From NCBI GenBank assembly GCA_029258795.1, contig JAPDKB010000002.1, positions 50,822 to 114,821 on the forward strand: 64,000 nucleotides of DNA, given 5' to 3'. The DNA comes from an archaeon (lineage in GTDB: Archaea; EX4484-52; WAPT01). How positions within the stretch are numbered: position 1 is the first letter of the stretch; each line of letters starts with the position of its first letter. The notes below the pieces were generated by a model. It worked only from the letters and a program-made list of their open reading frames with translations, was not told the origin of the DNA and did not search any database. Made by a program: the position numbers and the translations under genes. Positions 1 to 64,000 of this stretch are shown piece by piece.

Positions 1-1656
1 AGAATAGTTATAACTGAAATTCCATATCAGGTCAACAAAGCGAGAATGATAGAGCACATAGCAGAGCTTGTGAAGGATGGAGTTATAAGCGGTATAAGAG
101 ACATAAGGGATGAATCGGATAGAGAGGGATTGCGCGTCGTTATAGAGCTGAGAAAGGATGCAGACCCCAACATAGTTCTCAATCAGCTCTACAAGCACAC
201 TCAACTTGAAACCAGCTATTCCATGCTGAATCTGGCTCTGGTTGACAACCAGCCGAAAATCCTCACACTCCGCCAGATGCTGGATGAGTTCATAAAGCAC
301 CGCTTCACCGTCATCAGGAGGAAAGCTTCTTACGAGCTGAAGCTTGCCAGAGACAGGGAGCACATAGTGGAGGGCTTGCTCATAGCTCTGGCCAACATAG
401 ATGAGGTTATAGACCTCATCAAGAAATCAAAGGACAGGAAGGAAGCCATGAGCTCACTCATCTCAAGATTCCAGCTGAGCGAGAAGCAGGCAGATGCCAT
501 CCTAACCATGCAGCTGCAGAAGCTGACCTCCATGGAAGTGGAGAAGCTGAAGGAAGAAAAGAAGGAGCTGGAGGAGAGAATAAAGAAGCTGCAGAAGATT
601 GTGAATGAAGATGATGAAGTTTACAGGATAATGAGAGAGGAGTTTGAGGAGATAAAGAAGAAGTATGGAAGGGAGAGGAGAACGAGAATAGAGGAAAGGT
701 ATGAAAGCATCGATATTGAGGACCTCGTGCAGGAGGAGGAGGTCATAGTTCTCTGCACAAAGGAAGGTTTCATAAAAAGGATGCCCGCAAAGCTTTACAG
801 AACGCAGAGGAGGGGTGGCGCTGGCATAATAGGATTGCGTGCTGGCGATCACGATTACACAAAACATCTGATAGCTTGTTCAACCCACGATATTCTGCTC
901 ATCTTTTCAAACAAAGGTGTGCTCCGCACAATCAAAGCTTACGAGATTCCGGAGGCGAGCAGATACAGCAAGGGAAGGCACATCTCACAGCTTTTGAAAA
1001 TGGGTGAGGATGAGAAGGCGGCTGCAATCATTCCTTACAGAAAATCAAACAATTACAAGTACCTCTTCATGTACACCAAAATGGGCATCGTTAAAAAATG
1101 CGAGCTTGAGCTTTTTGCCAACGCAAAGAGGAGCGGAGTTATAGCAATAAAGCTGAAAGAGGGAGATAAGTTGATGGGTGCAATGCTCACTACAGGAAAC
1201 AATACGATAATGCTCGCAACAAGGAAGGGCATGGCAATACTTTTCAATGAGCAGGACGTCAGACCCATGGGAAGGAGCGCGGTCGGAGTGGTTGGAGTCC
1301 GGCTTGGCAAGGGTGATGAGGTCGTTGCAGGAGCTGTGGTTGATGACGCGGATTACATCCTCACGGTTACATCGAAGGGTTATGTGAAGAAGAGCAGGAA
1401 GGAAGAGTACAGGGTGATCAAGCGCGGTGGAAAGGGTGTGACTAACATAAAGCTGAGCGAGAAGAATGGTGAGGTGGTGACGGCTTTTGGAGTTAGAGAT
1501 GAGGACGAGATTGTTGCGATAACCAAGAGCGGCATGACCATAAAGGTGAGTGTGAAGCAAATTCCATGTCACGGAAGAGCAACCATGGGTGTCAGGTTGA
1601 TCAAACTTAAAGATGGGGATGTCGTGGCGGACGCTGCAAAAATAATTAATATTTAG
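1..1656 (+). CDS. gyrA: DNA gyrase subunit A, C-terminal portion (5' end cut by window edge)
   Basis: Frame-1 translation is open from nt 1 (RIVITEIPYQVNKARMIEHIAELV...) and continuous with ORF 46..1656; repeated beta-pinwheel-like segments typical of the GyrA C-terminal domain; stop TAG at 1654-1656. Confidence 0.85.
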   Translation, partial: RIVITEIPYQVNKARMIEHIAELVKDGVISGIRDIRDESDREGLRVVIELRKDADPNIVLNQLYKHTQLETSYSMLNLALVDNQPKILTLRQMLDEFIKHRFTVIRRKASYELKLARDREHIVEGLLIALANIDEVIDLIKKSKDRKEAMSSLISRFQLSEKQADAILTMQLQKLTSMEVEKLKEEKKELEERIKKLQKIVNEDDEVYRIMREEFEEIKKKYGRERRTRIEERYESIDIEDLVQEEEVIVLCTKEGFIKRMPAKLYRTQRRGGAGIIGLRAGDHDYTKHLIACSTHDILLIFSNKGVLRTIKAYEIPEASRYSKGRHISQLLKMGEDEKAAAIIPYRKSNNYKYLFMYTKMGIVKKCELELFANAKRSGVIAIKLKEGDKLMGAMLTTGNNTIMLATRKGMAILFNEQDVRPMGRSAVGVVGVRLGKGDEVVAGAVVDDADYILTVTSKGYVKKSRKEEYRVIKRGGKGVTNIKLSEKNGEVVTAFGVRDEDEIVAITKSGMTIKVSVKQIPCHGRATMGVRLIKLKDGDVVADAAKIINI

Positions 1657-1681
1657 CGCCATAATACTTTCCCTGTTGCAA

Positions 1682-1803
1682 GGGCCGGTGGTCTAGCGGC
1701 TATCTGCGAAAACCGGAGGGCTCAGCTCTCTCCGGTCTTCCAGACCGAAGATGACGTCGCCCTCACGCGGCGAAGGTCGGCGGTTCGAATCCGCCCCGGC
1801 CCA
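1682..1803 (+). tRNA. tRNA-Val (anticodon CAC, tentative) with ~49-nt intron in the D-loop region
   Basis: Acceptor GGGCCGG pairs with CCGGCCC+A; intact T-arm GGCGG-TTCGAAT-CCGCC; anticodon arm TCGCC-CTCACGC-GGCGA; ~49 extra nt between the D-loop and the 3' D-stem strand form internal hairpins. Confidence 0.7.
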
Positions 1804-2262
1804 TAGAAATTATCCGAATCGCATGTTTACCTAATCGCCAACATAATGCGTTACGAATATCACAAGGAGTGCTATCATCACGTGTTCTGCTATCATGTTG
1901 ACCGGGGTTCATTTTTCATTCTGGCCATTCTGTAACTCAGAAATGAAAGGAGAGACAACTCCCAGAAAACGCTGACCAAAACAGCCTTCTCCAATTCCAG
2001 AAGCAACATGGGCACCAGAAAGCTGAGAGCGAAGATGCTTATTAGGGAGAAGGCTTGCTCTACCGTGGTTCATCACTCCATTAGCTTGTTTGATGAACAG
2101 GTGGAACAAGCCTCCCTATAAATGTTTTGTTATCGGGACAGTATCAAAATTCCGGACATGTCAACTTAAGAACCAATTTCTCCACTCTGGCATAAAAATC
2201 AAAATAAGGGGGCTCAGCATATCTTGATTTTGCAAAACACACCTTAAAGGAGGTGATATACC

Positions 2263-2893
2263 ATGCTGAGCCCCCATATAGATGAAATGTTCTCAAGGAT
2301 ATTTAAAAGAAACAAAAAGCTGAAAGAAAAACAAGATAAAGCCAGTATTGCTTTATTTCTCGGGATTATCATACAGAAAAGCAGGAGATGAAACAGATAT
2401 GAGCCATGAGAACGTGAGAAAGTTATTCAGAAAAACGAAAGAATTTCTCAGGGAAATAAAGCCAGTAAAAAGAAAAACGATAGCAATGGATGAGACGGTG
2501 ATAAAAACAAACGGGAGGAGATGTTACATTTACGCAGCTTACGCATGAGGGCTTATGCAGCAAGAAGTTATTTGGCAGCTCTGGATTTTGTAAAACGGGT
2601 TTTTGGAGTTGGGTAAGAAAATAATCTCCTGTTTGCTGTTGATAAGGCTCCGCGGCATTAGACGGGTTTTTGAAAGACCCGGGTTGAGATATGTGCATGA
2701 GACTTCTGGAATGAGGAATAAAGTGTGGAGGGGGATCTTTTGGTTATTTGAAGCAGGGAAGTGTTTTGTTTTATTCACGACAATTAATGTGAATTTGGGG
2801 TCTGTGTTTGGAAGAATGGATAAAAGGGTTGAGGGATGGAGAAGCTTTGAGGCATCTGAATTTGTTTTTGAAGTTGTTTATGGTTTATTATGA
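2263..2893 (+). pseudogene. Degraded IS6-like transposase (multiple frameshifts)
   Basis: Three consecutive frames together read like one IS6-type transposase: MLSPHIDEMF...ALFLGIIIQKSRR*, then LYFSGLSYRK...MDETVIKTNGRRCYIYAAYA*, then RSYLAALDFVKRV and LRYVHETSGMRNKV; no single intact ORF. Confidence 0.5.
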
Positions 2894-3282
2894 TTGGTTT
2901 GTCAGGAGGTGAGGCTTATCCGGATGCACTCCTTGCACATACCACAAACATTTATATATAACTTTTGCCAAAATATAAAGCCATGATTAAAGATGCAATA
3001 ATGTTGGTTTCTATAATGTGGGGTGGAAGGTCGAAACAATAAGAAAAGAAAGTGGAAAGAATCTTCTTTTGAAATTGACTTTATTTTATGTTGCGCTGGG
3101 TATTGCTATATTTTTTTACTATGTTCGGGACTTTTATGTATATAATCAGGCATTGGATTTTTTGTTCGGTAAAATAGGTGGAACATTCCATACAATTTCA
3201 TTCCTTTCCATTTTCCTCTTCTCCGTAGATATATTTTATTCAGAGAAGTGGAAGAGATAGATATGCTTACTTTCTGGGAATT

Positions 3283-3636
3283 TTGCTGATGACTGTTTTC
3301 GTGATTTTCCTGTGGAACGTAACGTTTGCCAGTGAAATTCAGGTGGTTAAGCTTGATAAGGAGTACGTCGTAACTCACGTTTATTTTCCAGATAAATCCG
3401 AAATGATGCTTTACGTTGTTTTAGTGAGTGTAATATCATTTTTACCTATTCTCTCATTTTTAGCTTACGGAATAAAGGTTCCGGCGAAAAGAAGAAAGGC
3501 TCTAACCTATTGTTTGGGAATAGCCGTTACCGCCTCAGGAACCATGCTTTGCCTCCTTATATCCCCAATACTTGCACGAGTTATGTATCTGCTGGGTGCA
3601 GTCATCTGCTATTATGCTTTCAAAATGAAGAGTTGA
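3283..3636 (+). CDS. Small hydrophobic membrane protein (hypothetical)
   Basis: 117-aa ORF with 3 predicted TM segments, in an AT-rich region; no recognisable family. Confidence 0.3.
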   Translation: MLMTVFVIFLWNVTFASEIQVVKLDKEYVVTHVYFPDKSEMMLYVVLVSVISFLPILSFLAYGIKVPAKRRKALTYCLGIAVTASGTMLCLLISPILARVMYLLGAVICYYAFKMKS

Positions 3637-3640
3637 GGTA

Positions 3641-4114
3641 ATGAACATGACTGTGCTGCGAAAAAAAGAAAGAAGCATATGTATATCCCAGAGAGAATGG
3701 GCGGTGATGACTAAAAGGTTGTATGAAGTTGCAGGAAAGGTTTTTGGTAGAGCGCTCTATGAAGGTGGACAGGTAAAAGGAAAGGAATTGGTAAAAAAAT
3801 ATGGCGTAAAGAAAGACGATTTGAAACAATTGCAAGAAGTAATAAAAAAAGAGGGCCTTGCAAGAAATGTGGAGATACATGATAGAGAAATATTGGTTGA
3901 AGGTTCTTTTGAAGGAGAAGCTCTAAAACCATACACAAGGCCTGTGTGTTTTTATCTCGCAGGGATCATTGCAACCATTTATTCAAAGATAGAAAAGGAA
4001 GATGTAAAAGTTGAAGAAACGGACTGCATCTCCACAGGTAAAAAAGTGTGCAGGTTTGTCGTCAGGCCGCTTGAGTGGTATGAAAAGATGAATGAAGTTA
4101 TGGAAATAATTTGA
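3641..4114 (+). CDS. V4R domain protein
   Basis: 157 aa; C-terminal motif CFYLAGIIATIYS...ETDCISTGKKVCRFVV matches the V4R (4-vinyl reductase) Cys pattern. Confidence 0.55.
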   Translation: MNMTVLRKKERSICISQREWAVMTKRLYEVAGKVFGRALYEGGQVKGKELVKKYGVKKDDLKQLQEVIKKEGLARNVEIHDREILVEGSFEGEALKPYTRPVCFYLAGIIATIYSKIEKEDVKVEETDCISTGKKVCRFVVRPLEWYEKMNEVMEII

Positions 4115-4345
4115 AAAAAGTAAGCATGTTTTGGCTTCGTTTCCTTATATAAAGGGACAAGCAATTGCGACTTACTTATTCATATTATATCGTTTGGATA
4201 GAGGATGCTTGGAACTTTTGAAGTGAGAGGCTTTGGGACACCTATGTAAGCCACCTCCAAACATTTTTATTGGTTATAAGCTATATATCTCTATCGAACA
4301 AACACCTATTCGCGGTCTAAGCCGCAGTATAGCATCTTCGTTCAT

Positions 4346-4419
4346 GGGGATAGGGAAAGCTTAATCAAAATGTCGCAGTCTTAAGCTGCATGTCCCAAGT
4401 CAAGCTTTTCCCTATCCCC
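4346..4419. repeat. 17-bp inverted repeat (GGGGATAGGGAAAGCTT / AAGCTTTTCCCTATCCCC) with ~40-bp spacer
   Basis: Direct reading of 4346-4362 against 4402-4419; additional short palindromes nearby (GCGGTCTAAGCCGC); non-coding stretch. Confidence 0.5.
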
Positions 4420-4562
4420 TAAACATTTCCTTTCTTTTAAGCATGAAGTAAATTGCAATGCATAACTTTCTTGCTGCAGCAACTATTGTTTTGTGTGCTT
4501 CATAAATACCCACGGTGAGAGTCTGGGTCTTCTGGTGGCTATGCCCGACCGGGTTTTTTGAT

Positions 4563-5443
4563 ATGAGAGTGTGCATTGTTGGTCCTGCGAATCCTGGCGA
4601 GACAGAGATAGCTCTCACCGAGGCCGCCAAAAAGCGCTATTCCAAGGTATTGTACGCGCCCTTTTCCCGTCTCAGGATAGAAATGGTTGCCGGAGAGCCG
4701 AGAGCCTTCTACAAGGAATAGACCTTTCAGAGTTTGACATTGTCATACCCCGCGTCAGGAGGAGCGACGCGGATTTCGCATACGTCCTCTTAGGGGTTCT
4801 CGAGGACCTGGGAGTCTATTCTCCAATCTCGAGGGACAGCATTCTCTACGGGTTCAACGAGTATCTCATACCTTTCATTCTCGGGAGGGCTGGGGTCGAG
4901 ACCCTCACAACCCTCCTGGGCTCTACCCGGGCCGCCCTCGAGAAATCGATCTCGAGGCTGAGGTTCCCCGTGGTGGTAAAACTCCCCCACAACAAGGACG
5001 GGGCAATGATAGTGGACAGCGAGAAGATCGCCAGGTGCGTGCTCGACACTCTCGAGAGCCTCGGAGAGCCGATAATAGTCCAGGAGATGCTCGAGGGATC
5101 TGAGAGCTTCAGCATCCTCTATATCGGGGAGAGAACATATTGCATAGAAAAGCACAACGGGACCGCGAGAAAGAGAAAGCTTGGCATAGAAGAAAAGCGG
5201 ACCGCGAGGCGCATGACATCCCTCCTGGGAGCGAGCGTGTGTCAGCTGAACGGAATGATCTCTGGAGATAGGCTCGTGGTCATAGACCTCAACATCAACC
5301 CCTGGGTGCACAGACTCCAGGAGCACTTCAAGACCAACCTGTTCGAAAAGATCCTGGACCACCTGGAGAGCGGGTACTCTTCCTCTCGACGGGGCACTAT
5401 CCTAGACAAGTTCCTGAAATGGTTCGAGGAGATGAGGTGGTAG
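4563..5443 (+). pseudogene. RimK-like ATP-grasp ligase interrupted by a frameshift at ~4715
   Basis: N-terminal part MRVCIVGPANPGETEIALTEAAKKRYSKVLYAPFSRLRIEMVAGEPRAFYKE* (ORF 4515..4721) continues in another frame as GIDLSEFDIVIPRVRRSDADFAYV...PVVVKLPHNKDGAMIV (ORF 4571..5443); junction sits at a GG run; region is markedly GC-rich versus flanks. Confidence 0.6.
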
Positions 5444-5613
5444 AGTGTACAACGTTCTCATTACGGCATCGCCAAGAGTCTTGTGGACTACCCGCCAGCT
5501 TATTGAGGAGGGCAGGAAGAAGTTCAACCTCCACGTTGTCTCTCTATATGTTATCAATATTGAGGTTTCTCCCGGGATCGTCTCGTGCAGGCACAAGCGC
5601 TATTTATAAACGT

Positions 5614-6954
5614 TTAGTTTTTGCGGGAGAATAAGTCCTTATAATGACCCCAGTCCAGAATCTCCTTTAAGAAATCATTTATTTTAGACTCCAACATTAT
5701 GAGCCTTCCATCAGGGTCATAAACCCTTTCCAGAATATTTATGCGCTCGTCCAAAGTATTCCCATTTAAGCCTTGATAAAGAGGAGAGGAAAGAACTTCA
5801 TACAGTTTTTTAAGAATTTGTTCTTCACAAGCAAGAGCTTTACATTCCCGGATTTCCGATTTATATTTTTTAATTTCTTCAACCCTATTCTTCATTATTG
5901 AAATGCTTTCGCTTATTTTCTTCAGTTTTTCTTCACAATCCTCTACTCCCTTTATACTGTATTTCTTAAGCCAGATTTTTAATATCTGTGGCGGGAAAGT
6001 TTTCGGATTCTCTAGTATAATCCCCGAAAGATTTTCATCTCTTACTACCGAATTAATTTCATTGAAGATATCATCTCTGTTTATAACGTAATCCCATTTT
6101 ATTTCTATACCTTCCCGTGTTTTTTTTCCAAATTTATTCAACATATTAACAAAACTTCTCGGCAGATTGTTTGAATGTTTCTCCCACATATACTCTATTT
6201 TTCTGTCAGCTTTCACTCTATAGACTGAAAATAGACACGAAGAAAGTGGAGGTTCTACGCAGATTGGAAGACCTGAGATGTCTTCCAGACCTGAGATCTC
6301 TTCCAGATTTTCAGATTCTATATAACGATTATACTCATAGATTGGGTTTTTTGTTGATATTATAATTCTCTTGCCTTCATCCCGTTGCTCAAGGGCTATT
6401 AATGCAAGTTCATTCATGACAGCTTTTCCTATGTCTCTTGTAGCTTCTCTTGCGACAAGATCTCCTACGTAGTCCCAGTTATCGATGCATACAACCTCTG
6501 CCTCATTTATAAGCTTTTTTGGGTCAGTTAGATCGGCTTTTAGGGTCCATTCCCATTTTTCTCTATTTTCCTCTGAAAGATATATTCTAGGGTCAAATGC
6601 CTTTATATCTCCTGTGAAGATATCGAAATATACTCCTGCAGGAAATATATCTTCTTCCGCTAAAATATTAAACGCAGCTAGAATTCTGGTGGTTTTTCCT
6701 ATACCTCTTGTTCCACGAAGTTCTATATTATCTGACTTGATCCTATCTGCTAATATTTTCGAGTCCAAATAATATACTTTACATTTTAGTATGTCATTCA
6801 ATAGATTATAGTCCATTTCTTCCGCTCTGAGCGGAATATTCGGAGAGTAATCTTCTGATGTCACTTGATTTGGACTTTTAATATCAGTTTCCTTCATAGA
6901 TAGAAATTTTTGACATAAAATTTTAAATAATTTTGGCTCCACGCCATAAAACAT
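5614..6954 (-). CDS. Orphan P-loop NTPase (archaeal ATPase-like), function unknown
   Basis: 446 aa; Walker A LRGTRGIGKTTRIL, Walker B-like VVCIDNWD; coiled-coil-rich C-terminus; AT-rich gene beside IS elements. Confidence 0.55.
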   Translation of the reverse strand: MFYGVEPKLFKILCQKFLSMKETDIKSPNQVTSEDYSPNIPLRAEEMDYNLLNDILKCKVYYLDSKILADRIKSDNIELRGTRGIGKTTRILAAFNILAEEDIFPAGVYFDIFTGDIKAFDPRIYLSEENREKWEWTLKADLTDPKKLINEAEVVCIDNWDYVGDLVAREATRDIGKAVMNELALIALEQRDEGKRIIISTKNPIYEYNRYIESENLEEISGLEDISGLPICVEPPLSSCLFSVYRVKADRKIEYMWEKHSNNLPRSFVNMLNKFGKKTREGIEIKWDYVINRDDIFNEINSVVRDENLSGIILENPKTFPPQILKIWLKKYSIKGVEDCEEKLKKISESISIMKNRVEEIKKYKSEIRECKALACEEQILKKLYEVLSSPLYQGLNGNTLDERINILERVYDPDGRLIMLESKINDFLKEILDWGHYKDLFSRKN

Positions 6955-6978
6955 ATAAAAAACATTTAATTCGGCAAG

Positions 6979-7819
6979 GATTCATAACAAAAACAAGAGC
7001 TTTCTCTATTCCATCATCCAATTAATTTCCCATAAATTCAAAAACGAAGAAAATTTTTTCATGTTCTTAAAACCGCGAAACTTTCTGTATCTGTTCCTGA
7101 GCCATGAGATCAAACCTTCTGCCCTGTTATTGCTAAGAAAATAAATCATACCTTTATGAAAAACAATCTTTTTTTCAAAATGAGCTATAACACGCTTAAT
7201 CTTTCTAATTCTTAACCCCTTTCTCAGGGTTTTACTATCATATCCATACCATCCATCCGTTACTATTATCTCAGGTTTGTATCCCGCATTCTCTATAGCT
7301 TTTCTAAGCAATCTAACAACTTCTTTGCTTTCCCTTCTATCACTAACATGCATTGCCATAATTCTTGATCTTTCATCGCAGCAAACATAAAGATAGTTCA
7401 TTCTTCCCTTAGCTTTAACATACATCTCATCCAAATGCCATACCTCTGCAATTTTTTCAAATTCCTTATTCTTTGCCTTAAGCTCTTTGAGAAACTTTTT
7501 ATCCTTTCCAAATTTATGTATCCAGTTAAGAACAGTTCTTGCAGGAACTCTTATTCCTTTAAATTTTTCCATAATCTTCTCAACATCATAGGTTGAAACA
7601 ACAAATCTTGAGTAAAGCCACAGGCAAAGCATAACAATCTCTTTATCATATCTTATCCTCGCAAATTCGTCCATACCTTTTTCTGAGAAAACGTAGAAAC
7701 ATTTTTTGCATCTGTATCTCTGGTATTTCTTATCTTTATGTTTGTAAAAACCCAGCTTCCATATATCTCTTGATGAGCATCTGGGACATGAAATCTTCAT
7801 GAATTTTTTATTATGAATG
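6979..7819. mobile_element. IS6-like insertion sequence (~840 bp) with imperfect terminal inverted repeats
   Basis: Left end ATTCATAACAAAAA (~6980-6993) versus reverse complement of right end ATTCATAATAAAAA (~7805-7818), 13/14 match, bracketing the transposase ORF 7006..7800. Confidence 0.5.
7006..7800 (-). CDS. DDE transposase, IS6-family-like, with N-terminal zinc finger
   Basis: 264 aa; CPRCSS...YRCKKC zinc ribbon; DDE region WHLDEMYVKAKGRMNYLYVCCDERSR...IIVTDGWYGYD resembles the IS6 DETYVK..G..YL..A.D motif (IS1-like is an alternative). Confidence 0.7.
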   Translation of the reverse strand: MKISCPRCSSRDIWKLGFYKHKDKKYQRYRCKKCFYVFSEKGMDEFARIRYDKEIVMLCLWLYSRFVVSTYDVEKIMEKFKGIRVPARTVLNWIHKFGKDKKFLKELKAKNKEFEKIAEVWHLDEMYVKAKGRMNYLYVCCDERSRIMAMHVSDRRESKEVVRLLRKAIENAGYKPEIIVTDGWYGYDSKTLRKGLRIRKIKRVIAHFEKKIVFHKGMIYFLSNNRAEGLISWLRNRYRKFRGFKNMKKFSSFLNLWEINWMME

Positions 7820-7826
7820 AGGTTAT

Positions 7827-8726
7827 TTATATGTTTTTTGGCGTAGAACCCATTAATTTCTCTATTACTGCCAGAGTTTTCCCTATTAAATTTGTTTTTA
7901 AATTAAGCAAAAATTCGAAAAAGCTTACCCATAAGCTAAGATATTTCTTGCTTATCCCCCTAAACACCCTATACCATGATTTTAAAAAAGAAAATCTATT
8001 CTCTGCATTGTTAATATGAACATTGCCTTCCGCAAACCTTTTCTTGTTATGCGGGATTATTCCATGTTTATAACCTTTTCTCTCTATTTCCTTTGTATAA
8101 ATAGGAAAGTCATCAGTATTTACTATAGAGCCTTTCTCAACATAAGTTTCGAGTAGCTCTAAAACAAGCTCTTCACTTAAGCCTTCCAGAGCTACGAAGA
8201 ATATGCTCTTACCTTTTCTTTCAGTTAAAACTATGACTGGAGTTTTGCCTTCTTTTAGCCCACCTCTACCTTTAATTCCAGTTCCACCCCTCTTCATAGG
8301 CTTTCTAGAAAGCCTTCTATTACCCTTTTCACCAGCTGTTAGATAGGTTTCATCCATCTCAACATTAACTTTTAGCTTGGAAGCTATTTGCCTTGCAAGC
8401 AAATCTTGCTTGATTTTCTTAGCTGCTTTCCAAACATGCTCATATTTTCTACCAAGATCGATTGCTATTGAATAAATGCTTCTTCCAGCCGAATGCTCTT
8501 TTATTATATAAGACCATTCCCAAATCGGTAGCTTTGATTTATCGAATATCGTTTTGGTTCTATTGTTGAAAGTTCTTTTGCATTTTTTGCAAAGATAGCG
8601 TTGAAAGCCTTTCTTATCCTCACCCCTCTTAACAACCTCCTTTGACCCGCAGAAAACGCACCTTACTCCTTCTTTCCATCTAAGCTTTTGGATTATTTCT
8701 ATGCACTTCTCATCACCTGGGGGCAA
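7827..8726 (-). CDS. IS1595-family-like transposase
   Basis: 299 aa; N-terminal zinc ribbon CVFCGS...QRYLCKKCKRTF; DDE motifs VEMDETYLTAGEKG and VNTDDFPIY; C-terminal NAENRFSFLKSWYRVFRGISKKYLSLWVSFFEF typical of IS1595/ISH4. Confidence 0.7.
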   Translation of the reverse strand: MPPGDEKCIEIIQKLRWKEGVRCVFCGSKEVVKRGEDKKGFQRYLCKKCKRTFNNRTKTIFDKSKLPIWEWSYIIKEHSAGRSIYSIAIDLGRKYEHVWKAAKKIKQDLLARQIASKLKVNVEMDETYLTAGEKGNRRLSRKPMKRGGTGIKGRGGLKEGKTPVIVLTERKGKSIFFVALEGLSEELVLELLETYVEKGSIVNTDDFPIYTKEIERKGYKHGIIPHNKKRFAEGNVHINNAENRFSFLKSWYRVFRGISKKYLSLWVSFFEFLLNLKTNLIGKTLAVIEKLMGSTPKNI

Positions 8727-8820
8727 AATCTCTTGCAGTCAGCATACATTGTTATTTTATAGTTTTCTATTTTCGTTATGAGATGTGAGCGAAAGCTTTT
8801 TGTAGTTGATTTTTTGAACT

Positions 8821-9636
8821 TTGTTTATGATGCCCGGTAAAAAAGCTGTGATTCTAATAGGAGGAATGATAATGGTTGTGGCAGTTCTGAGCTTATGCGT
8901 GCAGAAACCGGAAGAAGGGGCACCCACGATTCAGCCAGGAAAGGAATTAAAGCTTTCTGATTTCCCTGAAGTGTTTAGCGAGAGTACTTTGATTGTTGTT
9001 GGAGACAACGCTTCTGAGGTTGAAGTTCAAGCAGCTAATGAAATTGCTGAATATTTGGAGGATGAGACCGGGAATAAACCTTTGATAAAGAAGTATTCTG
9101 AGGTTAGTGAGGAAGATAAGAGAAATTACAACTTGATTATTGTTGGCGCTTCTAATTCTAACCCTATGCTAAGGAAAGTCTCTGAGGAATGTACAAGAAA
9201 GAACTTCAAAAAATTAGAATTTAAGGGAGTTAATAGTTATTGGCAGGGCACAGGTAAAGGATACATACTTATTTTAGAAAACTTATGGTCGACAAGTAAA
9301 TGTATGTTGATTGTTGATGGATATGACAGCAGCGGGCTAGAATCTGCAGTTAGCACCCTTTTAAATACAGATATAATTATGTCCATAAACAATAGCGGTA
9401 TTTTAGTAAAATTAGAGAGTAGTACTCGAATACAAACTCTTCCAGTGTCTAAACTTTCAAAAATAGTGGCTAAAGATATTGCAGCAGAGTATTTGATAAA
9501 ACGATGTCAAACTATTCCTGAGGATAGTTTTAAGCTGAAAGTGTCGGATTTTGGAGATTACTGGCTAATTGAAGGAGGCTGTATCAAACTTCTAGTAGAT
9601 AAAAATAATGGTTTTGTAGAGGAGGTGAAATCTTGA
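8821..9636 (+). CDS. Secreted protein with S-layer-like N-terminal domain
   Basis: 271 aa; N-terminal signal/TM; conserved block TLIVVGDNASEVEVQAANEIAEYLEDETGNKPLIKKYSEVSEEDKRNYNLIIVGASNSN resembles archaeal S-layer N-terminal domains; paralog of the 9757..10685 gene. Confidence 0.55.
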   Translation: MFMMPGKKAVILIGGMIMVVAVLSLCVQKPEEGAPTIQPGKELKLSDFPEVFSESTLIVVGDNASEVEVQAANEIAEYLEDETGNKPLIKKYSEVSEEDKRNYNLIIVGASNSNPMLRKVSEECTRKNFKKLEFKGVNSYWQGTGKGYILILENLWSTSKCMLIVDGYDSSGLESAVSTLLNTDIIMSINNSGILVKLESSTRIQTLPVSKLSKIVAKDIAAEYLIKRCQTIPEDSFKLKVSDFGDYWLIEGGCIKLLVDKNNGFVEEVKS

Positions 9637-9756
9637 AGGCCAATTAATGACCTTCTTTGTATTATTCGTTCTCTTGTGTCCTACTGCATACGACATTCTA
9701 TCATCGAGATACTCTCTAAAATTCTATAGTAGTAACCAACTTTTGAAAGTTCACAT

Positions 9757-10685
9757 TCATGTATTATCACCTCCTACTAACATGGAACCGTCGCTACATC
9801 CTTCAGCCTGGCATGGAACTTTTACATTTTTTAAACCCCAGTCGTGGATCACTACTAAATTTAGACTCTTATTTAGATTAATCACAGCACAACTATGGTT
9901 GACAATATAGTTCAGAGTTGGATAACCTACGAAATAAGTTTCGTTTGATGATAAAAAGCTCTTGTTAACAATTATTCTCCCGTAATATTTATCTTCGCCA
10001 ACCTGGTGTAAAGGTGCTGTAACTATTTCTTTAATCGACTCGAACGTTCTTGTACTTTTATTATATCCGATCAATTGATATAAAGTCACTACTTTAGGTG
10101 GCTCTCCACTTAACTCATATTTTGGATCTGATGGTTCATCTGTTAGAACTAAAACATCTATTCTGATCTTGTCCTTAATGCTTGGAGCAATTACTACACT
10201 GGTTTCATTTTTAATCAGTGCAATCGGGTTTAGTTCAAGTCCCGCACTATACACCCCCACTCATCCCACCCTTCAACCAGTAACATCGCCTTATTTTTAT
10301 TCCAAGGATTCCTCAAAATTTCCAAAACACCCTTACCCTCTCCCGGAAATGTATCATTAACTTCCAAAACATCAACCATAGAATAAACTTCTATCAGCAT
10401 GAGATTGGAATTCGGCGTGCCAACAACAACTAAATTGTGGTTTCTTTTATCTTTCTCCGTGATTTCAGAATATTTTTTTATTAAGGGTTTATCCCCTGTT
10501 TCATTTTCCAAATAAGAGGTAATCTCGTTTGCGGCTTGCAATTCAATCTCAGAAGCATTATCACCAACGATAATTAAGGTATTATTCCCGAAATTTTGCC
10601 AGAGGAAAATGCCTATTATCAAAAGGATTAAAATTACGGTTCCTGCAATAATTAAGATCTTTCTGTTCATCATAATGTTTATCAT
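9757..10685 (-). pseudogene. Frameshifted paralog of the S-layer-domain protein
   Basis: ORFs 10230..10685 and 9757..10260 overlap by 31 nt in different frames; together they align with the 8821..9636 protein (LLVEGWDE then SAGLELNPIALI versus LIVDGYDSSGLESAVSTLL); shift lies in a poly-C run near 10254-10258. Confidence 0.55.
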
Positions 10686-10843
10686 TAAGTCTCATTATGC
10701 TTTTTTAATTATAAAATTTACGGCTCCAAGCGGCTTCGAGACAAAATTCATAGCTTGAGTTTTCGAGCTATGAAGATCAGAACTCCATACCACAAAAATT
10801 AGTTAGCTAAAACATTTCCGTATAAAAAACCATATTATACAGC

Positions 10844-11848
10844 ATGGGGGATAAAAAGAAAAGAAAAATAACAACCGAGGAAATAAGAGACATTACAAAC
10901 AAACTTGATAAAATAATCAAATATTACAAAGAGAAATACGGGGAAGATAAGAGCAGGAGAGACTGGCGTACATATGAGCAGAGAAGAACATTAAGGATGA
11001 AGCAGGCAGGGAGAGAGCTAAAAAATCTTATAGAAAGGGCTGCAGAGAATATAGAAATAGCTAAGGATAACAACAGGGGAAGAAAGCCGAAGCTTACAGC
11101 CAAGGACAAAGCCCTGATCATTCTTATAAAGGAAATATTCGATCTGAGCAACAGAGAACTTGCTGATATGATATTCATCTTTTCCTTAATGGCAGGAGTT
11201 GATGTAAGTTATAAAACCATTGAGAGAGCTTACGATGATGAGCTTGTTAAGTTAAGCCTGCACAACTTATTCGTTCTCATGGTTAAGGAAAAGATTATAG
11301 ATGATGTTGAGCTTGCTGGAGATGGAACTGGATACAGCTTGAGCATTAAGAAGCAATATGCTGATATTGAGGATGAGGGAAAGCAAAGAAAGGATTTCGT
11401 TTATTACTTTGCTCTGCTCGATTTAAGAACAAATCTTTATGTTGGATATGGCTACAGTAAAAGGTCGGAGAGGGATGCTTTTGATAAGGCCATGAAAATT
11501 ATGAGTAAGCTCGGCATTAATGTTAAGAGTGTGAGGCTTGATAGATATTATTCAAGCAACGCTGTGGTTAAAGAATATTTTGATGATAAGGATGTTAAGC
11601 TTTATTTAATTCCCAAGAAGAATGCTTCTGTTAAAGGCTGTAAGAAATGGAAGGAAGTTATGCATGGCTTTGCTGATGATGTTTACGGGTTTTTGCGTGA
11701 GTATTTTAAAAGGAATAAAGTTGAAAGCATGTTTTCCTTTGATAAGCGTAAGTTTTCTTCTCGATTAAGGGTCAGGAAGGATGAGAGAATTGCTACGAGC
11801 TTGCTTGCAAGGACTGTCTTGCATAATTTGTTTTGGTTTTATGGTTAG
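10844..11848 (+). CDS. Putative DDE-type transposase (family uncertain)
   Basis: 334 aa; lysine-rich N-terminus with HTH-like region, LAGDGTGYSL and later acidic motifs; sits among IS elements; family assignment not verified. Confidence 0.45.
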   Translation: MGDKKKRKITTEEIRDITNKLDKIIKYYKEKYGEDKSRRDWRTYEQRRTLRMKQAGRELKNLIERAAENIEIAKDNNRGRKPKLTAKDKALIILIKEIFDLSNRELADMIFIFSLMAGVDVSYKTIERAYDDELVKLSLHNLFVLMVKEKIIDDVELAGDGTGYSLSIKKQYADIEDEGKQRKDFVYYFALLDLRTNLYVGYGYSKRSERDAFDKAMKIMSKLGINVKSVRLDRYYSSNAVVKEYFDDKDVKLYLIPKKNASVKGCKKWKEVMHGFADDVYGFLREYFKRNKVESMFSFDKRKFSSRLRVRKDERIATSLLARTVLHNLFWFYG

Positions 11849-11923
11849 CTATTGGGTTAATTTTGTCCCAAAGCCACCACAACCACAAACTTTATATACG
11901 ACGATCGCAATATTTCTATCTGG

Positions 11924-12952
11924 GTGATTTGGATGGCGGAGAATTCTCCTAATTACCGATATGATCCTCTCATAGGCGAGCTTTACTTGAATAAAATCTC
12001 GTGTGAGTTAACAACCAGAAAGTTTCACAATGACTTGAGGAGGGAGTTCGAGGCCATTCTGGGCGCGGTAGCTAAATCCATGTTCTACACGGTGGGTAAG
12101 GTAACGGGCATGATTGTTGCAAAGTACTTTGATGATATTGATGTGCTTTCGTGGATGGGTTGGGGTGTGCCTCTGGTTAAAAAAGATGGAAGCGTGGAAG
12201 TTAAAAATTCTTACATGACCATGTATCGGAGCGAGATAGGCAAGAAGTCATGCGATATCGTTGCAGGATTTCTGGCAGGGTGGTTCAGTAGGAAGGAAAA
12301 GGATAATGTCGATTTTATAGAATCGAGGTGCGCCTCAACCACTAAGTTCAAGACCTGCAGGTTTGAAAGGGTTGAAAAGAATGTGGCTGTCGAAGTACCT
12401 AAAATCAGGATGAAGAAGCCCAGAGAACACCTGAAAAATGTGAATATAAACCTGAAACCATCCAGTGGTGAGATAATTTATAGGGGAGATTCGTCTCTCA
12501 TCATTCCACGTGGCTTTACCGCGATCTTTCAGAGGGAATTTGAAAGGGTGATCGGGGCTGTTGCTTCCAGAAAAATGTACGAAGTTGTGAAGAAAATAAG
12601 TTATGAGGCAGTTGTGAAGGAGCAGGGGTTCAGGTTTATTGGACTTGCTATTCTTCCCAAATTCATCCGTGCAAAGCTGCTTCTTCATGAAGAGCTTGTG
12701 CAGCTACCCGAAAGAGGTTTTGGGAATGTCAGGGTTTTAAGACTGGATTTGAAGGAAGGGATTCTGCTGGAAATTGATAATTCTTACAACGCATTCACCT
12801 ACGGTAAGGTTGGCAAGCCCGTGTGTCACACGCTTGCAGGAGTTCTTGCGGGAGGTGCCAAGGCGGTGATTGGCGGAGATTGGGAATGCGTGGAGAATAA
12901 ATGCGTTGCTGCAGGAGATGGTGTCTGCGAGTTCGAGTTGAAGCCGGCGTGA
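11924..12952 (+). CDS. Tandem V4R domain protein
   Basis: 342 aa; two repeats ending in V4R-like Cys motifs (CDIVAGFLAGWFS...CASTTKFKTCRFE and CHTLAGVLAGG...WECVENKCVAAGDGVCEFEL). Confidence 0.55.
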   Translation: MIWMAENSPNYRYDPLIGELYLNKISCELTTRKFHNDLRREFEAILGAVAKSMFYTVGKVTGMIVAKYFDDIDVLSWMGWGVPLVKKDGSVEVKNSYMTMYRSEIGKKSCDIVAGFLAGWFSRKEKDNVDFIESRCASTTKFKTCRFERVEKNVAVEVPKIRMKKPREHLKNVNINLKPSSGEIIYRGDSSLIIPRGFTAIFQREFERVIGAVASRKMYEVVKKISYEAVVKEQGFRFIGLAILPKFIRAKLLLHEELVQLPERGFGNVRVLRLDLKEGILLEIDNSYNAFTYGKVGKPVCHTLAGVLAGGAKAVIGGDWECVENKCVAAGDGVCEFELKPA

Positions 12953-13011
12953 AAGTACTGCAAAATTTAAAAGTTAACGCTGTAAAATATTTTTCGTTCT
13001 CCTGCCCGGGT

Positions 13012-13181
13012 GCGGGGGTTGCCGAGCCTGGCCAAAGGCGCTGCCTTGAGGGGGCAGCCGCCGCGGTGTATGAGAGGTGGCGCCGCAGTGGCCCATTCCC
13101 TTAGTGGGTTCGAGGGTTCAAAAGCTTGGTCAAGCCGTCCTCCCTCGGCAGCTTAAATGGCTGGAAGTCCCTCCCCCCGCA
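13012..13181 (+). tRNA. tRNA-Leu (anticodon GAG, tentative) with two non-canonical introns (variable region and T-loop)
   Basis: GCGGGGG acceptor pairs with CCCCCGC+A+CCA; D-arm GCCGAGCCTGGCCAAAGGCG; anticodon arm CTGCC-TTGAGGG-GGCAG; T-stem GAGGG...CCCTC split by ~45 nt; ~40 extra nt before the variable arm (TCCCTTAGTGGGTTC). Confidence 0.6.
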
Positions 13182-13213
13182 CCACCATCATGCTTCATGT
13201 TCCTTACGTTCAT

Positions 13214-13351
13214 GCGGGGGTTGCCGAGCCTGGCCAAAGGCGCGGGGCTTAGGACTCCGTGGCTCAGTGCCTGCGTGGGTTCGAAGGCCGCTGTTCGGTG
13301 GCTGGGTTTTCAAGTCCGATCTTAACGCGGCCGGAACTCCCACCCCCCGCA
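13214..13351 (+). tRNA. tRNA-Leu (anticodon TAG) with T-loop intron
   Basis: Same 30-nt 5' end as the upstream Leu gene; anticodon arm CGGGG-CTTAGGA-CTCCG; long variable arm; T-stem GTGGG...CCCAC interrupted by ~50 nt after TTCGAA; CCA encoded. Confidence 0.65.
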
Positions 13352-13423
13352 CCAGCCCGAACCAGATTTCTGCCAAGAATTCACCATTAATTATATAAAC
13401 GATGAAATCCCCAACCTTTACTC

Positions 13424-15463
13424 ATGAAGAAAGTACCGATCATGAGCGCTCTTTTAATCTCCGTATTTGTTTTTATCCTATTTCTCCCAGCATCCCATGC
13501 GGTTCAGATAATCATAATCAACGAAACTGAGGAATTCGCGCCAGCAAACCTCGAAAAAATGGTTATCAGTGGCGATCTATTTGAGGGCATGCTGTATTTT
13601 AGCGCAGAAGGTTATGCGGCTGAAACCGGAGGGAAGGCAAAGGTTTACATAGCAGGAAAGCCCTCCGACATTCTTGTTGAAAGCGTGACAATCAACGGAA
13701 ATGAAGGAAAGGTGTTTTTTGACGAGCGGGGGTATTTTGTGGTTGTTGATACGCCCTCCTTCCATCTTGAAGGCAGGATAAAAGTGAGGAGCGGCGATAA
13801 CATTCTGTTTTTCCCCGGACCAATAAACAAGCTGGAGTTCCGGCTTAAACATGGCTATGCGATAAACGGTCCGGAGTTTTACGGTGTGGTGAACAAGACA
13901 ATCACCCTCAAGAAAACTTTCGTGGAAAGGTACATCTCTGTTACTGGCTCTGGCAAGATAACTGTCGAAAGCACAAATACTGTAAGGTTCAAGTACGTGT
14001 TCGAGGTTGCGGGATATGGAGGGGTTATAGGCACGCTATCAATACCTCTGAACAACGGCGAGCTTGTTAACATCATTGACGTGGATAACTGCGCTGGTTC
14101 CAGCTGGAACAAGAACGAGGAAGGCATAACCTTCCAGCTGCCGTGCGAGAAGGCAATAATCACGCTGGAAGGTGTGTTCTCCTGCGGGGAATGCAATTCT
14201 ATCCGCTTCACAAACCCGATAGACAGCTATATGAAAGTGATTGTGGAGGCAGTGCCGGAAAAGAAGCTCACAATCAGGACATATGCAACGGAGCTGGATG
14301 TGAGTGAAGCACCATTTCCCATGCAATATCCTAACGGCAGGGTCTTTCTGCTCAGCGGGCATCAAGCCATGACTATTGAGGTTGAGGAGCTTGAGAAACT
14401 TCCTGCTCTTGCCGCAACTATTGATAGGGCAAAATGTACGCAAGCCATAAATAAGGATGGTGCTGCACTGACGAGTTGCGAGTACCGCTACAAGAACAGC
14501 GGTATGGATTTCATAAAGTTTGAGCTGGAAGGCACGCCATTATATGCTGAAGCTAACGATAAGTCGCTCAGGCTTACGGTTGAAGATGATGACCTTTATC
14601 TCGCTTTTCCGAAGAGCAGGTATGGAGGAGATATGGAAATCATGTATTTCACGAGCATGTCAAGAATTCTACCTATTGATTTGATCAGCTTGCCCATCCC
14701 ATCCACAGAAGTTCCAACAACCGAAATGGCTGTCGATGTTTACCTGCCCAAGGACGTTTACGTTCTGGCAGCTTTTGGAGGGGACAGATTTACAAGCGAG
14801 CTTCCTGCTCTTGAGTTTGTTGTGGCGTTCACCATAGCAGTGCTTCTTGTTGGACTCGCGCTGTGGAACGATAAGAGGAAGCTTCTCATGTTTTATGTCG
14901 TTTCCGCAGCCATATACTTCATCTCCCAGCAGCTCTTCCTGATATGGCTTGCAATCTGCCTGCTTCCGTTTGTTAAGCGCAACCTGCCGACGGAGGAAAT
15001 AAAGAAGACGTGGAGGGTTATAAAGTTTCTTCTTGCTACGGGAATTGTCATAGCTGCTCTGTTTTTCGTTATTTCATGGCTGTTTTCCGGAACGGGTAGC
15101 TATATGGCAGCTAAGCAAGAAGCGGCAGTGTATAAAGCTACAGGTGAGCGATTCATTGGAAATATGCCGGTGGTGGAGGAGAAGAGTGTGCAGCTTGGCG
15201 AGGAGGGTAAGGGAACAATAACCATACAGCTGAAGGAGGGAATAAAGCCGGTGAAGATGGAGATACCGCAGCTGGGTAAGGTTGTCTCGCTGCACCGCGC
15301 TCTTGTGACAGCGGAAAGACCGGCAAGCTTTAAGCTGGTTGTGATTGACAGGCTTGTGATCTACATGTTGCTGCTGGTAGCTCTCTATTTCTTCCTCAAA
15401 CTGCTTCCCGATCTCAAGAAAGCGTACATCGATGCATTTCCCTCTCTCAGAAAAATAAGGTGA
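13424..15463 (+). CDS. Large secreted/membrane-anchored protein (hypothetical)
   Basis: 679 aa; N-terminal signal peptide MKKVPIMSALLISVFVFILFLPASHA; several C-terminal TM helices; no recognisable catalytic motifs. Confidence 0.5.
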   Translation: MKKVPIMSALLISVFVFILFLPASHAVQIIIINETEEFAPANLEKMVISGDLFEGMLYFSAEGYAAETGGKAKVYIAGKPSDILVESVTINGNEGKVFFDERGYFVVVDTPSFHLEGRIKVRSGDNILFFPGPINKLEFRLKHGYAINGPEFYGVVNKTITLKKTFVERYISVTGSGKITVESTNTVRFKYVFEVAGYGGVIGTLSIPLNNGELVNIIDVDNCAGSSWNKNEEGITFQLPCEKAIITLEGVFSCGECNSIRFTNPIDSYMKVIVEAVPEKKLTIRTYATELDVSEAPFPMQYPNGRVFLLSGHQAMTIEVEELEKLPALAATIDRAKCTQAINKDGAALTSCEYRYKNSGMDFIKFELEGTPLYAEANDKSLRLTVEDDDLYLAFPKSRYGGDMEIMYFTSMSRILPIDLISLPIPSTEVPTTEMAVDVYLPKDVYVLAAFGGDRFTSELPALEFVVAFTIAVLLVGLALWNDKRKLLMFYVVSAAIYFISQQLFLIWLAICLLPFVKRNLPTEEIKKTWRVIKFLLATGIVIAALFFVISWLFSGTGSYMAAKQEAAVYKATGERFIGNMPVVEEKSVQLGEEGKGTITIQLKEGIKPVKMEIPQLGKVVSLHRALVTAERPASFKLVVIDRLVIYMLLLVALYFFLKLLPDLKKAYIDAFPSLRKIR

Positions 15464-15466
15464 TCT

Positions 15467-16633
15467 TCACTGCTCTCTCTTGCTCCCGATCGTCACCAGC
15501 TCCGTGTTTTCAAGCGCTTTTTCCACAAGCCCTTCAACATCCATATTCTCCTCTATTCTCTTCACAACCTCCAGCTTTGCCCTTGTTTCGGGATGCTTCG
15601 CTATCATGAACGAGCAGCAATCGGGATATGGTTGAATTGAAATTTCGTACGTGCCGATCCTTTTTGCAAGATCTATGGTTTCCTCCTTGTCAAAGCCAGC
15701 TAGCGGTGTGAGCACGGGCATGCCTGTAGCTTCATAAATCGCTGCAAGATTGTCCAGAGTTTGCGATGCTACCTGCGCCACATTGTCTCCGGTGACAAGC
15801 GCGTTTGCTCCCTCCTTTCTCGCTATTTTTTCACCTATCCTCATCATGAACCGCCTGTAGATTATCATTCTGTAGGAGGCGGGCACAACCTTTATTATCT
15901 CGCGCTGCACATCTCCAAAATTCACCATGTAGAGCTTGCTCTCGCCCTGAAATTCTGCAAGCACCCTCACAATGCTCTCGATCTTCTTCCTCACCTCCCT
16001 GCTGTGCAGCGTTTCATTGAAGAAATGGACAAAAACAATTTTGCATCCGCGTTTCATGAGAAGGAATGATGCAACAGGGCTGTCTATACCGCCTGAAAGC
16101 AGGGACACCACCCTGCCGGAAACGCTGACCGGCAGACCGCCAACACCCTCAATTCTTTCCGTGTAGATGTACGCTTCCTTCTCACATATCTCGATGTGCA
16201 CCACAACATCCGGCTCTTTCATCTTCACCTTCTTGCCCAGCTTCTCCACCACCACACTCCCAACCATTCTGTTGATCTCCATCGAGTTGTATGGAAAGGA
16301 TTTGTTTGAGCGTGATGCCGCTATCTTGAACGTGCTGAACTTCATGTCCTGGAGAATGGCTACTGCAGCTTTCTTGATCGCCTCGATATCCAGCTTGCAA
16401 ACCCTTGCCAGCGCGAAATATCTTATGCCCGGAGTTTTGCTGAGCTTCTCCGCAATTTCATCAGCCTTGCTTTCATCTCTAATCTCCACTATTATCCTTC
16501 CAAACCTTCTCCTTGCCAGCGCGCCGGCCCCCTTCACCTTCCTGTTGATGTTCTCCACCAGCTTTTTCTCAAAGAATTCCCTGTTCTCTCCTTTCAACCC
16601 TATTTCGGAATAATGCACAACAAAAACCTTCAT
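15467..16633 (-). CDS. thiI: tRNA 4-thiouridine sulfurtransferase ThiI
   Basis: 388 aa; N-terminal THUMP-like region; PP-loop SGGIDSPVASFLL; overall ThiI architecture. Confidence 0.8.
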   Translation of the reverse strand: MKVFVVHYSEIGLKGENREFFEKKLVENINRKVKGAGALARRRFGRIIVEIRDESKADEIAEKLSKTPGIRYFALARVCKLDIEAIKKAAVAILQDMKFSTFKIAASRSNKSFPYNSMEINRMVGSVVVEKLGKKVKMKEPDVVVHIEICEKEAYIYTERIEGVGGLPVSVSGRVVSLLSGGIDSPVASFLLMKRGCKIVFVHFFNETLHSREVRKKIESIVRVLAEFQGESKLYMVNFGDVQREIIKVVPASYRMIIYRRFMMRIGEKIARKEGANALVTGDNVAQVASQTLDNLAAIYEATGMPVLTPLAGFDKEETIDLAKRIGTYEISIQPYPDCCSFMIAKHPETRAKLEVVKRIEENMDVEGLVEKALENTELVTIGSKREQ

Positions 16634-16679
16634 GGAGAAAAAGTATTGTGAGGAAAGGTTAAAAAGGATGAACCCGGGT

Positions 16680-17261
16680 TTACTTGCCCCTGCCCTGATT
16701 TGCTCTTATGCTCGGCCTTACCTTCTCAGCACCTTTACCCTTGTTTCTCAATCCTCTGGCTTTCTTGCCCGCTGAGGTCAGCCCTCTAAACACCCTGCCT
16801 TTGTGCGCCTTTCCCGCTATCCATCCGAGCTGTTCATCGTTCTTTATGGCCGGATGGTGTGGGTCGAGCATTATCACCTCATACCACACGTACTGTCCGT
16901 CCTCCCCCACATAATAGCTGTTCAGAACTTCGAGGTTTGGATAGTGCCTTGCTGCCCTCTCCTCAGCTATCCACTGCAAGCTTTTCTTCGGACTGAACAG
17001 AACGAAACCGTATCTCTTTGGTCTCCTACCCTGCCTGTGTCTCGGCCTCTCTCTTCCACCCCTCTTAACACGTACCCTGACAACAACCACACCCTGCTTT
17101 GCTTTATAGCCGAGCGATCTTGCCCTGTCTATTCTTGTGGGTCTCTCAACTCTAACCACGGCAGGTTCTCTCCTCCACTTTATCAATCTCTCCTGCCATA
17201 GCTTGCCCAAGCTTTCCTTCGGTCTCTTCCACAGGGTTCTGACGTACTGGTACATGCCCAT
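16680..17261 (-). CDS. rpl15e: Ribosomal protein L15e
   Basis: 193 aa starting [16 protein letters not shown]; basic, with the L15e-type [12 protein letters not shown]... segment. Confidence 0.85.
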
Positions 17262-17362
17262 AGAACATCACTCCATAAACAACTGACAAACTTTCTTCAT
17301 CCTCCGCAACATTTATATATTTAACTGCGCCGACTTCGTGAAGCAGTATGCCCTATACTCAA

Positions 17363-17710
17363 TCACTTTTTCTTGGAAGAGGTGCTTTTCTTCTTGGTTG
17401 TGCTTTTTGCTTTGGTTGCTGTTTTCTTTGTTTTCTTCTCCCCAACCTCGGCTTCAACCTCCTCCAGCTCGGCTTCTTCTTCCTCCAGCAGCTTGTTCAT
17501 CTTGTAATCATCCCACGCTATCCACGCTACAAGCATGCCCATGAAGAACAGGAATGCTCCGAAGACGCCCTCAAACACTATCTTGAGGCTTTTCCAGAGT
17601 GCCGCTCCAAAGTACGGGATGTTACCGATATACCAATAGATGCCAGCAGCCATCAGCAGGATACCTATGACCATCTTAACTCCATTGTTCATCCGACCAC
17701 CTCTAAGCAT
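17363..17710 (-). CDS. Small membrane protein with acidic linker and lysine-rich tail (hypothetical)
   Basis: 115 aa; two hydrophobic helices, then EEEEAELEEVEAEV, then KKTKKTATKAKSTTKKKSTSSKKK; lies in the gap between L15e and the helicase. Confidence 0.4.
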   Translation of the reverse strand: MLRGGRMNNGVKMVIGILLMAAGIYWYIGNIPYFGAALWKSLKIVFEGVFGAFLFFMGMLVAWIAWDDYKMNKLLEEEEAELEEVEAEVGEKKTKKTATKAKSTTKKKSTSSKKK

Positions 17711-17839
17711 TTTTCCAGCTTTTCTGAAATTAGCGAGGGAAATTTTAAAAATCTACCAACCGCGCTCAAAAGGTCAGAGAAACGGGGAGAGTGTAAGCTG
17801 GGTTTTCCTTTCGGCATCCATGTTCTGCTAACCTTAAAA

Positions 17840-19750
17840 ATGTTCCCTCTGCAGTTTTTCAACATGCGCTTCTTCCCGTTCTCAACGATCAGGCCCGGAC
17901 AAAAGGATATGGTGGAAGCTGTAAGGGATGCGTGCGAGCAGGGGAAAGTTCTGCTGGTGCACGCTCCAACCGGAATAGGAAAGACCGCAGCTTCGCTTGC
18001 TCCTTCCTTGGAATATGCGGTGGAGCATGACAAGAGAGTTGTGTTTTTAACTCCGAGGCACACGCAGCACAAGATAGCTATTGATACAGTCAGAAGGATA
18101 AATGCTCGTGCCAACGTGAATCTGAAAGTTGTGGATGTGATCGGTAAGAAGTGGCTTTGCAGGATGGAGGGAATAGAAAAGCTGAGCTCCGCTGAGTTCA
18201 ACGAGTACTGCAGAGCTCTGAAGAGAAACGAGGCCTGCCCTTTTTACAACAACACGTGGAACAGGAGAAGTGGAGGGCTTACCAAGAAAGCTGAGGCCAT
18301 GATAAAAAGCGTGAGGAGAGATGTACTCTATGCGGAAGAGGTCTATGAACTTTGCGATGACCTGTGCCCCTATGAGATCCTCATGCAGGCAGCCAGAAAT
18401 GCCAACCTGCTGATAGGAGACTATTATCATATCTTCCATGAAAGAATAAGGAAGAGCTTCCTCGGCAGGAGCAACACGAAGCTGGAGGATGTTGTTCTTG
18501 TGGTGGATGAAGCGCACAACTTGCCAGCAAGGATAAGGGAACTCATGTCATCATCAACAAGCCTGCTTGCAATGAAAAGAGCTGAGAGAGAAGCGGAGGT
18601 TTTTGGCTACGACGATCTGGCCGAGATCATAGCCACAATCAGAACGCATGTGAAAAAGAAGCTGAAGGAAAAGCTGGAGAAATCCGGAACACCTCAGCTT
18701 TACGTTGGAAGAAGTTTGCTGCTCGATGCAGCTGAAAATAGTGGTGCTGATCTGGAAGAGCTGCTGGACTACATGGAGGAGGTGGCTGACGAGGTCAGGG
18801 AGGAGAAAAAGCGCTCATATGTTGGCGGGTTTGCATCATTTTTGAGGAGGTGGAAGGATGAAGCTCCAATCTACTGCAGAATAGCGGAGAAGAAGCTGAC
18901 CAGAAAGGGCAGAACCAACTATGTTCTCACGCTTCACTGCCTTGACCCCGCTCCCATTGCCTCGGAGGTGTTTAAGGAAGCGCATGCCACAATTCTCATG
19001 TCCGGCACCTTGCTCCCGCTTGAAATGTATGCAGATGTGCTCGGCGCAACGGAACTTGATGCAGTCAGATTGAAACTGAGGTCGCACTTTCCGCGCAGCA
19101 ACAAGCTTGAGATCGTGGTGGATGATGTTACAACCCAGTACAACAGAAGGGAGGAAAGGAACTTCGAGAAAATAGCGAAATACATCATTTCAGTAGTTAA
19201 TGCCACTCCTGACAACGTTTGCGTTTTCTTCCCGAGCTATGAGCTCCGCGACACCATCGCAAGAATGGTTGAGCTCTCGCTTGAAAAGAAGGTGCTTCTG
19301 GAGAAGCAGGGGATGAGCAAGAGCAGGAAAGCGCAGCTATTCCATGAGTTTGTAAGCGCAGCTGAGCAGGGAGGAGCATGCCTGCTTGGTGTGATGGGTG
19401 GCAGCTTCGATCAGGGTGTTGACTTTCCGAACAACGTGGTGAAGTGTGTTATCGTGGTGGGGCTGCCACTCGAAAAACCGGATTTGCTGACCGAAGCGAT
19501 GATAAACTACTATGATGCTAAATTTGGCAAGGGATGGGATTATGCCTACACCTATCCCGCAGTCATAAAAGCGCAGCAAGCAGCTGGAAGAGCCATAAGG
19601 AGTGAGAAGGATAAAGCGGTTGTGGTTTATATGGACAAGCGTTATCTCTGGGCAAACTACAGAAAGTGCTTCCCTGCTGAAACAAGATTCATAGTGTCAA
19701 GAAATCCAGCAGAGCTCATAAAAAGGTTCTTCTCGGATAGCAAGAAGTGA
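17840..19750 (+). CDS. XPD/Rad3-like (DinG family) Fe-S helicase
   Basis: Walker A VHAPTGIGKTAAS, DEAH box VVDEAHNL, four-Cys cluster (CRMEG...EYC...CPFY...CDDLCP); start placed at first ATG after the upstream minus-strand gene (17840 or 17864). Confidence 0.8.
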   Translation: MFPLQFFNMRFFPFSTIRPGQKDMVEAVRDACEQGKVLLVHAPTGIGKTAASLAPSLEYAVEHDKRVVFLTPRHTQHKIAIDTVRRINARANVNLKVVDVIGKKWLCRMEGIEKLSSAEFNEYCRALKRNEACPFYNNTWNRRSGGLTKKAEAMIKSVRRDVLYAEEVYELCDDLCPYEILMQAARNANLLIGDYYHIFHERIRKSFLGRSNTKLEDVVLVVDEAHNLPARIRELMSSSTSLLAMKRAEREAEVFGYDDLAEIIATIRTHVKKKLKEKLEKSGTPQLYVGRSLLLDAAENSGADLEELLDYMEEVADEVREEKKRSYVGGFASFLRRWKDEAPIYCRIAEKKLTRKGRTNYVLTLHCLDPAPIASEVFKEAHATILMSGTLLPLEMYADVLGATELDAVRLKLRSHFPRSNKLEIVVDDVTTQYNRREERNFEKIAKYIISVVNATPDNVCVFFPSYELRDTIARMVELSLEKKVLLEKQGMSKSRKAQLFHEFVSAAEQGGACLLGVMGGSFDQGVDFPNNVVKCVIVVGLPLEKPDLLTEAMINYYDAKFGKGWDYAYTYPAVIKAQQAAGRAIRSEKDKAVVVYMDKRYLWANYRKCFPAETRFIVSRNPAELIKRFFSDSKK

Positions 19751-20063
19751 AGCCAAAAATCCTGTATTCCACACTCCTACGAAGCAACCGTTCTTTCCTA
19801 CTAATTTTCAATTCTTCCTCCATAGCCCTCCTCAAACATTCCATTGATGCGTGAAGATAATTAATGCGATATTTTAGCTTTTCTCGTGGAGTGTTCTGGG
19901 CGAGCTCATGAAAGCAGTCACTTAACCATTTCCAGCCATCTGGATCGTCGGGATGTTCGTCAACATACTTAAGAAAAAGGTCTTTTGCCGCTTTGTAATT
20001 CCCCTCAGCATAAAGCTGCTTTGCTATGTGGTAAGGCGAGGTTATCTCTCTTATCTCAGCCAT
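19716..20063 (-). CDS. Small helical (TPR-like) protein, hypothetical
   Basis: 115-aa ORF convergent with and overlapping the helicase 3' end by 35 nt; helical repeats; weak support. Confidence 0.3.
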   Translation of the reverse strand: MAEIREITSPYHIAKQLYAEGNYKAAKDLFLKYVDEHPDDPDGWKWLSDCFHELAQNTPREKLKYRINYLHASMECLRRAMEEELKISRKERLLRRSVEYRIFGFTSCYPRRTFL

Positions 20064-20201
20064 GAAAATGAAGTAAAAATCCGCAAGTTTTAAATTTTCA
20101 ACAGATATGTTTGGAATAACAGAGTTTTCTTCGCCATCTCCTACCCAAATTCTCTCGCGTTTTCAAAAATTTTGATGGACGTTATGAATAACCTTTTTAA
20201 A

Positions 20202-20223
20202 ATTATGAACATATGTTCATAAT
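20202..20223. promoter_or_regulatory. Perfect 22-bp palindrome ATTATGAACATATGTTCATAAT abutting the operon start codon (candidate operator)
   Basis: Direct reading; extra half-site TTATGAA at ~20182-20188; A/T-rich TATA-like TTTTTAAAA just upstream; ATG of the DUF134 gene at 20224. Confidence 0.5.
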
Positions 20224-20646
20224 ATGCCCCGCAGGAAGAAGTGCAGGATGATAGGAGAGATGCCAGGAGTGCTGTTCTTCAAGCCACGTGGCATTCCAAC
20301 GAGCGATTTGGAAATTGTGGAACTTAGCATGGATGAACTTGAGGCCATCAAGCTGAAGGACATGGTGGGGCTGGATCAGGAGGAATGCGCAGAAAAGATG
20401 GGCATCTCAAGACCAACATTTCATCGCATACTCACAAAAGCGAGGAGGAAAATTGCCGATGCGATGATCAACGGCAAGGCAATAAAGCTGGATGAAAATG
20501 TGAAGCTCATCAACGCGAGAAGATTCAGATGCAGAAACTGTATGCACGAATTCACCATACCGCACGGCAGGAGAGTCGTGGATGTTACTTGTCCATCCTG
20601 CGGGAGCGGCGAGTTTGAATCACTTCACAAAATTGTATGGGGGTGA
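20224..20646 (+). CDS. DUF134-family predicted DNA-binding protein
   Basis: 140 aa; HTH-like core LDQEECAEKMGISRPTFHRILTKARRKIADAM plus C-terminal CRNC...CPSCG zinc ribbon; first gene of the NifX/MinD cluster. Confidence 0.7.
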   Translation: MPRRKKCRMIGEMPGVLFFKPRGIPTSDLEIVELSMDELEAIKLKDMVGLDQEECAEKMGISRPTFHRILTKARRKIADAMINGKAIKLDENVKLINARRFRCRNCMHEFTIPHGRRVVDVTCPSCGSGEFESLHKIVWG

Positions 20647-20652
20647 TGTTTT

Positions 20653-20877
20653 ATGCCTTGGGGGAGAGGTCTTGGAAGAATGCGCGGATGGAGATGTTTT
20701 GGTAGAGGATGGAATTTCGCTTTCTGGAGGGGGAGGGGTAGAGGAATGAGAGCTGGACCTCCGGCTAAATGTGTTTGTCCTAACTGCGGATATGAGGTGG
20801 TGCATGTTAGGGGCAGGCCATGTTCATCAGAAATCTGTCCCAAGTGCGGCAGCAGGATGGTTGGGAAGTGGGAGTAA
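20653..20877 (+). CDS. Small RG-rich zinc-ribbon protein
   Basis: 74 aa; RG/GRG repeats (GRGLGRMRGWRCFGRGW...RGRGRG) followed by CPNCG...CPKCG. Confidence 0.5.
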   Translation: MPWGRGLGRMRGWRCFGRGWNFAFWRGRGRGMRAGPPAKCVCPNCGYEVVHVRGRPCSSEICPKCGSRMVGKWE

Positions 20878-20896
20878 ATTTTGGGGGTGAGGTTAC

Positions 20897-21316
20897 ATGA
20901 AAATCTGTGTTCCAGCAACAGGAGAGGGTCTTGAGGTAAGGATATGTCCTGTATTTGGCAGAGCACCTTACTTTGTTTTTGTGGAGGTGGATGATGGAGG
21001 AAACATAACCTCATGGAACGCGGAAAAGAACCCAGCCGAGTATGCGAGGGGTGGTGCGGGCATAATGGCATCCCAGAAGGTGGTGGATGCTGGCTGTGAT
21101 GCACTCATAACCATTTCAATCGGGCCTAAAGCCTATGATGTGCTGAGAGCATCGGGAGTGAAGGTTTATGCCGGGGTGGAGGCATCGGTAAAGGATAATG
21201 TTGAAAAGCTGGTTAGAAACGAGCTGAGCGAGATGGTTGAAGCTGTGCCTGGAAGGTTCGGAAGAGGATGGAGAGGAGTAAGGGGCTTTGGAGCAGGGAG
21301 AGGGTGGAGATGGTGA
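20897..21316 (+). CDS. NifX/NafY-like (dinitrogenase FeMo-cofactor-binding fold) protein with RG-rich tail
   Basis: 139 aa; MKICVPATGEGLEVRICPVFGRAPYFVFVEVDD...GCDALITISIGPKAYDVL resembles the Nitro_FeMo-Co domain; C-terminal GRGWRGVRGFGAGRGWRW. Confidence 0.65.
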   Translation: MKICVPATGEGLEVRICPVFGRAPYFVFVEVDDGGNITSWNAEKNPAEYARGGAGIMASQKVVDAGCDALITISIGPKAYDVLRASGVKVYAGVEASVKDNVEKLVRNELSEMVEAVPGRFGRGWRGVRGFGAGRGWRW

Positions 21317-22569
21317 AGAACAGACACGCTGCTTTACGTGAGGGAATTAGGGCTATGCGTAACGTTTCCGTAGCTCTATTGCTGCTTGCTGCCCTGAAAT
21401 TTGCAGTTGGAATCATTGCCAACGCTCCCGTGCTTGTAGCGGACTCGCTCCATACCCTTGTGGATCTTTCCGCGGTGCTTGCCGTGCTTTTAGGCATAAA
21501 GCTTGCTACAAGACCTCCCTCGGAAAGGTTTCCGTACGGTTATTACAAGGCCGAATCTCTGGCAGCGCTTTTCGTTTCGGTAATCATAATGTACGGCGCG
21601 TACGAACTGGTTGGTGGGGCATTGCACAGGTGGAAGGAAGGCGCAGCCATCAACATGGTTCCGCTGGCTTCGGTTGTTGCAGCTATATCTCTGGTGCTCT
21701 CTTATATCCTTTCCAAGTATGAGGAAAGGGCAGCATTGCTGACGGGATCGGATGCCATCTCTGCCACCTCAAAAGAAGCATTGCTTGACGTCTTTTCTTC
21801 GGGCATGGTTCTGGTTTCCATCTTGCTCTCGTCAGCAGGACTTGCGTTCGTTGAAAGCGCAGTTACCATCCTCATCAGCCTGCTGGTTTTCAAGCTCGCT
21901 TTTGAAAATGTGTATTCAAGCATCATGGCTTTGATGGATGTCAGCCCTAGCAGGAAGATGGAGCAAAATGTAAGAAAAGTTCTGGAGAGCATGCCCGCCA
22001 TAGTTGGTTATAGGGACATGCGTCTCAGAAAGGCGGGCCCGTTCATATTTGGGGAGGTAACCATAATTACGGATCCAAAGCTTGATGTCGAAAAAGCCCA
22101 CAGCATTGCTGACGAGGTTGAGAGGAAAGTTATGGAAGAGGTGCCGCAGATAGAGCATCTTGTGGTGCATCTCGAGCCGTATGAGAAAGAGAAGTTGAGA
22201 GTTATCGTGCCCGTTACAGGGAATGAGGGAATGAATTCAAAACTTGCAGAACACTTCGGAAGGGCTGAAGGGTTCCTCATCTTTGAGGTTGAAAAAAAGA
22301 AGGGGAAAATGAAATTGCTTGATTTTGTCAAGAACTTGCAAAAACAAAAGAAGGTGAGAGCGGGATTAGCTGCCGCAAAACAGCTGCTGAAAAATGTCGA
22401 GTTTGATGCAGTCATAACTAAAGAGATGGGAGAGATAGCGTTTCATGTCCTGAAGGATGAGGGTAAGGATGTTTACAGGGCAAAAGGCTCTACCGCTGAA
22501 GAGGCTGTGAAGCTTTTCATGAAGGATGAGCTTGAAAAACTGGATACGCCCACAAAGGAAAAGGAGTGA
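21310..22569 (+). CDS. Cation diffusion facilitator (CDF) transporter fused to a C-terminal NifX-like domain
   Basis: CDF signature ADSLHTLVDLSAVL...RPPSERFPYGYYKAESLAALF with multiple TM helices, then LRVIVPVTGNEGMNSKLAEHFGRAEGFLIFEVE (NifX-like); ATG at 21310 overlaps the upstream stop (ATGGTGA). Confidence 0.7.
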   Translation: MVKNRHAALREGIRAMRNVSVALLLLAALKFAVGIIANAPVLVADSLHTLVDLSAVLAVLLGIKLATRPPSERFPYGYYKAESLAALFVSVIIMYGAYELVGGALHRWKEGAAINMVPLASVVAAISLVLSYILSKYEERAALLTGSDAISATSKEALLDVFSSGMVLVSILLSSAGLAFVESAVTILISLLVFKLAFENVYSSIMALMDVSPSRKMEQNVRKVLESMPAIVGYRDMRLRKAGPFIFGEVTIITDPKLDVEKAHSIADEVERKVMEEVPQIEHLVVHLEPYEKEKLRVIVPVTGNEGMNSKLAEHFGRAEGFLIFEVEKKKGKMKLLDFVKNLQKQKKVRAGLAAAKQLLKNVEFDAVITKEMGEIAFHVLKDEGKDVYRAKGSTAEEAVKLFMKDELEKLDTPTKEKE

Positions 22570-22573
22570 GGTG

Positions 22574-22918
22574 ATGCGAATGAAAATTGCCATACCGCTT
22601 GAGGAAAATAAGGGGGTTGATTCAAGAGTTGCGGAGCACTTCGGAAGGGTGAGATTCTTTCTGATATATGATACGGAAAGCGGAAGTTTTGAGGTGGTTG
22701 ATTTTGAGAAGGAGGAGGAAGGAGTCTGCAGCCCTGCGAGCTTTCTCATAGAGAGAGGTGTGCATGCCGTTTATGTGCTTGGAATGGGTTACAAAGCGAG
22801 ATGCATGCTTGAGGAAGCAGGCGTGCAGGTTCTCACAGGAGAGTACACGATAGCGAGAGACATCCTCAAAAATCTCGACCGCTTGAATAAATTTGAGGGA
22901 GGGTGTACTCATCACTGA
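22574..22918 (+). CDS. NifX/NafY-like domain protein
   Basis: MKIAIPLEENKGVDSRVAEHFGRVRFFLIYD...GVHAVYVLGMGYKARCMLEEAGVQV; RBS-like AAGGAGTGAGGTG upstream. Confidence 0.6.
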   Translation: MRMKIAIPLEENKGVDSRVAEHFGRVRFFLIYDTESGSFEVVDFEKEEEGVCSPASFLIERGVHAVYVLGMGYKARCMLEEAGVQVLTGEYTIARDILKNLDRLNKFEGGCTHH

Positions 22919-22942
22919 AGTGGAAAGTGCGGTGTGTGTTCG

Positions 22943-23815
22943 ATGCCCTTTACGATATGTGTTGTTTCAGGTAAGGGTGGTGTTGGCAAGACAACGGTAG
23001 CCGCAGCTCTCTCCAAAATATTGGCAAGAAAGTACAGGGTACTTGCGGTTGATGCGGATGTTGAATGCCCAAACCTCCACATCCTTTTGAAGGCAGGAGA
23101 GCTTGAGAAGGTGAGGGACGTTTGCACCACGCTTCCCGAGATAGATGAGAAGCGATGCATCCAATGCGGCAGGTGTGTGGAAGTGTGCAGAAAAAACGCG
23201 CTTTTCAGGAGAAAAGAAGGAGTTCCTCTCCTAATAGAAGAGCAGTGCAACGGCTGCAAGGCATGCTTCATTGTGTGTCCCACCAAAGCTATAGGGGAGA
23301 AAAAAGTTGTGATGGGAACGATAAGGAAGCGCGTGATCGAAAATGACAGGCTGGTTTTGCTATCCGGAGAGTTAGAGGTGGGACAGGAGGAGCCGACACC
23401 TGTTGTCAGAGAGCTGATGAGGGAGGTTGAAGCTGTAAAGCGTGATTTCGATTTTGTGGTGGTGGATGCAGCTCCCGGCGTGAAGTGCAACGTGGCTGCA
23501 GCTCTCGAGGGATGCGATCACACCTTGCTTGTTGTGGAGCCGACACCTTTCGGTGTTGAAGATGCGAAGCGAGTTGCGGAGCTAATCAAAATTATAGGTG
23601 TGGATGCTCATGTTGTCATCAACAGGTCTGTAAAGCGGGAGGAAGATGAGAAGAGAGTAATGGGTAGCGTACCATTTTCTGTAATCTGTACTTTACCCTA
23701 CTCCACGGAAGCCGTTAGACTCTATGTGGCAGGAGATGTGGAAAAGATGGAAGGTATAGGGGATATCGCAAAAGCTGTGGAGAAGCTTGCGGAGCTTTCG
23801 GGTGAGGAGGGATGA
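22943..23815 (+). CDS. MinD/ParA-superfamily P-loop ATPase with inserted 4Fe-4S ferredoxin domain
   Basis: Deviant Walker A VVSGKGGVGKTT; two Cys clusters CIQCGRCVEVC and CNGCKACFIVCP. Confidence 0.75.
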   Translation: MPFTICVVSGKGGVGKTTVAAALSKILARKYRVLAVDADVECPNLHILLKAGELEKVRDVCTTLPEIDEKRCIQCGRCVEVCRKNALFRRKEGVPLLIEEQCNGCKACFIVCPTKAIGEKKVVMGTIRKRVIENDRLVLLSGELEVGQEEPTPVVRELMREVEAVKRDFDFVVVDAAPGVKCNVAAALEGCDHTLLVVEPTPFGVEDAKRVAELIKIIGVDAHVVINRSVKREEDEKRVMGSVPFSVICTLPYSTEAVRLYVAGDVEKMEGIGDIAKAVEKLAELSGEEG

Positions 23816-24693
23816 AGAAAGTTGTGGTTGCATCCGGAAAGGGAGGGACGGGCAAAACAACCATCGCGTCAAGCCTCGCGGTGACGGCAGCAAAGCATTG
23901 TAAAGTGGTGGTGGCTGACTGTGATGTTGACGCTCCCAACTTGAAGCTGATTCTGGGGAAAGATAATATGGATGGCTTTGATTTTGTGGAGGTCAGCACG
24001 TCGGAGAAGGCATGTGTGGGTGAGCAGCGCTGCATCAACTGCGGGAGGTGTGTTGAAGCGTGTCAGTTTAATGCCATGCAGTGGGACAACAAGAAAAAGC
24101 TACCGAAGGTCAAGAAGATTTACTGCGAGGGTTGCGGAGCATGCCAGCTTGTGTGTCCAGCTGGAGCCATAGAAATAAAGGCTGTTAGAAACGGTAGAGT
24201 GGGGTGGGGAAAGCTAAGCCCAAATCTCTGGCTGGTTTTCGGTGAGCTTTACGTGGGAGAGTCAGCAAGTGGTAAAATAGTGGTGGATGTGAAGAAGAAA
24301 GCTCTCGAGCTTGCAAGAAATATAAATGCTGACCTGTTCATTGTTGATGCTTCCGCAGGTATAGGATGTCCCGTGATAGCATCCATGGCGTTCATGGATC
24401 ACGCTCTCATCGTTGCGGAGCCCACACCCTCAAGCGTCAGCGACATGGAAAGGATGCTCATGCTGGCGGAACACTTCAGGATGGAAAAGAGCGTGGTGAT
24501 AAATAAAGCCGGGCTGAGCGAGAGATGGCGAAAGGAAATAGAGACCATGGCATCGAGATATGATGCGGAAATCATAGCCACAATTCCGCACGACATGAGA
24601 GTTATGAATTCTGTATCAAGGCTCGTTCCTCTTGTTGAATATGAAGCCTCTTATCTTCCTTTATTCGAAAAAATTCTGACAAGATTACTCTGA
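23812..24693 (+). CDS. MinD/ParA-superfamily P-loop ATPase with ferredoxin domain (paralog)
   Basis: VASGKGGTGKTT; CINCGRCVEAC and CEGCGACQLVCP; start overlaps upstream stop (ATGA). Confidence 0.75.
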   Translation: MKKVVVASGKGGTGKTTIASSLAVTAAKHCKVVVADCDVDAPNLKLILGKDNMDGFDFVEVSTSEKACVGEQRCINCGRCVEACQFNAMQWDNKKKLPKVKKIYCEGCGACQLVCPAGAIEIKAVRNGRVGWGKLSPNLWLVFGELYVGESASGKIVVDVKKKALELARNINADLFIVDASAGIGCPVIASMAFMDHALIVAEPTPSSVSDMERMLMLAEHFRMEKSVVINKAGLSERWRKEIETMASRYDAEIIATIPHDMRVMNSVSRLVPLVEYEASYLPLFEKILTRLL

Positions 24694-25173
24694 AAAGAAC
24701 AGCTTCCTGTAATTCTCTGCTAGCTTAACAACCACAACCTTCCCTTCTTTCTCCCTGCTCACCACCCCTCTCTTCTCCAGCCTCTGCACAGCCCTGAAAA
24801 CGCGCAGCTTATCAAGCCTTGCCTGCTTTGCTATCCTTGCCTGTGTACTCTCTCCACCGCTTTCAAGCAAGATCTTCATAACTCTGGCCTCATCATCTCT
24901 GAGCAAGCTAAGCAATAGCTTCTTTTGCTGCGTTTCATTTCTGAAGCGGGGAGAAAGAAGGTAGTAGGTCGTGGTGCCTATGAAAAGGCCGAGCACCCCT
25001 ATGAAAGGAATAAAGAGGTAAACGGGAATGGCACAGGCGCAAATATCTCCTTCGTACACATGTTCCTGCACGTAAAGGGAAGAGAGAGCAACTATAAAAA
25101 CAAAGATGGACAGAATAAGCATTGCAAGTATGATTTTTTTATGGAGAGTTTTGAATGATAACGAGCTGTCCAT
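24685..25173 (-). CDS. Membrane-anchored winged-helix transcriptional regulator (hypothetical)
   Basis: 162 aa; two N-terminal TM helices, then an HTH-like segment ARVMKILLESGGESTQARIAKQARLDKLRVFRAVQRLEKRGVV. Confidence 0.5.
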   Translation of the reverse strand: MDSSLSFKTLHKKIILAMLILSIFVFIVALSSLYVQEHVYEGDICACAIPVYLFIPFIGVLGLFIGTTTYYLLSPRFRNETQQKKLLLSLLRDDEARVMKILLESGGESTQARIAKQARLDKLRVFRAVQRLEKRGVVSREKEGKVVVVKLAENYRKLFFSE

Positions 25174-25231
25174 GTATCTGGCATGAGCGGAGAAAAACTT
25201 TTATATATATCTTTGGGTGCAATTAAAGGTA

Positions 25232-26164
25232 ATGCCCGCAAAAAAGCAGAGCTTTGGAGAATTTTTGAAGGATAATGTGGCAACGTCTTTCAAGCATGCG
25301 ATCCACAGCAGGAGTTTTGTGATAGTTTATCTTTTTCATCTCGTGTTTTTCTCGGCGATGATTTACACAGCATTAAAAATGGTTCCTTCTTTTCTCCAAC
25401 TGAGCATCGCTCAAGAAATGGGGATCGGGCTTGCTGCAGGCACGAACACAGCCGGAATTCTAATGACGCAGTTCGTATACTTGGGAGTGATATTTATCAT
25501 ATACTGGCTCCTCAGCTATGTCATAACGGTTGCAGTGCTGGTGGGATTTGATGAGATGAGACGCACCAAAAAAGAGGGAAGGTTTCTTGATCACTTCGTT
25601 TACGGGTTTTATCGGCTGCCCACATTGATAGGCATAGCTATCGTTTCCGCCTTGCTCATGCTTCCCGGTGCAATACTATCCGAGCTGGTCAAGAAGGTGT
25701 CATTGACTGCCGGAAGCTTTGTTTATGACGTTTATTCCATTGTTCTCACACTGACCATTTTGCTTGCTGTGCCATATGCCGTGCTGAAGAAGGAAGGCAT
25801 CCTGAGTTCCATCAAGAAATCCTACCGTGCCTTTAAGGACAATCCCGTCGAGATTCTGATCTCCTATCTTGTGGGGGTCGCGGTCTCGCTCTCTGTTGTG
25901 CTCGCATTTCTCGTGCCGGTTGGTGTTGTGCTGGTCATGAAGCTCTCTCCAGCCATATCACCACTCTTACAGCAGCTGGGTGGCGCAGCACAACAAAACC
26001 CGCAGCTTATGGTGGGTTCAATCTCCGGAATAGTAACCGCACTTTATCAGCACCGTTACTGGCTCATTGGAGGTTATGTTGTTGGCATTGTGGGTTTCAC
26101 ACTTTCTTACCTTTTCTGGGCTTCTTATCTAGTAGGGTTGTTCAGGAGGTACGGGAGAAAGTAA
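25232..26164 (+). CDS. Polytopic membrane protein (hypothetical)
   Basis: ~310 aa with at least 6 hydrophobic helices; ATG at 25232 within ORF 25217..26164. Confidence 0.45.
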   Translation: MPAKKQSFGEFLKDNVATSFKHAIHSRSFVIVYLFHLVFFSAMIYTALKMVPSFLQLSIAQEMGIGLAAGTNTAGILMTQFVYLGVIFIIYWLLSYVITVAVLVGFDEMRRTKKEGRFLDHFVYGFYRLPTLIGIAIVSALLMLPGAILSELVKKVSLTAGSFVYDVYSIVLTLTILLAVPYAVLKKEGILSSIKKSYRAFKDNPVEILISYLVGVAVSLSVVLAFLVPVGVVLVMKLSPAISPLLQQLGGAAQQNPQLMVGSISGIVTALYQHRYWLIGGYVVGIVGFTLSYLFWASYLVGLFRRYGRK

Positions 26165-26244
26165 TTCGTTGATTGACGGTATTCTCTGAAGGGTGAATTC
26201 TAATGTTTTAAAAATTTAAAGTGTAACTATCAAGCGGTGAAATT

Positions 26245-26874
26245 ATGAATGATGATCGGGTAAATAAAATTAAAATCATGTATGTTTTAATCCCGGTGCC
26301 TGTATCGAAATCTCCATTTATTGAAAATGAACACAAAACCTATTCTGAAAAGAGCAAGTCTGGTGTGATACATCCAGAAATACTTTCTGCTGGTTTTGCA
26401 GCATCCCTTTTTGAGGATAAGCATTTTGAGCGCATTTATAAAAAGGTCGCGCGAAGATTTGGGAATCATTTAGGAAGTAGAACGTATGATGTCAAAAACA
26501 GAGGTTCTCTTCCACTAATGGTCATTGAGGCATGCTCAAAAGCTGTGGGTCTAGATGCTTTGGATCCTGAAGAAATTTATATCCAGAATTTATTGGAATT
26601 CAAAAGAAACAAAGAATATCGAATTCAGGTTTTGAAAGAGTGTTCTGAGATGAGCAAGGGAGCGAGGTACAAAGACAAGTATGTGGAGGTCATACGCCAA
26701 TTCTTGGGCGATATACCTTGGTACAAGAGAATAACGGAGAAATTAAAGGGCAAGCAGGGTGACGATTTTGAGAATATGGAAGGACTGGGTAAAGAGATTC
26801 ATGAACACATTATCGATGGTTATTTCATCTTACATGATTACCTCCAACAAAAATCGTGTGAATGTTACGGGTGA
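26245..26874 (+). CDS. Hypothetical protein (ORFan, AT-rich island)
   Basis: 209-aa ORF, AT-rich codon usage distinct from neighbours; no recognisable motifs. Confidence 0.4.
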   Translation: MNDDRVNKIKIMYVLIPVPVSKSPFIENEHKTYSEKSKSGVIHPEILSAGFAASLFEDKHFERIYKKVARRFGNHLGSRTYDVKNRGSLPLMVIEACSKAVGLDALDPEEIYIQNLLEFKRNKEYRIQVLKECSEMSKGARYKDKYVEVIRQFLGDIPWYKRITEKLKGKQGDDFENMEGLGKEIHEHIIDGYFILHDYLQQKSCECYG

Positions 26875-27971
26875 TGCATATGCAGGCTATGGAGCTTCCA
26901 CCACTATTTAAGGAAACAGAGGAAAAATACGAAGTGCATAGGTTGCCTGAGTATATAATTACTGATAAAGAAGTTAAAGATGAGAAAAAAGCTAACTCAT
27001 ACCGTGATAGCGGATATTTCGTTGTAGAGGGTAAAGTATATTCACTACCTCCAGAAGTTCCGGCAGCAGGACTTGCTTCTTCAAGATGGGATGATGACGA
27101 GATAGTAGAATATTATCTAAACTACCTTATCAGAGATTTTATCCCTAAAGAAAAGAAAAAGTTCGTTGAACACTATATTGATAACCCATTATCTATAGCT
27201 AAAACCTTGGGTCCCGAAAATATAATTTTGAGAGTTTTTGGTAAGGAAAGTATGAAGGATAAAAAAATTTATGAAGAAAAGGTAAAAGACACGGATCAAG
27301 ATAAGCTGCGCGGATTACTTCCTGCTATCTGGGCAGAATATTATTTTCAGAATCCATTTTATCATATGTCCTACAGCCCGTATGAAGAGCTGAAAGAAGG
27401 AACAACGGCTAAAGACATATACCTTCTGTGTATTCACGGATTCCGTGACAATCCTAAATATAAGGAGAAAGCTCTACACACTTGGGGTAAGTGGAGCGAG
27501 CTTGTAGGGCACACGGATGATCCTCTTATCGAGAAATACCGCATTCTCAGTACAGACCCAGAAATGGAGACCAGACTGAGACGTGAGACCATGGAACTTC
27601 TGGCGGCACCTATTGCTGCCGGAACGATTCTCGGTGTCGGAACATTATCCACAGCGCTCCTCGCACAGACAGATGTGCTCAAGTGGGGCTTGAAGGCAGG
27701 ATTTGAAGCTTACAAACACACAGGTGTTACGGGTGCGATTCCAGCACTAGCATATGGAGCGGTCGCGATTCCCGGATTCATAATCGGCGGTACTGCAGGT
27801 TGGCTGGTCTACAACATCCTCGGAAAAATGGGTGGAGAGAAAATAAGTGAAGGAAAAATACGAAGGATAGAGGAGGATAAAAGCAGGGTGAGGACAGAGC
27901 TTGAAAAAGACATGGAAATCTATCAGAATCTTGCAGACAGTTACTACCGGATGTTAAGAGCTTTGGAATGA
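26862..27971 (+). CDS. Hypothetical protein with C-terminal glycine-zipper membrane segment
   Basis: 369 aa; soluble N-terminal part, then AAPIAAGTILGVGTLSTALLAQ...GVTGAIPALAYGAVAIPGFIIGGTAGWLVYNILG, then a charged coiled-coil tail. Confidence 0.45.
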   Translation: MLRVMHMQAMELPPLFKETEEKYEVHRLPEYIITDKEVKDEKKANSYRDSGYFVVEGKVYSLPPEVPAAGLASSRWDDDEIVEYYLNYLIRDFIPKEKKKFVEHYIDNPLSIAKTLGPENIILRVFGKESMKDKKIYEEKVKDTDQDKLRGLLPAIWAEYYFQNPFYHMSYSPYEELKEGTTAKDIYLLCIHGFRDNPKYKEKALHTWGKWSELVGHTDDPLIEKYRILSTDPEMETRLRRETMELLAAPIAAGTILGVGTLSTALLAQTDVLKWGLKAGFEAYKHTGVTGAIPALAYGAVAIPGFIIGGTAGWLVYNILGKMGGEKISEGKIRRIEEDKSRVRTELEKDMEIYQNLADSYYRMLRALE

Positions 27972-27972
27972 A

Positions 27973-30828
27973 TTAAGAGACGGGTAAGGAAGGGTTGTTG
28001 GGCCAGTAATACATGGCATCTATTTGTGCATATGCCCATTCCTCCGCCATACCCATTCCAAATTCTGCCACCGCAAGCCACGCACCAGCGGTAAAGTACG
28101 CTGCCACTACGTTAACCGCAGTCATGAAAGCGCTAACACCCAATTTCAAAGCCTGTTCTTGAAGGGTGCCGCTTCCATAGTAACAGAAGTTGTCAGTGTT
28201 TGTTGGAGCTCGAACAACCGAAACCGTGATTACGGGGTGAGTGGTTTTATCAATTAGCTGTTGAGGCACAATACCGTCTAAAGCACTTGTGAAGATATTG
28301 GGTGGATTACAGCTTCTTTTGACCTTAACGTTAGTCGGGAGGATATCAACATCTTCTCCAAGCCAATGCTTAAAGGAGCTGTAATCATAGAGTTCGTTAT
28401 TGGCACGACCGGTGGGCTCAAAAATACCCCATATCGGATTATTCTCTGGTGTCTTTCCCACACAGTAAACTTCCTCTCTTATGGGTAAGGGCATACCATT
28501 CTCTACTATTATTCCTCCAGCACCAGTAACTTTAGCCACATAAACACAGGATTTAGGCCAAGAGGCACATATGTCTCTTGGAGGTGGTGTGAACGGATTC
28601 ACGAAATCGGTAAACCAACTCCAGTCCGCACCAGAATAAGGTAACAAATTACACATTTGGATTAATGCCGCGCACTCCTCATACATTTTTCGAGTTTCAT
28701 TATTATCATCTTTTGTTACTACGTGGTCGATTACATGGTCTTGATAATATTTTTGGAGGTCATCAAGCACCTCGTCATCAGAGTGTGAGTCATCGAATAG
28801 AACTAATTCAGTATGCGTTTTAATATCTTCAGGAATTTTTTCGGTGTCACAATTAAGCTTTGTTTTGACATATTCCGCACACACATGTCTATCAAATCTA
28901 GTGACAGCACATTCTTTTGTGGCGGTTTTTGAAACCAGCAAGTCCGCTTTGCAGGGAGCGGCAAAATACATTCTTAAACTTGAACCTCCCTTGTCGATCT
29001 CCACAAAATAAGGTCTGACTTCATCCACCAGCTTTATGGTTTGAGTTGCCCTCTCCGGGCTGGCGGAAGCCGTGAGAATGTCCAGCAGGAACACTTTTTG
29101 AGGGGAGTAAACATGAAGTGTGTTATAGTCAGAAGGCAACTCCTTGACTTTGAGTGCCATGTCTATTTGCTGAGTGGTATAGAGGAGTGCAGCAAGAGCA
29201 CAGGTCGAAAATCTCTTGAAAGGTCTACCACTGCCTGTCAGAGCTGTGCACTCATAAGAGTTTTTCGCAACTTGTGCCCAGTAAGAATCTTCCGGTATGA
29301 TCTGATCCGCAAGTCCGGTATCATCAAGCGCTTCCAGCATCCAGAAGGAGAAATGTGCACCTTCTCGGTAAGCCAGAAACTTCATAACCTCCGGGAAATT
29401 CTTCCCCACCCCTTTCCAAAATTCCGGACTTAATTTTCGCTGACCCATGAAGCCATATTGATCGGCTAACTTTCTTATATTATTTTTGAGCGCTTGGTAT
29501 GTAGTTTCATCATTTAGAGCATCCTTGAGTATACCCATCGCCTCTTCTTTACTTCCAGCATTTTTTATCTTCTCCAAGGTTTCTTCCGGTAAGTCCTTCG
29601 CGATTGTCGATGCTATTTTGTTATCTGTTTTTAGAACTACCACTGCCAACTTGCTATCTAACTCACCACTTTTTACCCCCTTAACTATTTCATAGATTCT
29701 TTTCCATTGATCTCCCATTTCTTTTATGCTTAGAGTGTAACCTTTAGTGTTAAGATCTCCAAAAATTTCTCGAAAAACAACACTTCCGTCCTCTCCATTT
29801 CTAATAGCATTTTGCAGCTTTTCGGCTGCTTCTTTGGCAACGTTTTCACTCACGCCTTTATTTTTTAACCACTTTTCAAAACTCTCCGCCAGGATTTCGT
29901 CTCCATCCTTTCGTAGCGTCTTGGCAAATCCTTCCAAGCCCTCAGTACAGCTTTTTAGTGCAATTCTGGATAGAACCTTCCCTTCTCCTCCAAATATTCT
30001 GCCCAAAAAGTTCAGTTTTTTAAGCGCCTTAAAAGCCTTCCCAGCTATACCGCCGCCAACGTTCAAAAATCCCGCAAGCACCATACTTCCGAAGAGGTCT
30101 GCAGCTTCTTCAGACTCGAGCCATGCCTGCTCTTCTCCCTCTGGAAAAGAATTGTAATAAATTATGACATCAGGGTCGTAATATTTTGGTTTGATTCTCT
30201 CACCGAACTCAACTTTCCCGCTTTCATGCTGTTTCAAGTCAAAATTGAACACTTTACACTTGAATTCTGGTGTGTTCAGTTGAGAATAGTATTCAGTTAT
30301 CTTCTCATCCTTGCTGGCGGGATTGCTCCATAAAGCATCTTTTGATAGCAATGTGCTGTTCGCACACACAACAACACTATTACCGAACCTGTAAGCAACG
30401 GGTTTTTCCTCAGCATAGGCAAGCTCGATTCCAAATAATCCTGTTACAATGTTCTCAACCTTTCTCTTAACTCTTTTCATATCCCTTATCATCATCGCCG
30501 TTGGGTTGTTTTTTCCAGCTTCTATTGCATTTATTGCATCATCAAATGTGTATAGAGGCTCTATCGTTACTGATCCTGCATTGTTCGTTATTTCTGAATT
30601 TTCACAGGTATAGTCGTTAATGTATCCTGCAGCCTCACTGTTTATTGCGCAAGCTAACGCTAGAGCTGAAGCCTGGCTTATGGGGTCGATTTTGAACTCG
30701 AGAAGCTTGCTTAAGAATTCATTCAGGCCTATGATGAATGCCACAAGAAGAAACAATATGAAAATGAAGAGAAGTATTCTAAAAATAGGTTCTTCTTTCA
30801 ACGTGGCTTTGGTACGGGAGAGTTTCAT
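27973..30828 (-). CDS. Large (951 aa) signal-anchored extracellular protein, hypothetical
   Basis: N-terminal TM anchor FRILLFIFILFLLVAFIIGL; long Cys-containing C-terminal region; AT-rich; abuts the tRNA-Gly 3' end. Confidence 0.55.
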   Translation of the reverse strand: MKLSRTKATLKEEPIFRILLFIFILFLLVAFIIGLNEFLSKLLEFKIDPISQASALALACAINSEAAGYINDYTCENSEITNNAGSVTIEPLYTFDDAINAIEAGKNNPTAMMIRDMKRVKRKVENIVTGLFGIELAYAEEKPVAYRFGNSVVVCANSTLLSKDALWSNPASKDEKITEYYSQLNTPEFKCKVFNFDLKQHESGKVEFGERIKPKYYDPDVIIYYNSFPEGEEQAWLESEEAADLFGSMVLAGFLNVGGGIAGKAFKALKKLNFLGRIFGGEGKVLSRIALKSCTEGLEGFAKTLRKDGDEILAESFEKWLKNKGVSENVAKEAAEKLQNAIRNGEDGSVVFREIFGDLNTKGYTLSIKEMGDQWKRIYEIVKGVKSGELDSKLAVVVLKTDNKIASTIAKDLPEETLEKIKNAGSKEEAMGILKDALNDETTYQALKNNIRKLADQYGFMGQRKLSPEFWKGVGKNFPEVMKFLAYREGAHFSFWMLEALDDTGLADQIIPEDSYWAQVAKNSYECTALTGSGRPFKRFSTCALAALLYTTQQIDMALKVKELPSDYNTLHVYSPQKVFLLDILTASASPERATQTIKLVDEVRPYFVEIDKGGSSLRMYFAAPCKADLLVSKTATKECAVTRFDRHVCAEYVKTKLNCDTEKIPEDIKTHTELVLFDDSHSDDEVLDDLQKYYQDHVIDHVVTKDDNNETRKMYEECAALIQMCNLLPYSGADWSWFTDFVNPFTPPPRDICASWPKSCVYVAKVTGAGGIIVENGMPLPIREEVYCVGKTPENNPIWGIFEPTGRANNELYDYSSFKHWLGEDVDILPTNVKVKRSCNPPNIFTSALDGIVPQQLIDKTTHPVITVSVVRAPTNTDNFCYYGSGTLQEQALKLGVSAFMTAVNVVAAYFTAGAWLAVAEFGMGMAEEWAYAQIDAMYYWPNNPSLPVS

Positions 30829-30868
30829 AGTTATGGTTTTGATATTAAGTGGTATTTATTGATTTTGG

Positions 30869-30988
30869 TGCGCCGGCCGGGATTTCCTGCTGCGGAACAG
30901 CCGGAAATGTGAGGGAGTTTCTTCCGCAGCAATCGAACCCGGGTCAGCGGCTTGGGGGGCCGCTGTCATACCACTAGACCACCGGCGC
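30869..30988 (-). tRNA. tRNA-Gly (anticodon CCC, tentative) with T-loop intron
   Basis: Reverse complement gives GCGCCGG acceptor pairing with CCGGCGC+A+CCA; anticodon arm GCGGC-CCCCCAA-GCCGC (unusual C at position 33); T-stem CCGGG...CCCGG split by ~47 nt after TTCGA. Confidence 0.6.
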
Positions 30989-31067
30989 ACAATATCCAAT
31001 CTTCTGCAAGAATGTTTTTGCCGGTTCAACCTTTAAATTTATTAATGATGCAACCCACAATTTCGTC

Positions 31068-31583
31068 ATGACTGGAATAACGATTCGCGAACCAGAAATG
31101 AATGATGCCAAGCTTCTTCTTGAGTACTTTAACGAGCTGATGGAGGAGAGAACATATCTGGTTTATGATAGAAAGATGACGTTGCGAGAGGAGAGAAAGT
31201 GGTTGAAGGAACAGCTGGAGAAGATGAAGAAGGGCAAGCTGGTTTTTGTTGTTGCCGAAGCGGACGGGAGGATCGTCGGCACAGCGCGTATAGAAAGAAA
31301 GAATGGTAGAGAGAGTCATCTTGCAGAGTTCGGGATAGCGGTATCCAAGGACTACAGGAGCAAAGGCATCGGAAAAATGCTGTGGAATGCAGGTTATGAA
31401 CGCGCTAAAAAGCTATGGGGCGGAAAAGTGAGATACCTCATTCTGTATGTTTTTGAGAACAATGATATCGCACAAAATTTTTACAGAAAACTGGGCTTCA
31501 AGGAAGTTGCCCGCGTCCCGAATGCCATAAGATGGAACGACGGAAGTTTGATAGATGATATAGTGATGATGCGAGAATTCTGA
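31068..31583 (+). CDS. GNAT-family N-acetyltransferase
   Basis: 171 aa; acetyl-CoA-binding-like motif VSKDYRSKGIGKMLW and the NNDIAQNFYRKLGF block typical of GNAT. Confidence 0.75.
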   Translation: MTGITIREPEMNDAKLLLEYFNELMEERTYLVYDRKMTLREERKWLKEQLEKMKKGKLVFVVAEADGRIVGTARIERKNGRESHLAEFGIAVSKDYRSKGIGKMLWNAGYERAKKLWGGKVRYLILYVFENNDIAQNFYRKLGFKEVARVPNAIRWNDGSLIDDIVMMREF

Positions 31584-31590
31584 TGTTTCG

Positions 31591-32613
31591 TCATTTCCTC
31601 TTCTTTCCACACCACACATGCACCAGCATTTCTTCCCTGCTAATTCCACCATGAGCACCTATAAGCTCAGCACTTTTTTGCCTCTCAAACGGGTAAACGA
31701 ACCTTGCATTATTATCCGCTATTACCACCACATTTCCATACATCCTGTAACATCTTCTGCTTATTCTTCCTTCAAACAATTCGGATAGCGCACATATCTC
31801 CACATATTTATCCTGAGGCTTAAGCGCCTTCGACACAGTATCAACAGTTGTGTCCTTGTAAAAAGCCACTCTGCTACCGCCGACAGGCACACATCCGTCT
31901 ACTTCCGGCAGTTTGATTTTATGTGTGGTTTTTATCAAACCGTGATCGGATAAAATGATCAATTCCGACCCTTCAGGCATCTTTTTCCAGAGATGTTTTA
32001 CGAATACCTTTATCATTGCTCTCTCGACCGTCATGGCATCGTTATCAAAACTCTTGTGAAGTATGCGATCCACACCATCCCAATAGATGAGTGAGAAATC
32101 CGCTTCTCTGAGTGGGAACACCTCAGACAGTTGCTTTATCCCTACGATTTCGGCGTGCTTGCATGTCATTCTCGTGAAAATGCTATCTGGATATGGCGTG
32201 TAGTAGCATGCTTTCAGTCCCATCTCGTATAACATTTGGGATAATGGCTTGAAAGGAAAGACACGTCTTTTAAGAATCTTTTCATCAACTTCTACACTTT
32301 CGGGATAAGCTACGTGCCAAGGAGGGATCTCCATTATCAACTCCTCTCCATAAACTTCAACTCTCGCATACCATTCCAGATAGCCGTGCTGATGTGGATC
32401 CTTCAGTGAATGGAACGAGTATTGAAATGTGGGTGTGGATGACGGAAAGACAGTTCTATATAAGTGCCTTTTCAGGGACCTTAAGCCAAGCTCCCTTGTA
32501 CCAAACCCATCAATAAGAAAGAGTACAGTTGGGTGTTCCTTTGCAATTTCGGGAATATCTCGAATCAAATCCATCAATTTAGGTATCTCTTCATACCGGA
32601 ATGAGCTCCTCAT
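31591..32613 (-). CDS. Alkaline-phosphatase-superfamily protein (phosphodiesterase/pyrophosphatase-like)
   Basis: 340 aa; metal-ligand-like motifs LFLIDGFGT, ILSDHG and GAHGG. Confidence 0.5.
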   Translation of the reverse strand: MRSSFRYEEIPKLMDLIRDIPEIAKEHPTVLFLIDGFGTRELGLRSLKRHLYRTVFPSSTPTFQYSFHSLKDPHQHGYLEWYARVEVYGEELIMEIPPWHVAYPESVEVDEKILKRRVFPFKPLSQMLYEMGLKACYYTPYPDSIFTRMTCKHAEIVGIKQLSEVFPLREADFSLIYWDGVDRILHKSFDNDAMTVERAMIKVFVKHLWKKMPEGSELIILSDHGLIKTTHKIKLPEVDGCVPVGGSRVAFYKDTTVDTVSKALKPQDKYVEICALSELFEGRISRRCYRMYGNVVVIADNNARFVYPFERQKSAELIGAHGGISREEMLVHVWCGKKRK

Positions 32614-32721
32614 AATTTAGTGGGGGGTAAAAAACTATTTAATATAGTGCTCTGTGGAACATTGTCTCGACATCTCAATACACGCGAACCATTTTAAAGT
32701 TTGGTTTTGCTCTTCTAAGGT

Positions 32722-33219
32722 ATGGGCGATTCAATGAAAAATGGATTCGAGGCGGCAAAAGAGGTTTACGATCTCAAGCGCGAGAAATATGGTTTACCTC
32801 CTTTTGAGGTCATCTCAATTCTTTTCGATGTTTCCAATCTCGGAAGGCCGGCACGCTTCATTCTGTACGAGATAGCTCAGTGCATGACTCAAACCGTCAA
32901 CACCATGCTTGCTCTTATCGAAAGCCTGGTTTCAGGGATGAGGTTGGGCTCATCCTACGAGTACAAGATGCTCACGCTGGAGGAGAGAGAAGCGGTGAAA
33001 AAAATGTGGTTCAAGCTCCAGAGCAAGATGTGGATGCTTCACCGCATAAGCTCGAGCTTGGATGAGGAGGAATTGTGCAAGGGTATAAAGGAAGTGTACG
33101 ACTTCTGGGTGAACGAGTTCATACCGTTCAGGGATGTGGTGTTCAGGAAGCTGGAGGAAAGATGGGACAATCAGAAGGTGAAGAAGCTCGGACAGGAGAG
33201 TTTGGAAATATATGAGTAG
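32722..33219 (+). CDS. Hypothetical protein
   Basis: 165-aa ORF with typical local codon usage; no recognisable motifs. Confidence 0.4.
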   Translation: MGDSMKNGFEAAKEVYDLKREKYGLPPFEVISILFDVSNLGRPARFILYEIAQCMTQTVNTMLALIESLVSGMRLGSSYEYKMLTLEEREAVKKMWFKLQSKMWMLHRISSSLDEEELCKGIKEVYDFWVNEFIPFRDVVFRKLEERWDNQKVKKLGQESLEIYE

Positions 33220-33224
33220 CTTTC

Positions 33225-34253
33225 TCACAGCAGCTTGATTAGGATGTAAGGCAGGCTCAAATACGTCACAGGCAGAATGAAGAACATCAGCACAACCTCA
33301 AGCCATTTTCTCGTTTTCACATTGGAAGCCAGAGCAAAGAGGTTTAGAAAAATCACGAATTTAAGGGCGTTGAGACAGAAAGCAAGCACGTCCTTCCTGT
33401 CCATCCTCTTAAATGCTTCTTCAAAATTATATTTCACATGGATGGCTTCATCTACAAACTCCAGATTGATGAGCTTTTCATAGCTGAAGCGGAAAGCCAT
33501 ATCAAGCTCCATGGAGTTGAGGAACCTTGCTTTCAGCTTGACTTTTCTCTCCATGAGCTTCTCAAGCGCCTTCCTGTTCTTCTCCACCCCCACTTTAACA
33601 GGCTTGTCCATGAATAGCAGAGCAGATTCGATGGAATAAAGCACGGCTTTTGATGATAGCTTGAGGCAGAGCTTTGGAAAGAATAAGGCTCCCATCGAGC
33701 TTAGCAGGGTCATGTAGAAGGGTACCATTATGGCTTTGAACTTCTCCCATAGCGTCGGCTTGACACCTATCACCTTCCTTATATCCCTGCCGTACAGCAC
33801 CTTACCTTCTCTTTTCATCTTCAGAAACAGCATGGACTGGGAGGCAACAAGCTTTGCTCCAAGCTTGAGGTCAGGCCTTTTTATCTCCCCGTTTTTCCAG
33901 TCAATGTCCTCTGGACTGAACACCTCGAAGGGCACGTAGAGCTTGGCTTTCTGCAGAGCTTTATCCAGCTTTCCCCTTCCTGCGGTTGAGCAAACCTTGT
34001 GGAACATCGTGCCATGCTTCTTATCAAGCTCCCAGAAGAGTTTTTCAGCATAAACGCGCACGGGCCCAACATCCTCCTTTTTCTTTACTCCAATTATGAG
34101 GTCGACATCGCTTATACCTCGCTTCCACTCACCTCTCGCAGCGCTACCAAAAAGCAATATGAAGTCGATTTTGTCTGGATATTTTTGTGTTAATTCGTCC
34201 ACAAAATCCCTGAGGAAGTTTTCAACCAGCTGCTGTTCGGAAGGGTTCTGCAT
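33225..34253 (-). CDS. Nucleotidyltransferase-domain protein with C-terminal membrane segments
   Basis: N-terminal Pol-beta-type NTase motif LFGSAARGEWKRGISDVDLII; hydrophobic C-terminus. Confidence 0.55.
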   Translation of the reverse strand: MQNPSEQQLVENFLRDFVDELTQKYPDKIDFILLFGSAARGEWKRGISDVDLIIGVKKKEDVGPVRVYAEKLFWELDKKHGTMFHKVCSTAGRGKLDKALQKAKLYVPFEVFSPEDIDWKNGEIKRPDLKLGAKLVASQSMLFLKMKREGKVLYGRDIRKVIGVKPTLWEKFKAIMVPFYMTLLSSMGALFFPKLCLKLSSKAVLYSIESALLFMDKPVKVGVEKNRKALEKLMERKVKLKARFLNSMELDMAFRFSYEKLINLEFVDEAIHVKYNFEEAFKRMDRKDVLAFCLNALKFVIFLNLFALASNVKTRKWLEVVLMFFILPVTYLSLPYILIKLL

Positions 34254-34361
34254 GAACGAAAAATTAGTATGATGTGTATTTATTAATTACTCTTATCGCG
34301 ATAAGCACTTTGATGAAGCACCCAAAAATATATTAATCCCTTTGAACCCAAATTTTAAGGT

Positions 34362-35120
34362 ATGGCGAGAACAAGGATAAGAAGGGTGAAGTTCGGGATT
34401 CCGGGACTGGATGAGGCGCTTGGTGGTGGCATACCTAAAGGAAATGCTGTGGTGCTCTCAGGTCCACCAGGATCAGGAAAGACCATTCTGGGTTTGCAGT
34501 TCTTGATCAACGGAGCAACCATGTTTAAGGAGCCGGGAGTTTACATCACTCTGGAGGAAGAAAGAAAGGATGTTGTGGATCAGGCATCCGTTTTTGGATG
34601 GGATCTGGAAGAACTGGAGAAGAACGGCATGCTTAAGATAGTGGAGCTGAGAAGGGAGGACATTCCGACCTTCCTGAACGGATATCTCGATGAGCTCAAG
34701 AAAAAAATGAATCCCGCCAGAGTTGTTGTGGACTCGATAACCTTTTACTACGCTTACGCGCTCCTCCACACCTACACCAAAGAGTACATAAAGACGCAGC
34801 AGGAGCTGCTTTTACATGATGGGGACCGGATGACACATCCAATGGTGGCAAGAACGACCATAATGGATCTCGTGAGAAAATTGAAATCGATGGGTGTGAC
34901 GTCTTTACTCACTTCCGAAATTCCGGGTAGCTCCCGCTATTACACTCGAGATAAGCTTTCAGAGTTCATAGCAGATGGTGTCATCACACTGCACTCTGTG
35001 GAAGTTGGAGAAAAGAACTTCAGAAGCATAAAGATAGTCAAGATGAGGAAGACGGGTCACGAGTTCGGGTACATTCCATTTGAAATCACATCCAAAGGCA
35101 TAGAGATCAGAAAGATGTAG
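34362..35120 (+). CDS. KaiC-like RecA-superfamily ATPase
   Basis: GIPGLDEALGGGIPKGNAVVLSGPPGSGKTILGLQFL (KaiC/RadA-type Walker A context); Walker B-like VVVDSITF. Confidence 0.7.
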   Translation: MARTRIRRVKFGIPGLDEALGGGIPKGNAVVLSGPPGSGKTILGLQFLINGATMFKEPGVYITLEEERKDVVDQASVFGWDLEELEKNGMLKIVELRREDIPTFLNGYLDELKKKMNPARVVVDSITFYYAYALLHTYTKEYIKTQQELLLHDGDRMTHPMVARTTIMDLVRKLKSMGVTSLLTSEIPGSSRYYTRDKLSEFIADGVITLHSVEVGEKNFRSIKIVKMRKTGHEFGYIPFEITSKGIEIRKM

Positions 35121-35215
35121 GATAGAAGGAATGCAATTTATGAGGTTTATATATTTTCAGAAGATTTAAAACTGTTTGCCACATATCTATATTTCTGTCT
35201 TGGATGATTTGTCGT

Positions 35216-35365
35216 GGGCCGGTGGTCTAGCCTGGAAGGACGTCGCCTTGGCATCACACAGCTTTCACGGCTGTGTGCCAGTATGGCGGAGGCCCCGGGT
35301 TCAAAATGGCTGCTTACGCCGTTTTAAGAATCGGGCAAGCTTTCATGAAAATCCCGGCCGGTCCA
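35216..35365 (+). tRNA. tRNA-Ala (anticodon GGC) with a canonical anticodon-loop intron and a second intron in the T-loop
   Basis: Acceptor GGGCCGG/CCGGTCC gives the G3:U70 alanine identity pair; D-arm GTCT-AGCCTGGAA-GGAC; anticodon stem TCGCC...GGCGG with ~30-nt insert after TTGGCA containing a 9-bp hairpin; T-stem CCGGG...CCCGG split by ~45 nt; CCA encoded. Confidence 0.75.
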
Positions 35366-35403
35366 CCACATATAAATTTTTTTCTCTCCATCTTTAACTC
35401 TCA

Positions 35404-37182
35404 ATGACAAGAAAACTACCAACGATGTATGAGATAAAATCAATAAGGAATGAGACGCCTTCTATAAAGACGTTTTCATTTCACGCTCCCGAGATAGCGA
35501 AGCTAGCAAAACCCGGGCAGTTTCTCATGGTCTGGTTGCCCGATATTGATGAAATTCCAATAAGCGTTGCCTTTGCCGATGAGAAAAGCGGCACGGTGGA
35601 GCTGGCAATTGCAAAAGTGGGGGACTGTACATCCAAAATCCATGAGTTGAAAGAGGGTGATGTTCTGGGTTTGCGCGGTCCCTATGGTAACGGCTTCGAT
35701 ATTAATTATGGGATGGAGGAAGCTTGGCTCGTTGCAGGAGGGTGTGGCGCTGCCCCACTACGCTTTCTCGCAAGCAGGCTGAAGGAAAAGGGAGCGAGTG
35801 TTACAACTTTCATAGGCGCGAGAAATAGGAGTGAGCTTCTCTACCTTGCCAAGTTTAAGGAGATAGGTGAAGTTATGGTTGCCACAGATGATGGAAGCAC
35901 CGGCTACAAGGGTTTTGTGACCGAACTGCTGGAAAACGAGCTCAAAAACTGCAAGCCAGACATGATTTTCACTTGCGGACCCGAGCCCATGATGCGAAAG
36001 GTCTGTGAGGTGGCAGAAAAGGAAGGGGTAAGGGTGCAGGCATCGATAGAAAGGATGGTGAAGTGTGCAAGAGGCGCATGCGGAGCATGCGACATTTTTG
36101 GCTTTAGGGTCTGTAAGGAAGGTCCAGTGTTCGATGGAATGTTCCTGCTCAGGACAGAATTCGGCAGGTGGAAGCGCGACAAGAGCGGGAAGAGGATAGG
36201 GATTGCGGGCAACACAGACCTTTCCTCACCACCCATTCCCGAGTTCAGACCAACCATAAATCCCAAGCTGAGTATGAAGCTCCTCAACATCCAATTCCCG
36301 AATCCATTCATGAATGCTGCTGGTTTTGGTGTGTCCGGCATGCTTCTTTACCGCTACGTCAAAAACGGAGCTGGAGCAGTCGTTACAAAATCCGTGGGGA
36401 AGGAGGAGAGAGGAGGATTTCCCAACCCTACCTTTGGCGAGCTTGAAGATGGCACTTATTTCAACGCTATGGGTCTTCCCAACCCCGGCATAGATAATTA
36501 CCAGCTTGACATTCAGGATGCGAAGAAAGCTAACGTGCCCGTTGTGGTCAGCATATTTGGACAGAGTGAGGAGGAATGTGCTTACGTGGCGTCAAAAGCC
36601 ATTGAATATGGTGCAGATATGATCGAGATTAATGTTTCATGTCCTCATACGGAAATTTCAAGCGTGGAGAACGACCCCGAACTTGTGAAAAGCATAACAA
36701 GAGCTGTGGTTGAGATTGCAGGGAAAAACGGTGTGCCTGTAACCGTAAAACTATCTCCCAACGGTGATTACGTGAGCGTTGCCAAAGCCGCTGAGGAAGG
36801 AGGGGCAAGCGCCATAACCGCCATAAACACTGCACGAATAAGACCCACAATCGAGTTTGATGGCAAGGAGCTCAAAATCCTTGGAAATCCTACCGGCTAT
36901 GGCGGGATGTCGGGCAGGAAGCATAAGGAAACCGGAAAGAAGGTTGTGTACGAGCTTTATGAGGAGATAAGCATACCCATAATCGGCGTGGGAGGTATAT
37001 TCAACGGCAGGGACGCTTTTGAATACGCGGCATGTGGAGCTTCACTCTTCCAGATAGGTAGCGCTATGGTCCACAGAGGCTTAAGCGTGTTTTCAGCCAT
37101 CCAGAAGGAGCTTGAGGAAGAGCTTGAAAAGAATGGGTTTGAGAAGCTGGAGGATGTTGTGGGAGCTTATCACAAAAGGTGA
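35404..37182 (+). CDS. pyrD: Fused dihydroorotate dehydrogenase: electron-transfer subunit (PyrK-like) plus catalytic subunit (PyrD class 1B)
   Basis: N-terminal PyrK-like FAD/NAD and Fe-S region (GQFLMVWLPDIDEIPISVA...CARGACGACDIFG), C-terminal PyrD region (FPNPFMNAAGFGVSG...NPGIDNY...IGVGGI). Confidence 0.8.
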   Translation: MTRKLPTMYEIKSIRNETPSIKTFSFHAPEIAKLAKPGQFLMVWLPDIDEIPISVAFADEKSGTVELAIAKVGDCTSKIHELKEGDVLGLRGPYGNGFDINYGMEEAWLVAGGCGAAPLRFLASRLKEKGASVTTFIGARNRSELLYLAKFKEIGEVMVATDDGSTGYKGFVTELLENELKNCKPDMIFTCGPEPMMRKVCEVAEKEGVRVQASIERMVKCARGACGACDIFGFRVCKEGPVFDGMFLLRTEFGRWKRDKSGKRIGIAGNTDLSSPPIPEFRPTINPKLSMKLLNIQFPNPFMNAAGFGVSGMLLYRYVKNGAGAVVTKSVGKEERGGFPNPTFGELEDGTYFNAMGLPNPGIDNYQLDIQDAKKANVPVVVSIFGQSEEECAYVASKAIEYGADMIEINVSCPHTEISSVENDPELVKSITRAVVEIAGKNGVPVTVKLSPNGDYVSVAKAAEEGGASAITAINTARIRPTIEFDGKELKILGNPTGYGGMSGRKHKETGKKVVYELYEEISIPIIGVGGIFNGRDAFEYAACGASLFQIGSAMVHRGLSVFSAIQKELEEELEKNGFEKLEDVVGAYHKR

Positions 37183-38480
37183 TGGTTATGCACGAGCTTG
37201 TTATCGAGGGCAGGTTTGTAACACTTGATGGTGTGAAATCCGGTTACATCGGGATTGATGGTGACAGGATTTCTGAGGTATCGCTTAGCGCTATAAAAGG
37301 AAAGAACAAAAAGAGGTTTGCGCAGGAGTGCCTCATTTTTCCGGGATTTATCGATATTCATGTTCACCTCCGTGAGGATGAGAGCCGGAAGTGGGTGCAT
37401 AAGGAAGATTTTAAGACAGGGAGTTTAGCAGCCATTAACGGAGGCGTGACCCGTGTTGTTGACATGCCAAACACACCAGCCACAGGCACCACAAGAGAAA
37501 GGATTGAGAACAAGATTGAGCGTGCAAGAAAAGCCAAAATTCCGGTGCAGTTTTATGGCGGTATTGCAACAAACAATCTGGAAGACCTTGAAAAAATGAA
37601 AGATGTTGTGATCGGTTACAAGGGCTTTCTTTGCCAGAGCACGGGTGATATGACCATAAACTATGAGATTCTGGAAAGGGCCATCCAGAAGATCAGAGAT
37701 GCTGGTTTGCCATTAACTCTCCACTGCGAGGAGCAGAGCATGGTTGATGAACTACAGAAAAAATACGCGAACTCCAGTTTGGGTGTGCTTGCTCATCCAG
37801 AAATAAGGGCTCCAGAGACAGAGTATGTTTGCGTGGAGAAGGTGTTGAAGCTTGCGGAAAAATATGATGGTATGCATTTCAACATAGCTCACGTTTCCAC
37901 GCCGGAAGCAATGGAGATGGTTGAGAAAGCTAGGGAAAGGGGGCTTAAAGTTACGTGCGAGGTTACACCTCACCACCTCTTTTTCAGCAAGAGCGCGATG
38001 AAGAAGAAAGGAGCGTATCTCAAAATGAACCCTCCTTTAAGAGACGAGGAAAGGAGGAGGAAGCTTCTGAACATGGTTAAGGAGGGCAAAGCTGATTTTG
38101 TGGCAAGTGACCATGCACCCCACACCATAGAGGAGAAGGAAAGCGAAAATCCTCCGAGTGGGGTTCCGCAGCTTGATACCTACGGTATTTTTGCAGGGTG
38201 GCTGATCAGGGAGGAAAAACTCGACCCAGCCTTGATATTGAAAATGTGTTCCTACAACCCTGCAAGATTCCTCGGGCTTGAGGATGAGGGCAAAATAGAG
38301 GCAGGATGTAGAGCAAACCTGACCGTGCTTGACACGAAGCACAGTATTAAGGTGGAGAATGATATGGTTAAGAGCAAATGCGGATGGACACCATTCGATG
38401 GCTTAACATTTCCATCATGCGTCGCTGCTGTAATGTTGAATGGTGAGGTTCTTGCGGAATATCACGAGCTCTTCATGTGA
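37182..38480 (+). CDS. pyrC: Dihydroorotase (cyclic amidohydrolase)
   Basis: Metal-binding GFIDIHVHLRED, later HCEE and VASDHAPH; immediately follows the pyrK-pyrD fusion; start overlaps upstream stop. Confidence 0.75.
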   Translation: MVMHELVIEGRFVTLDGVKSGYIGIDGDRISEVSLSAIKGKNKKRFAQECLIFPGFIDIHVHLREDESRKWVHKEDFKTGSLAAINGGVTRVVDMPNTPATGTTRERIENKIERARKAKIPVQFYGGIATNNLEDLEKMKDVVIGYKGFLCQSTGDMTINYEILERAIQKIRDAGLPLTLHCEEQSMVDELQKKYANSSLGVLAHPEIRAPETEYVCVEKVLKLAEKYDGMHFNIAHVSTPEAMEMVEKARERGLKVTCEVTPHHLFFSKSAMKKKGAYLKMNPPLRDEERRRKLLNMVKEGKADFVASDHAPHTIEEKESENPPSGVPQLDTYGIFAGWLIREEKLDPALILKMCSYNPARFLGLEDEGKIEAGCRANLTVLDTKHSIKVENDMVKSKCGWTPFDGLTFPSCVAAVMLNGEVLAEYHELFM

Positions 38481-38593
38481 ACGACTTCTGCCGATTGTTT
38501 TGAAAAAAACGGTATAAGGGACGAAAACCTTTATATAATTCCGCATGCCTAAATAAACATAGCTAATCTTAAAACGGTTGAGGGGTGAATTAG

Positions 38594-38890
38594 ATGGCGA
38601 AGAAGGGAAAGAAGAGGTACTTTGTTTTGCTGGATGACAAGGGCAATGAAATCGGTGTCTTTACCGGAAGGCAGCCAAGACAGGCAGCTCTTAAGGCTGC
38701 TACAAGGGGTTACACCAAAATCAGATTGAGAGAGAGGGGAACAAACAAGATCCACATCTATCAGGGTAGTAGGAAGAAGGTGCCTGCTCCAGCCAACGCA
38801 CCAGAATGGATGGGTAAGGAAGTGTGGAAGCCAGTGGTTAAGAAGGTAGGAATCGAGAAGATCGAGAAGAAAAGGAAAAAGAAGAAGTAA
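38594..38890 (+). CDS. Chromosomal protein MC1
   Basis: 98 aa; RYFVLLDDKGNEIGVFTGRQPRQAALKAATRGYTKIRLRERGTNKIHIY closely matches MC1 as recalled from Methanosarcina. Confidence 0.75.
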   Translation: MAKKGKKRYFVLLDDKGNEIGVFTGRQPRQAALKAATRGYTKIRLRERGTNKIHIYQGSRKKVPAPANAPEWMGKEVWKPVVKKVGIEKIEKKRKKKK

Positions 38891-38936
38891 ATTTATTCAG
38901 GCGCTGACAACATAAGATGGTCAGCGCCCCTCTTTT

Positions 38937-40163
38937 CTATTTTTTCCATGCCACAAGTGTTGTTTGCCTTTCTTTAAGTTTGTTGAGGAGCTTGCTTATG
39001 CTTTTGAGATGGAGATTGCACTTCATTTCATTTTCAACGATTTTGATGGCTTGTTCCACACTTTCCATGATTCGTGGTTTCGTTCTCATCGCTTCCCTCA
39101 CAGTTTCCCTGACCACCCACACACCCAAAGGAGCCCAGTAGTCCGGCAGGATTTCCCTCACAATCAGCACACTCGCCTGCCTTTTTATCTTTGCAAGATG
39201 TTCCAGCACGGCAAGACGGGAAGCGTAGTAACCACCAGCGGTCTCATCCACATACTTTTTGCGGGAGGTGAAGTCCTCGTAATCCTTTGTGATGTAATAC
39301 CTCTTTCCAAATTTCTTCCACTCGCCAATCGGGTGGGCTATTTCCACCAGCTCGAATTTCCATGTGGAGGGAAAAAGCAGAACCCAGAATCGATTGCCGT
39401 TGTACTCAGCATAGTGAATCATCACGGAATCCACCACATCATATTGCCTTATCTCATTGATGAAGTGCTTCCCCAGCATGTCATCCACAGCCGTTATGCT
39501 CCACCTCGTGGGAACGAGCTTCCTCTGCTTTTTCACGCCCAGCATGCCAACAGAAAGCACCCTTGAGAGTACGTTTTCATCCACACCTCTCACATAAAGT
39601 TCAACTAAGGCATCGGTTGCTTTCAGGTCGGAATCGTAATATGCTTTCTCCACCCTTCTGTCAACTTTAGGATTTTCCGCGAGCACCATTCTTTTCAATT
39701 TACCCCTCAACCCCACAGGAGAAAAAACGTAGGAAAAGTTAACCTCTATGGATGGTTTTTTCATGAACTCCACTTCTGTTAGCACGCTTCTCCTTGCCAT
39801 CGCAATTTCGTGCACCATCTCCACAAGTTTGGAAGGGGTTTTAACACTTGTTTTGAAAGCGGGATTTATCATGCTCAACCTCTTGGCAAGTACTGAGGCG
39901 ACATCCAGCTTCTGCGTGAACCAGAGGCGTGGAGCATCATAGTATTCAGGAGAGTTATCCTTAACGCCCAGCGCACCAACATTAACAGCAGGATACCCGA
40001 ATCTCCCCACAAAGACAGAAGGAGGGGTGTAGAGCTCATCCCTCTCCTTTATTTGAGTTGCCCTCTCCTTCAGCTTCAGCGCTTCCACGAAGTAGCACGG
40101 CTTTCCGCAGAGGTTTTTACCCTTGCATTTAACACAGAGCGCGGGGTCTATTATCTTGCCCAT
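38937..40163 (-). CDS. Nre-family (NreA-like) protein, putative DNA repair
   Basis: 408 aa; N-terminal Cys motif CVKCKGKNLCGKPC; overall size and pattern recalled for archaeal Nre proteins; not verified. Confidence 0.5.
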   Translation of the reverse strand: MGKIIDPALCVKCKGKNLCGKPCYFVEALKLKERATQIKERDELYTPPSVFVGRFGYPAVNVGALGVKDNSPEYYDAPRLWFTQKLDVASVLAKRLSMINPAFKTSVKTPSKLVEMVHEIAMARRSVLTEVEFMKKPSIEVNFSYVFSPVGLRGKLKRMVLAENPKVDRRVEKAYYDSDLKATDALVELYVRGVDENVLSRVLSVGMLGVKKQRKLVPTRWSITAVDDMLGKHFINEIRQYDVVDSVMIHYAEYNGNRFWVLLFPSTWKFELVEIAHPIGEWKKFGKRYYITKDYEDFTSRKKYVDETAGGYYASRLAVLEHLAKIKRQASVLIVREILPDYWAPLGVWVVRETVREAMRTKPRIMESVEQAIKIVENEMKCNLHLKSISKLLNKLKERQTTLVAWKK

Positions 40164-40255
40164 AGGGAAATGTAGGGCGCGCAGTTTTTAATTAGTAAAA
40201 CCAAAACTAGGACATATCCAAAAATATTTAATAGTGTTATCCCAATTCATCTCCT

Positions 40256-40537
40256 GCGGCAGGGCTAGGCCGGGGAGCTAGCCCCTCCCTGTAACCGCAA
40301 ACGGGCTAACGGCGGGGCCGAAAACCGGGGGGCGGGCGATTGGCGGCTCGCTGGGCAGCTTGCTGCTGAACAATGACTCTCTGCCCCCGAAGGCCGCTGT
40401 ACCGGTGAACCGGGTCAGGCCCGGAAGGGAGCAGCCCTAAGCCGGTACTTCGGTGCTTCGGGATCAGCGGAGAGGAGGTAGGCAGCATCTCTGCCCGCGA
40501 GCTTAGCCGCGCTCCACCCCCGGGAAGCCCTGCCGCG
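40256..40537 (+). ncRNA. Signal recognition particle RNA (7S/SRP RNA)
   Basis: Helix-8 core GGUGAACCGGGUCAGGCCCGGAAGGGAGCAGCCCUAAGCC; 5' GCGGCAGGGCUAGGCCGGGG pairs with 3' CCCCGGGAAGCCCUGCCGC; GC-rich ~280 nt; TATA-like AAAATATTTAA about 30 nt upstream. Confidence 0.75.
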
Positions 40538-40564
40538 TAATTTTGCAAAAGGGTGTGGAGTTGC

Positions 40565-41368
40565 ATGAAGCGCGAGAAAAGGAGTATGACCGCAAGAAGG
40601 GTGGAGATGGTTGTTTTTATTTTGCTTGTGTTCGCTTTCTCACTTGGTCTTATGATGGGAAGCGCAGGTTATCTTGCAGAACTCATGATTAAAAGTGGTT
40701 TGGAGCAGCAAAAAGAGGTTAAGAGTGTGGAGGAGCTGACGGGGAGCAGAGCTTTTGAGGGTAACAACACCGCAAGCGTGACTATACCTGCTGTTATGGC
40801 AAACGATACGGGAGTTTACGCAACTCTCGTTGTAAGGGCCGTGCCTGGAACCGGAAAGATTTTCGTGCAGATGAACAACTTGCTTGTGAATGATGACACG
40901 CAGCAGTCCATAAGGAAAGCGGCACTGGTGGCTTCAAAGCTCGCGGATGTCAATCTAAGCACCGTTGATCTTTATTACGAGATTAACGCCCCAGCCACCG
41001 AGCTTGAAGGAGGGAGTGGAGGAGCAACAATCGCTGTTGCGACTTATGCAGCACTTACCGGCAAGAAGCTTCGAGACGATGTGATGATGACCGGGAGCAT
41101 AAATCACGATGGCACGGTGAGCATAGCGAGCAAGGTGATAGAAAAGGCAAAGGTTGCAGAGAGTTTGGGGATGAAGTACTTTCTCGTGCCCAAAGGCATG
41201 AAAATGCTTTACGATTACAAGCCCACAACTTTTTGCTATGAGTGGCAAGATGGTGTGGAGTTCTGCGATACAGAATACGAGCGCGTCAAAACAGAGCTTT
41301 GGAACTTGAGCGTTGAAGTCGTGGAGGTAAGCACGCTTCGGGAAGCTCTGAAGTATTTTTTGGAGTGA
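40565..41368 (+). CDS. Membrane-anchored Lon-like (S16 family) protease domain protein without AAA+ module
   Basis: N-terminal TM helix; C-terminal EGGSGGATIAVATYAALTGKKLRDDVMMTGSINHDGTVSIASKVIEKAKVAESLGMKYFLVP resembles the Lon proteolytic domain. Confidence 0.6.
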   Translation: MKREKRSMTARRVEMVVFILLVFAFSLGLMMGSAGYLAELMIKSGLEQQKEVKSVEELTGSRAFEGNNTASVTIPAVMANDTGVYATLVVRAVPGTGKIFVQMNNLLVNDDTQQSIRKAALVASKLADVNLSTVDLYYEINAPATELEGGSGGATIAVATYAALTGKKLRDDVMMTGSINHDGTVSIASKVIEKAKVAESLGMKYFLVPKGMKMLYDYKPTTFCYEWQDGVEFCDTEYERVKTELWNLSVEVVEVSTLREALKYFLE

Positions 41369-41457
41369 TAAGTTTTTGCAAGAAATTGCCAATATTATGC
41401 AAAAACTGTGAAATCGAAAACTCAGAACTTTAAACATTCTTGAGATCCATGAATTGG

Positions 41458-41588
41458 CGCCGCGGGCCGGATTTTCACTTCTCAAAGAGCAGGTTTCCTC
41501 TTTTATTCCCAGCTCCGCTTCGAACCGGCGCGCCCTTGCGGGCAGTGGCTCTCGAGGCCACCGCACTACCTGGCTATGCGACCGCGGC
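41458..41588 (-). tRNA. tRNA-Ser (anticodon CGA, tentative) with T-loop intron
   Basis: Reverse complement: acceptor GCCGCGG/CCGCGGC+G+CCA; anticodon arm GTGGC-CTCGAGA-GCCAC; long variable arm TGCCCGCAAGGGCGC; T-stem GCCGG...CCGGC split by ~48 nt. Confidence 0.6.
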
Positions 41589-41641
41589 GCGAAGAATACC
41601 ACTACTCAATTAACATACTATTGGGTGGAGCTTTAAAATCT

Positions 41642-42115
41642 TTACTCCTTGATCTTCTTCTCAAACTCCAGAATCTGGTGTTTGAGCCTCACAAGCACAT
41701 CGGTGGTTTTGCTGAGCGATTCCTTCAACTTCTCCTTTTCTTTCTCAAGCTCTTTTATCTCTTCCTCTAAGGTTGCTTTTTCAGCGGTAAGCTTTGCGAC
41801 TTCATCCTTCAAACTCTTCAGTTCTATCTCCATCTGTTCCTTTTCCTTTGTTAGCTTGCTGACCTTCTGGCTCAGCTCTTTTCTCGTATGCTCAAGCTCT
41901 TCAACCTCAAGCTTCAGCTGTTGCTCTTCCGTGGTAAGTTCCTTCAACTTGTTTTCAAGCCGCTTTTTCTCTTCCTTTATCTTTATTGCTTCTTCTATGC
42001 TTTTTTCAAGCACATCCAGAATGTTCGCGAGCTCTTTCTCATACTCCCCAGACATCTGCGCTTCTTGTTTCTTGGAACCTCCGTTTCCCATTAGCTCACC
42101 TCCATCTGAAAACAC
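41642..42115 (-). CDS. Coiled-coil protein (hypothetical)
   Basis: 157 aa, heptad-rich E/K/L sequence (KRLENKLKELTTEEQQLKLEVEELE...). Confidence 0.45.
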   Translation of the reverse strand: MFSDGGELMGNGGSKKQEAQMSGEYEKELANILDVLEKSIEEAIKIKEEKKRLENKLKELTTEEQQLKLEVEELEHTRKELSQKVSKLTKEKEQMEIELKSLKDEVAKLTAEKATLEEEIKELEKEKEKLKESLSKTTDVLVRLKHQILEFEKKIKE

Positions 42116-42206
42116 TGCCTGAGAATTAAGTATTGTTCACCCCTATAAATAATTTTCGAAAAAATACTCAAAAAATATAATAGGGTGTTTCACCACAAAA
42201 CAACTC

Positions 42207-43193
42207 ATGGAAATTCAGTACACTTACGAGAACCTGAACTGGATAATACTGACAGCAGGGATCATAATCATTCTACACCTTCTCGTGCTGAAAAAAAGCA
42301 GGGAGCGCGTGATTCTCTTTGCAAATTACGAAACGCTCAGAAAGGTTACTGGAGGTGAGCTAATACATCGCAATCTTGTGCCTCTTACCCTAAGAGTTCT
42401 GGCAGTTATATGTCTTTTGCTCGCGATTTCCAACCTAAAGATTATCGTGATAAAGCCGGTTTCCGATGTGGACTTCGTCATTACAATAGATACTTCCCCC
42501 ACCATGCTCAGCTCTGATGGAGGCAATTTCACCCCCAGCAGGTTGGAAGTGGCTAAAATGGCTGCCGAGCAGGTTGTGGATGTGCTGCCCGAAACCACCA
42601 AGGTGGGTGTAGTAACATTTGCGGGCAAAGCCAAATTGAAACTTCAACTCACCAACAATAAAGAAGTCATAAAGAAAACGCTTGATTCCATCTCTCTTGA
42701 GGGGCCTGCGGGCACAGCCATTGGTGATGCAGTAATTGTGGCCTCAATGCTCCTCTCCAACTCAACCAAGGACAAAAAGGTTGTGGTGCTGATCACAGAC
42801 GGTAAATCGAATAAGGGCGTATCTATCAACGAATCCGCAAAGTTCGCCCTTGACCATGGTGTGCGCGTCAACGCTATAGGTGTGGGAAAAAAGAACGTCA
42901 CTGTGCCCTTCAACATTACAGAGCTGAATTTGACCGAGCTAATCAACGAAAATGCCACCATTTATATGGGAGAGGCGCTGGATGAACAAGCCCTGCAGTA
43001 CCTTGCAAACATGACGGGAGGCAAGTACTTCTACGTTCAGAACAGCACGCAGATGCTGGAAGCTTTCAAGGAATCCGTGCTGAAAGCCAATGCCGTTGAG
43101 CTGAATGTGAGAAAGTGGGCCATAATTATTGGCGTCATACTTCTCATTCTCGAATGGGCGCTTGGCGCAACCAAATACAAAACTTTACCCTGA
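42207..43193 (+). CDS. von Willebrand factor A (vWA) domain membrane protein (BatA-like)
   Basis: N-terminal TM helices; MIDAS-like DTSPTMLSSDG, later TAIGDAV and VLITDGKSN. Confidence 0.65.
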   Translation: MEIQYTYENLNWIILTAGIIIILHLLVLKKSRERVILFANYETLRKVTGGELIHRNLVPLTLRVLAVICLLLAISNLKIIVIKPVSDVDFVITIDTSPTMLSSDGGNFTPSRLEVAKMAAEQVVDVLPETTKVGVVTFAGKAKLKLQLTNNKEVIKKTLDSISLEGPAGTAIGDAVIVASMLLSNSTKDKKVVVLITDGKSNKGVSINESAKFALDHGVRVNAIGVGKKNVTVPFNITELNLTELINENATIYMGEALDEQALQYLANMTGGKYFYVQNSTQMLEAFKESVLKANAVELNVRKWAIIIGVILLILEWALGATKYKTLP

Positions 43194-43197
43194 AAAA

Positions 43198-44193
43198 CTA
43201 TAACCCCCTTCCTGCAGCCCACACATCCAGCCAGTGTATAATCGGCTTGACGAAGGGCTCGTCCGTTATGTATTTCAGGAGATGTACTCCCGCCCTGTGA
43301 AATCCTTTCTCTACCATCTTCATTTGCTTTAAGGCCTCTCTCTTGTATTCTTCAGCATACTTATCCAGATCCACCTCCATGACTTTACCTGTCAGCGGAT
43401 CTTTTAATCTATAATAACCAGTACCCTTGGGAAGCTCGATGTCGCGTCGGTCACGCACCATTATGCCCAGAACACCCTCAAATTTGGATGACGCCATCCT
43501 TAACTTATCCTCCCAATCCCCCTGCAAACCGATAAAATCGGAGATGATGAAGAGCATGGTTTCCCTTCTGAGGATCTTCACAGCGAAATCCAGAGCTGAA
43601 GAGAAGTCCTTTTTTCCTTTCCAGTTTCTTCTGTCGAGCATGGCTGAAAGGATGCGGTAATAGTGTGCGCTCTCTTTTAACGGAGGTACAAATCTATTTA
43701 TCTTATCAGAAAACATGATGATCCCGGCATTATCTCCATTCTCAAGCGTGGCGTAGGTAATGGCGCCAGCTATAAGCGTTGCGTACTCACTTTTCAGCCG
43801 TTTAGCGGTGCCAAAAAGCATGGTGGGGGAGGCATCAACCATTACAACTACATCAAGATCACGTTCCTGTTCAAAAACCTTAACGTAAAGCTTTGTAATT
43901 GTGCCACCAGCGTTGACCCTCAGAGTCGATTTCCAGTCGATAAGGGAAGCGTCATCACCTTCCTCATACTGCCTGAGTCCGTAGAACTCAAGACCCTTGC
44001 CCCTGAAAACCACCTTGTACTTCAAAACCAGCCTGAAAATGTCCGCAAGTTTCTTGACTTCAACATCTATTTCCTTAACAAGCTTCTTGACTTCCTCAGG
44101 AACTTCACGCCTTCTTTTTGCTTTTTCCAGCTCTCTTTCCAACTTTTTCTTGTGCGCTTTTCTGTTAACAAGCTTCTTTATTTTTGGGCTCAT
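43198..44193 (-). CDS. DUF58-family protein (vWA-like fold)
   Basis: 331 aa; SLIDWKSTLRV and VVVMVDASPTMLFG motifs characteristic of DUF58. Confidence 0.6.
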   Translation of the reverse strand: MSPKIKKLVNRKAHKKKLERELEKAKRRREVPEEVKKLVKEIDVEVKKLADIFRLVLKYKVVFRGKGLEFYGLRQYEEGDDASLIDWKSTLRVNAGGTITKLYVKVFEQERDLDVVVMVDASPTMLFGTAKRLKSEYATLIAGAITYATLENGDNAGIIMFSDKINRFVPPLKESAHYYRILSAMLDRRNWKGKKDFSSALDFAVKILRRETMLFIISDFIGLQGDWEDKLRMASSKFEGVLGIMVRDRRDIELPKGTGYYRLKDPLTGKVMEVDLDKYAEEYKREALKQMKMVEKGFHRAGVHLLKYITDEPFVKPIIHWLDVWAAGRGL

Positions 44194-44319
44194 GCAAGAT
44201 GATTTGGTTAAGCTTCCCTAAAAAAGTTTCTCTAATTTTGTGGCTCTGAGATTAAGTATCATAACTTCGTTCACCGAAAAATATATATAGAATGTTAATC
44301 CAATTTTAAAGTAATTCGG

Positions 44320-44946
44320 TTGGGTGAGATGAAAATGCCATCTCGTAGAGCAATTAAAGATGAAGAATACGAAATACCCTATGATGATTATGAAGTAATG
44401 CCTATAAATCCGTTGCGCAGACTTGAGAAAAGGTTGGAAGCTCTGGAGGAGTCAAGAACACTCTCCAATCTCGAAAGATTTATAGACAAGATAATCGATA
44501 TGACTGAGCTAAATCAAAAGATTGTTGAGGAGGTTGTAAGGTCTAATCAGGGTTTGAGAGAAGAGATTGAAGTGCTTGTGGGCAAGCTGGATAAGCTTGA
44601 GGAAAAAATAGAGCAGTTCGTGGACATTTTGAAAATGCTTGGTGAGGAGGAAGCCAGAAGTGGTGGAGAGGAAGTCATGATGAAGATTGCAGAGAAATTT
44701 GATGATATCGCCAACAAAATAGCGGAGAGTAACACAAACGTTCTGCAGGCTTTGACATCCATCGATAAGCGTCTGAAGAAGCTCGCGAGTGAAGGGTCAC
44801 ACATCCACGCAATGCACAAGCCGTCCGCACCACCCGCATCTCCGGCACCACACGGAATGGGGTCGGGAATGCCGCCCACTCCATCAGAATTTGGAGCACC
44901 CCAACCAACCTCTCCAGGTCCTACTCCTCCACTCAAAAGAATATGA
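44320..44946 (+). CDS. Coiled-coil protein with proline-rich C-terminus (hypothetical)
   Basis: 208 aa; coiled-coil core and PSAPPASPAPHGMGSGMPPTPSEFGAPQPTSPGPTPP tail. Confidence 0.45.
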   Translation: MGEMKMPSRRAIKDEEYEIPYDDYEVMPINPLRRLEKRLEALEESRTLSNLERFIDKIIDMTELNQKIVEEVVRSNQGLREEIEVLVGKLDKLEEKIEQFVDILKMLGEEEARSGGEEVMMKIAEKFDDIANKIAESNTNVLQALTSIDKRLKKLASEGSHIHAMHKPSAPPASPAPHGMGSGMPPTPSEFGAPQPTSPGPTPPLKRI

Positions 44947-44952
44947 TAAGGG

Positions 44953-45165
44953 GTGATGATGATGGATAAGCAGACGAAAAAAATAATAGAATCGATTGAA
45001 TATTTCGTGCTTCTGCTGGCTCTGGCCATGATAGGTGTGCTGATGGGTATGATGAGTGTTGTGCAGAATCAGCAGGATATGCTCGTGATAATTTCGATGA
45101 TGAATGTGATGGGAATACTGCTTGCGGACATGTTGCTGTTCAAGATTTACAGAGAGAAGAAATGA
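44953..45165 (+). CDS. Small membrane protein (hypothetical)
   Basis: 70 aa with two hydrophobic helices, between the coiled-coil gene and the pilin genes. Confidence 0.3.
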   Translation: MMMMDKQTKKIIESIEYFVLLLALAMIGVLMGMMSVVQNQQDMLVIISMMNVMGILLADMLLFKIYREKK

Positions 45166-45184
45166 TAATTGAGAGGTGGATTAA

Positions 45185-45646
45185 ATGATGAGGAAAGGTC
45201 TGACGCCTATCATAGCGATGGTTTTGCTTTTAATGCTGGCTATAGCCGCAGGAGGTATGCTTTTTGTTTTTGCACAAAAGATGCAGTCGAGTTTACAGGA
45301 AAATGTCCAAAAAGAAATGTTGTCTGAAGCAGAGAGGCAGGCGATGAGGGTTGCTATAGTTAGTGTCTACAAGACAAGTGAGGGTAAAATTGGTGTGGCT
45401 GTAAGAAATATAGGAAGGAAAGATATTCCTACAGATTACATAAGTCTTTATCTAAATGGACAACCCGTATCCGATGTTACCTTCAATTGCGACGGCACAA
45501 TTCAAGTTTTTAAAACCTGTGGATTGAAATTAGACAACATGGACTTTCCGGGAGATGGTGAGCGGTTTACTATCAGAGTGGATGCTCCCGGGAACACTGA
45601 TACTAAAGTATGTAAATCAGAGGGCGGGATGTGCGTTCCTCCATAA
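45185..45646 (+). CDS. Archaeal type IV pilin-like protein (class III signal peptide)
   Basis: MMRKGLTPIIAMVLLLMLAIAAGG: RKG followed by hydrophobic helix is the prepilin-peptidase substrate pattern. Confidence 0.6.
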   Translation: MMRKGLTPIIAMVLLLMLAIAAGGMLFVFAQKMQSSLQENVQKEMLSEAERQAMRVAIVSVYKTSEGKIGVAVRNIGRKDIPTDYISLYLNGQPVSDVTFNCDGTIQVFKTCGLKLDNMDFPGDGERFTIRVDAPGNTDTKVCKSEGGMCVPP

Positions 45647-45658
45647 ACCTTTTATTTT

Positions 45659-46315
45659 GTGGTGTTGAGTATGAGGCCGAAAGCTCAGGTTCAGGCAGTT
45701 TCCTATGTATTGGTGTTGGGAATAATCTTAGCCACGGTATCAGCAACCTATTTTTGGGGGTTACCCCTTCTTCAGAAAGGAGAGGCGACAAGCAAGCTCG
45801 AATCTGCAAAAAATACAGCAATGGAAATAGCAGACACTCTTAATGATGTTGCTACAACTGGCTCTCAGAAAACCCTGACCTTTAATCTTTACGGGATGGT
45901 TAAAATAGATCCAAACGATAATTCCATTTATTACATTATCAGGTCTCAAAAAAGCCCCTATGCCCTGAATGTGTGGATTCCGCTGGGTAGTGATGAACCA
46001 CATGGTGTGAAAGGTACGGAATGGGAAAATTCAACCGCGGTTTTGGGTCAGGATCCACCAGCAACTGTTCTTGTCAGGGCTGAAAGGTATGGTTCAGAAT
46101 ATGTTATTCTCTACAGGATCGCATTTAGAGAACTTTACGATTTGGATAGTGGGGAGAGTTATTATTATAATCTAACAGCAGGAGGTAATACTCAGGTGAC
46201 GGCAGGAAGGGCCACATTAACTCTTACTAAAGGAGAACCAACAAGAAGTGGAAGCAACAGTTTAGGCGGCAAAAGGATAAATGTACCGATCTATGCAGGA
46301 GTGAATTCTGGATAG
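45659..46315 (+). CDS. Pilin-like protein
   Basis: N-terminus MRPKAQVQAVSYVLVLGIILATV fits a class III signal peptide (K-A then Q and hydrophobic stretch). Confidence 0.45.
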   Translation: MVLSMRPKAQVQAVSYVLVLGIILATVSATYFWGLPLLQKGEATSKLESAKNTAMEIADTLNDVATTGSQKTLTFNLYGMVKIDPNDNSIYYIIRSQKSPYALNVWIPLGSDEPHGVKGTEWENSTAVLGQDPPATVLVRAERYGSEYVILYRIAFRELYDLDSGESYYYNLTAGGNTQVTAGRATLTLTKGEPTRSGSNSLGGKRINVPIYAGVNSG

Positions 46316-46332
46316 TTTTTTTTAGTTTTAAG

Positions 46333-46767
46333 TTGGTGAGTGAATTGAAAAGAAAGGGTCAGACTTTAACCCTAGAACAGGTGCTCGTTTTCAGTATAGG
46401 TATTACTATGATTATATCTCTTTTAATTTTAGTTTCCAATATTTATCAGCAGTTGGGGAGAGAAGCCGATGCCGTAATGGGAGAAACAACGCTCATGTAC
46501 ATTTACGCTGCAGCAAGCCAGCTGGATAAAGAATCATTGCAGAATTACATAAAGATTCCACTTCCAACAACTTCCACATTTAGAGATTACCGAATAACAG
46601 GGATGGGAGAACTAGGTATAGGAATAGAATTACCCACCTATTCCATCGGTCTGCATTTATCGCTTCATGGAATTAAGGGCTTTTACGGAGCGGTTGAGAG
46701 TGATGATAAATATGCTGTGATTTCGACTGGTGGGGGTTCTCAATTTGTGGGGATCTCCCCACCATAG
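46333..46767 (+). CDS. Pilin-like protein
   Basis: N-terminus LKRKGQTLTLEQVLVFSIGITMIISLLILV (KG-Q class III signal pattern). Confidence 0.45.
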   Translation: MVSELKRKGQTLTLEQVLVFSIGITMIISLLILVSNIYQQLGREADAVMGETTLMYIYAAASQLDKESLQNYIKIPLPTTSTFRDYRITGMGELGIGIELPTYSIGLHLSLHGIKGFYGAVESDDKYAVISTGGGSQFVGISPP

Positions 46768-46769
46768 TT

Positions 46770-47444
46770 CTATTTAACAATGGAAAGAAGGTCTTCTATG
46801 TCATCGATAATATAGTCGGGCTCAACCTTTCCTTCAAACTTCATCCCCCCATATTTTGCAAAACAGGTTTTCATCCCAACGGCTTTAGCTCCGGCTATGT
46901 CCACTTCTTCTCTGTCCCCGACATAAAGCGATTCTTCTGGATTTACTCCTGCAATTTTTAAACCAAGCATGAATGGTTCCGGAGAAGGTTTTCTCTTTCC
47001 AGTGTCATCCAGCGTGACCACTATCTTGAAAAAGTGATGTAACTTGAGAGTGCACAATCTTATCCATGCTTTGAGGCGCGGAGCATCCGTTATTATACCC
47101 AGCTTGACTCCACGCCTCATTAGCTCAAGTAATGTGGGTATCACGTGTGGATATGGCTCAAGAAAGCTAACCCTTCTTTGTCTGTATGCAACGATGGCAG
47201 CAGCCAGAATTTTTGGATCGGGCGTGTCCATCACTTCCTTAAGGAAATCATCGAAGATGTGTTTGTACTCCATGCCGTGCTTATCATAAAGTTTGTAGAG
47301 GAGTTCCATCGCCTTATCCCTCTCTATTTTCAGCCCTGCATCCACCATCGCTTCCACACTTCCCTCGAGACACATTCTCTTGAATCGCATGAAATCCACA
47401 AGCGTGTTGTCCAGATCGAAAAACACCGCCTTGATTCGAGTCAT
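46770..47444 (-). CDS. HAD-superfamily hydrolase
   Basis: Motif I VFFDLDNTLVDF at N-terminus; later GIITDAP and YVGD motifs. Confidence 0.75.
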   Translation of the reverse strand: MTRIKAVFFDLDNTLVDFMRFKRMCLEGSVEAMVDAGLKIERDKAMELLYKLYDKHGMEYKHIFDDFLKEVMDTPDPKILAAAIVAYRQRRVSFLEPYPHVIPTLLELMRRGVKLGIITDAPRLKAWIRLCTLKLHHFFKIVVTLDDTGKRKPSPEPFMLGLKIAGVNPEESLYVGDREEVDIAGAKAVGMKTCFAKYGGMKFEGKVEPDYIIDDIEDLLSIVK

Positions 47445-47501
47445 AAATTTTTAAGAGTGAACAACATTCTTAAAATTATAATAACTACAGAAAGATAGAG
47501 G

Positions 47502-48077
47502 GTGGATAATGTGGGTCTGCCGTCGGTCATAAAGGTTAAGGGATACAGGTTGGTGAGGAACGACAGTTATGACGAGCCTCTTTACTCTGTAGTTTTGGAA
47601 GCCAGAGCCAAGTCGCTGTCTTCAGCTATAACTAGGTGTATAAGTAAAGCAAAATCAATCGAGGAGATGATACAAGACAGCTACGGCCTTATATACTATG
47701 GATTTGAGGTGCTAACTCAAGTTAAGGATGAGAATTGCTGGCATGCGGTGGTTAGAGCGGACTACATCCCTGATGAATCAATAAATGACGAAAGTGAGGA
47801 GTACGATTACAAGGAATTGTATGATGGGAGGGACGATCTCAGCGTCAAGAAAACCAAGATTGATGTGCGTGGCCAGGCAGATATAGTCGAATCGATGATT
47901 CTTCTCAACATAATCGATGAGCTGGAAATGATATTGATGAGGCCACCACTCATCAGAGATGTTACGCAGGTGGCTAGGGATTTAGGTATCAGGAATGCCG
48001 CATCTAAACTCATTAATTTATCCAAGAAAGGATTGGTAAGTATAAAAAAAGGGAGAGTGTCCAGAGAGAATTTGTAA
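47502..48077 (+). CDS. Hypothetical protein with possible C-terminal HTH
   Basis: 191-aa ORF; acidic central region; C-terminal VTQVARDLGIRNAASKLINLSKKGLV. Confidence 0.4.
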   Translation: MDNVGLPSVIKVKGYRLVRNDSYDEPLYSVVLEARAKSLSSAITRCISKAKSIEEMIQDSYGLIYYGFEVLTQVKDENCWHAVVRADYIPDESINDESEEYDYKELYDGRDDLSVKKTKIDVRGQADIVESMILLNIIDELEMILMRPPLIRDVTQVARDLGIRNAASKLINLSKKGLVSIKKGRVSRENL

Positions 48078-48084
48078 GTTGAGA

Positions 48085-48489
48085 TTATTGTTGCTTCTTC
48101 TTTTTTTCGTACTCCTCAATAAGCTTCTGTAACCCTTCAACAGCCATTTTTGTGCAGTGGACCTTTACTGGAGGCAATCCACCGAGCTCCTTAACCAGCG
48201 ATTCGTACGAGAGTTTCTTCGCTTCTTCAATCGTTTTTCCCTTTGCAAGCTCCGCCAGTATGTCGCTGCTTGCTATGGCTGCAGCACATCCAAATGTTTT
48301 GAATTTGATGTCTTCAATTATCTCCTTATCTCCCTCTTTCCTGACTTTCATTGTGAAGCTCATCACATCTCCACACACAGGATTTCCAACTGTCACTTTG
48401 GCATCTGCATCCTCAATTTCTCCTGTATTTCTGGGATTGCGGAAGTGTTCTATGAGCTTCTCAGTGTAAACATCACTCAATATTATCAC
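48085..48489 (-). CDS. iscU: Fe-S cluster assembly scaffold protein IscU/NifU-like
   Basis: 134 aa; NPVCGDVM and FGCAAAIASSD motifs with conserved Cys. Confidence 0.8.
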   Translation of the reverse strand: MIILSDVYTEKLIEHFRNPRNTGEIEDADAKVTVGNPVCGDVMSFTMKVRKEGDKEIIEDIKFKTFGCAAAIASSDILAELAKGKTIEEAKKLSYESLVKELGGLPPVKVHCTKMAVEGLQKLIEEYEKKKKQQ

Positions 48490-48502
48490 CCCTCTTTATG
48501 TT

Positions 48503-49705
48503 TCACCCTTTCCATAGCGGCGAGATTTCACGCAACTTATTAACGACTTCCGGAAAGACCTCGAGGAAATAATCCACATCCTCATCCGTGTTGAATCTTC
48601 CGGCACTTATTCTGATTGAGCCATGCGCTATCTCCGGCCTCAACCCTATCGCTATGAGGACGTGGGACGGCACGAGCTTGGTGGAAGAGCAAGCGGAGCC
48701 AGTGGATACCTCTATTCCGTACTCATCAAGCATCATGACCGTGCTCTCCCCTTCCACCCCCTCTATTGAAAAGTTAACGTTTCCCGGCAATCTTTTGTTG
48801 AGGTCAGAAGGACCATTGAGATAAACCTTTTCCAATCTGCTTGTAATACCTTCTATTATCCTCTTCTGAAGTCTTCTCAACTTTTCCTTGTCCTTGCTCA
48901 CTTCCTCCATAACAAGCTCTGCGGCCTTCCCCATACCGACTATACCCGCAACGTTCTCCGTTCCTGACCTCCTGCCCTTTTCCTGTCCACCTCCATGCAA
49001 GAGAGGGTCGATTTTCACACCGTTCCTGATGTACAAAGCGCCTATTCCTTTCGGAGCGTAGAATTTGTGCCCGCTTATCGTCATCAAATCCACGCCCAGC
49101 TCTTCAACATCCACCTCCGTCTTACCAATTGCCTGACACGCATCCGTATGGAAGTACGCGTCGCTTTTTTCCTTTACAATCTGGCACGCTTCCTTCACGG
49201 GTTCAAGCGTACCTATCTCATTATTGGCAAGCATTATGGAAACGAGAATTGTATCCTTCCTAAGCGCGTTCTCCAGCTCTTCCAAGTTTATGAACCCTTC
49301 CTTATCCACCTTAAGATACGTGATGTCAAATCCCTGCTTCTCAAGCCACTTGCATGTGTTGAGTATGCATTTGTGCTCTATTGGTGTGGCGATTATGTGC
49401 TTTCCTTTATCCTTATTGGCAAAAGCAACCCCTTTCAATGCCCAGTTGTTGCTTTCAGTACCGCCGCTGGTAAAGTAAACACCACCATCCTTACAGTTTA
49501 TCATCTTCTCCACCTTTTCCCTGGCATCCTCAACAGCTTCTCTGGCTTCCCTTCCCTTTCTGTGAACATTGTTTGGATTACCCCATTTTTCCTTTAGAAA
49601 GGGCAACATAGCATCCAAAACTCTCGGATCAACGGGTGTGGTTGAGTTATTGTCCAGATAAACATATCTGTTCATGGTGAGTTCACCTATAACACTGTTA
49701 TACAA
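48503..49705 (-). CDS. iscS: Cysteine desulfurase IscS/NifS
   Basis: PLP-dependent class V aminotransferase pattern (SGGTESNN, PLP lysine context SGHKFYAPKGIGALY, active-site SACSS); likely start at internal MNRYVYLD. Confidence 0.8.
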   Translation of the reverse strand: MYNSVIGELTMNRYVYLDNNSTTPVDPRVLDAMLPFLKEKWGNPNNVHRKGREAREAVEDAREKVEKMINCKDGGVYFTSGGTESNNWALKGVAFANKDKGKHIIATPIEHKCILNTCKWLEKQGFDITYLKVDKEGFINLEELENALRKDTILVSIMLANNEIGTLEPVKEACQIVKEKSDAYFHTDACQAIGKTEVDVEELGVDLMTISGHKFYAPKGIGALYIRNGVKIDPLLHGGGQEKGRRSGTENVAGIVGMGKAAELVMEEVSKDKEKLRRLQKRIIEGITSRLEKVYLNGPSDLNKRLPGNVNFSIEGVEGESTVMMLDEYGIEVSTGSACSSTKLVPSHVLIAIGLRPEIAHGSIRISAGRFNTDEDVDYFLEVFPEVVNKLREISPLWKG

Positions 49706-49740
49706 AAAGCTTATATCGTAAAAATTTATAAATGTGTGTA

Positions 49741-51300
49741 TCAGAGAAACGCGCTCACATCCTCCTGCTTTTTCTTCTTTTCCTCAACCCATTTTCTGAC
49801 CGCATCTTCCAGCGTGTCCTCAAACAAACTTGCACTGCATTTCCTCTTCCTGATTTTAACGAACACAGGGACATTCACAGCTTCTCCAACCATCACCGCT
49901 TCTCCCGGCTGGAGGGAGGTTATGAGTTCAAGCGCTTCTCTCGTGAGACCTTCCGAACTCTCCTTTATATGATTGAGGTCGTTCGGGTTTGTTATTCTCA
50001 TTATGATGTGTGTGTTGCACTGTGCAAGTGCTGTCTGTGAGAGATAGTAGGGGCGCTGAGACACGAGGCATAGACATGCATAAAACTTCCTTCCCTCCCT
50101 TGCCAGCGTTTCTATGGGCTCCTTTGCCAGCGCTTCATATTTGCTGGCTATAGAAGGGACAAAATTATGTGCTTCCTCCACCACCAGCAGGAACGGAGGA
50201 ACGACACCAGTTACTCTCATCCTGAAAAGCTGCTGTGTGAGGAGCCGCACAATCAGCAGCTTCTTTCTCACGTTTTCCGTATCGCTCAGATCTATCACGT
50301 AGAGATGTGCATGCATTATATCCCTCAGGTTTGGATACGCAACTTTTGAAAACAGGTTTAAGGAAGCAAGAGCGTTCATTATTTCTTCCCCCACTTCTCG
50401 CTCCTTCTTCTCCAACCCCATGGAATCAAGATTTGCAAGCACGTCTTCCACATCATAACTGCCGTGTTCTTTGAAAAACTCTCTTACTTTTGAAATGAAG
50501 GAGGATGCTGCCCTTCTTTTTTTGTCTTTTAAGTCAGGAAAAAGCAGTTTTATGAGCTCGACATCCACCACGTCAGTAAGGGAAAATGACACCTCCCTAC
50601 CTTTAATTACTGTTGTCATTCTAGCATAATTTGCATCTTCCGCATAGACAGTGTATTCTCCGTGGGGGTCCACAACCACCACAGCCGGAACATATCCTCC
50701 GTTTTTAGCGATGTCGAACAATTCTTCTATGATCACACTTACCGTGTGGCTTTTACCAGCTCCAGACATCGCAAGAATCGCAAGGTGTTTCCGAAGCAGT
50801 TTTGTCGGATCAACCACCAGGTCTACCTCAGGCTGGAAAAGGAACTTACCGAGCTTAATCCCCGATTCAGCCGTACCTGTCAGCTTTTTCACATGGTTTG
50901 GTGGAGATGGCACCACTTTATCTCCAGGTATGGGTGGAGAAAAACACTTGACGAGATAAAAATCACCATCTCCTTCTTTTATTTCCCCGATAATTCTGGC
51001 ATTAGCATATACGGATTGCCATCTCTGCAGATAGGAGCTGCTGCTTGAACTCTCATCAAGCATGTCCGTCATAACAACTTTATCTTCCATATAGGGGTTA
51101 TATGCAACTATATCTTCAACAACTGCAACGATTCTATGCCCACGAGAGGTAAGGACCTCCACATACTGATTCTTTCTCACTGTATTCATTTCATCTTCAT
51201 TCTCCTTTATCACGAAAGTAAGGTTTGTGGTGGATGGAGACTTTTCGGCTGACACCACATATCCTATGACTTGATCATCTTGTAACTCTTTCCCTTTCAT
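49741..51300 (-). CDS. HerA-like (FtsK/HerA superfamily, DUF87) ATPase
   Basis: 519 aa; Walker A LAILAMSGAGKSHTV; Walker B VVEEAHNF; no NurA-like nuclease gene adjacent. Confidence 0.65.
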   Translation of the reverse strand: MKGKELQDDQVIGYVVSAEKSPSTTNLTFVIKENEDEMNTVRKNQYVEVLTSRGHRIVAVVEDIVAYNPYMEDKVVMTDMLDESSSSSSYLQRWQSVYANARIIGEIKEGDGDFYLVKCFSPPIPGDKVVPSPPNHVKKLTGTAESGIKLGKFLFQPEVDLVVDPTKLLRKHLAILAMSGAGKSHTVSVIIEELFDIAKNGGYVPAVVVVDPHGEYTVYAEDANYARMTTVIKGREVSFSLTDVVDVELIKLLFPDLKDKKRRAASSFISKVREFFKEHGSYDVEDVLANLDSMGLEKKEREVGEEIMNALASLNLFSKVAYPNLRDIMHAHLYVIDLSDTENVRKKLLIVRLLTQQLFRMRVTGVVPPFLLVVEEAHNFVPSIASKYEALAKEPIETLAREGRKFYACLCLVSQRPYYLSQTALAQCNTHIIMRITNPNDLNHIKESSEGLTREALELITSLQPGEAVMVGEAVNVPVFVKIRKRKCSASLFEDTLEDAVRKWVEEKKKKQEDVSAFL

Positions 51301-51425
51301 AAAGAGAGATGTTGCACGTCAAAATTTTTAAACAGAATATACCCTCTCGACATATTTGCAGTCGCAACTTTTATATATGGGCAAATCCATAAACATCAGT
51401 AAGCTAAGCCCAAAGAGGTGAGTGA

Positions 51426-51854
51426 ATGATGGCAAGGAAAGGTATATCTCCATTGATAGCGGTAGTGTTGCTCGTGGTCTTTACAGTGGGTATTAGTGTA
51501 GTGATATCCAGCTGGCTGAGCAGCTATGCCAAGCAAACCACAGAACAGGCAGGACAGGGCACACAGCAGGCCATAGAGTGTGCAAAAGCTGTGGTTGACA
51601 TAACCGATGCAACGAACAACGGCGTGTTTGTGGCAAATGTGGGTGCTACAGACATAACGGTTACGAGATTATACCTCTACGACGATAACAACAATATCTG
51701 TTCGCAGGATGTGAATCAGAACCTCCAGATAGGAGAAGAAGTGTACATCAACTATAACTTCACAGGATGTCCTGCAGGCTTTAACAGCGCAGCACTAACA
51801 AAGGTCAGAGCAGTGACGAACTGCCCAGGAGTAACAGATGAATACACTTACTAA
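51426..51854 (+). CDS. Archaeal type IV pilin-like protein
   Basis: MMARKGISPLIAVVLLVVFTVGISVVI class III signal peptide. Confidence 0.6.
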   Translation: MMARKGISPLIAVVLLVVFTVGISVVISSWLSSYAKQTTEQAGQGTQQAIECAKAVVDITDATNNGVFVANVGATDITVTRLYLYDDNNNICSQDVNQNLQIGEEVYINYNFTGCPAGFNSAALTKVRAVTNCPGVTDEYTY

Positions 51855-51984
51855 CCGACAAAAATTAGAAAGCAAGATTTTTCCTCTTTTCTTCTTTTTC
51901 ATTTATTTTGTGGAGCATCCCATACGGAGTTTCAAAAACTTTAAATACCTTATTGCAATTATAAGAAATATCATCTTCTGCAGA

Positions 51985-52105
51985 CCCGCCGTAGCTTAGT
52001 CTGGTAGAGCGCTCGGCTGTAGGTCTGTGCCGCGTGGTATGGCGCAGCCACGCAGCCAGTTGCTCAGAAACCGAGAGGTCCCCGGTTCGAATCCGGGCGG
52101 CGGGA
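51985..52105 (+). tRNA. tRNA-Tyr (anticodon GTA) with canonical anticodon-loop intron (~47 nt)
   Basis: Acceptor CCCGCCG/CGGCGGG+A+CCA; D-arm GCTT-AGTCTGGTA-GAGC; anticodon stem CTCGG...CCGAG with CTGTAG then intron; intact T-arm CCCGG-TTCGAAT-CCGGG. Confidence 0.75.
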
Positions 52106-52432
52106 CCAAATTGAAAATGCTAGATTTTTCATAACAAACATGTATTCAAAATCCAATCGGTAATTTTTTATAAGTAAAAATGAACGGATATGAAAGGGGA
52201 TTTGAACACTTCTGACTGTTCAAGAAATATTCTGAAAAAGATTAGAAATATTTCCACCTTATCTATGAGACCACAAAACTTATTAAGCACTTTTTGACGA
52301 ATTATGAGAAAAGCTAGTTATTTAGAAGTGAATAACTCATTTTGTAAAGGACTCCCCACAAAAGAAATTAGAAACACAGAGGGAAAATTAAACATTTTTT
52401 ACAAATGGTCTATTAAGTAATGAATGAGGAAA

Positions 52433-53863
52433 CTACCCAAAGGGTGAGTTAGGAATATTCAGCTTTTTGTACAAATATGCGCAACTTTCTCCTTTACATA
52501 TTTCTTTTATAATTTTTAATGAAGAGTCGTTACACCTGAAAAATGCTATCTTATATTCAATTGGAGATTCTAAAAATTCTTTCTCAGAATATACCACATG
52601 TATCTTTTTATTTGAATAGAATGCAATTGGAGGACAATTTCCAATACAGACAACTTCAGGAATATTAGTGGTGTTGAGATAGAGACCCATTTCTTTAGTA
52701 ACATATCTTAATCCTTGCTCAAATTCTATTTGAGGAGTGTAACATCTTTGGTATTGTGTAATTAAAAAAGAAAATGAAAACAGAATAAAAAATGAAAATA
52801 TAATAAAGAATATTGGGCGATCCAACTTAAAATATTTTCCAAACTCTACAAAAAAATAAGATATGAAACACACTAGAAAAGATACCAGAAGAAGAAAAAA
52901 CCTTTCTACTTCCCAAGGAATTGTAGGAGGCTTCGCAACATTTCTAAAAACTATACTTGAAGAGTATACAAATAGTGTCAAAGAGGCATAGATTAGAATA
53001 AGATTATATTTTCTTTCATATGGAGATAATTGTCTGTTGAATATTTTTTCTTTCATAAAAATAAGTATTCCAAGAAAAGAAAAAAGCACAAAACCAGTTC
53101 CTAGAGAATCGTTAAAAAGATAAACTAAAAAACTAAGCTCAGACTTGTCTCCTTCGGAAATTACATGTGATGCCTTTATGAAGGTATAGAAAGGGTTTCC
53201 AAATTTTAGATAATTGAACAATATATACGGTAACATTCCCATGAAAAAGATAAAAATGAAGAAAAATATCTCTTTTATTTTCTTTCTTCTAATTAATTCT
53301 AGAACTAGTGGCAATATTAGAACCCAAATCAAAAGATTTGTGAATTTCATCAAAACTGCTAAACTCAAGAACAATGCACTTGCATAAATATGTACTGGGT
53401 TTTGGTTTTTTGTTCCATAATACATAAGAATGAAACTCATTAAACCAAGAACACACGCGGGATGATCTGTAAGGACATACCTACTGTGGAGTATGCTAAG
53501 CGGAAATATCGCAATAAGAGAGGAACTAAATCTTGCAACTCTTTCATCAAATAATTTACCTAAATAGTATACAGGAAAAACAATTAAAGAATTAAAAAAG
53601 GCAAGAAACACTTTAGAATATACGAGATAATTTTGTGGAGATAATTTCCATATAATGGCTAAGAATAGAGATATCAATGGAGGCCTTAAAGAGATTTCTT
53701 CATACCCAATTTCTTCCCCTCCAAATAATTTTCCGTGGAGTAAATATACGGCTTCGTCCCATATCACATACGTTGTATCTATAAATGTGAGTCTCAAAAA
53801 TAAAGCTATTCCAAAAATAAATAGGAGGAATGTCACATCCTTTCTGCCCATCTTCAATCTCAT
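52433..53863 (-). CDS. GT-C type glycosyltransferase (PMT/ArnT-like, family 39/83-like)
   Basis: 476 aa, polytopic; N-terminal YVIWDEAVYLLHGKLFGG...RPPL motif typical of PMT_2/ArnT; strongly AT-rich gene. Confidence 0.55.
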   Translation of the reverse strand: MRLKMGRKDVTFLLFIFGIALFLRLTFIDTTYVIWDEAVYLLHGKLFGGEEIGYEEISLRPPLISLFLAIIWKLSPQNYLVYSKVFLAFFNSLIVFPVYYLGKLFDERVARFSSSLIAIFPLSILHSRYVLTDHPACVLGLMSFILMYYGTKNQNPVHIYASALFLSLAVLMKFTNLLIWVLILPLVLELIRRKKIKEIFFFIFIFFMGMLPYILFNYLKFGNPFYTFIKASHVISEGDKSELSFLVYLFNDSLGTGFVLFSFLGILIFMKEKIFNRQLSPYERKYNLILIYASLTLFVYSSSIVFRNVAKPPTIPWEVERFFLLLVSFLVCFISYFFVEFGKYFKLDRPIFFIIFSFFILFSFSFLITQYQRCYTPQIEFEQGLRYVTKEMGLYLNTTNIPEVVCIGNCPPIAFYSNKKIHVVYSEKEFLESPIEYKIAFFRCNDSSLKIIKEICKGESCAYLYKKLNIPNSPFG

Positions 53864-54090
53864 AATAGTTTGTTTTTCGTTCGTTTAAATTAATTATAAT
53901 TATCACGGAAATTATCGACCTGTTCTCTGAAATTCAATTTATGGGATAAATGATATTAATTGAATCTAGATTTTTGGAGATGACAAAATAAAATAAATTC
54001 GTAACGATTAAATCCAAGAGGAGAGGATAAGAGTGCTGGCATTATGATATAATTACCAGAAGTAGGTTTAGAAGCGCCTTCTCATTTTCA

Positions 54091-55515
54091 TCATTCAATC
54101 ATTATCTCAGAACTTCTGGTTCTTATCTTTCTTCTTCCAACCTGTGCTCGCACTTCTACTGGTGGAAGCTTTATTTTGCCCTCCACGTGCAAAAGCGGCT
54201 TTATTTTGTAAGCGAGCACCTTCTCCTCTCCCGGTTTCAAACTTGCGAATCTCCACACTATTCTTGTCTTTCCATGCAATTTTTTGATTTCCACGGGCTT
54301 TCCAGCCTCAAATTCTCTTATCACCTGGAACATTCCGGGCACGTCATCCACGACTTCAACGTTCTTAAGCGTGCGTTTGCCACGGTTTCTTATGGTTACA
54401 TAAACTTTGTGTATGTCCTCATGTCTCCTGTGTTTTTTATGCACACGCGGATATTGCACGACCTCAAAAACAATGAAAAAGATGATAAGTGCAGCCAGAA
54501 TCATGAACAAGAACGGCCAGTAGTTTATTCCGTATCGTATCGTGCATGATTCAAGCGGTTTTAGTTTGCATTCCCACACGAAATAAGTGCTTCCATCCTC
54601 CTCCACAATCTCTGGCTTGGTGATTATTATGTACGCAAAGTCAGGATATCTTTTTGGTTCTTGAATAGTGAATGTTCCTTCCTCATTACCTTTGTTGGTT
54701 ACAGTTATGATTATTTCTTTCTCCATGAACTTTTTCTCCACTGCTTTGGATTTATCCATCACAGCTTTGCTCTCGATGGTAAAGGATGTTCTTTTTTCAT
54801 CCAGCGTGTCACCTATATCATCAACGAGTTTTGCCACCACACTATATTCTCCCTTTGCTTTATACGGATCGAGGGTGAAGTTGAAAGTCAGTAACTTTGT
54901 CTCGTTGACCTTTAGATCAGGCACACGTTTTTTCGCAACTTCTTTGCCAGTTATACCTTCAACCTCAACAACCACGTAGATGTTGTAGCCTTCTGTGCTC
55001 TCAGAACCCTCGTTTTTGACACCCACCATAACCGTTATCGGCTCGCCCATCGAATAAAGTTGCTTGGATGTTTCGAGCTTTTTCATCACGAGCTTTATAG
55101 ATTTTTCCACGTAGACAGTGTCTTTAATTTCTATTTTCTGAGCATGATTATTTTTGTTCCTGACTATAATTATGAACTGGTAAAGACCGGACGGTGTTCC
55201 TTCGGGAGGAGAGATGGTGATGGAGACCTTTTTAGTTTCATGGGGCGCAAGTCGCAGGTATGATGGCTCGACATTATACCACGCGATCTGAGAAGCGCTC
55301 AGAAGCACCTCCAGTTCTAAAGGTGTGTCTTCAAGGTTGGTTATAATCGCGGTGTATTTTACGCTTTCAGGTGGTTTGACAACCTTCACATCCGCTAAAA
55401 TTTTCACCTGAAACGGATTTGTTTGAGAAAAACCAACAGGCATCAGGTTAACTATGAAAATCCCCAGCACCGCGAATAGCAAAATATACCTCTTCACATC
55501 GCTCCCCTCAATCAT
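54091..55515 (-). CDS. Secreted/membrane-anchored protein with beta-sandwich-like repeats (hypothetical)
   Basis: N-terminal hydrophobic signal, TM helix near residue 340, repetitive V/K/E/T-rich segments; start set at internal Met so as not to overlap the upstream small gene. Confidence 0.45.
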   Translation of the reverse strand: MIEGSDVKRYILLFAVLGIFIVNLMPVGFSQTNPFQVKILADVKVVKPPESVKYTAIITNLEDTPLELEVLLSASQIAWYNVEPSYLRLAPHETKKVSITISPPEGTPSGLYQFIIIVRNKNNHAQKIEIKDTVYVEKSIKLVMKKLETSKQLYSMGEPITVMVGVKNEGSESTEGYNIYVVVEVEGITGKEVAKKRVPDLKVNETKLLTFNFTLDPYKAKGEYSVVAKLVDDIGDTLDEKRTSFTIESKAVMDKSKAVEKKFMEKEIIITVTNKGNEEGTFTIQEPKRYPDFAYIIITKPEIVEEDGSTYFVWECKLKPLESCTIRYGINYWPFLFMILAALIIFFIVFEVVQYPRVHKKHRRHEDIHKVYVTIRNRGKRTLKNVEVVDDVPGMFQVIREFEAGKPVEIKKLHGKTRIVWRFASLKPGEEKVLAYKIKPLLHVEGKIKLPPVEVRAQVGRRKIRTRSSEIMIE

Positions 55516-55703
55516 TCTGTGGGCGAGTAGTAGCATCTCTTGGGAACACATACCAATCCTTTCTTTTTAAGCTTGCTCATTATTCTGGACACCTCCTTGA
55601 CTTCCATCCCCGGCATTCTGGCCACTTCTCCCGGTCTAACGGGTTTGCCAGCTTTTTTCATGGCGTCCAGCAACAACTTTTCCTCCTCGCTTATGTTGCT
55701 CAT
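55512..55703 (-). CDS. Small winged-helix DNA-binding protein (hypothetical regulator)
   Basis: 63 aa; KAGKPVRPGEVARMPGMEVKEVSRIMSKLKKKGLV resembles a compact HTH; stop overlaps downstream gene start. Confidence 0.45.
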   Translation of the reverse strand: MSNISEEEKLLLDAMKKAGKPVRPGEVARMPGMEVKEVSRIMSKLKKKGLVCVPKRCYYSPTE

Positions 55704-55852
55704 TAACTCGCCCCCACTTTACATAGAAAATTGCCAGCAAAATGATAAATATGTTTTGTCATGTTTTGAAAGAAGATGAGATTCGAAATATCGGTTAGGA
55801 CCTAAGGCGGGAGTGATGGTCTAAAATTAGGAAAAATCCGTGATATGATTGG

Positions 55853-55973
55853 AGCCCCGGCCGGGATTTTCATGGAAGATTACTCGACCCTTAAAGCGGC
55901 GTCGAGCAGCCATTTTGAACCCGGGACCTCTTCCTTACCAGGGAAGCGCTCCACCAGGCTGAGCTACCGGGGC
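55853..55973 (-). tRNA. tRNA-Thr (anticodon GGT) with T-loop intron
   Basis: Reverse complement: acceptor GCCCCGG/CCGGGGC+T+CCA; D-arm GCTC-AGCCTGGTGGA-GAGC; anticodon arm CTTCC-CTGGTAA-GGAAG; T-stem CCGGG...CCCGG split by ~45 nt. Confidence 0.7.
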
Positions 55974-56034
55974 GTAAATGAAAGACATTTCAACAAACGA
56001 GACGAAATTTTAAAATAGTTTTTATGTTTTTGCG

Positions 56035-56814
56035 TCAGGCTGCAAGGGCTTCTATGAAAAGTGCAGCCAGCATGAATATGGAAAAGGACGCTCCCAAAAC
56101 ATAACTTTCCTTTGCATATTTTTCGGGGTCAAGCAACATTTTGTAAGCACAGTAAAAAAGCACAGCCATAAAAATAGCTCCAACCTTCACATGCACCATC
56201 CCGAACAACTTGACCGGGAGCAGAAGGATTGTTCCGCCCACGAAAAGAAAAATAGAAGCCACCATGCCCGTAATTTTCTCACCGTACAGCGCTGAGAGGG
56301 TCTCATAGCGGTATTTATCAGTATCTAACGACACCTCCCACATGAGTTCCAAAGCCGCGAAAACGAAAAATATGGTAATGCTGAGCAACGCAAGTGTTTC
56401 ATTTATTCCAAAAACAGAACCTCCAGCCAGAAAGATCAGAGCTGCTGCAAAAGAGCGGAGGATGAAAGATAGCCATTTATCTCGGAGCAGAAAGTGAAGC
56501 ATACTCATCACAAAGAGGAGCGAGTATAACAATCCAGATGTTGTGGAGATTGTGAAGAACATGAGGATCATCGCAAATGGAAGGGCGAGTAACGCAATTC
56601 CGGGAACCCATTTGAACTTTTCTCCGTTTCTCATTCTTGAATCCAGAATGATGAGGAATCCTATTGAGATCAGACCCAGCGGAATCACATGCAGCGTGTC
56701 CCTCACACCAATTCCGGAATTTCTTGCACTCACCAAAGCACCAGTAATGAATAAAGAAAGAGCAAGAAGCATCTTTTCTATTGTGTGTCCATTACTGCTT
56801 TCAGCATCGTCCAT
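56035..56814 (-). CDS. Polytopic membrane protein (hypothetical)
   Basis: ~260 aa with at least 7 hydrophobic helices; ATG at 56814 inside ORF 56035..56832. Confidence 0.45.
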   Translation of the reverse strand: MDDAESSNGHTIEKMLLALSLFITGALVSARNSGIGVRDTLHVIPLGLISIGFLIILDSRMRNGEKFKWVPGIALLALPFAMILMFFTISTTSGLLYSLLFVMSMLHFLLRDKWLSFILRSFAAALIFLAGGSVFGINETLALLSITIFFVFAALELMWEVSLDTDKYRYETLSALYGEKITGMVASIFLFVGGTILLLPVKLFGMVHVKVGAIFMAVLFYCAYKMLLDPEKYAKESYVLGASFSIFMLAALFIEALAA

Positions 56815-56847
56815 GATCCCCACTCTTTCCAAATAAAATAGCAGGAA

Positions 56848-57024
56848 TTACTTCTTGGATGCTCCTCTCATCTGTTTCTTCTTCGGTCTTAATCTTTTAG
56901 AACCACATTTCCTGCACTTCGCTTTAGCAGGATTCTTAACCCTGATTCTCGCATTGCACCTCATGCAAACATAAACATTCCTGAACATTCTCTCCTCCAC
57001 AACTTCCGGTCTGGGCGTGGCCAT
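56848..57024 (-). CDS. rpl40e: Ribosomal protein L40e
   Basis: Hand translation of the minus strand: MATPRPEVVEERMFRNVYVCMRCNARIRVKNPAKAKCRKCGSKRLRPKKKQMRGASKK*; C-x2-C...C-x2-C zinc ribbon; below the 60-aa ORF-track cutoff. Confidence 0.75.
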   Translation of the reverse strand: MATPRPEVVEERMFRNVYVCMRCNARIRVKNPAKAKCRKCGSKRLRPKKKQMRGASKK

Positions 57025-57101
57025 GAGACATCACCATCAAAAACTGAACACGGAGTTTGAACACAATTATGCTGTTGTGTAAATTTTATAAATATTTGGC
57101 A

Positions 57102-57689
57102 TTATGGCTGTCCTTTTTCATGTTTCTCATTCCTCACCAGCTTCTCAAGCTCATCGGACCAGCTAACCGATCCAATTTCGTACTCTTCCTCTTTTACCCC
57201 GCGCTCAAGGAGAGCAAGCATAACTTCCACCACGTCATCAGGCGGGGTGGATGTGGTGTCTATTTCGTAAGCCATTTTCCATCTTTTCAAGTGATACGCT
57301 TCTTGAGTTATCACATCCAGTATCTCCGCCTCAACGTTTTCCCTGATTTTTTCCGGACCCCATCCTTTCGCTTCAAGACGTTTTCTAAGTTCATTCGGGT
57401 GGCACCTTAGAATGAAAAGAGCATCGACCTTTATGAAGTGCGCCAGGTGTCCCTCTACCACAACATGTCTGGAAAGGTTAGCCTTTTCCAGCGCGTTTTC
57501 CAGCTTTTCAACATCAACAATATAGCATTTTCTTTTCTTATCATAACCTTCTATTGCTTTAAGTTTCTCAGCAAGCTCATTAACTTCAACTACTTTCCAT
57601 CCCAGCCTTCTTGCAAGTTTTTGGGCAAGAGTGGTCTTACCAGTTCCGGGAGTGCCTGTTATCCCGATGCTTTTTACGTTCACATCCAT
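57102..57689 (-). CDS. Putative adenylate kinase (AK6/Fap7-like)
   Basis: Walker A IGITGTPGTGKTTLAQKLARRLG near N-terminus; ~190 aa; first ATG at 57689. Confidence 0.6.
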   Translation of the reverse strand: MDVNVKSIGITGTPGTGKTTLAQKLARRLGWKVVEVNELAEKLKAIEGYDKKRKCYIVDVEKLENALEKANLSRHVVVEGHLAHFIKVDALFILRCHPNELRKRLEAKGWGPEKIRENVEAEILDVITQEAYHLKRWKMAYEIDTTSTPPDDVVEVMLALLERGVKEEEYEIGSVSWSDELEKLVRNEKHEKGQP

Positions 57690-57697
57690 AGACGTTC

Positions 57698-59911
57698 TCA
57701 ACCTCTTATTGTTTGAAAAATGAGCTTGATGATTGTGTTCAGCTGTTGAATTAATTCAGATAATAAGGTGGAAATGTTTTCTTTCATCTGACCGATGAAA
57801 ATGCGGACCCCATTACCTTTCAATTCTCCCCGCCACACAACTTTTGACCCCACTTCATCAAAACATACAATCTCAGCGTTCTTTCCGGAGAGAGGCGCAT
57901 CTATCATCACTCTGTTATCTCCAGCCAAAAGTTTGTTAGGGATGGGAACATAGTTTTTGCCATCAACCAAAACACTCAGATTGTGACATACATTGTTGAT
58001 GGAAATTAACAGGAATGTTCTGTTATCGCGTGCATACACATCTTTAACTTTCATCTCAGTCTTCTCTATGATCTTGTATACAACGGGTATGGCATCAACG
58101 ACCTCATCATTCATTAGGAGCTTCACCCAAACCATTCTTTCACCAGTTCCTCTGGGTTTGATGTTTGCCTCAAGCTCATTTTTACCATTTTCGAGTTTGA
58201 ATTCTTCAGCACCGATTTTGATGGTTAGATTTTGGGCTTTGGAAGGGTTGAAAATCTCAACTTTGATGGTGATCTCGCTTCCGTTATACACAGTACTGGG
58301 ATGGAACACACTACCAATGTACGGAAGCTTAACATCGCTGGTGGTGTAGCTTAGCACTTGATAACCACCATGTTCATCGAACACAAACATCCTCTGGGAT
58401 GGAGTTTGGGGGAGGTAAAATATTCGAGACTCACTTTGAAGATCATAAGATTCCAGCATGACATCATTACCCACATATAATTTGAGGGGAGTTACACACC
58501 CTTCTGCGTTCACAATAACACCCACATCCGCATTACTTTGCACCTCTTGCCTGAGAAGTGATGCACGCCAGCATTTTGCATGCGGTTTTTGGAGCGGTGA
58601 TACTTTAATTTCAACCGGCAGGGCTCGTGGTTCAGTGTAGTATGTGTTGAGCGTGAGGGGGCAGATGTATTCGTAGTGGGGGTCCAGCTGATTTGAGGCT
58701 TTGACGATCCAGTAGTGGTATGCATTCTTTCCCGCCGCTTCCGTAACATATGCTGTGCTGTCCTCAATTTCCAAAATGCTGGCGCCTTTACATGGCAGAA
58801 GAATGAGTTTATCCACTTTTGTCGTGGTTGGAGTTATCTTAACCCATACAACACCCGAGCCACCAAGAGGTAAGGTTAAAGGGGCAGCGTACAGCGCAAC
58901 ATCATCTCTTGGAAACTGCTTTTCAACCAAGCTTACTTCAAATTGGGGTTCTTCCGAGTTCCAGTTTATATCTCGTATGTTGTACCCTTCCACTTTTATG
59001 TTGTTCGATATCTTGTTGTCCAGATACGATCCCATATATATGTGGGTTGCATCCACATTACCCACTTCAAGCCATAAGACATCCACGGGAATCCATCTAT
59101 CACCCACATAGACCTCTGCTATGGCATGACTTTCCCATCCATTTTTGCCAAAAGCATAAACATGAGCATATCTTGCAGGAATGCCTATTGCTCTTGCAAG
59201 CGCTATGAAAAGGGTTGTATATTCAGCGCACACACCTCTCCTGTTTTTCAGAACCCACAACGCATCTTTGTTTTCATCAGCATATCCCTCATCATACTCA
59301 ACATTTTCGTTTACCCAGATAGCCAACGCTGCAACCTTCTCAAAATCATTTGTGGCATTTTGCGTTAATCTCCGGGCCAGCGATCGGATTTCGGGGGCGT
59401 TGCTTTGAATGTTCTCTGTCGGCAGGAGGTACTGCTGAATTTCTGCAGGATATGCGCTACCGATTAGATTGCTGCTTTCCAATGGGTGTTTCACCTCAAA
59501 GGATTTCGAAACCACATGAAACTTGAGTTCATATCTGTAAGTGTTGGGCGGATTCTTTATTTTCAGGCTGCATATTGTGTTCCCATCCTTATCCTTCAAC
59601 AACTCACATTCCGAAGGGTATGAAATTACGTTCTGCCATTTGTTGCTGTAAGGTATGCTCAGGTTGATTTCGAGAAGTTTACCTTCTCCATGAAAGCTTA
59701 CCTCTCCTTTAAACGTGATCCACGCATCCAGCTCTGACACATACCTTGCCTCAGTTGAATTTAAAACAACATTTTCCCGAGCCAAGGATAAATTGCTCAC
59801 AAAACTCAGGAAAATCATTGCTGCAAAGACGGATAAAATGGAGATGTTAATCCATCTACGGTTCCAGATAACAGATTTAAAAGTTAAGCACTCACTTACT
59901 ATCATACGCAT
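57698..59911 (-). CDS. Secreted transglutaminase-like domain protein
   Basis: 737 aa; signal anchor; catalytic-core-like GVCAEYTTLFIALARAIGIPARYAHVY...HAIAEVYVGDRWIPVD (Cys-His-Asp). Confidence 0.65.
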   Translation of the reverse strand: MRMIVSECLTFKSVIWNRRWINISILSVFAAMIFLSFVSNLSLARENVVLNSTEARYVSELDAWITFKGEVSFHGEGKLLEINLSIPYSNKWQNVISYPSECELLKDKDGNTICSLKIKNPPNTYRYELKFHVVSKSFEVKHPLESSNLIGSAYPAEIQQYLLPTENIQSNAPEIRSLARRLTQNATNDFEKVAALAIWVNENVEYDEGYADENKDALWVLKNRRGVCAEYTTLFIALARAIGIPARYAHVYAFGKNGWESHAIAEVYVGDRWIPVDVLWLEVGNVDATHIYMGSYLDNKISNNIKVEGYNIRDINWNSEEPQFEVSLVEKQFPRDDVALYAAPLTLPLGGSGVVWVKITPTTTKVDKLILLPCKGASILEIEDSTAYVTEAAGKNAYHYWIVKASNQLDPHYEYICPLTLNTYYTEPRALPVEIKVSPLQKPHAKCWRASLLRQEVQSNADVGVIVNAEGCVTPLKLYVGNDVMLESYDLQSESRIFYLPQTPSQRMFVFDEHGGYQVLSYTTSDVKLPYIGSVFHPSTVYNGSEITIKVEIFNPSKAQNLTIKIGAEEFKLENGKNELEANIKPRGTGERMVWVKLLMNDEVVDAIPVVYKIIEKTEMKVKDVYARDNRTFLLISINNVCHNLSVLVDGKNYVPIPNKLLAGDNRVMIDAPLSGKNAEIVCFDEVGSKVVWRGELKGNGVRIFIGQMKENISTLLSELIQQLNTIIKLIFQTIRG

Positions 59912-59941
59912 ATCAATTTATGTTCGCGAGGTGATTAATAA

Positions 59942-60907
59942 ATGTTTGAGATATGGACCGAAAAATACCGACCAAAACGACTGGATGAAGTTATCGGACA
60001 GGAACATGTTGTCTCACGTCTCAAAGCTTTTGTAAAAAGCAAGAACATACCAAACATGCTTTTTGCTGGGCCAGCGGGTGTAGGTAAGACAACATGTGCT
60101 ATCGCCCTCGCAAGAGAGCTTTATGGAGAGGAGAACTGGAAACAGAACTTTCTGGAAACAAATGCTTCAGACGAGAGAGGCATAAATGTTATAAGGGGTA
60201 AGATCAAAGAATTCGCGAGAACAAAGCCCATAGGAGATGTGGGCTTCAAGATAATCTTTCTGGATGAGAGCGATGCTCTCACACAGGAAGCTCAGCAGGC
60301 GTTAAGGAGAACCATGGAAAAATACGCCAACACAACTCGCTTTATCCTTTCCTGTAATTATTCATCTAAGATTATTCCTCCAATACAATCGAGGTGTGCT
60401 GTTTTTCGCTTCAAACCGATAGATCCGGAGAAGATGAAAGCACACCTGAAGAAGATATGCGAATCCGAGGGTATTGAGGTGACGGAGGAAGGACTGGATG
60501 CGGTGGTGAGGGTTTCAGAGGGGGACATGAGGCAGGCGATAAACATTCTTCAGGCGGTTTCCATCACCACCAAAAAGCTTACAGTCCAAAACGTTTACGA
60601 GGTGGCAGCTTCCCTTAAACCAGAGGAAGTAAAGGAGATACTGGAACTTGCTTTAAAGGGTAATTTCACTCAGGCGAGAGATAAGCTCATCGAGGTTATG
60701 GTTGAGCGTGGTATGTCGGGAGTGGATGTGATTAAGGGGATACACAGGGAGATTCTCGGCCTGAACATAGAGGAAAGAGAGAAGGCGCATCTTATTGATA
60801 GACTTGGGGAATATGAGTTCAGAATTGTAGAGGGGGGTAGTGAGGATCTGCAAATTGAAGCATTTCTTGCAGAAGTGGTAGCGCTAAAATCAAAATTGAT
60901 TAGATGA
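59942..60907 (+). CDS. rfcS: Replication factor C small subunit
   Basis: WTEKYRPKRLDEVIGQEHVV, Walker A GPAGVGKTT, DEAD-like FLDESDAL, SRC motif IQSRCAVFRF. Confidence 0.85.
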   Translation: MFEIWTEKYRPKRLDEVIGQEHVVSRLKAFVKSKNIPNMLFAGPAGVGKTTCAIALARELYGEENWKQNFLETNASDERGINVIRGKIKEFARTKPIGDVGFKIIFLDESDALTQEAQQALRRTMEKYANTTRFILSCNYSSKIIPPIQSRCAVFRFKPIDPEKMKAHLKKICESEGIEVTEEGLDAVVRVSEGDMRQAINILQAVSITTKKLTVQNVYEVAASLKPEEVKEILELALKGNFTQARDKLIEVMVERGMSGVDVIKGIHREILGLNIEEREKAHLIDRLGEYEFRIVEGGSEDLQIEAFLAEVVALKSKLIR

Positions 60908-61002
60908 TACTGCTCCTCAAAAGACCTCTTCTTTTCTTTTTAATCTTCGTGTCAAAATAAAATAAAAAGAAAGAGAAATTCAGTGCTTGCCCTTTATCTC
61001 GT

Positions 61003-61467
61003 TTAAGCGTACTTGCCGCTCAAGGTTCCTGTGTTCGCTATATCCTGAGTAAATCCTTCAGGTGTGTAGTATATTGTTGTTTGCAATGTGTAGCACTTTC
61101 CTTCCTTTGCATCGGAAATAGTTGCTGACCCCGAAATAACCGCTTTGCTTCCTGGCTGTAGGTTGGTTCCTCCGTTTATGTTCGTTACCTCAACATCACC
61201 CAGCTTCACTCGGGTGATATTCACCACTCTATCCATTCTGTTTTCCACTTCAATCTGAAAAGTCACTGTACCGGTATTGTCAGCATCCAAGGAAAATGTC
61301 CCTGTAGGAACAACTGCATTCACCATTTCAAAGCCATTCGCTCCTCCCGGTCCACAGGCCCTGTTAGAGAACACTTGGGTATAGAGTAAAGCACCCACTA
61401 TTGCTATCGCTAGCAACGCCCAGCCATACGTCATTAAGTATTCGGTTGCTGCCTGACCTTTTCTCAT
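61003..61467 (-). CDS. Archaeal type IV pilin (class III signal peptide)
   Basis: MRKGQAATEYLMTYGWALLAIAIVGAL: KG-Q cleavage motif with hydrophobic helix. Confidence 0.65.
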   Translation of the reverse strand: MRKGQAATEYLMTYGWALLAIAIVGALLYTQVFSNRACGPGGANGFEMVNAVVPTGTFSLDADNTGTVTFQIEVENRMDRVVNITRVKLGDVEVTNINGGTNLQPGSKAVISGSATISDAKEGKCYTLQTTIYYTPEGFTQDIANTGTLSGKYA

Positions 61468-61561
61468 GCTAACACCTCCTAAGAGCTGCTTAATGTTTTT
61501 ATGCCATAAACCCCTATATAAATCTTTTCCGCGGATATCTTCTCATTCGACAGCCAACTAA

Positions 61562-62611
61562 TTACAATATGATGCTGAATATCTTTTCCATAACCTTTAT
61601 CGTGCCATAATATATGCTGAGCGAAAGGATTATGAAGGGAGGTATGTATTTTATTGCCTCTTTTGCAGAACCGTTCTGAATTATGGAAATCAGTATGCTG
61701 GCGAATATTATGTTTATGACCAAACAGAGAATGGAGAAAATGGAAAAGCTATGGACATCCAGCTGAACAGGTTTCATGGTTATGAACCCTCCTCCCAAGA
61801 ATTGAGACGCTTCCTCCCCTATGGTTACACCACCCCACACAGACGTTGTGGTGGATAACAACACATTAGAAATCGCGAAAAGAAATGGAGCTGCTATGAC
61901 TCCTGCTATGAATATAAACATCATGTACATGGAAACATTCGACCTTATTTCCCGCTGGAGCACCTCAGCAGTCCTTAAATCGTTGGCAGTTTCCTCAAGC
62001 AAATTTGCTATTGTTCCACCTGATTTTATACCTTCAAGCAGCAGTTTTACTGTTCTTTCAAGGGATACAGATTTTACTCTATTAACCAGTTTTTTAAACG
62101 CCGTGCCGACATCCTCTCCTCCATAAATCTCGAATGCGACCTTCTTAAACTCCTGGGCAAGCTCCCCAAACTCGGGACGGGAAGCGAAAAGAATGGCACG
62201 GTCTATGGTAAGCCCTGACTTTATGTTGGCCGCTATCAGCATCAGGATGTCGGGAAGCACCGCTTCCATCCTTTTTCTTCTCCCCTCAGCCATGTAGGTG
62301 AAGAGAAGGTAAGGTAGGTAGTATCCGAAGGGAAGCATGATGAATGAAGGAATCAGGGCAAGATGAATCGGTACATGAAATGTAACGAAAAGAACAGCAC
62401 TTTCTATCAATCCCACGAGCCACATTATGAGAATTAAAGCTCCACAAAAAACACTTTTATCTCCCTCTATCCCCGCATATATTTTTTCTTTTTCAATCTT
62501 TTTCCTGTATTTTCTTGGCAGATAAGAGTAGAAGGTGTACGCTATATCCTTTAAATTCTGTTTTACATTCAATTTCCTTATCTTCCTGTGTGTGAATTTC
62601 AATTGCTTCAT
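61562..62611 (-). CDS. Pilus assembly membrane platform protein (T2SS-F domain, TadC/FlaJ-like)
   Basis: 349 aa polytopic; central cytoplasmic domain AVLPDILMLIAANIKSGLTIDRAILFAS...LLEGIKSGGTIANLLEE. Confidence 0.55.
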   Translation of the reverse strand: MKQLKFTHRKIRKLNVKQNLKDIAYTFYSYLPRKYRKKIEKEKIYAGIEGDKSVFCGALILIMWLVGLIESAVLFVTFHVPIHLALIPSFIMLPFGYYLPYLLFTYMAEGRRKRMEAVLPDILMLIAANIKSGLTIDRAILFASRPEFGELAQEFKKVAFEIYGGEDVGTAFKKLVNRVKSVSLERTVKLLLEGIKSGGTIANLLEETANDLRTAEVLQREIRSNVSMYMMFIFIAGVIAAPFLFAISNVLLSTTTSVWGGVTIGEEASQFLGGGFITMKPVQLDVHSFSIFSILCLVINIIFASILISIIQNGSAKEAIKYIPPFIILSLSIYYGTIKVMEKIFSIIL

Positions 62612-63471
62612 ATTTTCACCGATGGACGTTTACTTCTAACCACCTGAACGAACATGTACTGAAAGACGAGCAGGGTGAACAAACCCACCGCAAGCATACT
62701 CTTATCCACCACCAAACCGACAAATGATGAAAGTATCATGAGGAAAGTTATGCCCAGCGAAGGCACGATTATCCCGAACATCATGTACATCAGGGTCCAT
62801 GGGTTGAGTTCCTGTCCGTATTTCTTTATCGCGATGAGCTGCTCTTTCAAAATTTCATCCACCACTGCTTCAAGCGATTTGGTGAGGTCTGCTCCGGTCT
62901 TCACGGCAGTGAGCAGCTGCCACAGAGCCCTTCTTAAAGGGAGAGACGGATTTTTGGATATGCTGTCCTCAAGCGCTTCCACCTGACTCTTACCGGCATT
63001 TATGTTCTCGATTATATGTCTGAACTCCTTTGACGCTTCTCCATACCCTTCGGAGACGGCAACCATGGCATGGTAGAGAGGCACACCCGCTTTAACCTGA
63101 ATCAGCAAATGCCTCAGAGCGTAGGGGAGATCCTCCTCTATCTTTCTGCCGCGCTTTCTCACGAGGAGTCGTGGATAGTAAAGTGAGGAATAGAAGTTGA
63201 CCAGAAAAAATAGAGGATATGAAATTAACCCCACTTTTATGATGAGGTTATCCTGCATTATAATTCCTCCAAGCAGAATGATGGTGCCAATCATGAATGA
63301 AGTATATACACCTTTGTAAAGCGAGACGGCTATATGCTCAACCAAATTAAGCTTTGATCTGGCTTTGACGAGATCGGCATTGAGATGAAAGAGGGATGGC
63401 TCGAGCTTCTTTGCAAGCGGAAAGAACTTCCTCGCTTTTTTGAGCATTATCTCATCATCGACACGAGGCAT
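62608..63471 (-). CDS. Pilus assembly membrane platform protein (T2SS-F domain, TadB-like)
   Basis: 287 aa; EDLPYALRHLLIQVKAGVPLYHAMVAVSEG...LLTAVKTGADLTKSLE; 4-nt overlap with the downstream paralog. Confidence 0.55.
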   Translation of the reverse strand: MPRVDDEIMLKKARKFFPLAKKLEPSLFHLNADLVKARSKLNLVEHIAVSLYKGVYTSFMIGTIILLGGIIMQDNLIIKVGLISYPLFFLVNFYSSLYYPRLLVRKRGRKIEEDLPYALRHLLIQVKAGVPLYHAMVAVSEGYGEASKEFRHIIENINAGKSQVEALEDSISKNPSLPLRRALWQLLTAVKTGADLTKSLEAVVDEILKEQLIAIKKYGQELNPWTLMYMMFGIIVPSLGITFLMILSSFVGLVVDKSMLAVGLFTLLVFQYMFVQVVRSKRPSVKI

Positions 63472-63477
63472 CGCACA

Positions 63478-64000
63478 TCACAGCGCTATAATTTTGAGTT
63501 CTTCAAGCAGGTCTTCGTCCAGAAGCACTCTTGGGTCTTCATCTTTCTGTGCCATCCTCACTATTTCCTCTTCATTTCTGTAGTATTCTGCCGTTATCTT
63601 GCCTATGGTGTTCACGGTTTTAATTCCATGTTTTTTCAACCACTCCAGAATCATCACTTTCTTTCGTATGTCTTCATCAATTTCTCGCTCAGTTAAGCCG
63701 GTGTAAAGATTTATCTCTCTGTAAATGCGCCAGCATTTGTTGAGCCGCTTAAAGGTATCATTTCCAGCATTCCATCTATAAATCACATTAAGACCAAGTT
63801 CCTTATCACCCGGCATTATCTCAACCATTTCCAGAGTTTTTCTAACTCCCAACCTCCTGTGACGGAACTGCACAACTATCATGTGCAGAGCACTGAGTAT
63901 GGAGGGTGGCAGTTCCATGGGGGGATTTGTGAGTCTTTTCACAACCTCCTCAGCCCTGTCTCCATGGAAGGTGGCGTAAGCGCTGTGACCCGTCCTTATG
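63478..64000 (-). CDS. Type II/IV secretion-family ATPase (FlaI/TadA-like), C-terminal part (5' end beyond window)
   Basis: Frame stays open to the window edge (...TGHSAYATFHGDRAEEVVKRLTNPPMELPPSILSALHMIVVQFR...), matching the C-terminal region of archaeal pilus/archaellum ATPases. Confidence 0.65.
   Translation of the reverse strand, partial: IRTGHSAYATFHGDRAEEVVKRLTNPPMELPPSILSALHMIVVQFRHRRLGVRKTLEMVEIMPGDKELGLNVIYRWNAGNDTFKRLNKCWRIYREINLYTGLTEREIDEDIRKKVMILEWLKKHGIKTVNTIGKITAEYYRNEEEIVRMAQKDEDPRVLLDEDLLEELKIIAL

What the first reader, a model, noticed from the sequence alone, without database searches (positions are those of the whole stretch)
21310..22569. Cation-diffusion-facilitator transporter fused to a NifX-like cofactor-binding domain
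A CDF membrane domain is followed in the same polypeptide by a C-terminal Nitro_FeMo-Co-like domain. I do not recall this architecture being described; it would couple metal efflux or uptake to a cofactor-binding module and could be a sensor or metal-handoff device.
Basis: partly seen in the sequence, partly recalled or inferred. Interest (0 to 1): 0.6.

Follow-up and report, generated by a model that had tools for sequence, protein, structure and literature searches.

The report
Metal exporter fused to IssA-like domain
A membrane metal-ion exporter in an uncultured archaeon carries an extra domain, related to iron-sulfur storage and carrier proteins, on its cytoplasmic end; the fusion is real, is conserved in many anaerobic archaea and ultra-small bacteria inside an iron-sulfur-handling operon, and has not been described in the papers I could search.

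Summary
ORF 21310-22569 (+) is one uninterrupted 419-aa protein (433 aa from an upstream ATG). It has six CDF transmembrane helices, the CDF cytoplasmic dimerisation domain, a ~5-residue linker and a Nitro_FeMo-Co (PF02579) domain. It is not an assembly artefact: the same protein is on an independent assembly, all 80 related genome loci fetched carry the same fused ORF, and an exhaustive search found about 145 distinct 50%-identity clusters matching across the junction. "NifX-like" is true only at superfamily level. The domain is closest to MTH1175, which the IssA paper calls an IssA-type protein; NafY, NifX and NifB are not detected. The gene sits in a tight, widely conserved operon: DUF134 regulator, small G/R/W-rich protein, IssA-like protein with a cationic tail, the fusion, a short NifX-like protein ending in CxHH, and two MinD-like [4Fe-4S] ATPases. 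This matches the Desulfovibrio "orange protein" (ORP) gene set. The CDF part is nearest FieF/MamB/MamM. Best reading: a divalent-metal (probably Fe2+) exporter whose tethered, strongly basic, cysteine-free domain binds an anionic Fe-S species and couples export to the cytoplasmic Fe-S pool. Substrate and coupling are inferred. It is a new variant of known kinds, present in databases but undescribed in the searched literature.

The parts
20193..20204 (+). TATA-like box (CTTTTTAAAATT) of the operon promoter
   Evidence: Read directly from the sequence. It lies in the only conserved stretch of the intergenic region in window, L002, L003 and L004. Promoter function is inferred.
20202..20223 (.). 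Perfect 22-bp palindrome ATTATGAACAT|ATGTTCATAAT, a candidate operator abutting the DUF134 start codon
   Evidence: inverted repeat I1, 100% complementary. It is a phylogenetic footprint. The core TGAAYATATRTTCA occurs in 21 of 80 loci, 23 hits against 5.6 in shuffles, most often just upstream of the first operon gene.
20224..20646 (+). DUF134 (UPF0251) HTH protein with a C-terminal zinc ribbon; probable operon regulator
   Evidence: Pfam DUF134 E 3.5e-25, plus a sigma-70 region-4-like HTH. Present in 41 of 80 related loci.
20653..20877 (+). 74-aa protein with a G/R/W-rich cationic N-terminus and a CxxC...CxxC zinc ribbon
   Evidence: Translation. Only sub-threshold zinc-ribbon hits. Relatives in 34 of 80 loci. 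DUF5320 occupies the equivalent position in 24 loci.
20897..21316 (+). IssA-like protein: Nitro_FeMo-Co domain plus a cationic G/R/W tail (GRFGRGWRGVRGFGAGRGWRW)
   Evidence: Pfam E 1.3e-20. The tail matches the published description of the IssA tail. 34 of 57 upstream paralogues in related loci have at least 40% R/G/W in their last 28 residues.
21310..21936 (+). Fusion protein, CDF transmembrane domain (six helices; transport-site residues H62, D66, E170, D174 in 433-aa numbering)
   Evidence: Pfam Cation_efflux. TIGR01297 scores 203 bits against a cut-off of 82. Residue-by-residue alignment to Shewanella YiiP. Six helices in the AlphaFold2 model. Family conservation.
21937..22185 (+). Fusion protein, cytoplasmic CDF C-terminal (ZT_dimer) domain
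   Evidence: Pfam ZT_dimer E 1.3e-18. The model shows an alpha-beta-beta-alpha-beta fold. H278, H301 and E303 align with YiiP residues H263, H285 and D287; I assign those to YiiP's cytoplasmic metal site C from memory.
22186..22569 (+). Fusion protein, ~5-residue linker, MTH1175/IssA-type Nitro_FeMo-Co domain and stop codon; the domain has no cysteine and is strongly basic
   Evidence: Pfam E 2.9e-15. MTH1175 E 3e-13. Own orthologous group. Median pI 9.4 across the family. Invariant N356, G366 and G388.
22580..22918 (+). Short free-standing Nitro_FeMo-Co protein (112 aa) ending ...GGCTHH
   Evidence: Pfam E 2.7e-18. Gene call on the independent assembly. Many downstream paralogues in related loci end in GC(G/S)H(H). 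MrpORP's Di-Nase domain has a similar terminal CDH motif.
22934..23815 (+). MinD/CbiA-type P-loop ATPase with an inserted 2x[4Fe-4S] ferredoxin domain (Orp3/Orp4-like), copy 1; the start may be the ATG at 22943
   Evidence: Pfam CbiA, ParA and Fer4 families. Gene call. Description of Orp3/Orp4.
23812..24693 (+). MinD/CbiA-type P-loop ATPase with an inserted 2x[4Fe-4S] ferredoxin domain, copy 2; overlaps copy 1 by 4 nt
   Evidence: Pfam. MinD-Fer4 genes are present in 57 of 80 related loci.
24685..25173 (-). Convergent membrane-anchored TrmB/MarR-type winged-helix protein; membership of the system is uncertain
   Evidence: Pfam TrmB E 9.7e-8. Found in the same position in L002 and L003, and present in a few other loci.

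Best explanation
The gene encodes a cation-diffusion-facilitator (CDF) antiporter of the FieF/MamB-like branch. It has six transmembrane helices and the usual cytoplasmic dimerisation domain. A rigidly tethered third domain of the MTH1175/IssA clade of the NifB/NifX/NafY (IPR003731) superfamily sits on its cytoplasmic end. The protein is a fixed component of a conserved operon of anaerobes. That operon also encodes an IssA-like protein with a cationic tail, a second short NifX-like protein, two MinD-like [4Fe-4S] ATPases and a DUF134 regulator, so it is an archaeal and CPR-bacterial counterpart of the Desulfovibrio ORP gene set.

Proposed mechanism: like other CDFs, the transporter moves a divalent cation, most probably Fe2+, out of the cytoplasm in exchange for protons. 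The basic, cysteine-free NifX-like domain binds an anionic iron-sulfur species (thioferrate-like or a small Fe-S fragment) that the soluble paralogues also handle. This would tie exporter activity to the state of the cytoplasmic Fe-S store, either as an allosteric sensor added to the CDF C-terminal domain or as a docking and hand-off site.

Shown here: the architecture, its conservation, the operon, the nearest relatives, and the charge and conservation of the domain. Inferred: the cytoplasmic location (from the model plus known CDF topology), the metal, the ligand, the direction of transport and the coupling.
For: Architecture: Pfam; TIGR01297 met; AlphaFold2, pLDDT 90: six TM helices, C-terminal domain, alpha/beta domain, 5-residue linker; YiiP is the best fold match; no listed match spans both parts.

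The fusion is real and old: about 145 of the top 150 representatives match across the junction; the fused domains are each other's best hits in 400 of 400 cases, so they form their own orthologous group.

Purifying selection: mean pairwise identity is 38% for the NifX-like domain, 41% for the transmembrane domain and 46% for the C-terminal domain; N356, G366 and G388 are invariant.

IssA and Fe-S link: MTH1175 is the best solved relative, and Vaccaro et al. 2017 call it an IssA-type protein. The upstream gene has an IssA-type G/R/W tail. About 9 of 88 fusion proteins carry such a tail themselves. [quoted passage not shown]

Operon: the gene order recurs in 80 loci. Orp3/4-like ATPases and Di-Nase proteins define the ORP complex.

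CDF branch: NCBIfam scores rank FieF 137, MamB 133 and MamM 131 bits above MntE 107, ZitB 52 and DmeF 31.

Anionic ligand: the fused domain has median pI 9.4 and net charge +5, against pI 6.2-7.9 for the free paralogues.

Metal theme: a ZIP importer is co-operonic in 11 of 80 loci.
Against: No metal or ligand was measured, so everything about substrate and coupling is inference.

The transport site (H62-D66 / E170-D174, with H at 174 in 28 of 88 members) matches no characterised specificity motif. The protein fails every NCBIfam equivalog cut-off, including FieF, MamB and MamM. From my own recollection of the literature, YiiP is best characterised with Zn/Cd and its role in iron transport is disputed.

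The fused domain has no cysteine in this protein and few across the family, so a classical cluster ligation is excluded.

A basic surface could equally serve lipid binding or protein docking.

An exporter in a storage operon is not an obvious fit, and the co-operonic ZIP transporters could point to zinc.

The physiological role of the ORP complex is itself unresolved ("putatively involved in cell division").
Confidence: 0.5

Rival explanations
1. It is a zinc (or Mn/Co/Ni) CDF, and the extra domain is only a dimerisation or regulatory add-on that senses the transported cation itself. On this view it has no link to Fe-S species, and the operon association reflects general metal homeostasis.
For: YiiP, a Zn/Cd transporter in the solved structures, is the best sequence and fold match. 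ZIP-family transporters sit in the same operon in 11 of 80 loci. H278, H301 and E303 are kept at the positions of YiiP H263, H285 and D287. The isolated Di-Nase domain of MrpORP is dimeric.
Against: The zinc equivalogs score much lower than FieF, MamB and MamM (ZitB 52, Cdf31 83 bits). The fused domain belongs to a superfamily whose characterised members bind Fe-S or thiometallate clusters. Every other conserved operon partner is an Fe-S or IssA-type protein. The domain has only two moderately conserved histidines and essentially no cysteine for direct Zn2+ sensing.
Confidence: 0.2
2. The tethered domain acts as a membrane anchor or nucleation site for IssA-type iron-sulfur mineral. The CDF would then work at the store: either loading it by sink-driven reverse operation (Fe2+ in), or releasing Fe2+ from it. 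This would be a compartment-free analogue of MamB/MamM-dependent biomineralisation.
For: MamB and MamM are among the nearest CDF models. The fused domain and the IssA-like tails are both cationic, so both could bind the same anionic (FeS2-)n polymer. Some fusion proteins carry an IssA-type tail themselves. A NifX/NifB domain occurs in the magnetosome protein FmpB of Desulfovibrio magneticus.
Against: To my knowledge, characterised prokaryotic CDFs export from the cytoplasm. No internal compartment is known in these hosts. Import is more simply assigned to the co-operonic ZIP or to Feo. There is no direct evidence for thioferrate in any host of this family.
Confidence: 0.12
3. The operon handles molybdenum or tungsten thiometallate clusters, as the orange protein binds a Mo-Cu sulfide cluster. 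The CDF would supply or remove the divalent partner metal.
For: The gene set parallels the ORP complex, whose Di-Nase protein Orp8 binds S2MoS2CuS2MoS2 non-covalently. The fused domain has a weak match to ORP 2wfb (E 9e-3). A basic, cysteine-free pocket suits a non-covalently bound anionic cluster.
Against: ORP is a much weaker match than MTH1175. No Mo/W transport or molybdopterin genes are among the recurrent neighbours or in the window. The physiological relevance of the Mo-Cu cluster is itself unsettled.
Confidence: 0.1
4. The domain is a nitrogenase-cofactor (NifX/NafY-type) carrier, linking metal transport to FeMo-co biosynthesis. This is the literal reading of the Pfam name.
For: The Pfam family name, and a superfamily-level match.
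Against: NafY, NifX and NifB are not detected at E<=10 with the domain alone. nifB TIGR01290 scores 18.7 bits against a cut-off of 344. No nif genes are in the 64-kb window. The family is concentrated in MAGs labelled as DPANN archaea and CPR bacteria, groups not known to fix nitrogen (established knowledge).
Confidence: 0.02
5. It is a nickel importer with an F430 shuttle, as speculated for the equivalent gene neighbourhood in an ANME-2a genome.
For: The ANME-2a study lists a CDF transporter beside 4Fe-4S proteins, a NifX-family protein and a P-loop NTPase, and proposes Ni/F430 roles from a predicted interaction network.
Against: Most hosts are MAGs labelled DPANN, Thermoplasmata, Bathyarchaeia or CPR bacteria. 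Most such lineages are not methane-metabolising and would have no use for F430 (established knowledge, not tested here). DmeF, the Co/Ni CDF, is the weakest CDF match (31 bits). To my knowledge CDFs export rather than import.
Confidence: 0.02
6. The fusion is an artefact: a misassembly or a sequencing frameshift joining two adjacent genes.
For: None found. NifX-like genes do lie on both sides, which would make such an error conceivable.
Against: An identical protein is on an independent assembly. 80 of 80 loci from different lineages have the fused ORF. The fused domain is a separate orthologous group from both neighbours. The model has a confident short linker.
Confidence: 0.01

Closest known systems
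YiiP/FieF and the magnetosome CDFs MamB/MamM (Fe/Zn branch of the cation diffusion facilitator family, TC 2.A.4)
   Same: Six transmembrane helices plus an alpha-beta-beta-alpha-beta cytoplasmic domain. The best sequence and fold matches are to YiiP. The NCBIfam ranking is FieF > MamB > MamM. Acidic and histidine transport-site residues lie at the canonical TM2 and TM5 positions.
   Different: It has an extra ~125-residue NifX-like domain after the C-terminal domain; no listed fold match spans both parts. The transport site is H-D / E-D at the positions of YiiP D47, D51, H155 and D159. The YiiP loop residues I recall as its site B (D70, H73, H77) are replaced by S, F and Y, and only part of the residues I recall as its site C is kept. 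It scores far below every equivalog cut-off.
IssA (Pyrococcus furiosus PF2025) and MTH1175-type IPR003731 proteins
   Same: The fused domain's closest solved relative is MTH1175 (E 3e-13), which the IssA paper calls an IssA-type protein. It has few or no cysteines and a basic character. The neighbouring gene has the hallmark cationic G/R/W tail, and about 10% of fusion proteins carry one themselves.
   Different: The domain is covalently tethered to a membrane transporter instead of being soluble. This particular protein has no tail and ends in the family motif PTKEKE. Neither thioferrate nor any other ligand has been shown for it.
Orange-protein (ORP) complex genes of Desulfovibrio vulgaris (Orp3, Orp4, Orp5, Orp8, Orp9/MrpORP)
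   Same: Two paralogous MinD-like ATPases with two [4Fe-4S] motifs (Orp3/Orp4-like) occur together with single-domain Di-Nase proteins (Orp8-like), in an anaerobe-specific cluster. MrpORP is a precedent for fusing the Di-Nase domain to another functional module.
   Different: Here the Di-Nase domain is fused to a CDF transporter, not to an Mrp/NBP35 NTPase. No Orp9-type gene is in this operon. Regulation is by a DUF134-type protein with a palindromic operator rather than sigma-54/OrpR. I found no mention of a CDF in the ORP papers I could read. The founding paper (PMC3133258) was not available.
NifX / NafY / C-terminal domain of NifB (nitrogenase cofactor carriers)
   Same: Same Pfam and InterPro superfamily (PF02579 / IPR003731) and the same alpha/beta fold class.
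   Different: There is no detectable pairwise similarity to solved NafY, NifX or NifB. There is no nif context. The hosts are mostly lineages not known to fix nitrogen.

Membership tests
Cation diffusion facilitator (CDF) family | Match to the family model above its curated threshold | tested here: met
   TIGR01297 scores 203 bits against a cut-off of 82. Pfam Cation_efflux scores 130.5 bits against 26.6.
Cation diffusion facilitator (CDF) family | Six transmembrane helices followed by a cytoplasmic alpha-beta-beta-alpha-beta C-terminal domain | tested here: met
   The AlphaFold2 model has helices 2-36, 40-66, 78-110, 117-145, 148-175 and 179-208, then H-E-E-H-E at 215-290. Pfam ZT_dimer E 1.3e-18. 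Fold match to YiiP.
Cation diffusion facilitator (CDF) family | Polar (D/H/E) quartet on TM2 and TM5 forming the transport site | tested here: met
   H62, D66, E170 and D174 align with YiiP D47, D51, H155 and D159. Across the family D66 is kept in 88 of 88 members, H62 in 77, E170 in 74, and position 174 is D in 59 or H in 28. The combination is unusual.
Cation diffusion facilitator (CDF) family | Metal/proton antiport activity | not testable with these tools
   Requires transport assays.
FieF, MamB, MamM, MntE, ZitB and DmeF equivalogs (substrate-defined CDFs) | Score above the NCBIfam equivalog cut-off | tested here: not met
   Score against cut-off: FieF 137/420, MamB 133/350, MamM 131/350, MntE 107/500, ZitB 52/408, DmeF 31/250. 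The protein is nearest the Fe/Zn branch but is a member of none of these.
Nitro_FeMo-Co / IPR003731 superfamily | Match to the domain model above its gathering score | tested here: met
   PF02579 scores 56.8 bits against 26.3, covering model positions 2-93 of 94. 88 clusters carry the same three Pfam domains.
IssA clade (iron-sulfur storage protein) | Globular domain groups with MTH1175/IssA rather than with NifX, NafY or NifB | tested here: inconclusive
   The best solved relative is MTH1175 (E 3e-13), and NafY, NifX and NifB are undetected. The paper calls MTH1175 an IssA-type protein. I made no phylogeny that includes PF2025 itself.
IssA clade (iron-sulfur storage protein) | Cationic, glycine/arginine/aromatic-rich C-terminal tail | tested here: not met
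   The fusion protein in the window ends ...DTPTKEKE with no tail. About 9 of 88 family members do have one. The upstream gene 20897-21316 has one.
IssA clade (iron-sulfur storage protein) | Binds Fe and S as thioferrate | not testable with these tools
   Needs anaerobic reconstitution and spectroscopy.
NifX / NafY (nitrogenase cofactor carriers) | Specific similarity to NifX or NafY, and a nif gene context | tested here: not met
   No NafY or NifX hit at E<=10. No nif genes among about 60 window ORFs. nifB TIGR01290 scores 18.7 bits against 344.
ORP (orange protein) complex gene set | Two MinD-like ATPases with 2x[4Fe-4S] motifs (Orp3/Orp4) clustered with single-domain Di-Nase proteins (Orp8) | tested here: met
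   Genes 22934-23815 and 23812-24693 match CbiA/ParA plus Fer4 families, and genes 20897-21316 and 22580-22918 match Nitro_FeMo-Co.
ORP (orange protein) complex gene set | Mrp/NBP35-Di-Nase fusion protein (Orp9/MrpORP) | tested here: not met
   NF041136 MrpORP gives only partial matches of 26-49 bits against a cut-off of 450. No such gene is in the operon.
ORP (orange protein) complex gene set | Physical complex of the gene products | not testable with these tools
   Needs co-purification.

The most novel reading that the evidence does not exclude
The operon is a membrane-coupled iron-sulfur mineral system. The transporter-tethered basic domain and the tailed IssA-like protein would hold an anionic thioferrate-like polymer at the cytoplasmic face of a MamB/FieF-like CDF. 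Fe2+ flux across the membrane would then be directly gated by, or fed from, an inorganic Fe-S store. This would be a compartment-free counterpart of magnetosome-type biomineralisation. It would also be a core iron-homeostasis device of DPANN archaea and CPR bacteria, and it would give the long-enigmatic ORP/MTH1175 proteins a defined function.
Probability: 0.15. Interest if true: 0.8.

Novelty: new variant of a known kind. Interest (0 to 1): 0.55.

Why it matters
CDF transporters and the MTH1175/ORP/IssA branch of the NifX superfamily have each been studied for about two decades, and the second group still lacks an agreed physiological role. A conserved covalent link between them, found in lineages with very small genomes (DPANN archaea, CPR bacteria) as well as in Thermoplasmata, Bathyarchaeia and Methanosarcinales, argues that these small "cofactor-binding" proteins act on a species connected to divalent-metal flux across the membrane. 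It provides a simple experimental handle: one protein, with and without one domain, and a transport read-out. It also extends the known repertoire of CDF regulatory domains. Finally, it gives a predicted regulator-operator pair (DUF134 and the TGAAYATATRTTCA palindrome) for an operon that is widespread in anaerobes.

Tried and rejected
1. The genome scan with the single protein found nothing; it had to be repeated with an alignment.
2. Six literature searches found no paper that describes the fusion: CDF+NifX, DUF134+FeMo-co, COG/MTH1175 terms, CDF+iron-molybdenum cofactor, DUF134/UPF0251/COG1342, and PF02579/IPR003731. The ANME-2a paper lists the same neighbourhood without noticing the fusion.
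3. The founding ORP paper (PMC3133258) is not held.
4. The afdb50 fold library was unavailable.
5. Cluster look-ups gave no names or accessions for the source organism. The host is therefore known only as an archaeon (SRP RNA) syntenic with two MAGs labelled "Nanobdellati archaeon".
6. My first tail-detection script undercounted the IssA-like tails, because the query protein's own tail was part of the alignment. It was redone on the last 28 residues.
7. Model coordinates are not exposed.
8. I considered and rejected a misassembly, a nitrogenase role and an F430/Ni role (see rivals).
Full report
OBSERVATION. On the + strand there is one uninterrupted ORF from 21268 to the TGA at 22567-22569 (433 aa). 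The ATG at 21310 gives 419 aa and is the likelier start. It overlaps the stop of the upstream gene (ATGGTGA), follows a GGTGGAG motif, and matches the N-termini of homologues. Pfam finds Cation_efflux at residues 35-223 (E 8.6e-38), ZT_dimer at 227-305 (E 1.3e-18) and Nitro_FeMo-Co at 323-418 (E 2.9e-15; 56.8 bits against a gathering score of 26.3).

IS THE FUSION REAL? Reads were not available, but four independent lines replace them.
- The identical 433-aa protein is encoded on a separate ENA assembly (ERZ25515926 NODE_195), with the same neighbours.
- A word-indexed search of 5.8 billion proteins returned 88 clusters with all three Pfam domains, at 33-62% identity.
- A scan of species-representative genomes gave at least 557 relatives. 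In all 80 of the best loci one intact ORF of 404-465 aa contains both parts.
- An exhaustive phmmer search with only the C-terminal domain plus the NifX-like half (210 aa) against 1.84 billion representatives gave 274 proteins at E<=1e-10. About 145 of the top 150 match in one stretch across the junction.

AlphaFold2 with a 48-sequence alignment gives pLDDT 90 and pTM 0.68. The model has six transmembrane helices, an alpha-beta-beta-alpha-beta C-terminal domain, a linker of about five residues, and an alpha/beta domain. A stop, frameshift or misassembly is excluded.

WHAT THE TWO HALVES ARE.

The N-terminal 290 residues are a bona fide CDF. TIGR01297 scores 203 bits against a cut-off of 82. 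Shewanella and E. coli YiiP/FieF are the best sequence matches (E 2e-27) and fold matches (E 5e-16). Among substrate-defined NCBIfam models the order is FieF 137, MamB 133, MamM 131, MntE 107, Cdf31 83, ZitB 52 and DmeF 31 bits. All are far below their equivalog cut-offs. The protein therefore lies nearest the Fe/Zn branch but belongs to no characterised subfamily.

Aligned to YiiP, the transport-site quartet D47/D51/H155/D159 becomes H62/D66/E170/D174 in 433-aa numbering. Across 88 family members D66 is invariant, H62 is kept in 77, E170 in 74, and position 174 is D in 59 or H in 28. The positions of the YiiP loop residues D70, H73 and H77 are occupied by S, F and Y. At the positions of YiiP H263, H285 and D287 the family keeps H278, H301 and E303, whereas the positions of H234 and H250 are R and T. 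The assignment of these YiiP residues to its sites A, B and C is from my memory of the YiiP structures, not from a tool.

The C-terminal ~125 residues belong to PF02579/IPR003731 but are not NifX proper. With the domain alone, the solved relatives are MTH1175 (E 3e-13), TM1290 (5e-10), TM1816 (6e-6) and the orange protein 2wfb (9e-3). NafY, NifX and NifB do not appear even at E<=10. Vaccaro et al. [quoted passage not shown] Its globular domain binds Fe and S, and a cationic Gly/Arg/aromatic tail is proposed to wrap the anionic polymer.

The fused domain has no cysteine here and few across the family. Its conserved positions include H329-F-G-R-A, N356 (100%), R364-A-G366 (G 100%), G388 (100%), F392-H393 and a C-terminal P-T-(K/R)-E-K motif. 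It is consistently basic: median pI 9.4 and net charge +5, against pI 6.2-7.9 for the free-standing paralogues. It is about as conserved as the rest of the protein: mean pairwise identity is 38%, against 41% for the transmembrane domain and 46% for the C-terminal domain. The fused domains form their own orthologous group, since all 400 top-5 BLAST hits of fused domains are other fused domains. This suggests one old fusion followed by specialisation. About 9 of 88 fusion proteins additionally end in an IssA-style R/G/W tail.

SURROUNDINGS. The gene is the fourth of seven tightly packed, co-directional genes, separated by gaps of 6-19 nt or by overlaps:
1. DUF134 HTH protein with a zinc ribbon (20224-20646).
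2. A 74-aa protein with a G/R/W-rich head and a zinc ribbon (20653-20877).
3. A Nitro_FeMo-Co protein with the tail GRFGRGWRGVRGFGAGRGWRW (20897-21316).
4. The fusion protein.
5. A 112-aa Nitro_FeMo-Co protein ending GGCTHH (22580-22918).
6. and 7. Two MinD/CbiA ATPases with inserted 2x[4Fe-4S] ferredoxin domains (22934-23815 and 23812-24693).

A TrmB-like gene converges on the end of the operon.

In the 80 related loci the same order recurs. 60 have free NifX-like genes, 57 have MinD-Fer4 genes and 41 have DUF134 within 6 kb. The upstream paralogue typically has the cationic tail (34 of 57), and the downstream one is typically ~110 aa and often ends in GC(G/S)H(H). Further recurrent neighbours are DUF5320 (24 loci), an unannotated ~380-aa family (18), UDG (13), a ZIP metal transporter (11), DUF123 (11), a metallo-beta-lactamase-fold protein (10), a radical SAM protein (9) and a thioredoxin-FTR fusion (9).

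Hosts, by the labels on the records, are mostly DPANN archaea: "Nanobdellati", Aenigmatarchaeota, Woesearchaeota, Iainarchaeota, Micrarchaeota and Parvarchaeota. Thermoplasmata, Bathyarchaeia and Methanosarcinales also occur. So do CPR bacteria, including a complete Nealsonbacteria genome, and some MAGs labelled Gammaproteobacteria or Actinomycetota. The window itself is archaeal (SRP RNA). It is syntenic from the XPD helicase to beyond TrmB with two "Nanobdellati archaeon" MAGs.

This gene set corresponds to the "orange protein" (ORP) complex of Desulfovibrio. There, Orp3 and Orp4 are MinD-like proteins with two [4Fe-4S] motifs. Orp8 is a single-domain "Di-Nase" protein that binds a Mo-Cu sulfide cluster non-covalently. 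Orp9/MrpORP is a P-loop NTPase fused to a Di-Nase domain that binds a [3Fe-4S] cluster and is dimeric (PMC6345978). In Methanococcus voltae, two IssA homologues four locus tags apart are up-expressed on pyrite together with a thioferrate-like EPR signal (PMC8516115). An ANME-2a study lists a CDF next to 4Fe-4S proteins, a NifX-family protein and a P-loop NTPase. It does not notice the fusion and proposes a Ni/F430 role from a predicted network (PMC12622379).

HOW IT MOST LIKELY WORKS.

Shown by the tools: a CDF with an extra domain of the MTH1175/IssA type, conserved and under constraint, in an Fe-S/IssA/ORP-type operon.

From established CDF knowledge (my own recollection): both termini and the C-terminal domain are cytoplasmic, the proteins are homodimers, and they export divalent cations from the cytoplasm against proton influx.

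Inferred:
- The cation is probably Fe2+. The grounds are the FieF/MamB/MamM proximity, the Fe-S character of every partner, and the fact that the family is concentrated in anaerobic lineages.
- The basic, cysteine-free domain binds an anionic Fe-S species non-covalently, as IssA and ORP bind their inorganic anions.
- This binding either regulates the transporter, as an added allosteric module at the end of the regulatory C-terminal domain, or docks the soluble paralogues for hand-off.

I put about 0.95 on the architecture and its reality, 0.9 on operon membership, about 0.5 on iron, and about 0.35 on the sensor or hand-off coupling. The overall figure for the explanation is 0.5.

RIVALS.
- A Zn (or other metal) CDF whose extra domain is a plain dimerisation or cation-sensing module (0.2). 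It is favoured by YiiP's zinc biochemistry and the co-operonic ZIP genes, and disfavoured by the low ZitB/Cdf31 scores and the all-Fe-S context.
- A membrane anchor for an IssA-type mineral, with the CDF loading or unloading the store (0.12). This is attractive because of the MamB/MamM similarity and the shared cationic character, but there is no evidence for inward transport or for thioferrate in these hosts.
- ORP-like Mo/W thiometallate handling (0.1).
- A nitrogenase cofactor role (0.02), a Ni/F430 role (0.02) and an artefact (0.01) are effectively excluded.

COMPARISON AND NOVELTY. The protein works like a CDF and is a member of the CDF family. It is not a member of any substrate-defined equivalog. 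Its extra domain is a member of the IPR003731 superfamily and is closest to the MTH1175/IssA group. It fails the IssA tail criterion in this protein, and it is not NifX or NafY. The operon matches the ORP gene set except for the absence of an MrpORP-type gene and the presence of the CDF fusion.

The architecture is already in public sequence databases, under the generic CDF name. Six full-text searches of 8 million papers and preprints found no description of it. That library omits most subscription journals, so absence is not proof. I class it as a new variant of known kinds. Interest is moderate to good (0.55). It is not a new principle, but it is a widespread, unstudied coupling of two families, one of which still lacks a settled function, and it is easy to test.

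ALSO SEEN. A TATA-like box and a perfect 22-bp palindrome abut the DUF134 start codon. They form the only conserved part of the intergenic region across loci whose proteins are only about 47-62% identical. The core TGAAYATATRTTCA recurs upstream of the first operon gene in 21 of 80 loci. This is a likely operator, probably for DUF134. The window also encodes IscS-IscU, ThiI, two transposases in a low-GC island and a fused PyrK-PyrD.

Noticed in passing
window 20193-20223; also L002 ~5293-5323, L003, L004, and 17 further loci: A TATA-like box (CTTTTTAAAATT) overlaps a perfect 22-bp palindrome (ATTATGAACAT|ATGTTCATAAT) directly before the DUF134 start codon. It is the only conserved stretch of the intergenic region. 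The core TGAAYATATRTTCA occurs in 21 of 80 loci (23 hits against 5.6 in shuffles), most often just upstream of the first operon gene, across very distant lineages. It is a candidate operator for the DUF134 regulator.
   Followed up: partly
window 22580-22918 and the downstream paralogues in L002-L081: The short NifX-like paralogue downstream of the fusion ends in a conserved C-terminal Cys-x-His(-His) motif (GGCTHH here; GC(G/S)H(H) elsewhere). This resembles the terminal CDH motif reported for the cluster-binding Di-Nase domain of MrpORP. It forms a paralogue class distinct from the tailed IssA-like one.
   Followed up: partly
window 20653-20877; DUF5320 genes in 24 of 80 loci (e.g. L024 193-615): A 74-aa protein has a G/R/W-rich cationic head and a CxxC...CxxC zinc ribbon, with no family hit above threshold. 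In many related operons a DUF5320 protein, also G/R-rich, occupies the same slot. These may be further polyanion-binding components.
   Followed up: partly
L015, L016, L020, L024, L033, L034, L039, L047, L068, L074, L077: A ZIP-family metal transporter is encoded on the same strand inside or next to the operon in 11 of 80 loci. Other recurrent neighbours are a thioredoxin-FTR fusion (9 loci), a radical SAM protein (9), a UDG-superfamily protein (13), DUF123 (11) and an unannotated ~380-aa family (18).
   Followed up: partly
P0089, P0091; P0094-P0120: Two family members of full length (402-412 aa) have a C-terminal region that no longer hits PF02579. A separate set of 443-496-aa CDFs with 26-32% identity has extra length of unknown nature.
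   Followed up: no
window 48085-49705 (- strand): An IscS-type cysteine desulfurase (Aminotran_5, 400 aa) lies next to an IscU/NifU_N scaffold (134 aa). So an ISC-type Fe-S assembly pair exists in the same genome, about 25 kb from the operon.
   Followed up: no
window 6000-12000, especially 7006-8726 (- strand): A low-GC island (33-36% against about 47%) carries IS240-like (DDE_Tnp_IS240) and IS1595-like transposase genes and several ORFs without family hits. It is probably mobile DNA.
   Followed up: no
window 35404-38480 (+): A single 592-aa ORF combines an NAD-binding/Fe-S (PyrK-like) part with dihydroorotate dehydrogenase (PyrD). It overlaps by 4 nt an amidohydrolase that is probably dihydroorotase.
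   Followed up: no
window 51985-52105 (+) and 52001-54000: A 121-nt tRNA match implies an intron. It is followed by the lowest-GC stretch of the window (31.5%), which holds a 476-aa ORF without any Pfam hit.
   Followed up: no
window 27973-30828 (-), 13424-15463 (+), 25217-27971 (+): Large ORFs (951, 679, 315, 209 and 369 aa) have no Pfam match at E<=1e-5. Three of them lie directly downstream of the operon region.
   Followed up: no
window 3641-4114 and 11924-12952 (+): There are two V4R-domain proteins; the longer one has two V4R repeats. The domain is a small-molecule-binding module of unclear role in archaea.
   Followed up: no

Follow-up and report, generated by a model that had tools for sequence, protein, structure and literature searches.

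An archaeal three-gene region beside tRNA-Gly encodes a member of a protein family found in type IV pilus-like gene clusters

The largest of three genes lying next to a tRNA-Gly gene in an archaeal contig encodes a 951-aa member of a protein family, referred to here as F0, whose genes in other archaea form part of type IV pilus-like (TFF) gene clusters. The three genes occupy positions 26245-30828 of a 64,000-nt stretch of DNA, which was analysed as a whole and is called the window below. We put at roughly one in two the probability that they are a resident, lineage-specific cell-surface gene set, in which the 951-aa protein is a stand-alone, pilus-associated copy of F0 accompanied by a membrane partner. 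Their adjacency to tRNA-Gly is most likely incidental.

Gene layout beside tRNA-Gly

All three open reading frames proposed in the first-pass annotation of this DNA are present, with the same boundaries. The gene of a 209-aa protein (26245-26874, plus strand) is followed on the same strand by that of a 369-aa protein (26862-27971), for which the database annotates a start at 26880 and 363 aa. The two genes overlap by 13 nt, or are separated by 5 nt if the later start is used, and they are apparently co-transcribed. The gene of the 951-aa protein (27973-30828, minus strand) is convergent with the 369-aa gene, and a single base (27972) lies between the annotated ends of their reading frames. The region begins, as had been claimed, at the 3' end of a tRNA-Gly(CCC) gene (30866-30988, minus strand): the start of the 951-aa gene is located 37-40 nt beyond this end, on the same strand as the tRNA.

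The 951-aa protein and its family

Exhaustive HMMER searches revealed 36 relatives of the 951-aa protein at E ≤ 1e-3, including 12 at E ≤ 1e-10, with family members 850-1300 aa in length. The protein itself matched nothing in Pfam, PHROG, NCBIfam or PADLOC. Judged by its sequences, F0 is an archaeal family of large, predicted membrane proteins; it is widespread and of considerable size, common in metagenome-assembled genomes (MAGs) of DPANN archaea, and has neither a Pfam nor an NCBIfam model. A word-indexed search for homologues of the 951-aa protein did not return even the protein itself, since the gene is truncated at the end of the ENA contig.

The predicted layout of the protein starts with a hydrophobic N-terminal anchor (residues 9-45) with a weak class-III-like signal (TKA-TLKEEP), continues through a conserved, cysteine-containing head (~46-240), a hydrophobic segment (242-266), a charged helical region (~270-530) and a Cys-rich domain (~555-890), and ends with a C-terminal hydrophobic hairpin (892-926) that finishes in YWPNNPSLP. 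The signal anchor noted in the first-pass annotation is borne out by hydropathy, which shows it to be strong. F0 members have this architecture in common. Five cysteines (C60, C75, C191, C626 and C882) are invariant in the F0 alignment, and the motifs shared by the family include DPDxIIYYExFPxGEExAW and the YWPNNP end of the C-terminal hairpin. The AF2 model of the 951-aa protein (pLDDT 50.5) is confident for residues ~50-230 and ~560-640 alone, and a PDB sequence-profile search with the family found nothing.

N-termini in which [KR][GA] is followed by a hydrophobic stretch, a heuristic motif, are present in 14 of 19 F0 proteins and in 5 of 6 proteins of the companion family F2. A class-III signal comprises a short charged n-region, [KR][GA] at positions -2/-1 and a hydrophobic helix of ~20 residues. 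The N-terminus of the 951-aa protein (K-A-T-L-K-E), with K-A, TLKEEP and then a hydrophobic helix, fits the class-III pattern loosely, and presumably falls outside the strict FlaFind pattern.

The C-terminal module of F0 (residues ~767-951 of the 951-aa protein; 27973-28530, minus strand) occurs in other archaea also as a stand-alone gene of ~180 codons. The short F0 relatives are P0041, P0044, P0049, P0051 and P0059. Those at loci L002 and L029 are genuine short forms, and the one at L030 comes from a long gene that a single in-frame stop interrupts. A scan of the GTDB representatives with this module gave no match, which places the source genome of the window outside that collection.

F0 genes in pilus-like clusters of other archaea

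The pilus association of F0 emerges from its neighbourhoods. We found F0 at 14 GTDB loci, mostly in DPANN MAGs, and at 6-9 loci it is the middle gene of a recurrent F2-F0-F1 cassette with small, Cys-rich class-III pilins directly upstream. At two loci (L015 and L022) the order is a T2SSE ATPase gene (PF00437, E = 4e-15), a gene designated F17, and F0; the F17 protein has nine predicted transmembrane segments and matches the T2SSF protein of the window in a phmmer search (E = 1.3e-7). ORFs with class-III-like N-termini, as recognised by a heuristic pattern at loci that are not phylogenetically independent, make up 52 of the 174 genes within 4 kb of F0 vs 6 of the 141 genes farther away (odds ratio 9.6, p = 1e-9). 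Further companions of F0 are giant DUF2341 proteins and transglutaminase-like proteins, both of which belong to the accessory set of clade-1 archaeal type IV pili (T4P) (PMC4858521).

The window itself contains a T4P-like locus (57698-63999, minus strand; outside the three-gene region) composed of a transglutaminase-like membrane protein gene, a pilin gene (61003-61467), two T2SSF platform genes and a fragment of a PilB-like ATPase gene, a layout that matches the 'clade 1 / system 1' archaeal T4P (PMC4858521). This locus is a candidate for the assembly machinery of the genome's class-III-signal proteins. Within 10 kb of the 951-aa gene there is no pilin, ATPase or platform gene: the closest pilin genes are ~14 kb away, and the closest ATPase and platform genes ~31 kb away. 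The link of the window copy to pili is by family membership alone. Stand-alone genes with class-III signals outside the main T4P locus are, at the same time, common (PMC4858521; bioRxiv 10.64898/2026.04.22.720090).

The known proteins that F0 resembles most are the accessory proteins of 'clade 1 / system 1' (Epd-like) T4P, i.e., the DUF2341 PilY-like adhesins and the minor pilins (Makarova et al. 2016, PMC4858521; bioRxiv 10.64898/2026.04.22.720090). As in those, a large surface protein would combine a pilin-like N-terminal anchor with conserved cysteines, and the relatives of F0 adjoin small pilins, a T2SSE ATPase, a T2SSF-like platform, DUF2341 giants and transglutaminase-like proteins. However, F0 contains neither DUF2341 nor any other known domain, it differs from a simple pilin or PilY-type adhesin by additional internal and C-terminal hydrophobic segments and by the long charged helical region, and its window copy lies outside any T4P locus.

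The 369-aa and 209-aa proteins

The 369-aa protein is predicted to consist of a soluble N-terminal domain, two Gly-rich hydrophobic helices (residues 243-270 and 288-321) and a C-terminal helical or coiled tail, in line with the glycine-zipper membrane segment and coiled-coil tail described earlier for it. It matched no family in Pfam, NCBIfam or PADLOC, and a PDB sequence-profile search with the 369-aa pair was negative. Its AF2 model, calculated from an alignment of two sequences, is unusable (pLDDT 35).

Among the matches listed, the 369-aa protein has two relatives, P0002 at locus L002 and a second one at L003. The first, 62% identical, is encoded tail-to-tail with an F0 C-terminal module (a 185-aa ORF, 59% identical to that of the window protein), and has no tRNA gene alongside. 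The second, 47% identical, is frameshifted and has no F0 module by it. Thus, the convergent arrangement of the 369-aa gene and the C-terminal module of F0 is conserved in a second archaeal locus.

Tail-to-tail partners are encoded also beside the short F0 forms at L029 and L030. That of L030 resembles the 369-aa protein in architecture, but the hhalign probability of their relatedness is just 5%. Homology was rejected for the L029 partner, for the convergent or downstream partners at L007, L009 and L004, which are unrelated, and for the DPANN proteins F1 and F2 (hhalign probability < 2%).

The 209-aa protein is soluble and charged, and has a 99% identical copy in a near-identical strain (locus L001), outside which no homologue was detectable. 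The only stretch in which it resembles the 369-aa protein is a 17-residue patch (E = 0.019), and on this basis we did not accept paralogy of the two. The description of the region as a set of ORFans consequently holds for the 209-aa protein, is weakened for the 369-aa protein by its two listed relatives, and fails for the 951-aa protein with its 36 relatives at E ≤ 1e-3.

Proposed arrangement at the cell surface

If the three genes are a resident surface gene set, the 951-aa protein would insert into the membrane by its pilin-like N-terminal anchor, which in many F0 members has the form of a class-III signal and might be cleaved by prepilin peptidase. It would expose one or two disulfide-stabilised extracellular domains, and the C-terminal hairpin ending in YWPNNP would keep it in the membrane. 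Such a protein could serve as a pilus-associated adhesin, or as a minor-pilin-like or anchoring component, of a T4P machinery whose genes lie elsewhere, such as those at 57-64 kb of the window. The 369-aa protein may form a membrane hairpin with a cytoplasmic N-terminal domain and a coiled tail, and may act as a co-evolving partner of the F0 C-terminal module, possibly in physical contact with it. The 209-aa protein would be a lineage-specific cytoplasmic add-on. The earlier suggestion of a surface, adhesin-like cargo gains support from these observations, as the 951-aa protein falls in a family of anchored, Cys-rich membrane proteins that are encoded elsewhere in type IV pilus-like operons.

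Composition, repeats and mobility genes

The first-pass annotation had suggested that the region could be a decayed integrated element with a surface cargo. On this view an element entered at the 3' end of the tRNA-Gly gene and would since have lost its integrase and attachment repeat, keeping nothing but surface-protein genes. The three genes do lie exactly on the 3' side of the tRNA, relatives of the 209-aa and 369-aa proteins are all but absent, and F0 is patchy in distribution and varied in context: one of its contigs also carries genes of a fusexin, an Hjc-like nuclease and a transposase. The third codon positions point in the same direction: the GC3 of the three genes is 0.38-0.41, i.e., ~0.1 lower than that of the adjacent genes (0.45-0.54), a dip that is compatible with an older horizontal acquisition.

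Other measures of composition do not single out the region, which had been described as visibly more AT-rich than core genes. Its GC content is 41.8%, vs 43.9% on average in the window, and ranks at the 22nd percentile among segments of equal length, and the deviation of its 4-mer spectrum (z = -0.47) is below the window average. The true 4-mer outliers of the window are at 5.5-12 kb (z > 3), a patch that bears insertion sequences and the only transposases of the window (7-8.7 kb), and at 50-56 kb (z ~1.7). Moreover, the pilin genes of the same window have a GC3 of 0.37-0.39, equal to that of the region. The composition is not deviant enough for an island, and low GC3 may be typical of surface-protein genes in this genome.

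The search for traces of integration was negative as well. The tRNA-Gly 3' end has no exact match of 11 nt or more elsewhere in the window, and the sole matches of its terminal 19 nt with up to three mismatches, over the whole window, are two other tRNA genes. A search for boundary repeats between 25000 and 31200 found none. The direct repeat of the tRNA 3' end that the annotation had proposed to look for at the distal boundary is therefore absent from the window. No integrase domain was present in the 10 ORFs scanned (21268-32613), as had been stated, no mobile-element or viral genes came to light when the three proteins and those encoded nearby were scanned against Pfam and PHROG, and a search of IMG/VR yielded no viral relative of the region's proteins. 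The second strain, 99.86% identical, carries the region with an identical left junction and without excess divergence.

In its position on the 3' side of a tRNA and in a GC3 slightly below that of its flanks, the region is similar to tRNA-targeted islands; it differs from them in having no integrase, tRNA-derived repeat or mobility gene, in its unremarkable k-mers and in the left junction shared by the two strains. Additionally, the homologous gene pair at L002 is not beside a tRNA, and there is nothing unusual in a tRNA gene that lies 37-40 nt ahead of the 951-aa gene and points in the same direction. These results lend no positive support to the interpretation as a decayed element, and we regard it as unlikely. 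It keeps a formal place because no close relative of this lineage has been sequenced, the closest homologue of a flanking gene being 49% identical. The tRNA adjacency together with a small dip in GC3 is insufficient for calling an integrated element.

The fusexin-bearing locus and other interpretations

The closest full-length relative of the 951-aa protein (P0042, E = 6e-41) is encoded at locus L004, in a cluster of genes on one strand that starts with a fusexin gene. The product of that fusexin gene carries the precomputed Pfam labels Fsx1 and HAP2-GCS1, and scored 34.6 bits with HAP2-GCS1 in our scan, vs a cut-off of 27.4. The cluster also encodes Cys-rich TSP_3, NosD-like, DUF2341/RCC1 and transglutaminase-like proteins; beyond it lie small ORFs and the genes of an Hjc-like nuclease and a transposase. 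As fusexins were reported in integrated mobile elements (Moi et al. 2022, PMC9259645), the region could be seen as a stray from such an element, or from an apparatus for cell-cell contact or fusion, with F0 as surface machinery that joins cells for fusion or DNA exchange; both the position of P0042 and the nuclease and transposase genes past its cluster would fit. The point of contact with the Fsx1-bearing elements is one lineage of F0 genes, which follows a fusexin gene at a distance of a few genes on the same strand, with large secreted or membrane proteins encoded around it. However, the window ORFs scanned contain no fusexin, nor XerC/D, HerA, VirB4 or TraG-type genes, the k-mers do not deviate, and F0 proteins themselves do not match Fsx1 or HAP2. 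The link is confined to one contig lineage: the large proteins of the similar clusters L010 and L013 had no fusexin match, and we rejected a recurrent association for these loci. Most F0 genes, moreover, sit in pilus-type cassettes of DPANN archaea or among housekeeping genes. An origin of the region from a fusexin-type element or fusion apparatus appears improbable to us.

A conflict module of two or three genes (toxin and immunity, or anti-viral), with the 951-aa protein as sensor or effector and the hairpin of the 369-aa protein as pore or immunity component, might be read from the tight, conserved convergent pair, the glycine-zipper hairpin, and the patchy distribution with occasional inactivation (the frameshifts at L003 and the in-frame stop at L030), but profile searches of PADLOC, Pfam, NCBIfam and PDB were negative for toxin, immunity and defence families, and the recurring neighbours of F0 are pilins and pilus machinery rather than defence genes, which makes it highly improbable. 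Profile searches, suggested earlier for these proteins, gave no match in Pfam, NCBIfam, PADLOC or PDB, leaving the idea of a toxin-like pair without support.

Should F0 turn out to be a component for the pilus tip, for anchoring or for contact, it would offer a handle on the attachment of DPANN archaea to their hosts, and would reveal surface machinery that accompanies archaeal fusexins. A bolder conjecture, to which we give a low probability, is that F0, with its separable YWPNNP module and the tail-to-tail membrane partner, is a core component of an uncharacterised apparatus for cell-cell contact in archaea that builds on type IV pilus machinery. With F0, DPANN episymbionts would attach to their hosts, and mobile elements with a fusexin would have taken it over to draw cells to each other ahead of membrane fusion. 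The window copy would, in that case, represent F0 as a stand-alone chromosomal gene in an archaeon outside DPANN.

A tRNA-Gly gene with an intron in the T-loop

The tRNA-Gly(CCC) gene was recognised by reading the sequence. It runs from its 5' end at 30988 to the discriminator at 30869, and the CCA is encoded in the genome (30866-30868). The gene bears a non-canonical intron of ~47 nt in the T-loop, which folds as a hairpin (inverted repeat I14). Because of this intron, neither ARAGORN nor Rfam at the gathering threshold reports a tRNA in the unedited sequence. Upon the removal of 46-50 nt from the T-arm, ARAGORN calls tRNA-Gly(ccc), and the locus is an example of the T-loop-intron tRNAs that are overlooked by standard tRNA finders in this lineage.

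The Three ORFs and the Intron-Interrupted tRNA-Gly Gene

The first-pass annotation had placed three ORFs beside a tRNA-Gly gene, and our reading found them exactly there, encoding proteins of 209 aa (26245–26874, plus strand), 369 aa (26862–27971, plus strand), and 951 aa (27973–30828, minus strand). ARAGORN made no tRNA-Gly call in the window, reporting a tRNA-Leu as the sole tRNA, and Rfam at the gathering threshold reported no tRNA near 30.9 kb. Although these standard tools missed it, the tRNA-Gly and the location of the ORFs on its 3′ side had been correctly recognized. The minus strand at 30860–31000, when read directly, contained a tRNA broken up within the T-loop, and ARAGORN called it as tRNA-Gly with the anticodon CCC after the deletion of 46–50 nt at the interruption. 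The gene (30866–30988, minus strand) has an encoded CCA and a T-loop intron of about 46–48 nt; past its 3′ end, the start of the 951-aa gene follows on the same strand after 37–40 nt.

Non-canonical introns interrupt several tRNA genes of the window, which ARAGORN and Rfam either overlook or detect only in part. The tRNA-Thr(GGT) gene at 55853–55973 (minus strand) has a T-loop intron of about 46–48 nt, as in tRNA-Gly(CCC). A tRNA at 35218–35365 (plus strand) apparently has two introns, of which the T-loop one resembles that of tRNA-Thr, and a candidate at about 1684–1800 (plus strand) is multi-intronic in appearance. The presence of an Archaea_SRP RNA at 40258–40534 (Rfam) indicates that the window is archaeal.

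Composition and Boundaries of the Region

We favor, with a probability of about 0.5, the reading that the region is a resident, lineage-specific surface gene set whose adjacency to the tRNA is incidental. The main alternative is a decayed integrated element targeted to the tRNA-Gly, proposed earlier as an AT-rich island. The location on the 3′ side of a tRNA would fit it, as would the GC3 of the three ORFs, 0.38–0.41 vs. 0.45–0.54 in adjacent genes. The 315-aa gene directly to the left (25217–26164, plus strand), whose product is a polytopic membrane protein with about 6–7 hydrophobic segments and only a sub-threshold match to DUF7544, has a GC3 of 0.53, typical of the flank; the compositional step therefore falls exactly at 26.2 kb. 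However, the AT-richness is marginal: the GC content of the region is 0.418 vs. the window mean of 0.439 (22nd percentile among equal-sized windows), and its 4-mer spectrum, compared by the method that delimits fusexin mobile elements in PMC9259645, is nearer to the window average than that of most segments (z = −0.47). The pilin genes of the window at 45–47 kb have the same GC3 as the three ORFs (0.37–0.39).

A direct repeat of the tRNA-Gly 3′ end, which an integration could have left near 26200, was absent: no exact repeats of tRNA-Gly of at least 11 nt occurred in the window outside other tRNA genes, the only window matches to its 19-nt 3′ end with up to 3 mismatches were two other tRNAs, and no boundary repeats were found in 25.0–31.2 kb. 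As had been stated, no integrase was present; the genes scanned at 21.3–32.6 kb encode no integrase, transposase, or phage domains, and searches of IMG/VR with the three proteins gave no relatives. Taken together with the 4-mer spectrum, these results leave the integrated island unsupported, and we consider it unlikely.

A metagenomic contig of a 99.86%-identical strain shares the left junction of the window, and its 16 substitutions in 11.7 kb show no clustering in the region. For the phosphodiesterase-like gene of the flank, identity to the nearest homologs does not exceed 49%, and a scan of the GTDB representatives with a pattern matching the protein of the window itself did not recover the source genome.

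The 951-aa Protein Belongs to a Family with a Common Architecture

A word-indexed search with the 951-aa protein gave no match, partly because the ENA contig breaks off within the gene; with exhaustive HMMER searching, 36 proteins were retrieved at E ≤ 1e-3. The description of the trio as ORFans thus fails for this protein, and also for the 369-aa protein, which has two relatives, but holds for the soluble, charged 209-aa protein, which has no homolog beyond the near-identical strain. The family of the 951-aa protein, F0, includes a full-length group of 850–1300 aa (P0042, P0043, P0045–P0048, P0050, P0052, and others) and a short group of 137–236 aa, whose match is confined to residues ~760–950 of the 951-aa protein. 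The alignment revealed a single architecture common to members about 25% identical: an N-terminal anchor followed by "ALRCAI(N/D)S", the motif "F(K/R)CKVFNFxLPQ", the motif "DPDxIIYYExFPxGEExAW" followed by a hydrophobic segment, a long charged helical stretch, "FYLASPCxADL", "NYCYxG", and a hydrophobic hairpin with a terminal "YWPNNP". Five cysteines are invariant. Pfam gave no match for any F0 member, and neither NCBIfam nor PDB sequences gave one for the members tested. The AF2 model of the 951-aa protein (9-sequence alignment) had a pLDDT of 50.5 and was confident only at residues ~50–230, which form a long helix and a four-stranded sheet, and ~560–640.

In the 369-aa protein, a soluble N-domain is followed by two hydrophobic, Gly-rich helices and then by a helical tail. 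One of its two known relatives (locus L002, 62% identity) is encoded tail-to-tail with an ORF of 185 aa whose product shares 59% identity with residues 767–949 of the 951-aa protein. This short form is genuine, as indicated by many stops upstream of the ORF and by a divergent neighboring gene, and the preserved tail-to-tail pairing indicates that the 369-aa gene and the F0 C-terminal module are a conserved unit. The other relative (L003, 47% identity) is frameshifted, spread across three reading frames at 161–1192, and lacks the F0 C-terminal module. A convergent partner was also seen beside other short F0 forms, at L029 and L030. The L030 partner resembles the 369-aa protein in architecture, with non-significant sequence similarity (hhalign probability 5%), and the L030 F0 gene (1–918) was rejected as a short form: it is long, its F0-like sequence being continuous apart from a single in-frame stop. 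The L030 F0 and L003 copies thus look inactivated, and could be pseudogenes, assembly errors, or cases of recoding. A relationship of the 369-aa protein to F1 or F2, ORF families neighboring F0 in relatives, or to the partners in L007, L009, and L004 was rejected by comparison.

Genomic Contexts of F0 and the Pilus-Like Genes of the Window

The genome scan for F0 yielded 14 loci, almost all in DPANN MAGs (Aenigmatarchaeota, Woesearchaeota, Nanoarchaeota/Nanobdellati), with two in MAGs labelled Methanosarcinales. We observed the operon contexts of the family by clustering all ORFs of 28 loci. A cassette F2→F0→F1 recurs in DPANN-type genomes, where F2 (290–372 aa) has a start like the class III signal of archaeal type IV pilins, and F1 (213–272 aa) is N-anchored and carries the motif "FVDEDWK". 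F2 is immediately preceded by one to three small (~90–100 aa) Cys-rich ORFs with textbook class III signals, e.g., "KKG-AELSMNVIIVAAIALMVLVVL". In two uncultured archaeon MAGs (L015, 911–12753; L022, 3037–10612), the gene order is T2SSE secretion ATPase (PF00437, E = 4e-15), F17, F0, with F0 in two copies followed by F1 in L015. F17 (707 aa, ~9 predicted TM segments) matches the T2SSF of the window (phmmer, E = 1.3e-7). This operon is apparently a complete but unusual type IV pilus-like system with F0 where pilins are expected; more class-III-signal ORFs lie downstream at both loci. Class-III-like ORFs, by a heuristic motif and at phylogenetically non-independent loci, account for 52 of the 174 genes within 4 kb of F0 vs. 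6 of the 141 farther away (odds ratio 9.6, p ~1e-9).

In a second context (L004, L010, L013), F0 accompanies giant DUF2341/RCC1/NosD-like proteins, a Cys-rich TSP_3 protein, and a transglutaminase-like protein. The same-strand L004 cluster (1–13127; JGI 3300016457, Ga0186713_117126) is headed by an archaeal fusexin, with precomputed labels Fsx1/HAP2-GCS1 and, in our own scan, 34.6 bits to HAP2-GCS1 vs. the cut-off of 27.4. This one linkage would fit the region being a stray of a fusexin-type contact or fusion apparatus, which we regard as improbable; the L004 cluster is similar to the set of accessory genes described for archaeal type IV pili. Fusexins are linked in PMC9259645 with T4SS-type genes (VirB4, TraG), and a link with such a pilus-like accessory set is absent there. 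That the three genes form a conflict module is more improbable still. The F0 family merits a model and structural study, especially its DPANN cassettes and fusexin linkage.

In the third context F0 is alone amid housekeeping genes (the window, L007, L009, L018). The window itself has pilin-like ORFs at 45185–46767 and 51426–51854 (plus strand) and at 61003–61467 (minus strand). A type IV pilus-like locus (57698–63999, minus strand), to which the last of these ORFs belongs, continues past the right window edge and encodes a 737-aa transglutaminase-like membrane protein (57698–59911), two T2SSF platform proteins (61562–63471), and, at the edge, a PilB-like ATPase fragment. In layout, it corresponds to the "clade 1 / system 1" archaeal type IV pilus, whose accessory set comprises DUF2341 giants, two platform genes, and linked transglutaminase-family proteins (PMC4858521; bioRxiv 10.64898/2026.04.22.720090). 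With these pilin, T2SSF, and ATPase genes, 14–31 kb from the 951-aa gene, machinery for class-III-signal proteins is therefore present.

In a resident surface gene set, the 951-aa protein would be a stand-alone, pilus-associated large membrane protein of the F0 family, the 369-aa protein a co-evolving membrane-hairpin partner, and the 209-aa protein a small, lineage-specific cytoplasmic protein. We infer topology, signal cleavage, an adhesin or anchoring function, and pairwise interaction. The set is best filed, uncurated, among the large accessory proteins of archaeal type IV pili that have class III signals.

Compositional Outliers Elsewhere in the Window

At 50–56 kb, the 4-mer z is about 1.7. 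A PMT_2-like glycosyltransferase gene (52433–53863, minus strand) with a very low GC3 of 0.26 adjoins an intron-containing tRNA (51985–52105, plus strand; Rfam score 57 bits) of uncertain identity, for which tRNA-Tyr (GTA) was only a minority ARAGORN call after intron removal. The real compositional outlier is 5500–12000 (GC 0.32–0.38, 4-mer z > 3), a patch with two minus-strand transposase genes (DDE_Tnp_IS240 and IS1595; 7006–7800 and 7827–8726) that ends about 1.2 kb from tRNA-Leu (13223–13300). As a candidate for mobile or acquired DNA, this patch is much stronger than the region of the three ORFs.

Follow-up and report, generated by a model that had tools for sequence, protein, structure and literature searches.

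Background

From the Thermoproteales, tRNAs of different identity have been described that carry similar introns at one and the same position. Fujishima, Sugahara, Tomita and Kanai (2010), as relayed in PMC4033280 and PMC4090602, report such introns from seven genomes of that order and read them as intron transposition. The tRNA-Ala(GGC) and tRNA-Thr(GGU) genes described here resemble those translocatable introns closely: in both systems similar BHB introns occupy the same position in different tRNAs with no other special relationship between their bodies, and for both the reading (for the Thermoproteales, in the form in which those two sources relay it) is one of spread between tRNA genes after speciation. 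The host belongs to the DPANN lineage EX4484-52, or 'Terrarchaeota', and not to the Crenarchaeota (Thermoproteales), a difference that is taxonomic rather than mechanistic. The present case also differs in being a single two-member family in 64 kb, whose gain is bracketed by intronless orthologs in sister genomes. The Thermoproteales data rarely kept the uninterrupted ancestral state visible; here the empty sites are preserved.

Two other described systems come close. The pre-tRNA-Cys(GCA) of ARMAN-2 ('Ca. Micrarchaeum') has a 59/60 intron (Fujishima et al. 2011, PMC3239211; used as a substrate in PMC5829648), and motifs of the strict form are reported to be cleavable even by narrow-specificity endonucleases (PMC5829648). 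This ARMAN-2 intron is a non-canonical one at the same T-loop position, likewise in a DPANN archaeon; its motif is a relaxed hBH that needs a broad-specificity endonuclease, whereas the Ala and Thr introns form a strict hBHBh'. We know of no report of paralogous copies in ARMAN-2. In Caldiarchaeum subterraneum, a recent intron gain in tRNA-Thr(GGU) is also seen between close genomes (Sugahara et al. 2012, PMC3293823), but there the gain is linked to a 1.8-kb element that encodes a recombinase and to a scattered fragment of a tRNA (PMC3293823), neither of which is seen beside the Ala or Thr gene.

The window, by which we mean the whole stretch of 64,000 nucleotides that was analysed, contains the tRNA-Ala and tRNA-Thr genes some 20 kb apart. 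With a probability that we put at roughly 0.8, the T-loop inserts of these two genes are paralogous, recently gained, endonuclease-type introns. They are similar across tRNA identities, sit at the same 59/60 position and were gained later than the tRNA genes that carry them, which makes the pair a recent case of an already described form of tRNA intron spread, in a lineage previously without report. Such spread, on this reading, reaches beyond the Thermoproteales and still goes on in a DPANN lineage; the Ala/Thr pair is a clean instance of it that can be dated, from a phylum named only recently.

Results

Host lineage and genomic context

The window has a G+C content of about 44%, and genes for MC1 and NreA lie near tRNA-Ala. 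The SRP RNA is archaeal, full length and apparently not permuted (Table 1). The fused PyrK-PyrD protein encoded beside tRNA-Ala has relatives at NCBI with 79%, 78% and 63% identity, followed by a large ANME-1/Methanophagales set at about 53%. The most similar of them sits, in the same gene order, in GCA_015520605.1, the type genome of 'Candidatus Marinivulcanus frater' (Marinivulcanaceae, phylum EX4484-52; PMC13195033). In a 2026 paper EX4484-52 receives the name 'Terrarchaeota' and is assigned to DPANN cluster 2, with Nanohaloarchaeota as its sister group (PMC13195033). Judged from sequence, the nearest named relative of the host is 'Ca. Marinivulcanus frater', and the host itself is accordingly an uncultured hydrothermal archaeon of DPANN type. 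ANME-1/Methanophagales were rejected as closest relatives, their identity of about 53% being below that of the 79% relative and unfit for taxonomy; the likeness of PyrK-PyrD to ANME-1 may reflect gene transfer between vent archaea or the small number of DPANN genomes with the gene. A literature search returned no paper joining ANME-1 with a tRNA intron, and the Terrarchaeota paper (PMC13195033) contains no mention of introns. Membership of the host in the Thermoproteales was likewise rejected on the MC1 and NreA neighbours, the protein relatives and the placement of GCA_015520605.1 in EX4484-52/'Terrarchaeota'.

Gene order around both tRNA genes is rearranged between relatives (window 56035-63942 compared with positions 1-5600 of the retrieved loci L027 and L028, and 1-5700 of L036 and L037). 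An archaeal pilus/T2SS block adjoins the tRNA-Ala region in L027 and L028 and lies about 26 kb off in the window. Beside tRNA-Thr, GCA_027038505.1 and GCA_027081555.1 have a type III-A CRISPR-Cas (Csm) module, which is absent from that place in the window.

Table 1. Features of the window, with positions counted from its first nucleotide.
Feature	Position	Strand	Remarks
tRNA-Val(CAC)	1682-1803	+	D-arm-region insert of ~45-50 nt; no encoded CCA; missed by ARAGORN and by Rfam (gathering)
tRNA-Leu(GAG) 59/60 intron	13123..13167	+	45 nt; unrelated (0.48-0.51 to Ala/Thr); gene 13012-13184
tRNA-Leu(UAG) 59/60 intron	13286..13337	+	52 nt; unrelated (0.47-0.50 to Ala/Thr); gene 13214-13354
tRNA-Ala(GGC) gene	35216..35368	+	2 introns; CCA encoded; acceptor stem with G3:U70
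tRNA-Ala canonical 37/38 intron	35254..35283	+	30 nt; read from sequence
tRNA-Ala T-arm plus intron, hBHBh' splice motif	35295..35357	+	rule-based scan, constrained folding
tRNA-Ala T-loop 59/60 intron	35306..35351	+	46 nt, ATGGCTGCTTACGCCGTTTTAAGAATCGGGCAAGCTTTCATGAAAA; BHB scan and constrained fold
Fused PyrK-PyrD dihydroorotate dehydrogenase	35404-37182	+	592 aa; beside tRNA-Ala
Archaeal SRP RNA	40258-40534	+	Rfam RF01857, 139 bits
tRNA-Ser(CGA) 59/60 intron	41472..41518	-	47 nt; unrelated; relaxed inner helix; gene 41590-41455
tRNA-Thr(GGU) gene	55850..55973	-	1 intron; CCA encoded
tRNA-Thr T-arm plus intron, same hBHBh' motif as tRNA-Ala	55861..55924	-	scan, constrained folding
tRNA-Thr T-loop 59/60 intron	55867..55913	-	47 nt, ATGGCTGCTCGACGCCGCTTTAAGGGTCGAGTAATCTTCCATGAAAA; BHB scan and constrained fold

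Two tRNA genes with similar T-loop inserts

Spliced as in Table 1, tRNA-Thr is recognized by ARAGORN as a 77-nt tRNA-Thr(ggt), and tRNA-Ala without its T-loop insert likewise becomes a 77-nt cloverleaf. ARAGORN labels the spliced tRNA-Ala Thr(ggt) as well, having placed the canonical intron at 36/37, and this label was rejected; the identity is Ala(GGC), because the BHB geometry gives the anticodon GGC and because G3:U70 is the Ala identity pair. Neither insert is an artefact of assembly, since both are unchanged in ENA ERZ25515926, an independent assembly of the same species that differs slightly from this one, and both recur in Logan contigs, the Thr intron being identical in the ENA and Logan assemblies of the species.

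In a global alignment the two inserts agree at 38 of 47 positions (81%) with one 1-nt gap, and MAFFT aligns the T-arm plus insert of the two genes with one 1-nt gap as well. The initial annotation had put the similarity at about 80%, and the sequences, coordinates and strands it gave agree with ours. Its placing of the inserts in the T-loop also stands, although not the exact ends, since its strings took in T60; the BHB geometry gives 46 nt for Ala and 47 nt for Thr. The flanking T-stems CCGGG/CCCGG, which it took to be identical, are so in both genes, as are the initial four bases on the 3' side of the acceptor stem, and the identity reaches across a whole 22-nt T-arm block, composed of CCCGGGTTCAAA (12 nt) 5' of the insertion point and TCCCGGCCGG (10 nt) 3' of it.

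Similarity of this kind could be confined to nucleotides that splicing dictates, and the ends (5' ATGG, 3' CATGAAAA) were accordingly removed. The remaining interior is still identical at 26 of 35 positions (74%), with an alignment score of 16 against a shuffle mean of -6.8 and a shuffle maximum of 9; none of 20,000 shuffles scores as high. A comparison with 63 other distinct 59/60 introns, drawn from metagenomes, the same window and relatives, gives 0.78 for the Ala-Thr interior (74-78% across both measures), while the other introns average 0.43-0.45 to Ala or Thr and reach a maximum of 0.62. About 60 of the 63 (the metagenome examples and the Ala intron of L027) lie in tRNAs with the identical T-stem. 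The metagenome set was collected from JGI metagenome contigs with the pattern CCGGGTTCAAA-N30-60-TGAAAATCCCGG, which yields 65 loci, at least 55 of them with a complete acceptor-stem partner upstream. No other non-orthologous pair of T-loop introns in the window and relatives exceeds 0.52 identity. The claim that the similarity extends past the splice nucleotides and the T-stem is thus borne out, the interior of the pair standing at 74-78% against about 44% in other introns, and the alignments show that the two interiors are homologous, not convergent.

Splice motif and predicted splicing

A strict hBHBh' scan recovers both inserts; it demands outer and central helices of 5 and 4 bp, two bulges of 3 nt each and at least 3 bp of inner helix. 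The outer helix of both motifs is the T-stem CCGGG/CCCGG. In the 4-bp central helix, TTCA (nt 54-57 of the T-loop) pairs with TGAA at the 3' end of the intron, and the bulges are, in both introns, AAT on the 3' strand and AAA on the 5' strand. The inner helix is TGG/TCA in Ala, where it continues into a hairpin, and TGG/CCA in Thr, followed by an 8-bp hairpin (UGCUCGAC/GUCGAGUA). Enforcing the motif costs 1.4-1.8 kcal/mol: the Ala fold has -17.4 kcal/mol with the BHB constraint and -19.2 without, and the Thr fold -24.6 and -26.0. The same geometry is found in five further 59/60 introns of the window and relatives, with tRNA-Ser(CGA) of the window showing a relaxed form only; across the 59/60 introns, BHB folds lie 0.3-3.9 kcal/mol from the MFE.

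With the cut predicted to follow the second nucleotide of each bulge, the intron falls at 59/60 and its removal gives back the normal loop TTCAAAT. The identical rule places the canonical tRNA-Ala intron at 37/38, its BHB consisting of the anticodon stem, a bulge TAT, a central helix TTGG/CCAG, a bulge CAT and an inner helix CACACAGC/GCTGTGTG. The predicted spliced exons equal the uninterrupted orthologous genes save for one T-loop base in three Thr orthologs. By their modelled folds, then, both inserts are ordinary archaeal endonuclease-spliced BHB introns. As in the established archaeal pathway, the splicing endonuclease EndA would cut the pre-tRNAs and the ligase RtcB would join the exons; splicing machinery probably exists in this genome, since six further tRNA genes of the window carry introns. 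Group I and group II introns have a catalytic core of hundreds of nucleotides. Self-splicing introns of either group were rejected as candidates, the inserts being just 46-47 nt long and the window as a whole giving no Rfam intron match at gathering thresholds.

Orthologous genes and the age of the gain

The tRNA-Thr(GGU) ortholog is intronless in GCA_015520605.1, GCA_027056545.1, GCA_027038505.1 and GCA_027081555.1 and in one ENA scaffold, and it is flanked in the window and in the intronless relatives by the same two ORFs. The mature body of the window's tRNA-Thr equals that of the orthologs at L036 and L037, and those at L033-L035 differ from it by the one T-loop base (G57 for A57). A tRNA-Ala(GGC) ortholog lies upstream of the PyrK-PyrD gene in every relative, with identical exons (L027, L028 and L029). 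In GCA_027038505.1 and GCA_053998655.1 this gene has the canonical intron and an uninterrupted T-loop. In GCA_015520605.1 (L027) it has a 49-nt intron exactly at 59/60, unrelated to that of the window (0.44 identity). Both copies of the Ala/Thr intron are therefore recent, lineage-specific gains, being absent from the orthologous genes of relatives, and the intronless orthologs in sister genomes mean that the introns were not inherited by way of tRNA gene duplication.

An approximate clock is provided by the canonical tRNA-Ala intron, which is orthologous in L027, L028 and L029 at 50-62% identity to the window. Its identity is 56-62% when the window is compared with the two closest relatives, and 84% when these two are compared with each other. 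The T-loop copies, at 81%, are more alike than the canonical Ala orthologs at 56-62%, so that the copying post-dates the split from those relatives. The 19% divergence between the copies would mean, as read from the two sequences, either that the event is not very recent or that such introns drift fast. The tRNA-Ala(GGC) gene with its 49-nt 59/60 intron occupies 9809-9966 of L027, and the gene without it 9858-9966 of L028; since the canonical Ala introns of these two loci are 84% identical and the 59/60 intron nevertheless differs, a very recent gain or loss took place there too.

Scans of larger collections returned no further member of the family. Across GTDB species representatives the exact family pattern GTTCAAAATGGN{28,48}CATGAAAATC gave no archaeal tRNA with the Ala/Thr intron, a family-specific pattern gave 0 matches in JGI metagenomes, and an interior-motif scan gave 0 matches in IMG/VR; all three scans used exact patterns, by which diverged members would be missed. 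The 25 GTDB pattern matches (24 bacterial, one in Methanobrevibacter) were judged to be chance. With blastn-short, both introns and the L027 intron gave self matches and chance matches of at most 13 nt against the window and the fetched loci, and no third copy. There is no tRNA in the 10 kb beyond the far end of the window (L104). The two known copies are those in the 64 kb plus about 10 kb of genome that the analysis covered.

Discussion

How the intron was copied

The initial annotation had proposed intron transposition or gene conversion, and it is this proposal that the data favor: the similarity of the interiors goes beyond the splice motif, the Thr orthologs are intronless, and the Ala T-loop intron is absent or unrelated in relatives. 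The intron would have been copied from one of the two tRNA genes to the other, or into both from a third genomic copy, after the split from the sequenced relatives. The route we prefer is a homology-guided conversion at the DNA level, which would proceed through the identical 22-nt T-arm (12 + 10 flanking bases); to a DNA-level route we give about even odds. The review PMC4090602 likewise argues for intron gain at the DNA level. The flanking exons of Ala and Thr were identical already before the insertion, hence no co-converted exon markers are to be had.

What would make such copying productive is the division of the splice motif. The intron would supply its own half, namely TGAA, bulge bases and inner helix, and the host tRNA would supply only the T-stem and the conserved TTCA-AA/T of the T-loop, found in almost every tRNA. 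An intron of this build should therefore be movable to another tRNA and still be cleanly removed. Portability of this sort would account for the frequent interruption of 59/60 in the host genome, and offers a simple, testable reason for a hot spot there; one need not assume that the intron does anything other than be spliced out. In tRNA genes the 3' part is a common target of integrases. On the idea of Randau and Söll, cited in PMC4090602 and PMC4390854, that introns shield tRNA genes from integrating elements, such protection could favor the keeping of 59/60 introns.

Among the other explanations, the one that survives best, though we think it improbable at perhaps one chance in five, is that both copies came independently from a third source, for instance a master intron housed by some other tRNA gene or what is left of an integrated mobile element. 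Neither copy need then be the direct parent of the other, which suits their 19% difference; a model of this kind has been proposed for the Caldiarchaeum tRNA-Thr(GGU), and most of the host genome lies outside the window. Yet no integrase, partial tRNA duplicate or element remnant lies beside either gene, the intronless relatives have the same neighbor genes, the scan of IMG/VR did not find the interior motif, and no similar sequence occurs in the window or the fetched loci.

Somewhat less likely again is retro-transposition, in which the endonuclease and ligase steps run backwards and join an excised (possibly circularized) intron into the T-loop of a different tRNA, and the product is then reverse-transcribed and recombined into the gene. 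The intron's own half of the BHB would let any tRNA T-loop accept it and remain spliceable, and the three states seen at one nucleotide in orthologous tRNA-Ala genes fit a site-specific insertion at the level of RNA structure. Against this, no reverse transcriptase is seen in the annotated parts of the window. To our knowledge, reverse transcriptases are rare in archaea. The review PMC4090602 favors a DNA-level process.

A third possibility concerns the reason for the similarity and not the route. The initial annotation had also suggested that a conserved functional RNA is embedded in the intron. Such an RNA would be a small one with a function of its own, for example a guide RNA or a stable circular RNA, and selection on that function would preserve the sequence. 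Guide RNAs of the C/D-box type can reside in archaeal tRNA introns, as in the Haloferax tRNA-Trp intron. That euryarchaeal intron is also a case of conserved sequence inside an archaeal tRNA intron, but it is about 100 nt long, stands at the canonical position, carries C/D boxes and is conserved across genera, whereas the Ala and Thr introns have 46-47 nt, lack the boxes and are species-specific. It may be said for an embedded RNA that four of the nine differences between the copies fall in predicted stem pairs and that all four still pair (G-U to G-C and similar). The splice motif with its inner helix explains why these pairs are kept, and the number of compensatory double changes is zero. 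Neither intron has a sense-strand Rfam match at gathering or at E<=10, the Rfam matches on the introns being just opposite-strand ones (E=3-7) far below gathering scores, and neither contains a C box (RUGAUGA) or a D box (CUGA). Of each 46-47 nt intron, the splice motif already takes up 10-11 nt. Neither the sister species nor any scanned collection yielded the family, which speaks against a conserved function. With no Rfam match, no C/D boxes and no finding of the family outside the species, the suggestion is without support, and we regard it as very improbable.

Scarcely credible, finally, is convergence, by which any 59/60 intron on such a T-arm must look alike for the sake of the splice motif: the ends (A...TGAAAA) do have to pair with the conserved T-loop, which fixes their sequence, and are common to all retrieved metagenome examples though required there by the search pattern, but the 63 other introns average 44% interior identity with a maximum of 62% against 78% for Ala-Thr, and the interior score was met by 0 of 20,000 shuffles.

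Detection by standard finders

Introns of this type interfere with the programs by which tRNA genes are usually found. All seven tRNA genes of the window are interrupted, with at least eight introns among them. ARAGORN finds one of the seven, with the wrong bounds, and Rfam at gathering thresholds finds two, tRNA-Thr only as its 5' part (55918-55973, 30.2 bits). For tRNA-Val(CAC), many variants of splicing its D-arm insert give a cloverleaf acceptable to ARAGORN. With tRNAscan-SE 2.0 the number of introns per gene is 0.84 in Thermoproteales and 0.21 in archaea overall (PMC8450103). DPANN archaea are described as having heavy disruption of tRNA genes, with incomplete sets pointing to disrupted genes that went undetected (PMC5829648). 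The type genome of the sister species was published with 'tRNAs: 15/20' (PMC13195033), a figure that may reflect undetected disrupted genes. Introns of the 59/60 type probably lower the tRNA counts that are used to grade metagenome-assembled genomes, which is a warning for estimates of MAG completeness.

Other interrupted tRNA genes and the 59/60 site

The 59/60 site is interrupted in five of the seven tRNA genes of the window (Leu-GAG, Leu-UAG, Ala, Ser and Thr). The genes for tRNA-Leu(GAG) and tRNA-Leu(UAG) stand in tandem, and the former contains a further insert, some 30 nt long, directly after the anticodon stem. According to Kanai (2015, PMC4390854), no translocatable intron was known in class II tRNAs; the class II Leu introns at 59/60 resemble no other intron here, so that there is no conflict with that statement. 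The orthologs of tRNA-Ser(CGA) (L027 at about 17378-17492, minus strand; L028, T-arm at 16255-16297, minus strand) have at the same site a different intron of 26 nt, with 0.33 identity to that of the window and 0.89 to each other. On these identities tRNA-Ser(CGA) is a second case of turnover of the 59/60 intron in an orthologous gene.

At the one orthologous Ala site, three close genomes show an empty site, one intron and another, unrelated intron, with a copy of the window's intron also in a second tRNA. We raise, tentatively and as something we hold to be rather less probable than its opposite, that T-loop position 59/60 is a hot spot at which Marinivulcanus-like EX4484-52 archaea actively gain, lose and replace introns, and that the Ala/Thr family is currently mobile. 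If true, these genomes would provide a natural before-and-after system for how archaeal tRNA introns are gained.

In metagenomes, 59/60 introns with TGAAAA at their 3' end occur widely among uncultured archaea, with 65 loci for one T-stem sequence alone. Many of their interiors (L039-L103) are low-complexity CTTTTC...GAAAAG palindromes, and some families recur across tRNA bodies and samples (e.g. L055, L065 and L077, at about 0.77-0.78 identity).
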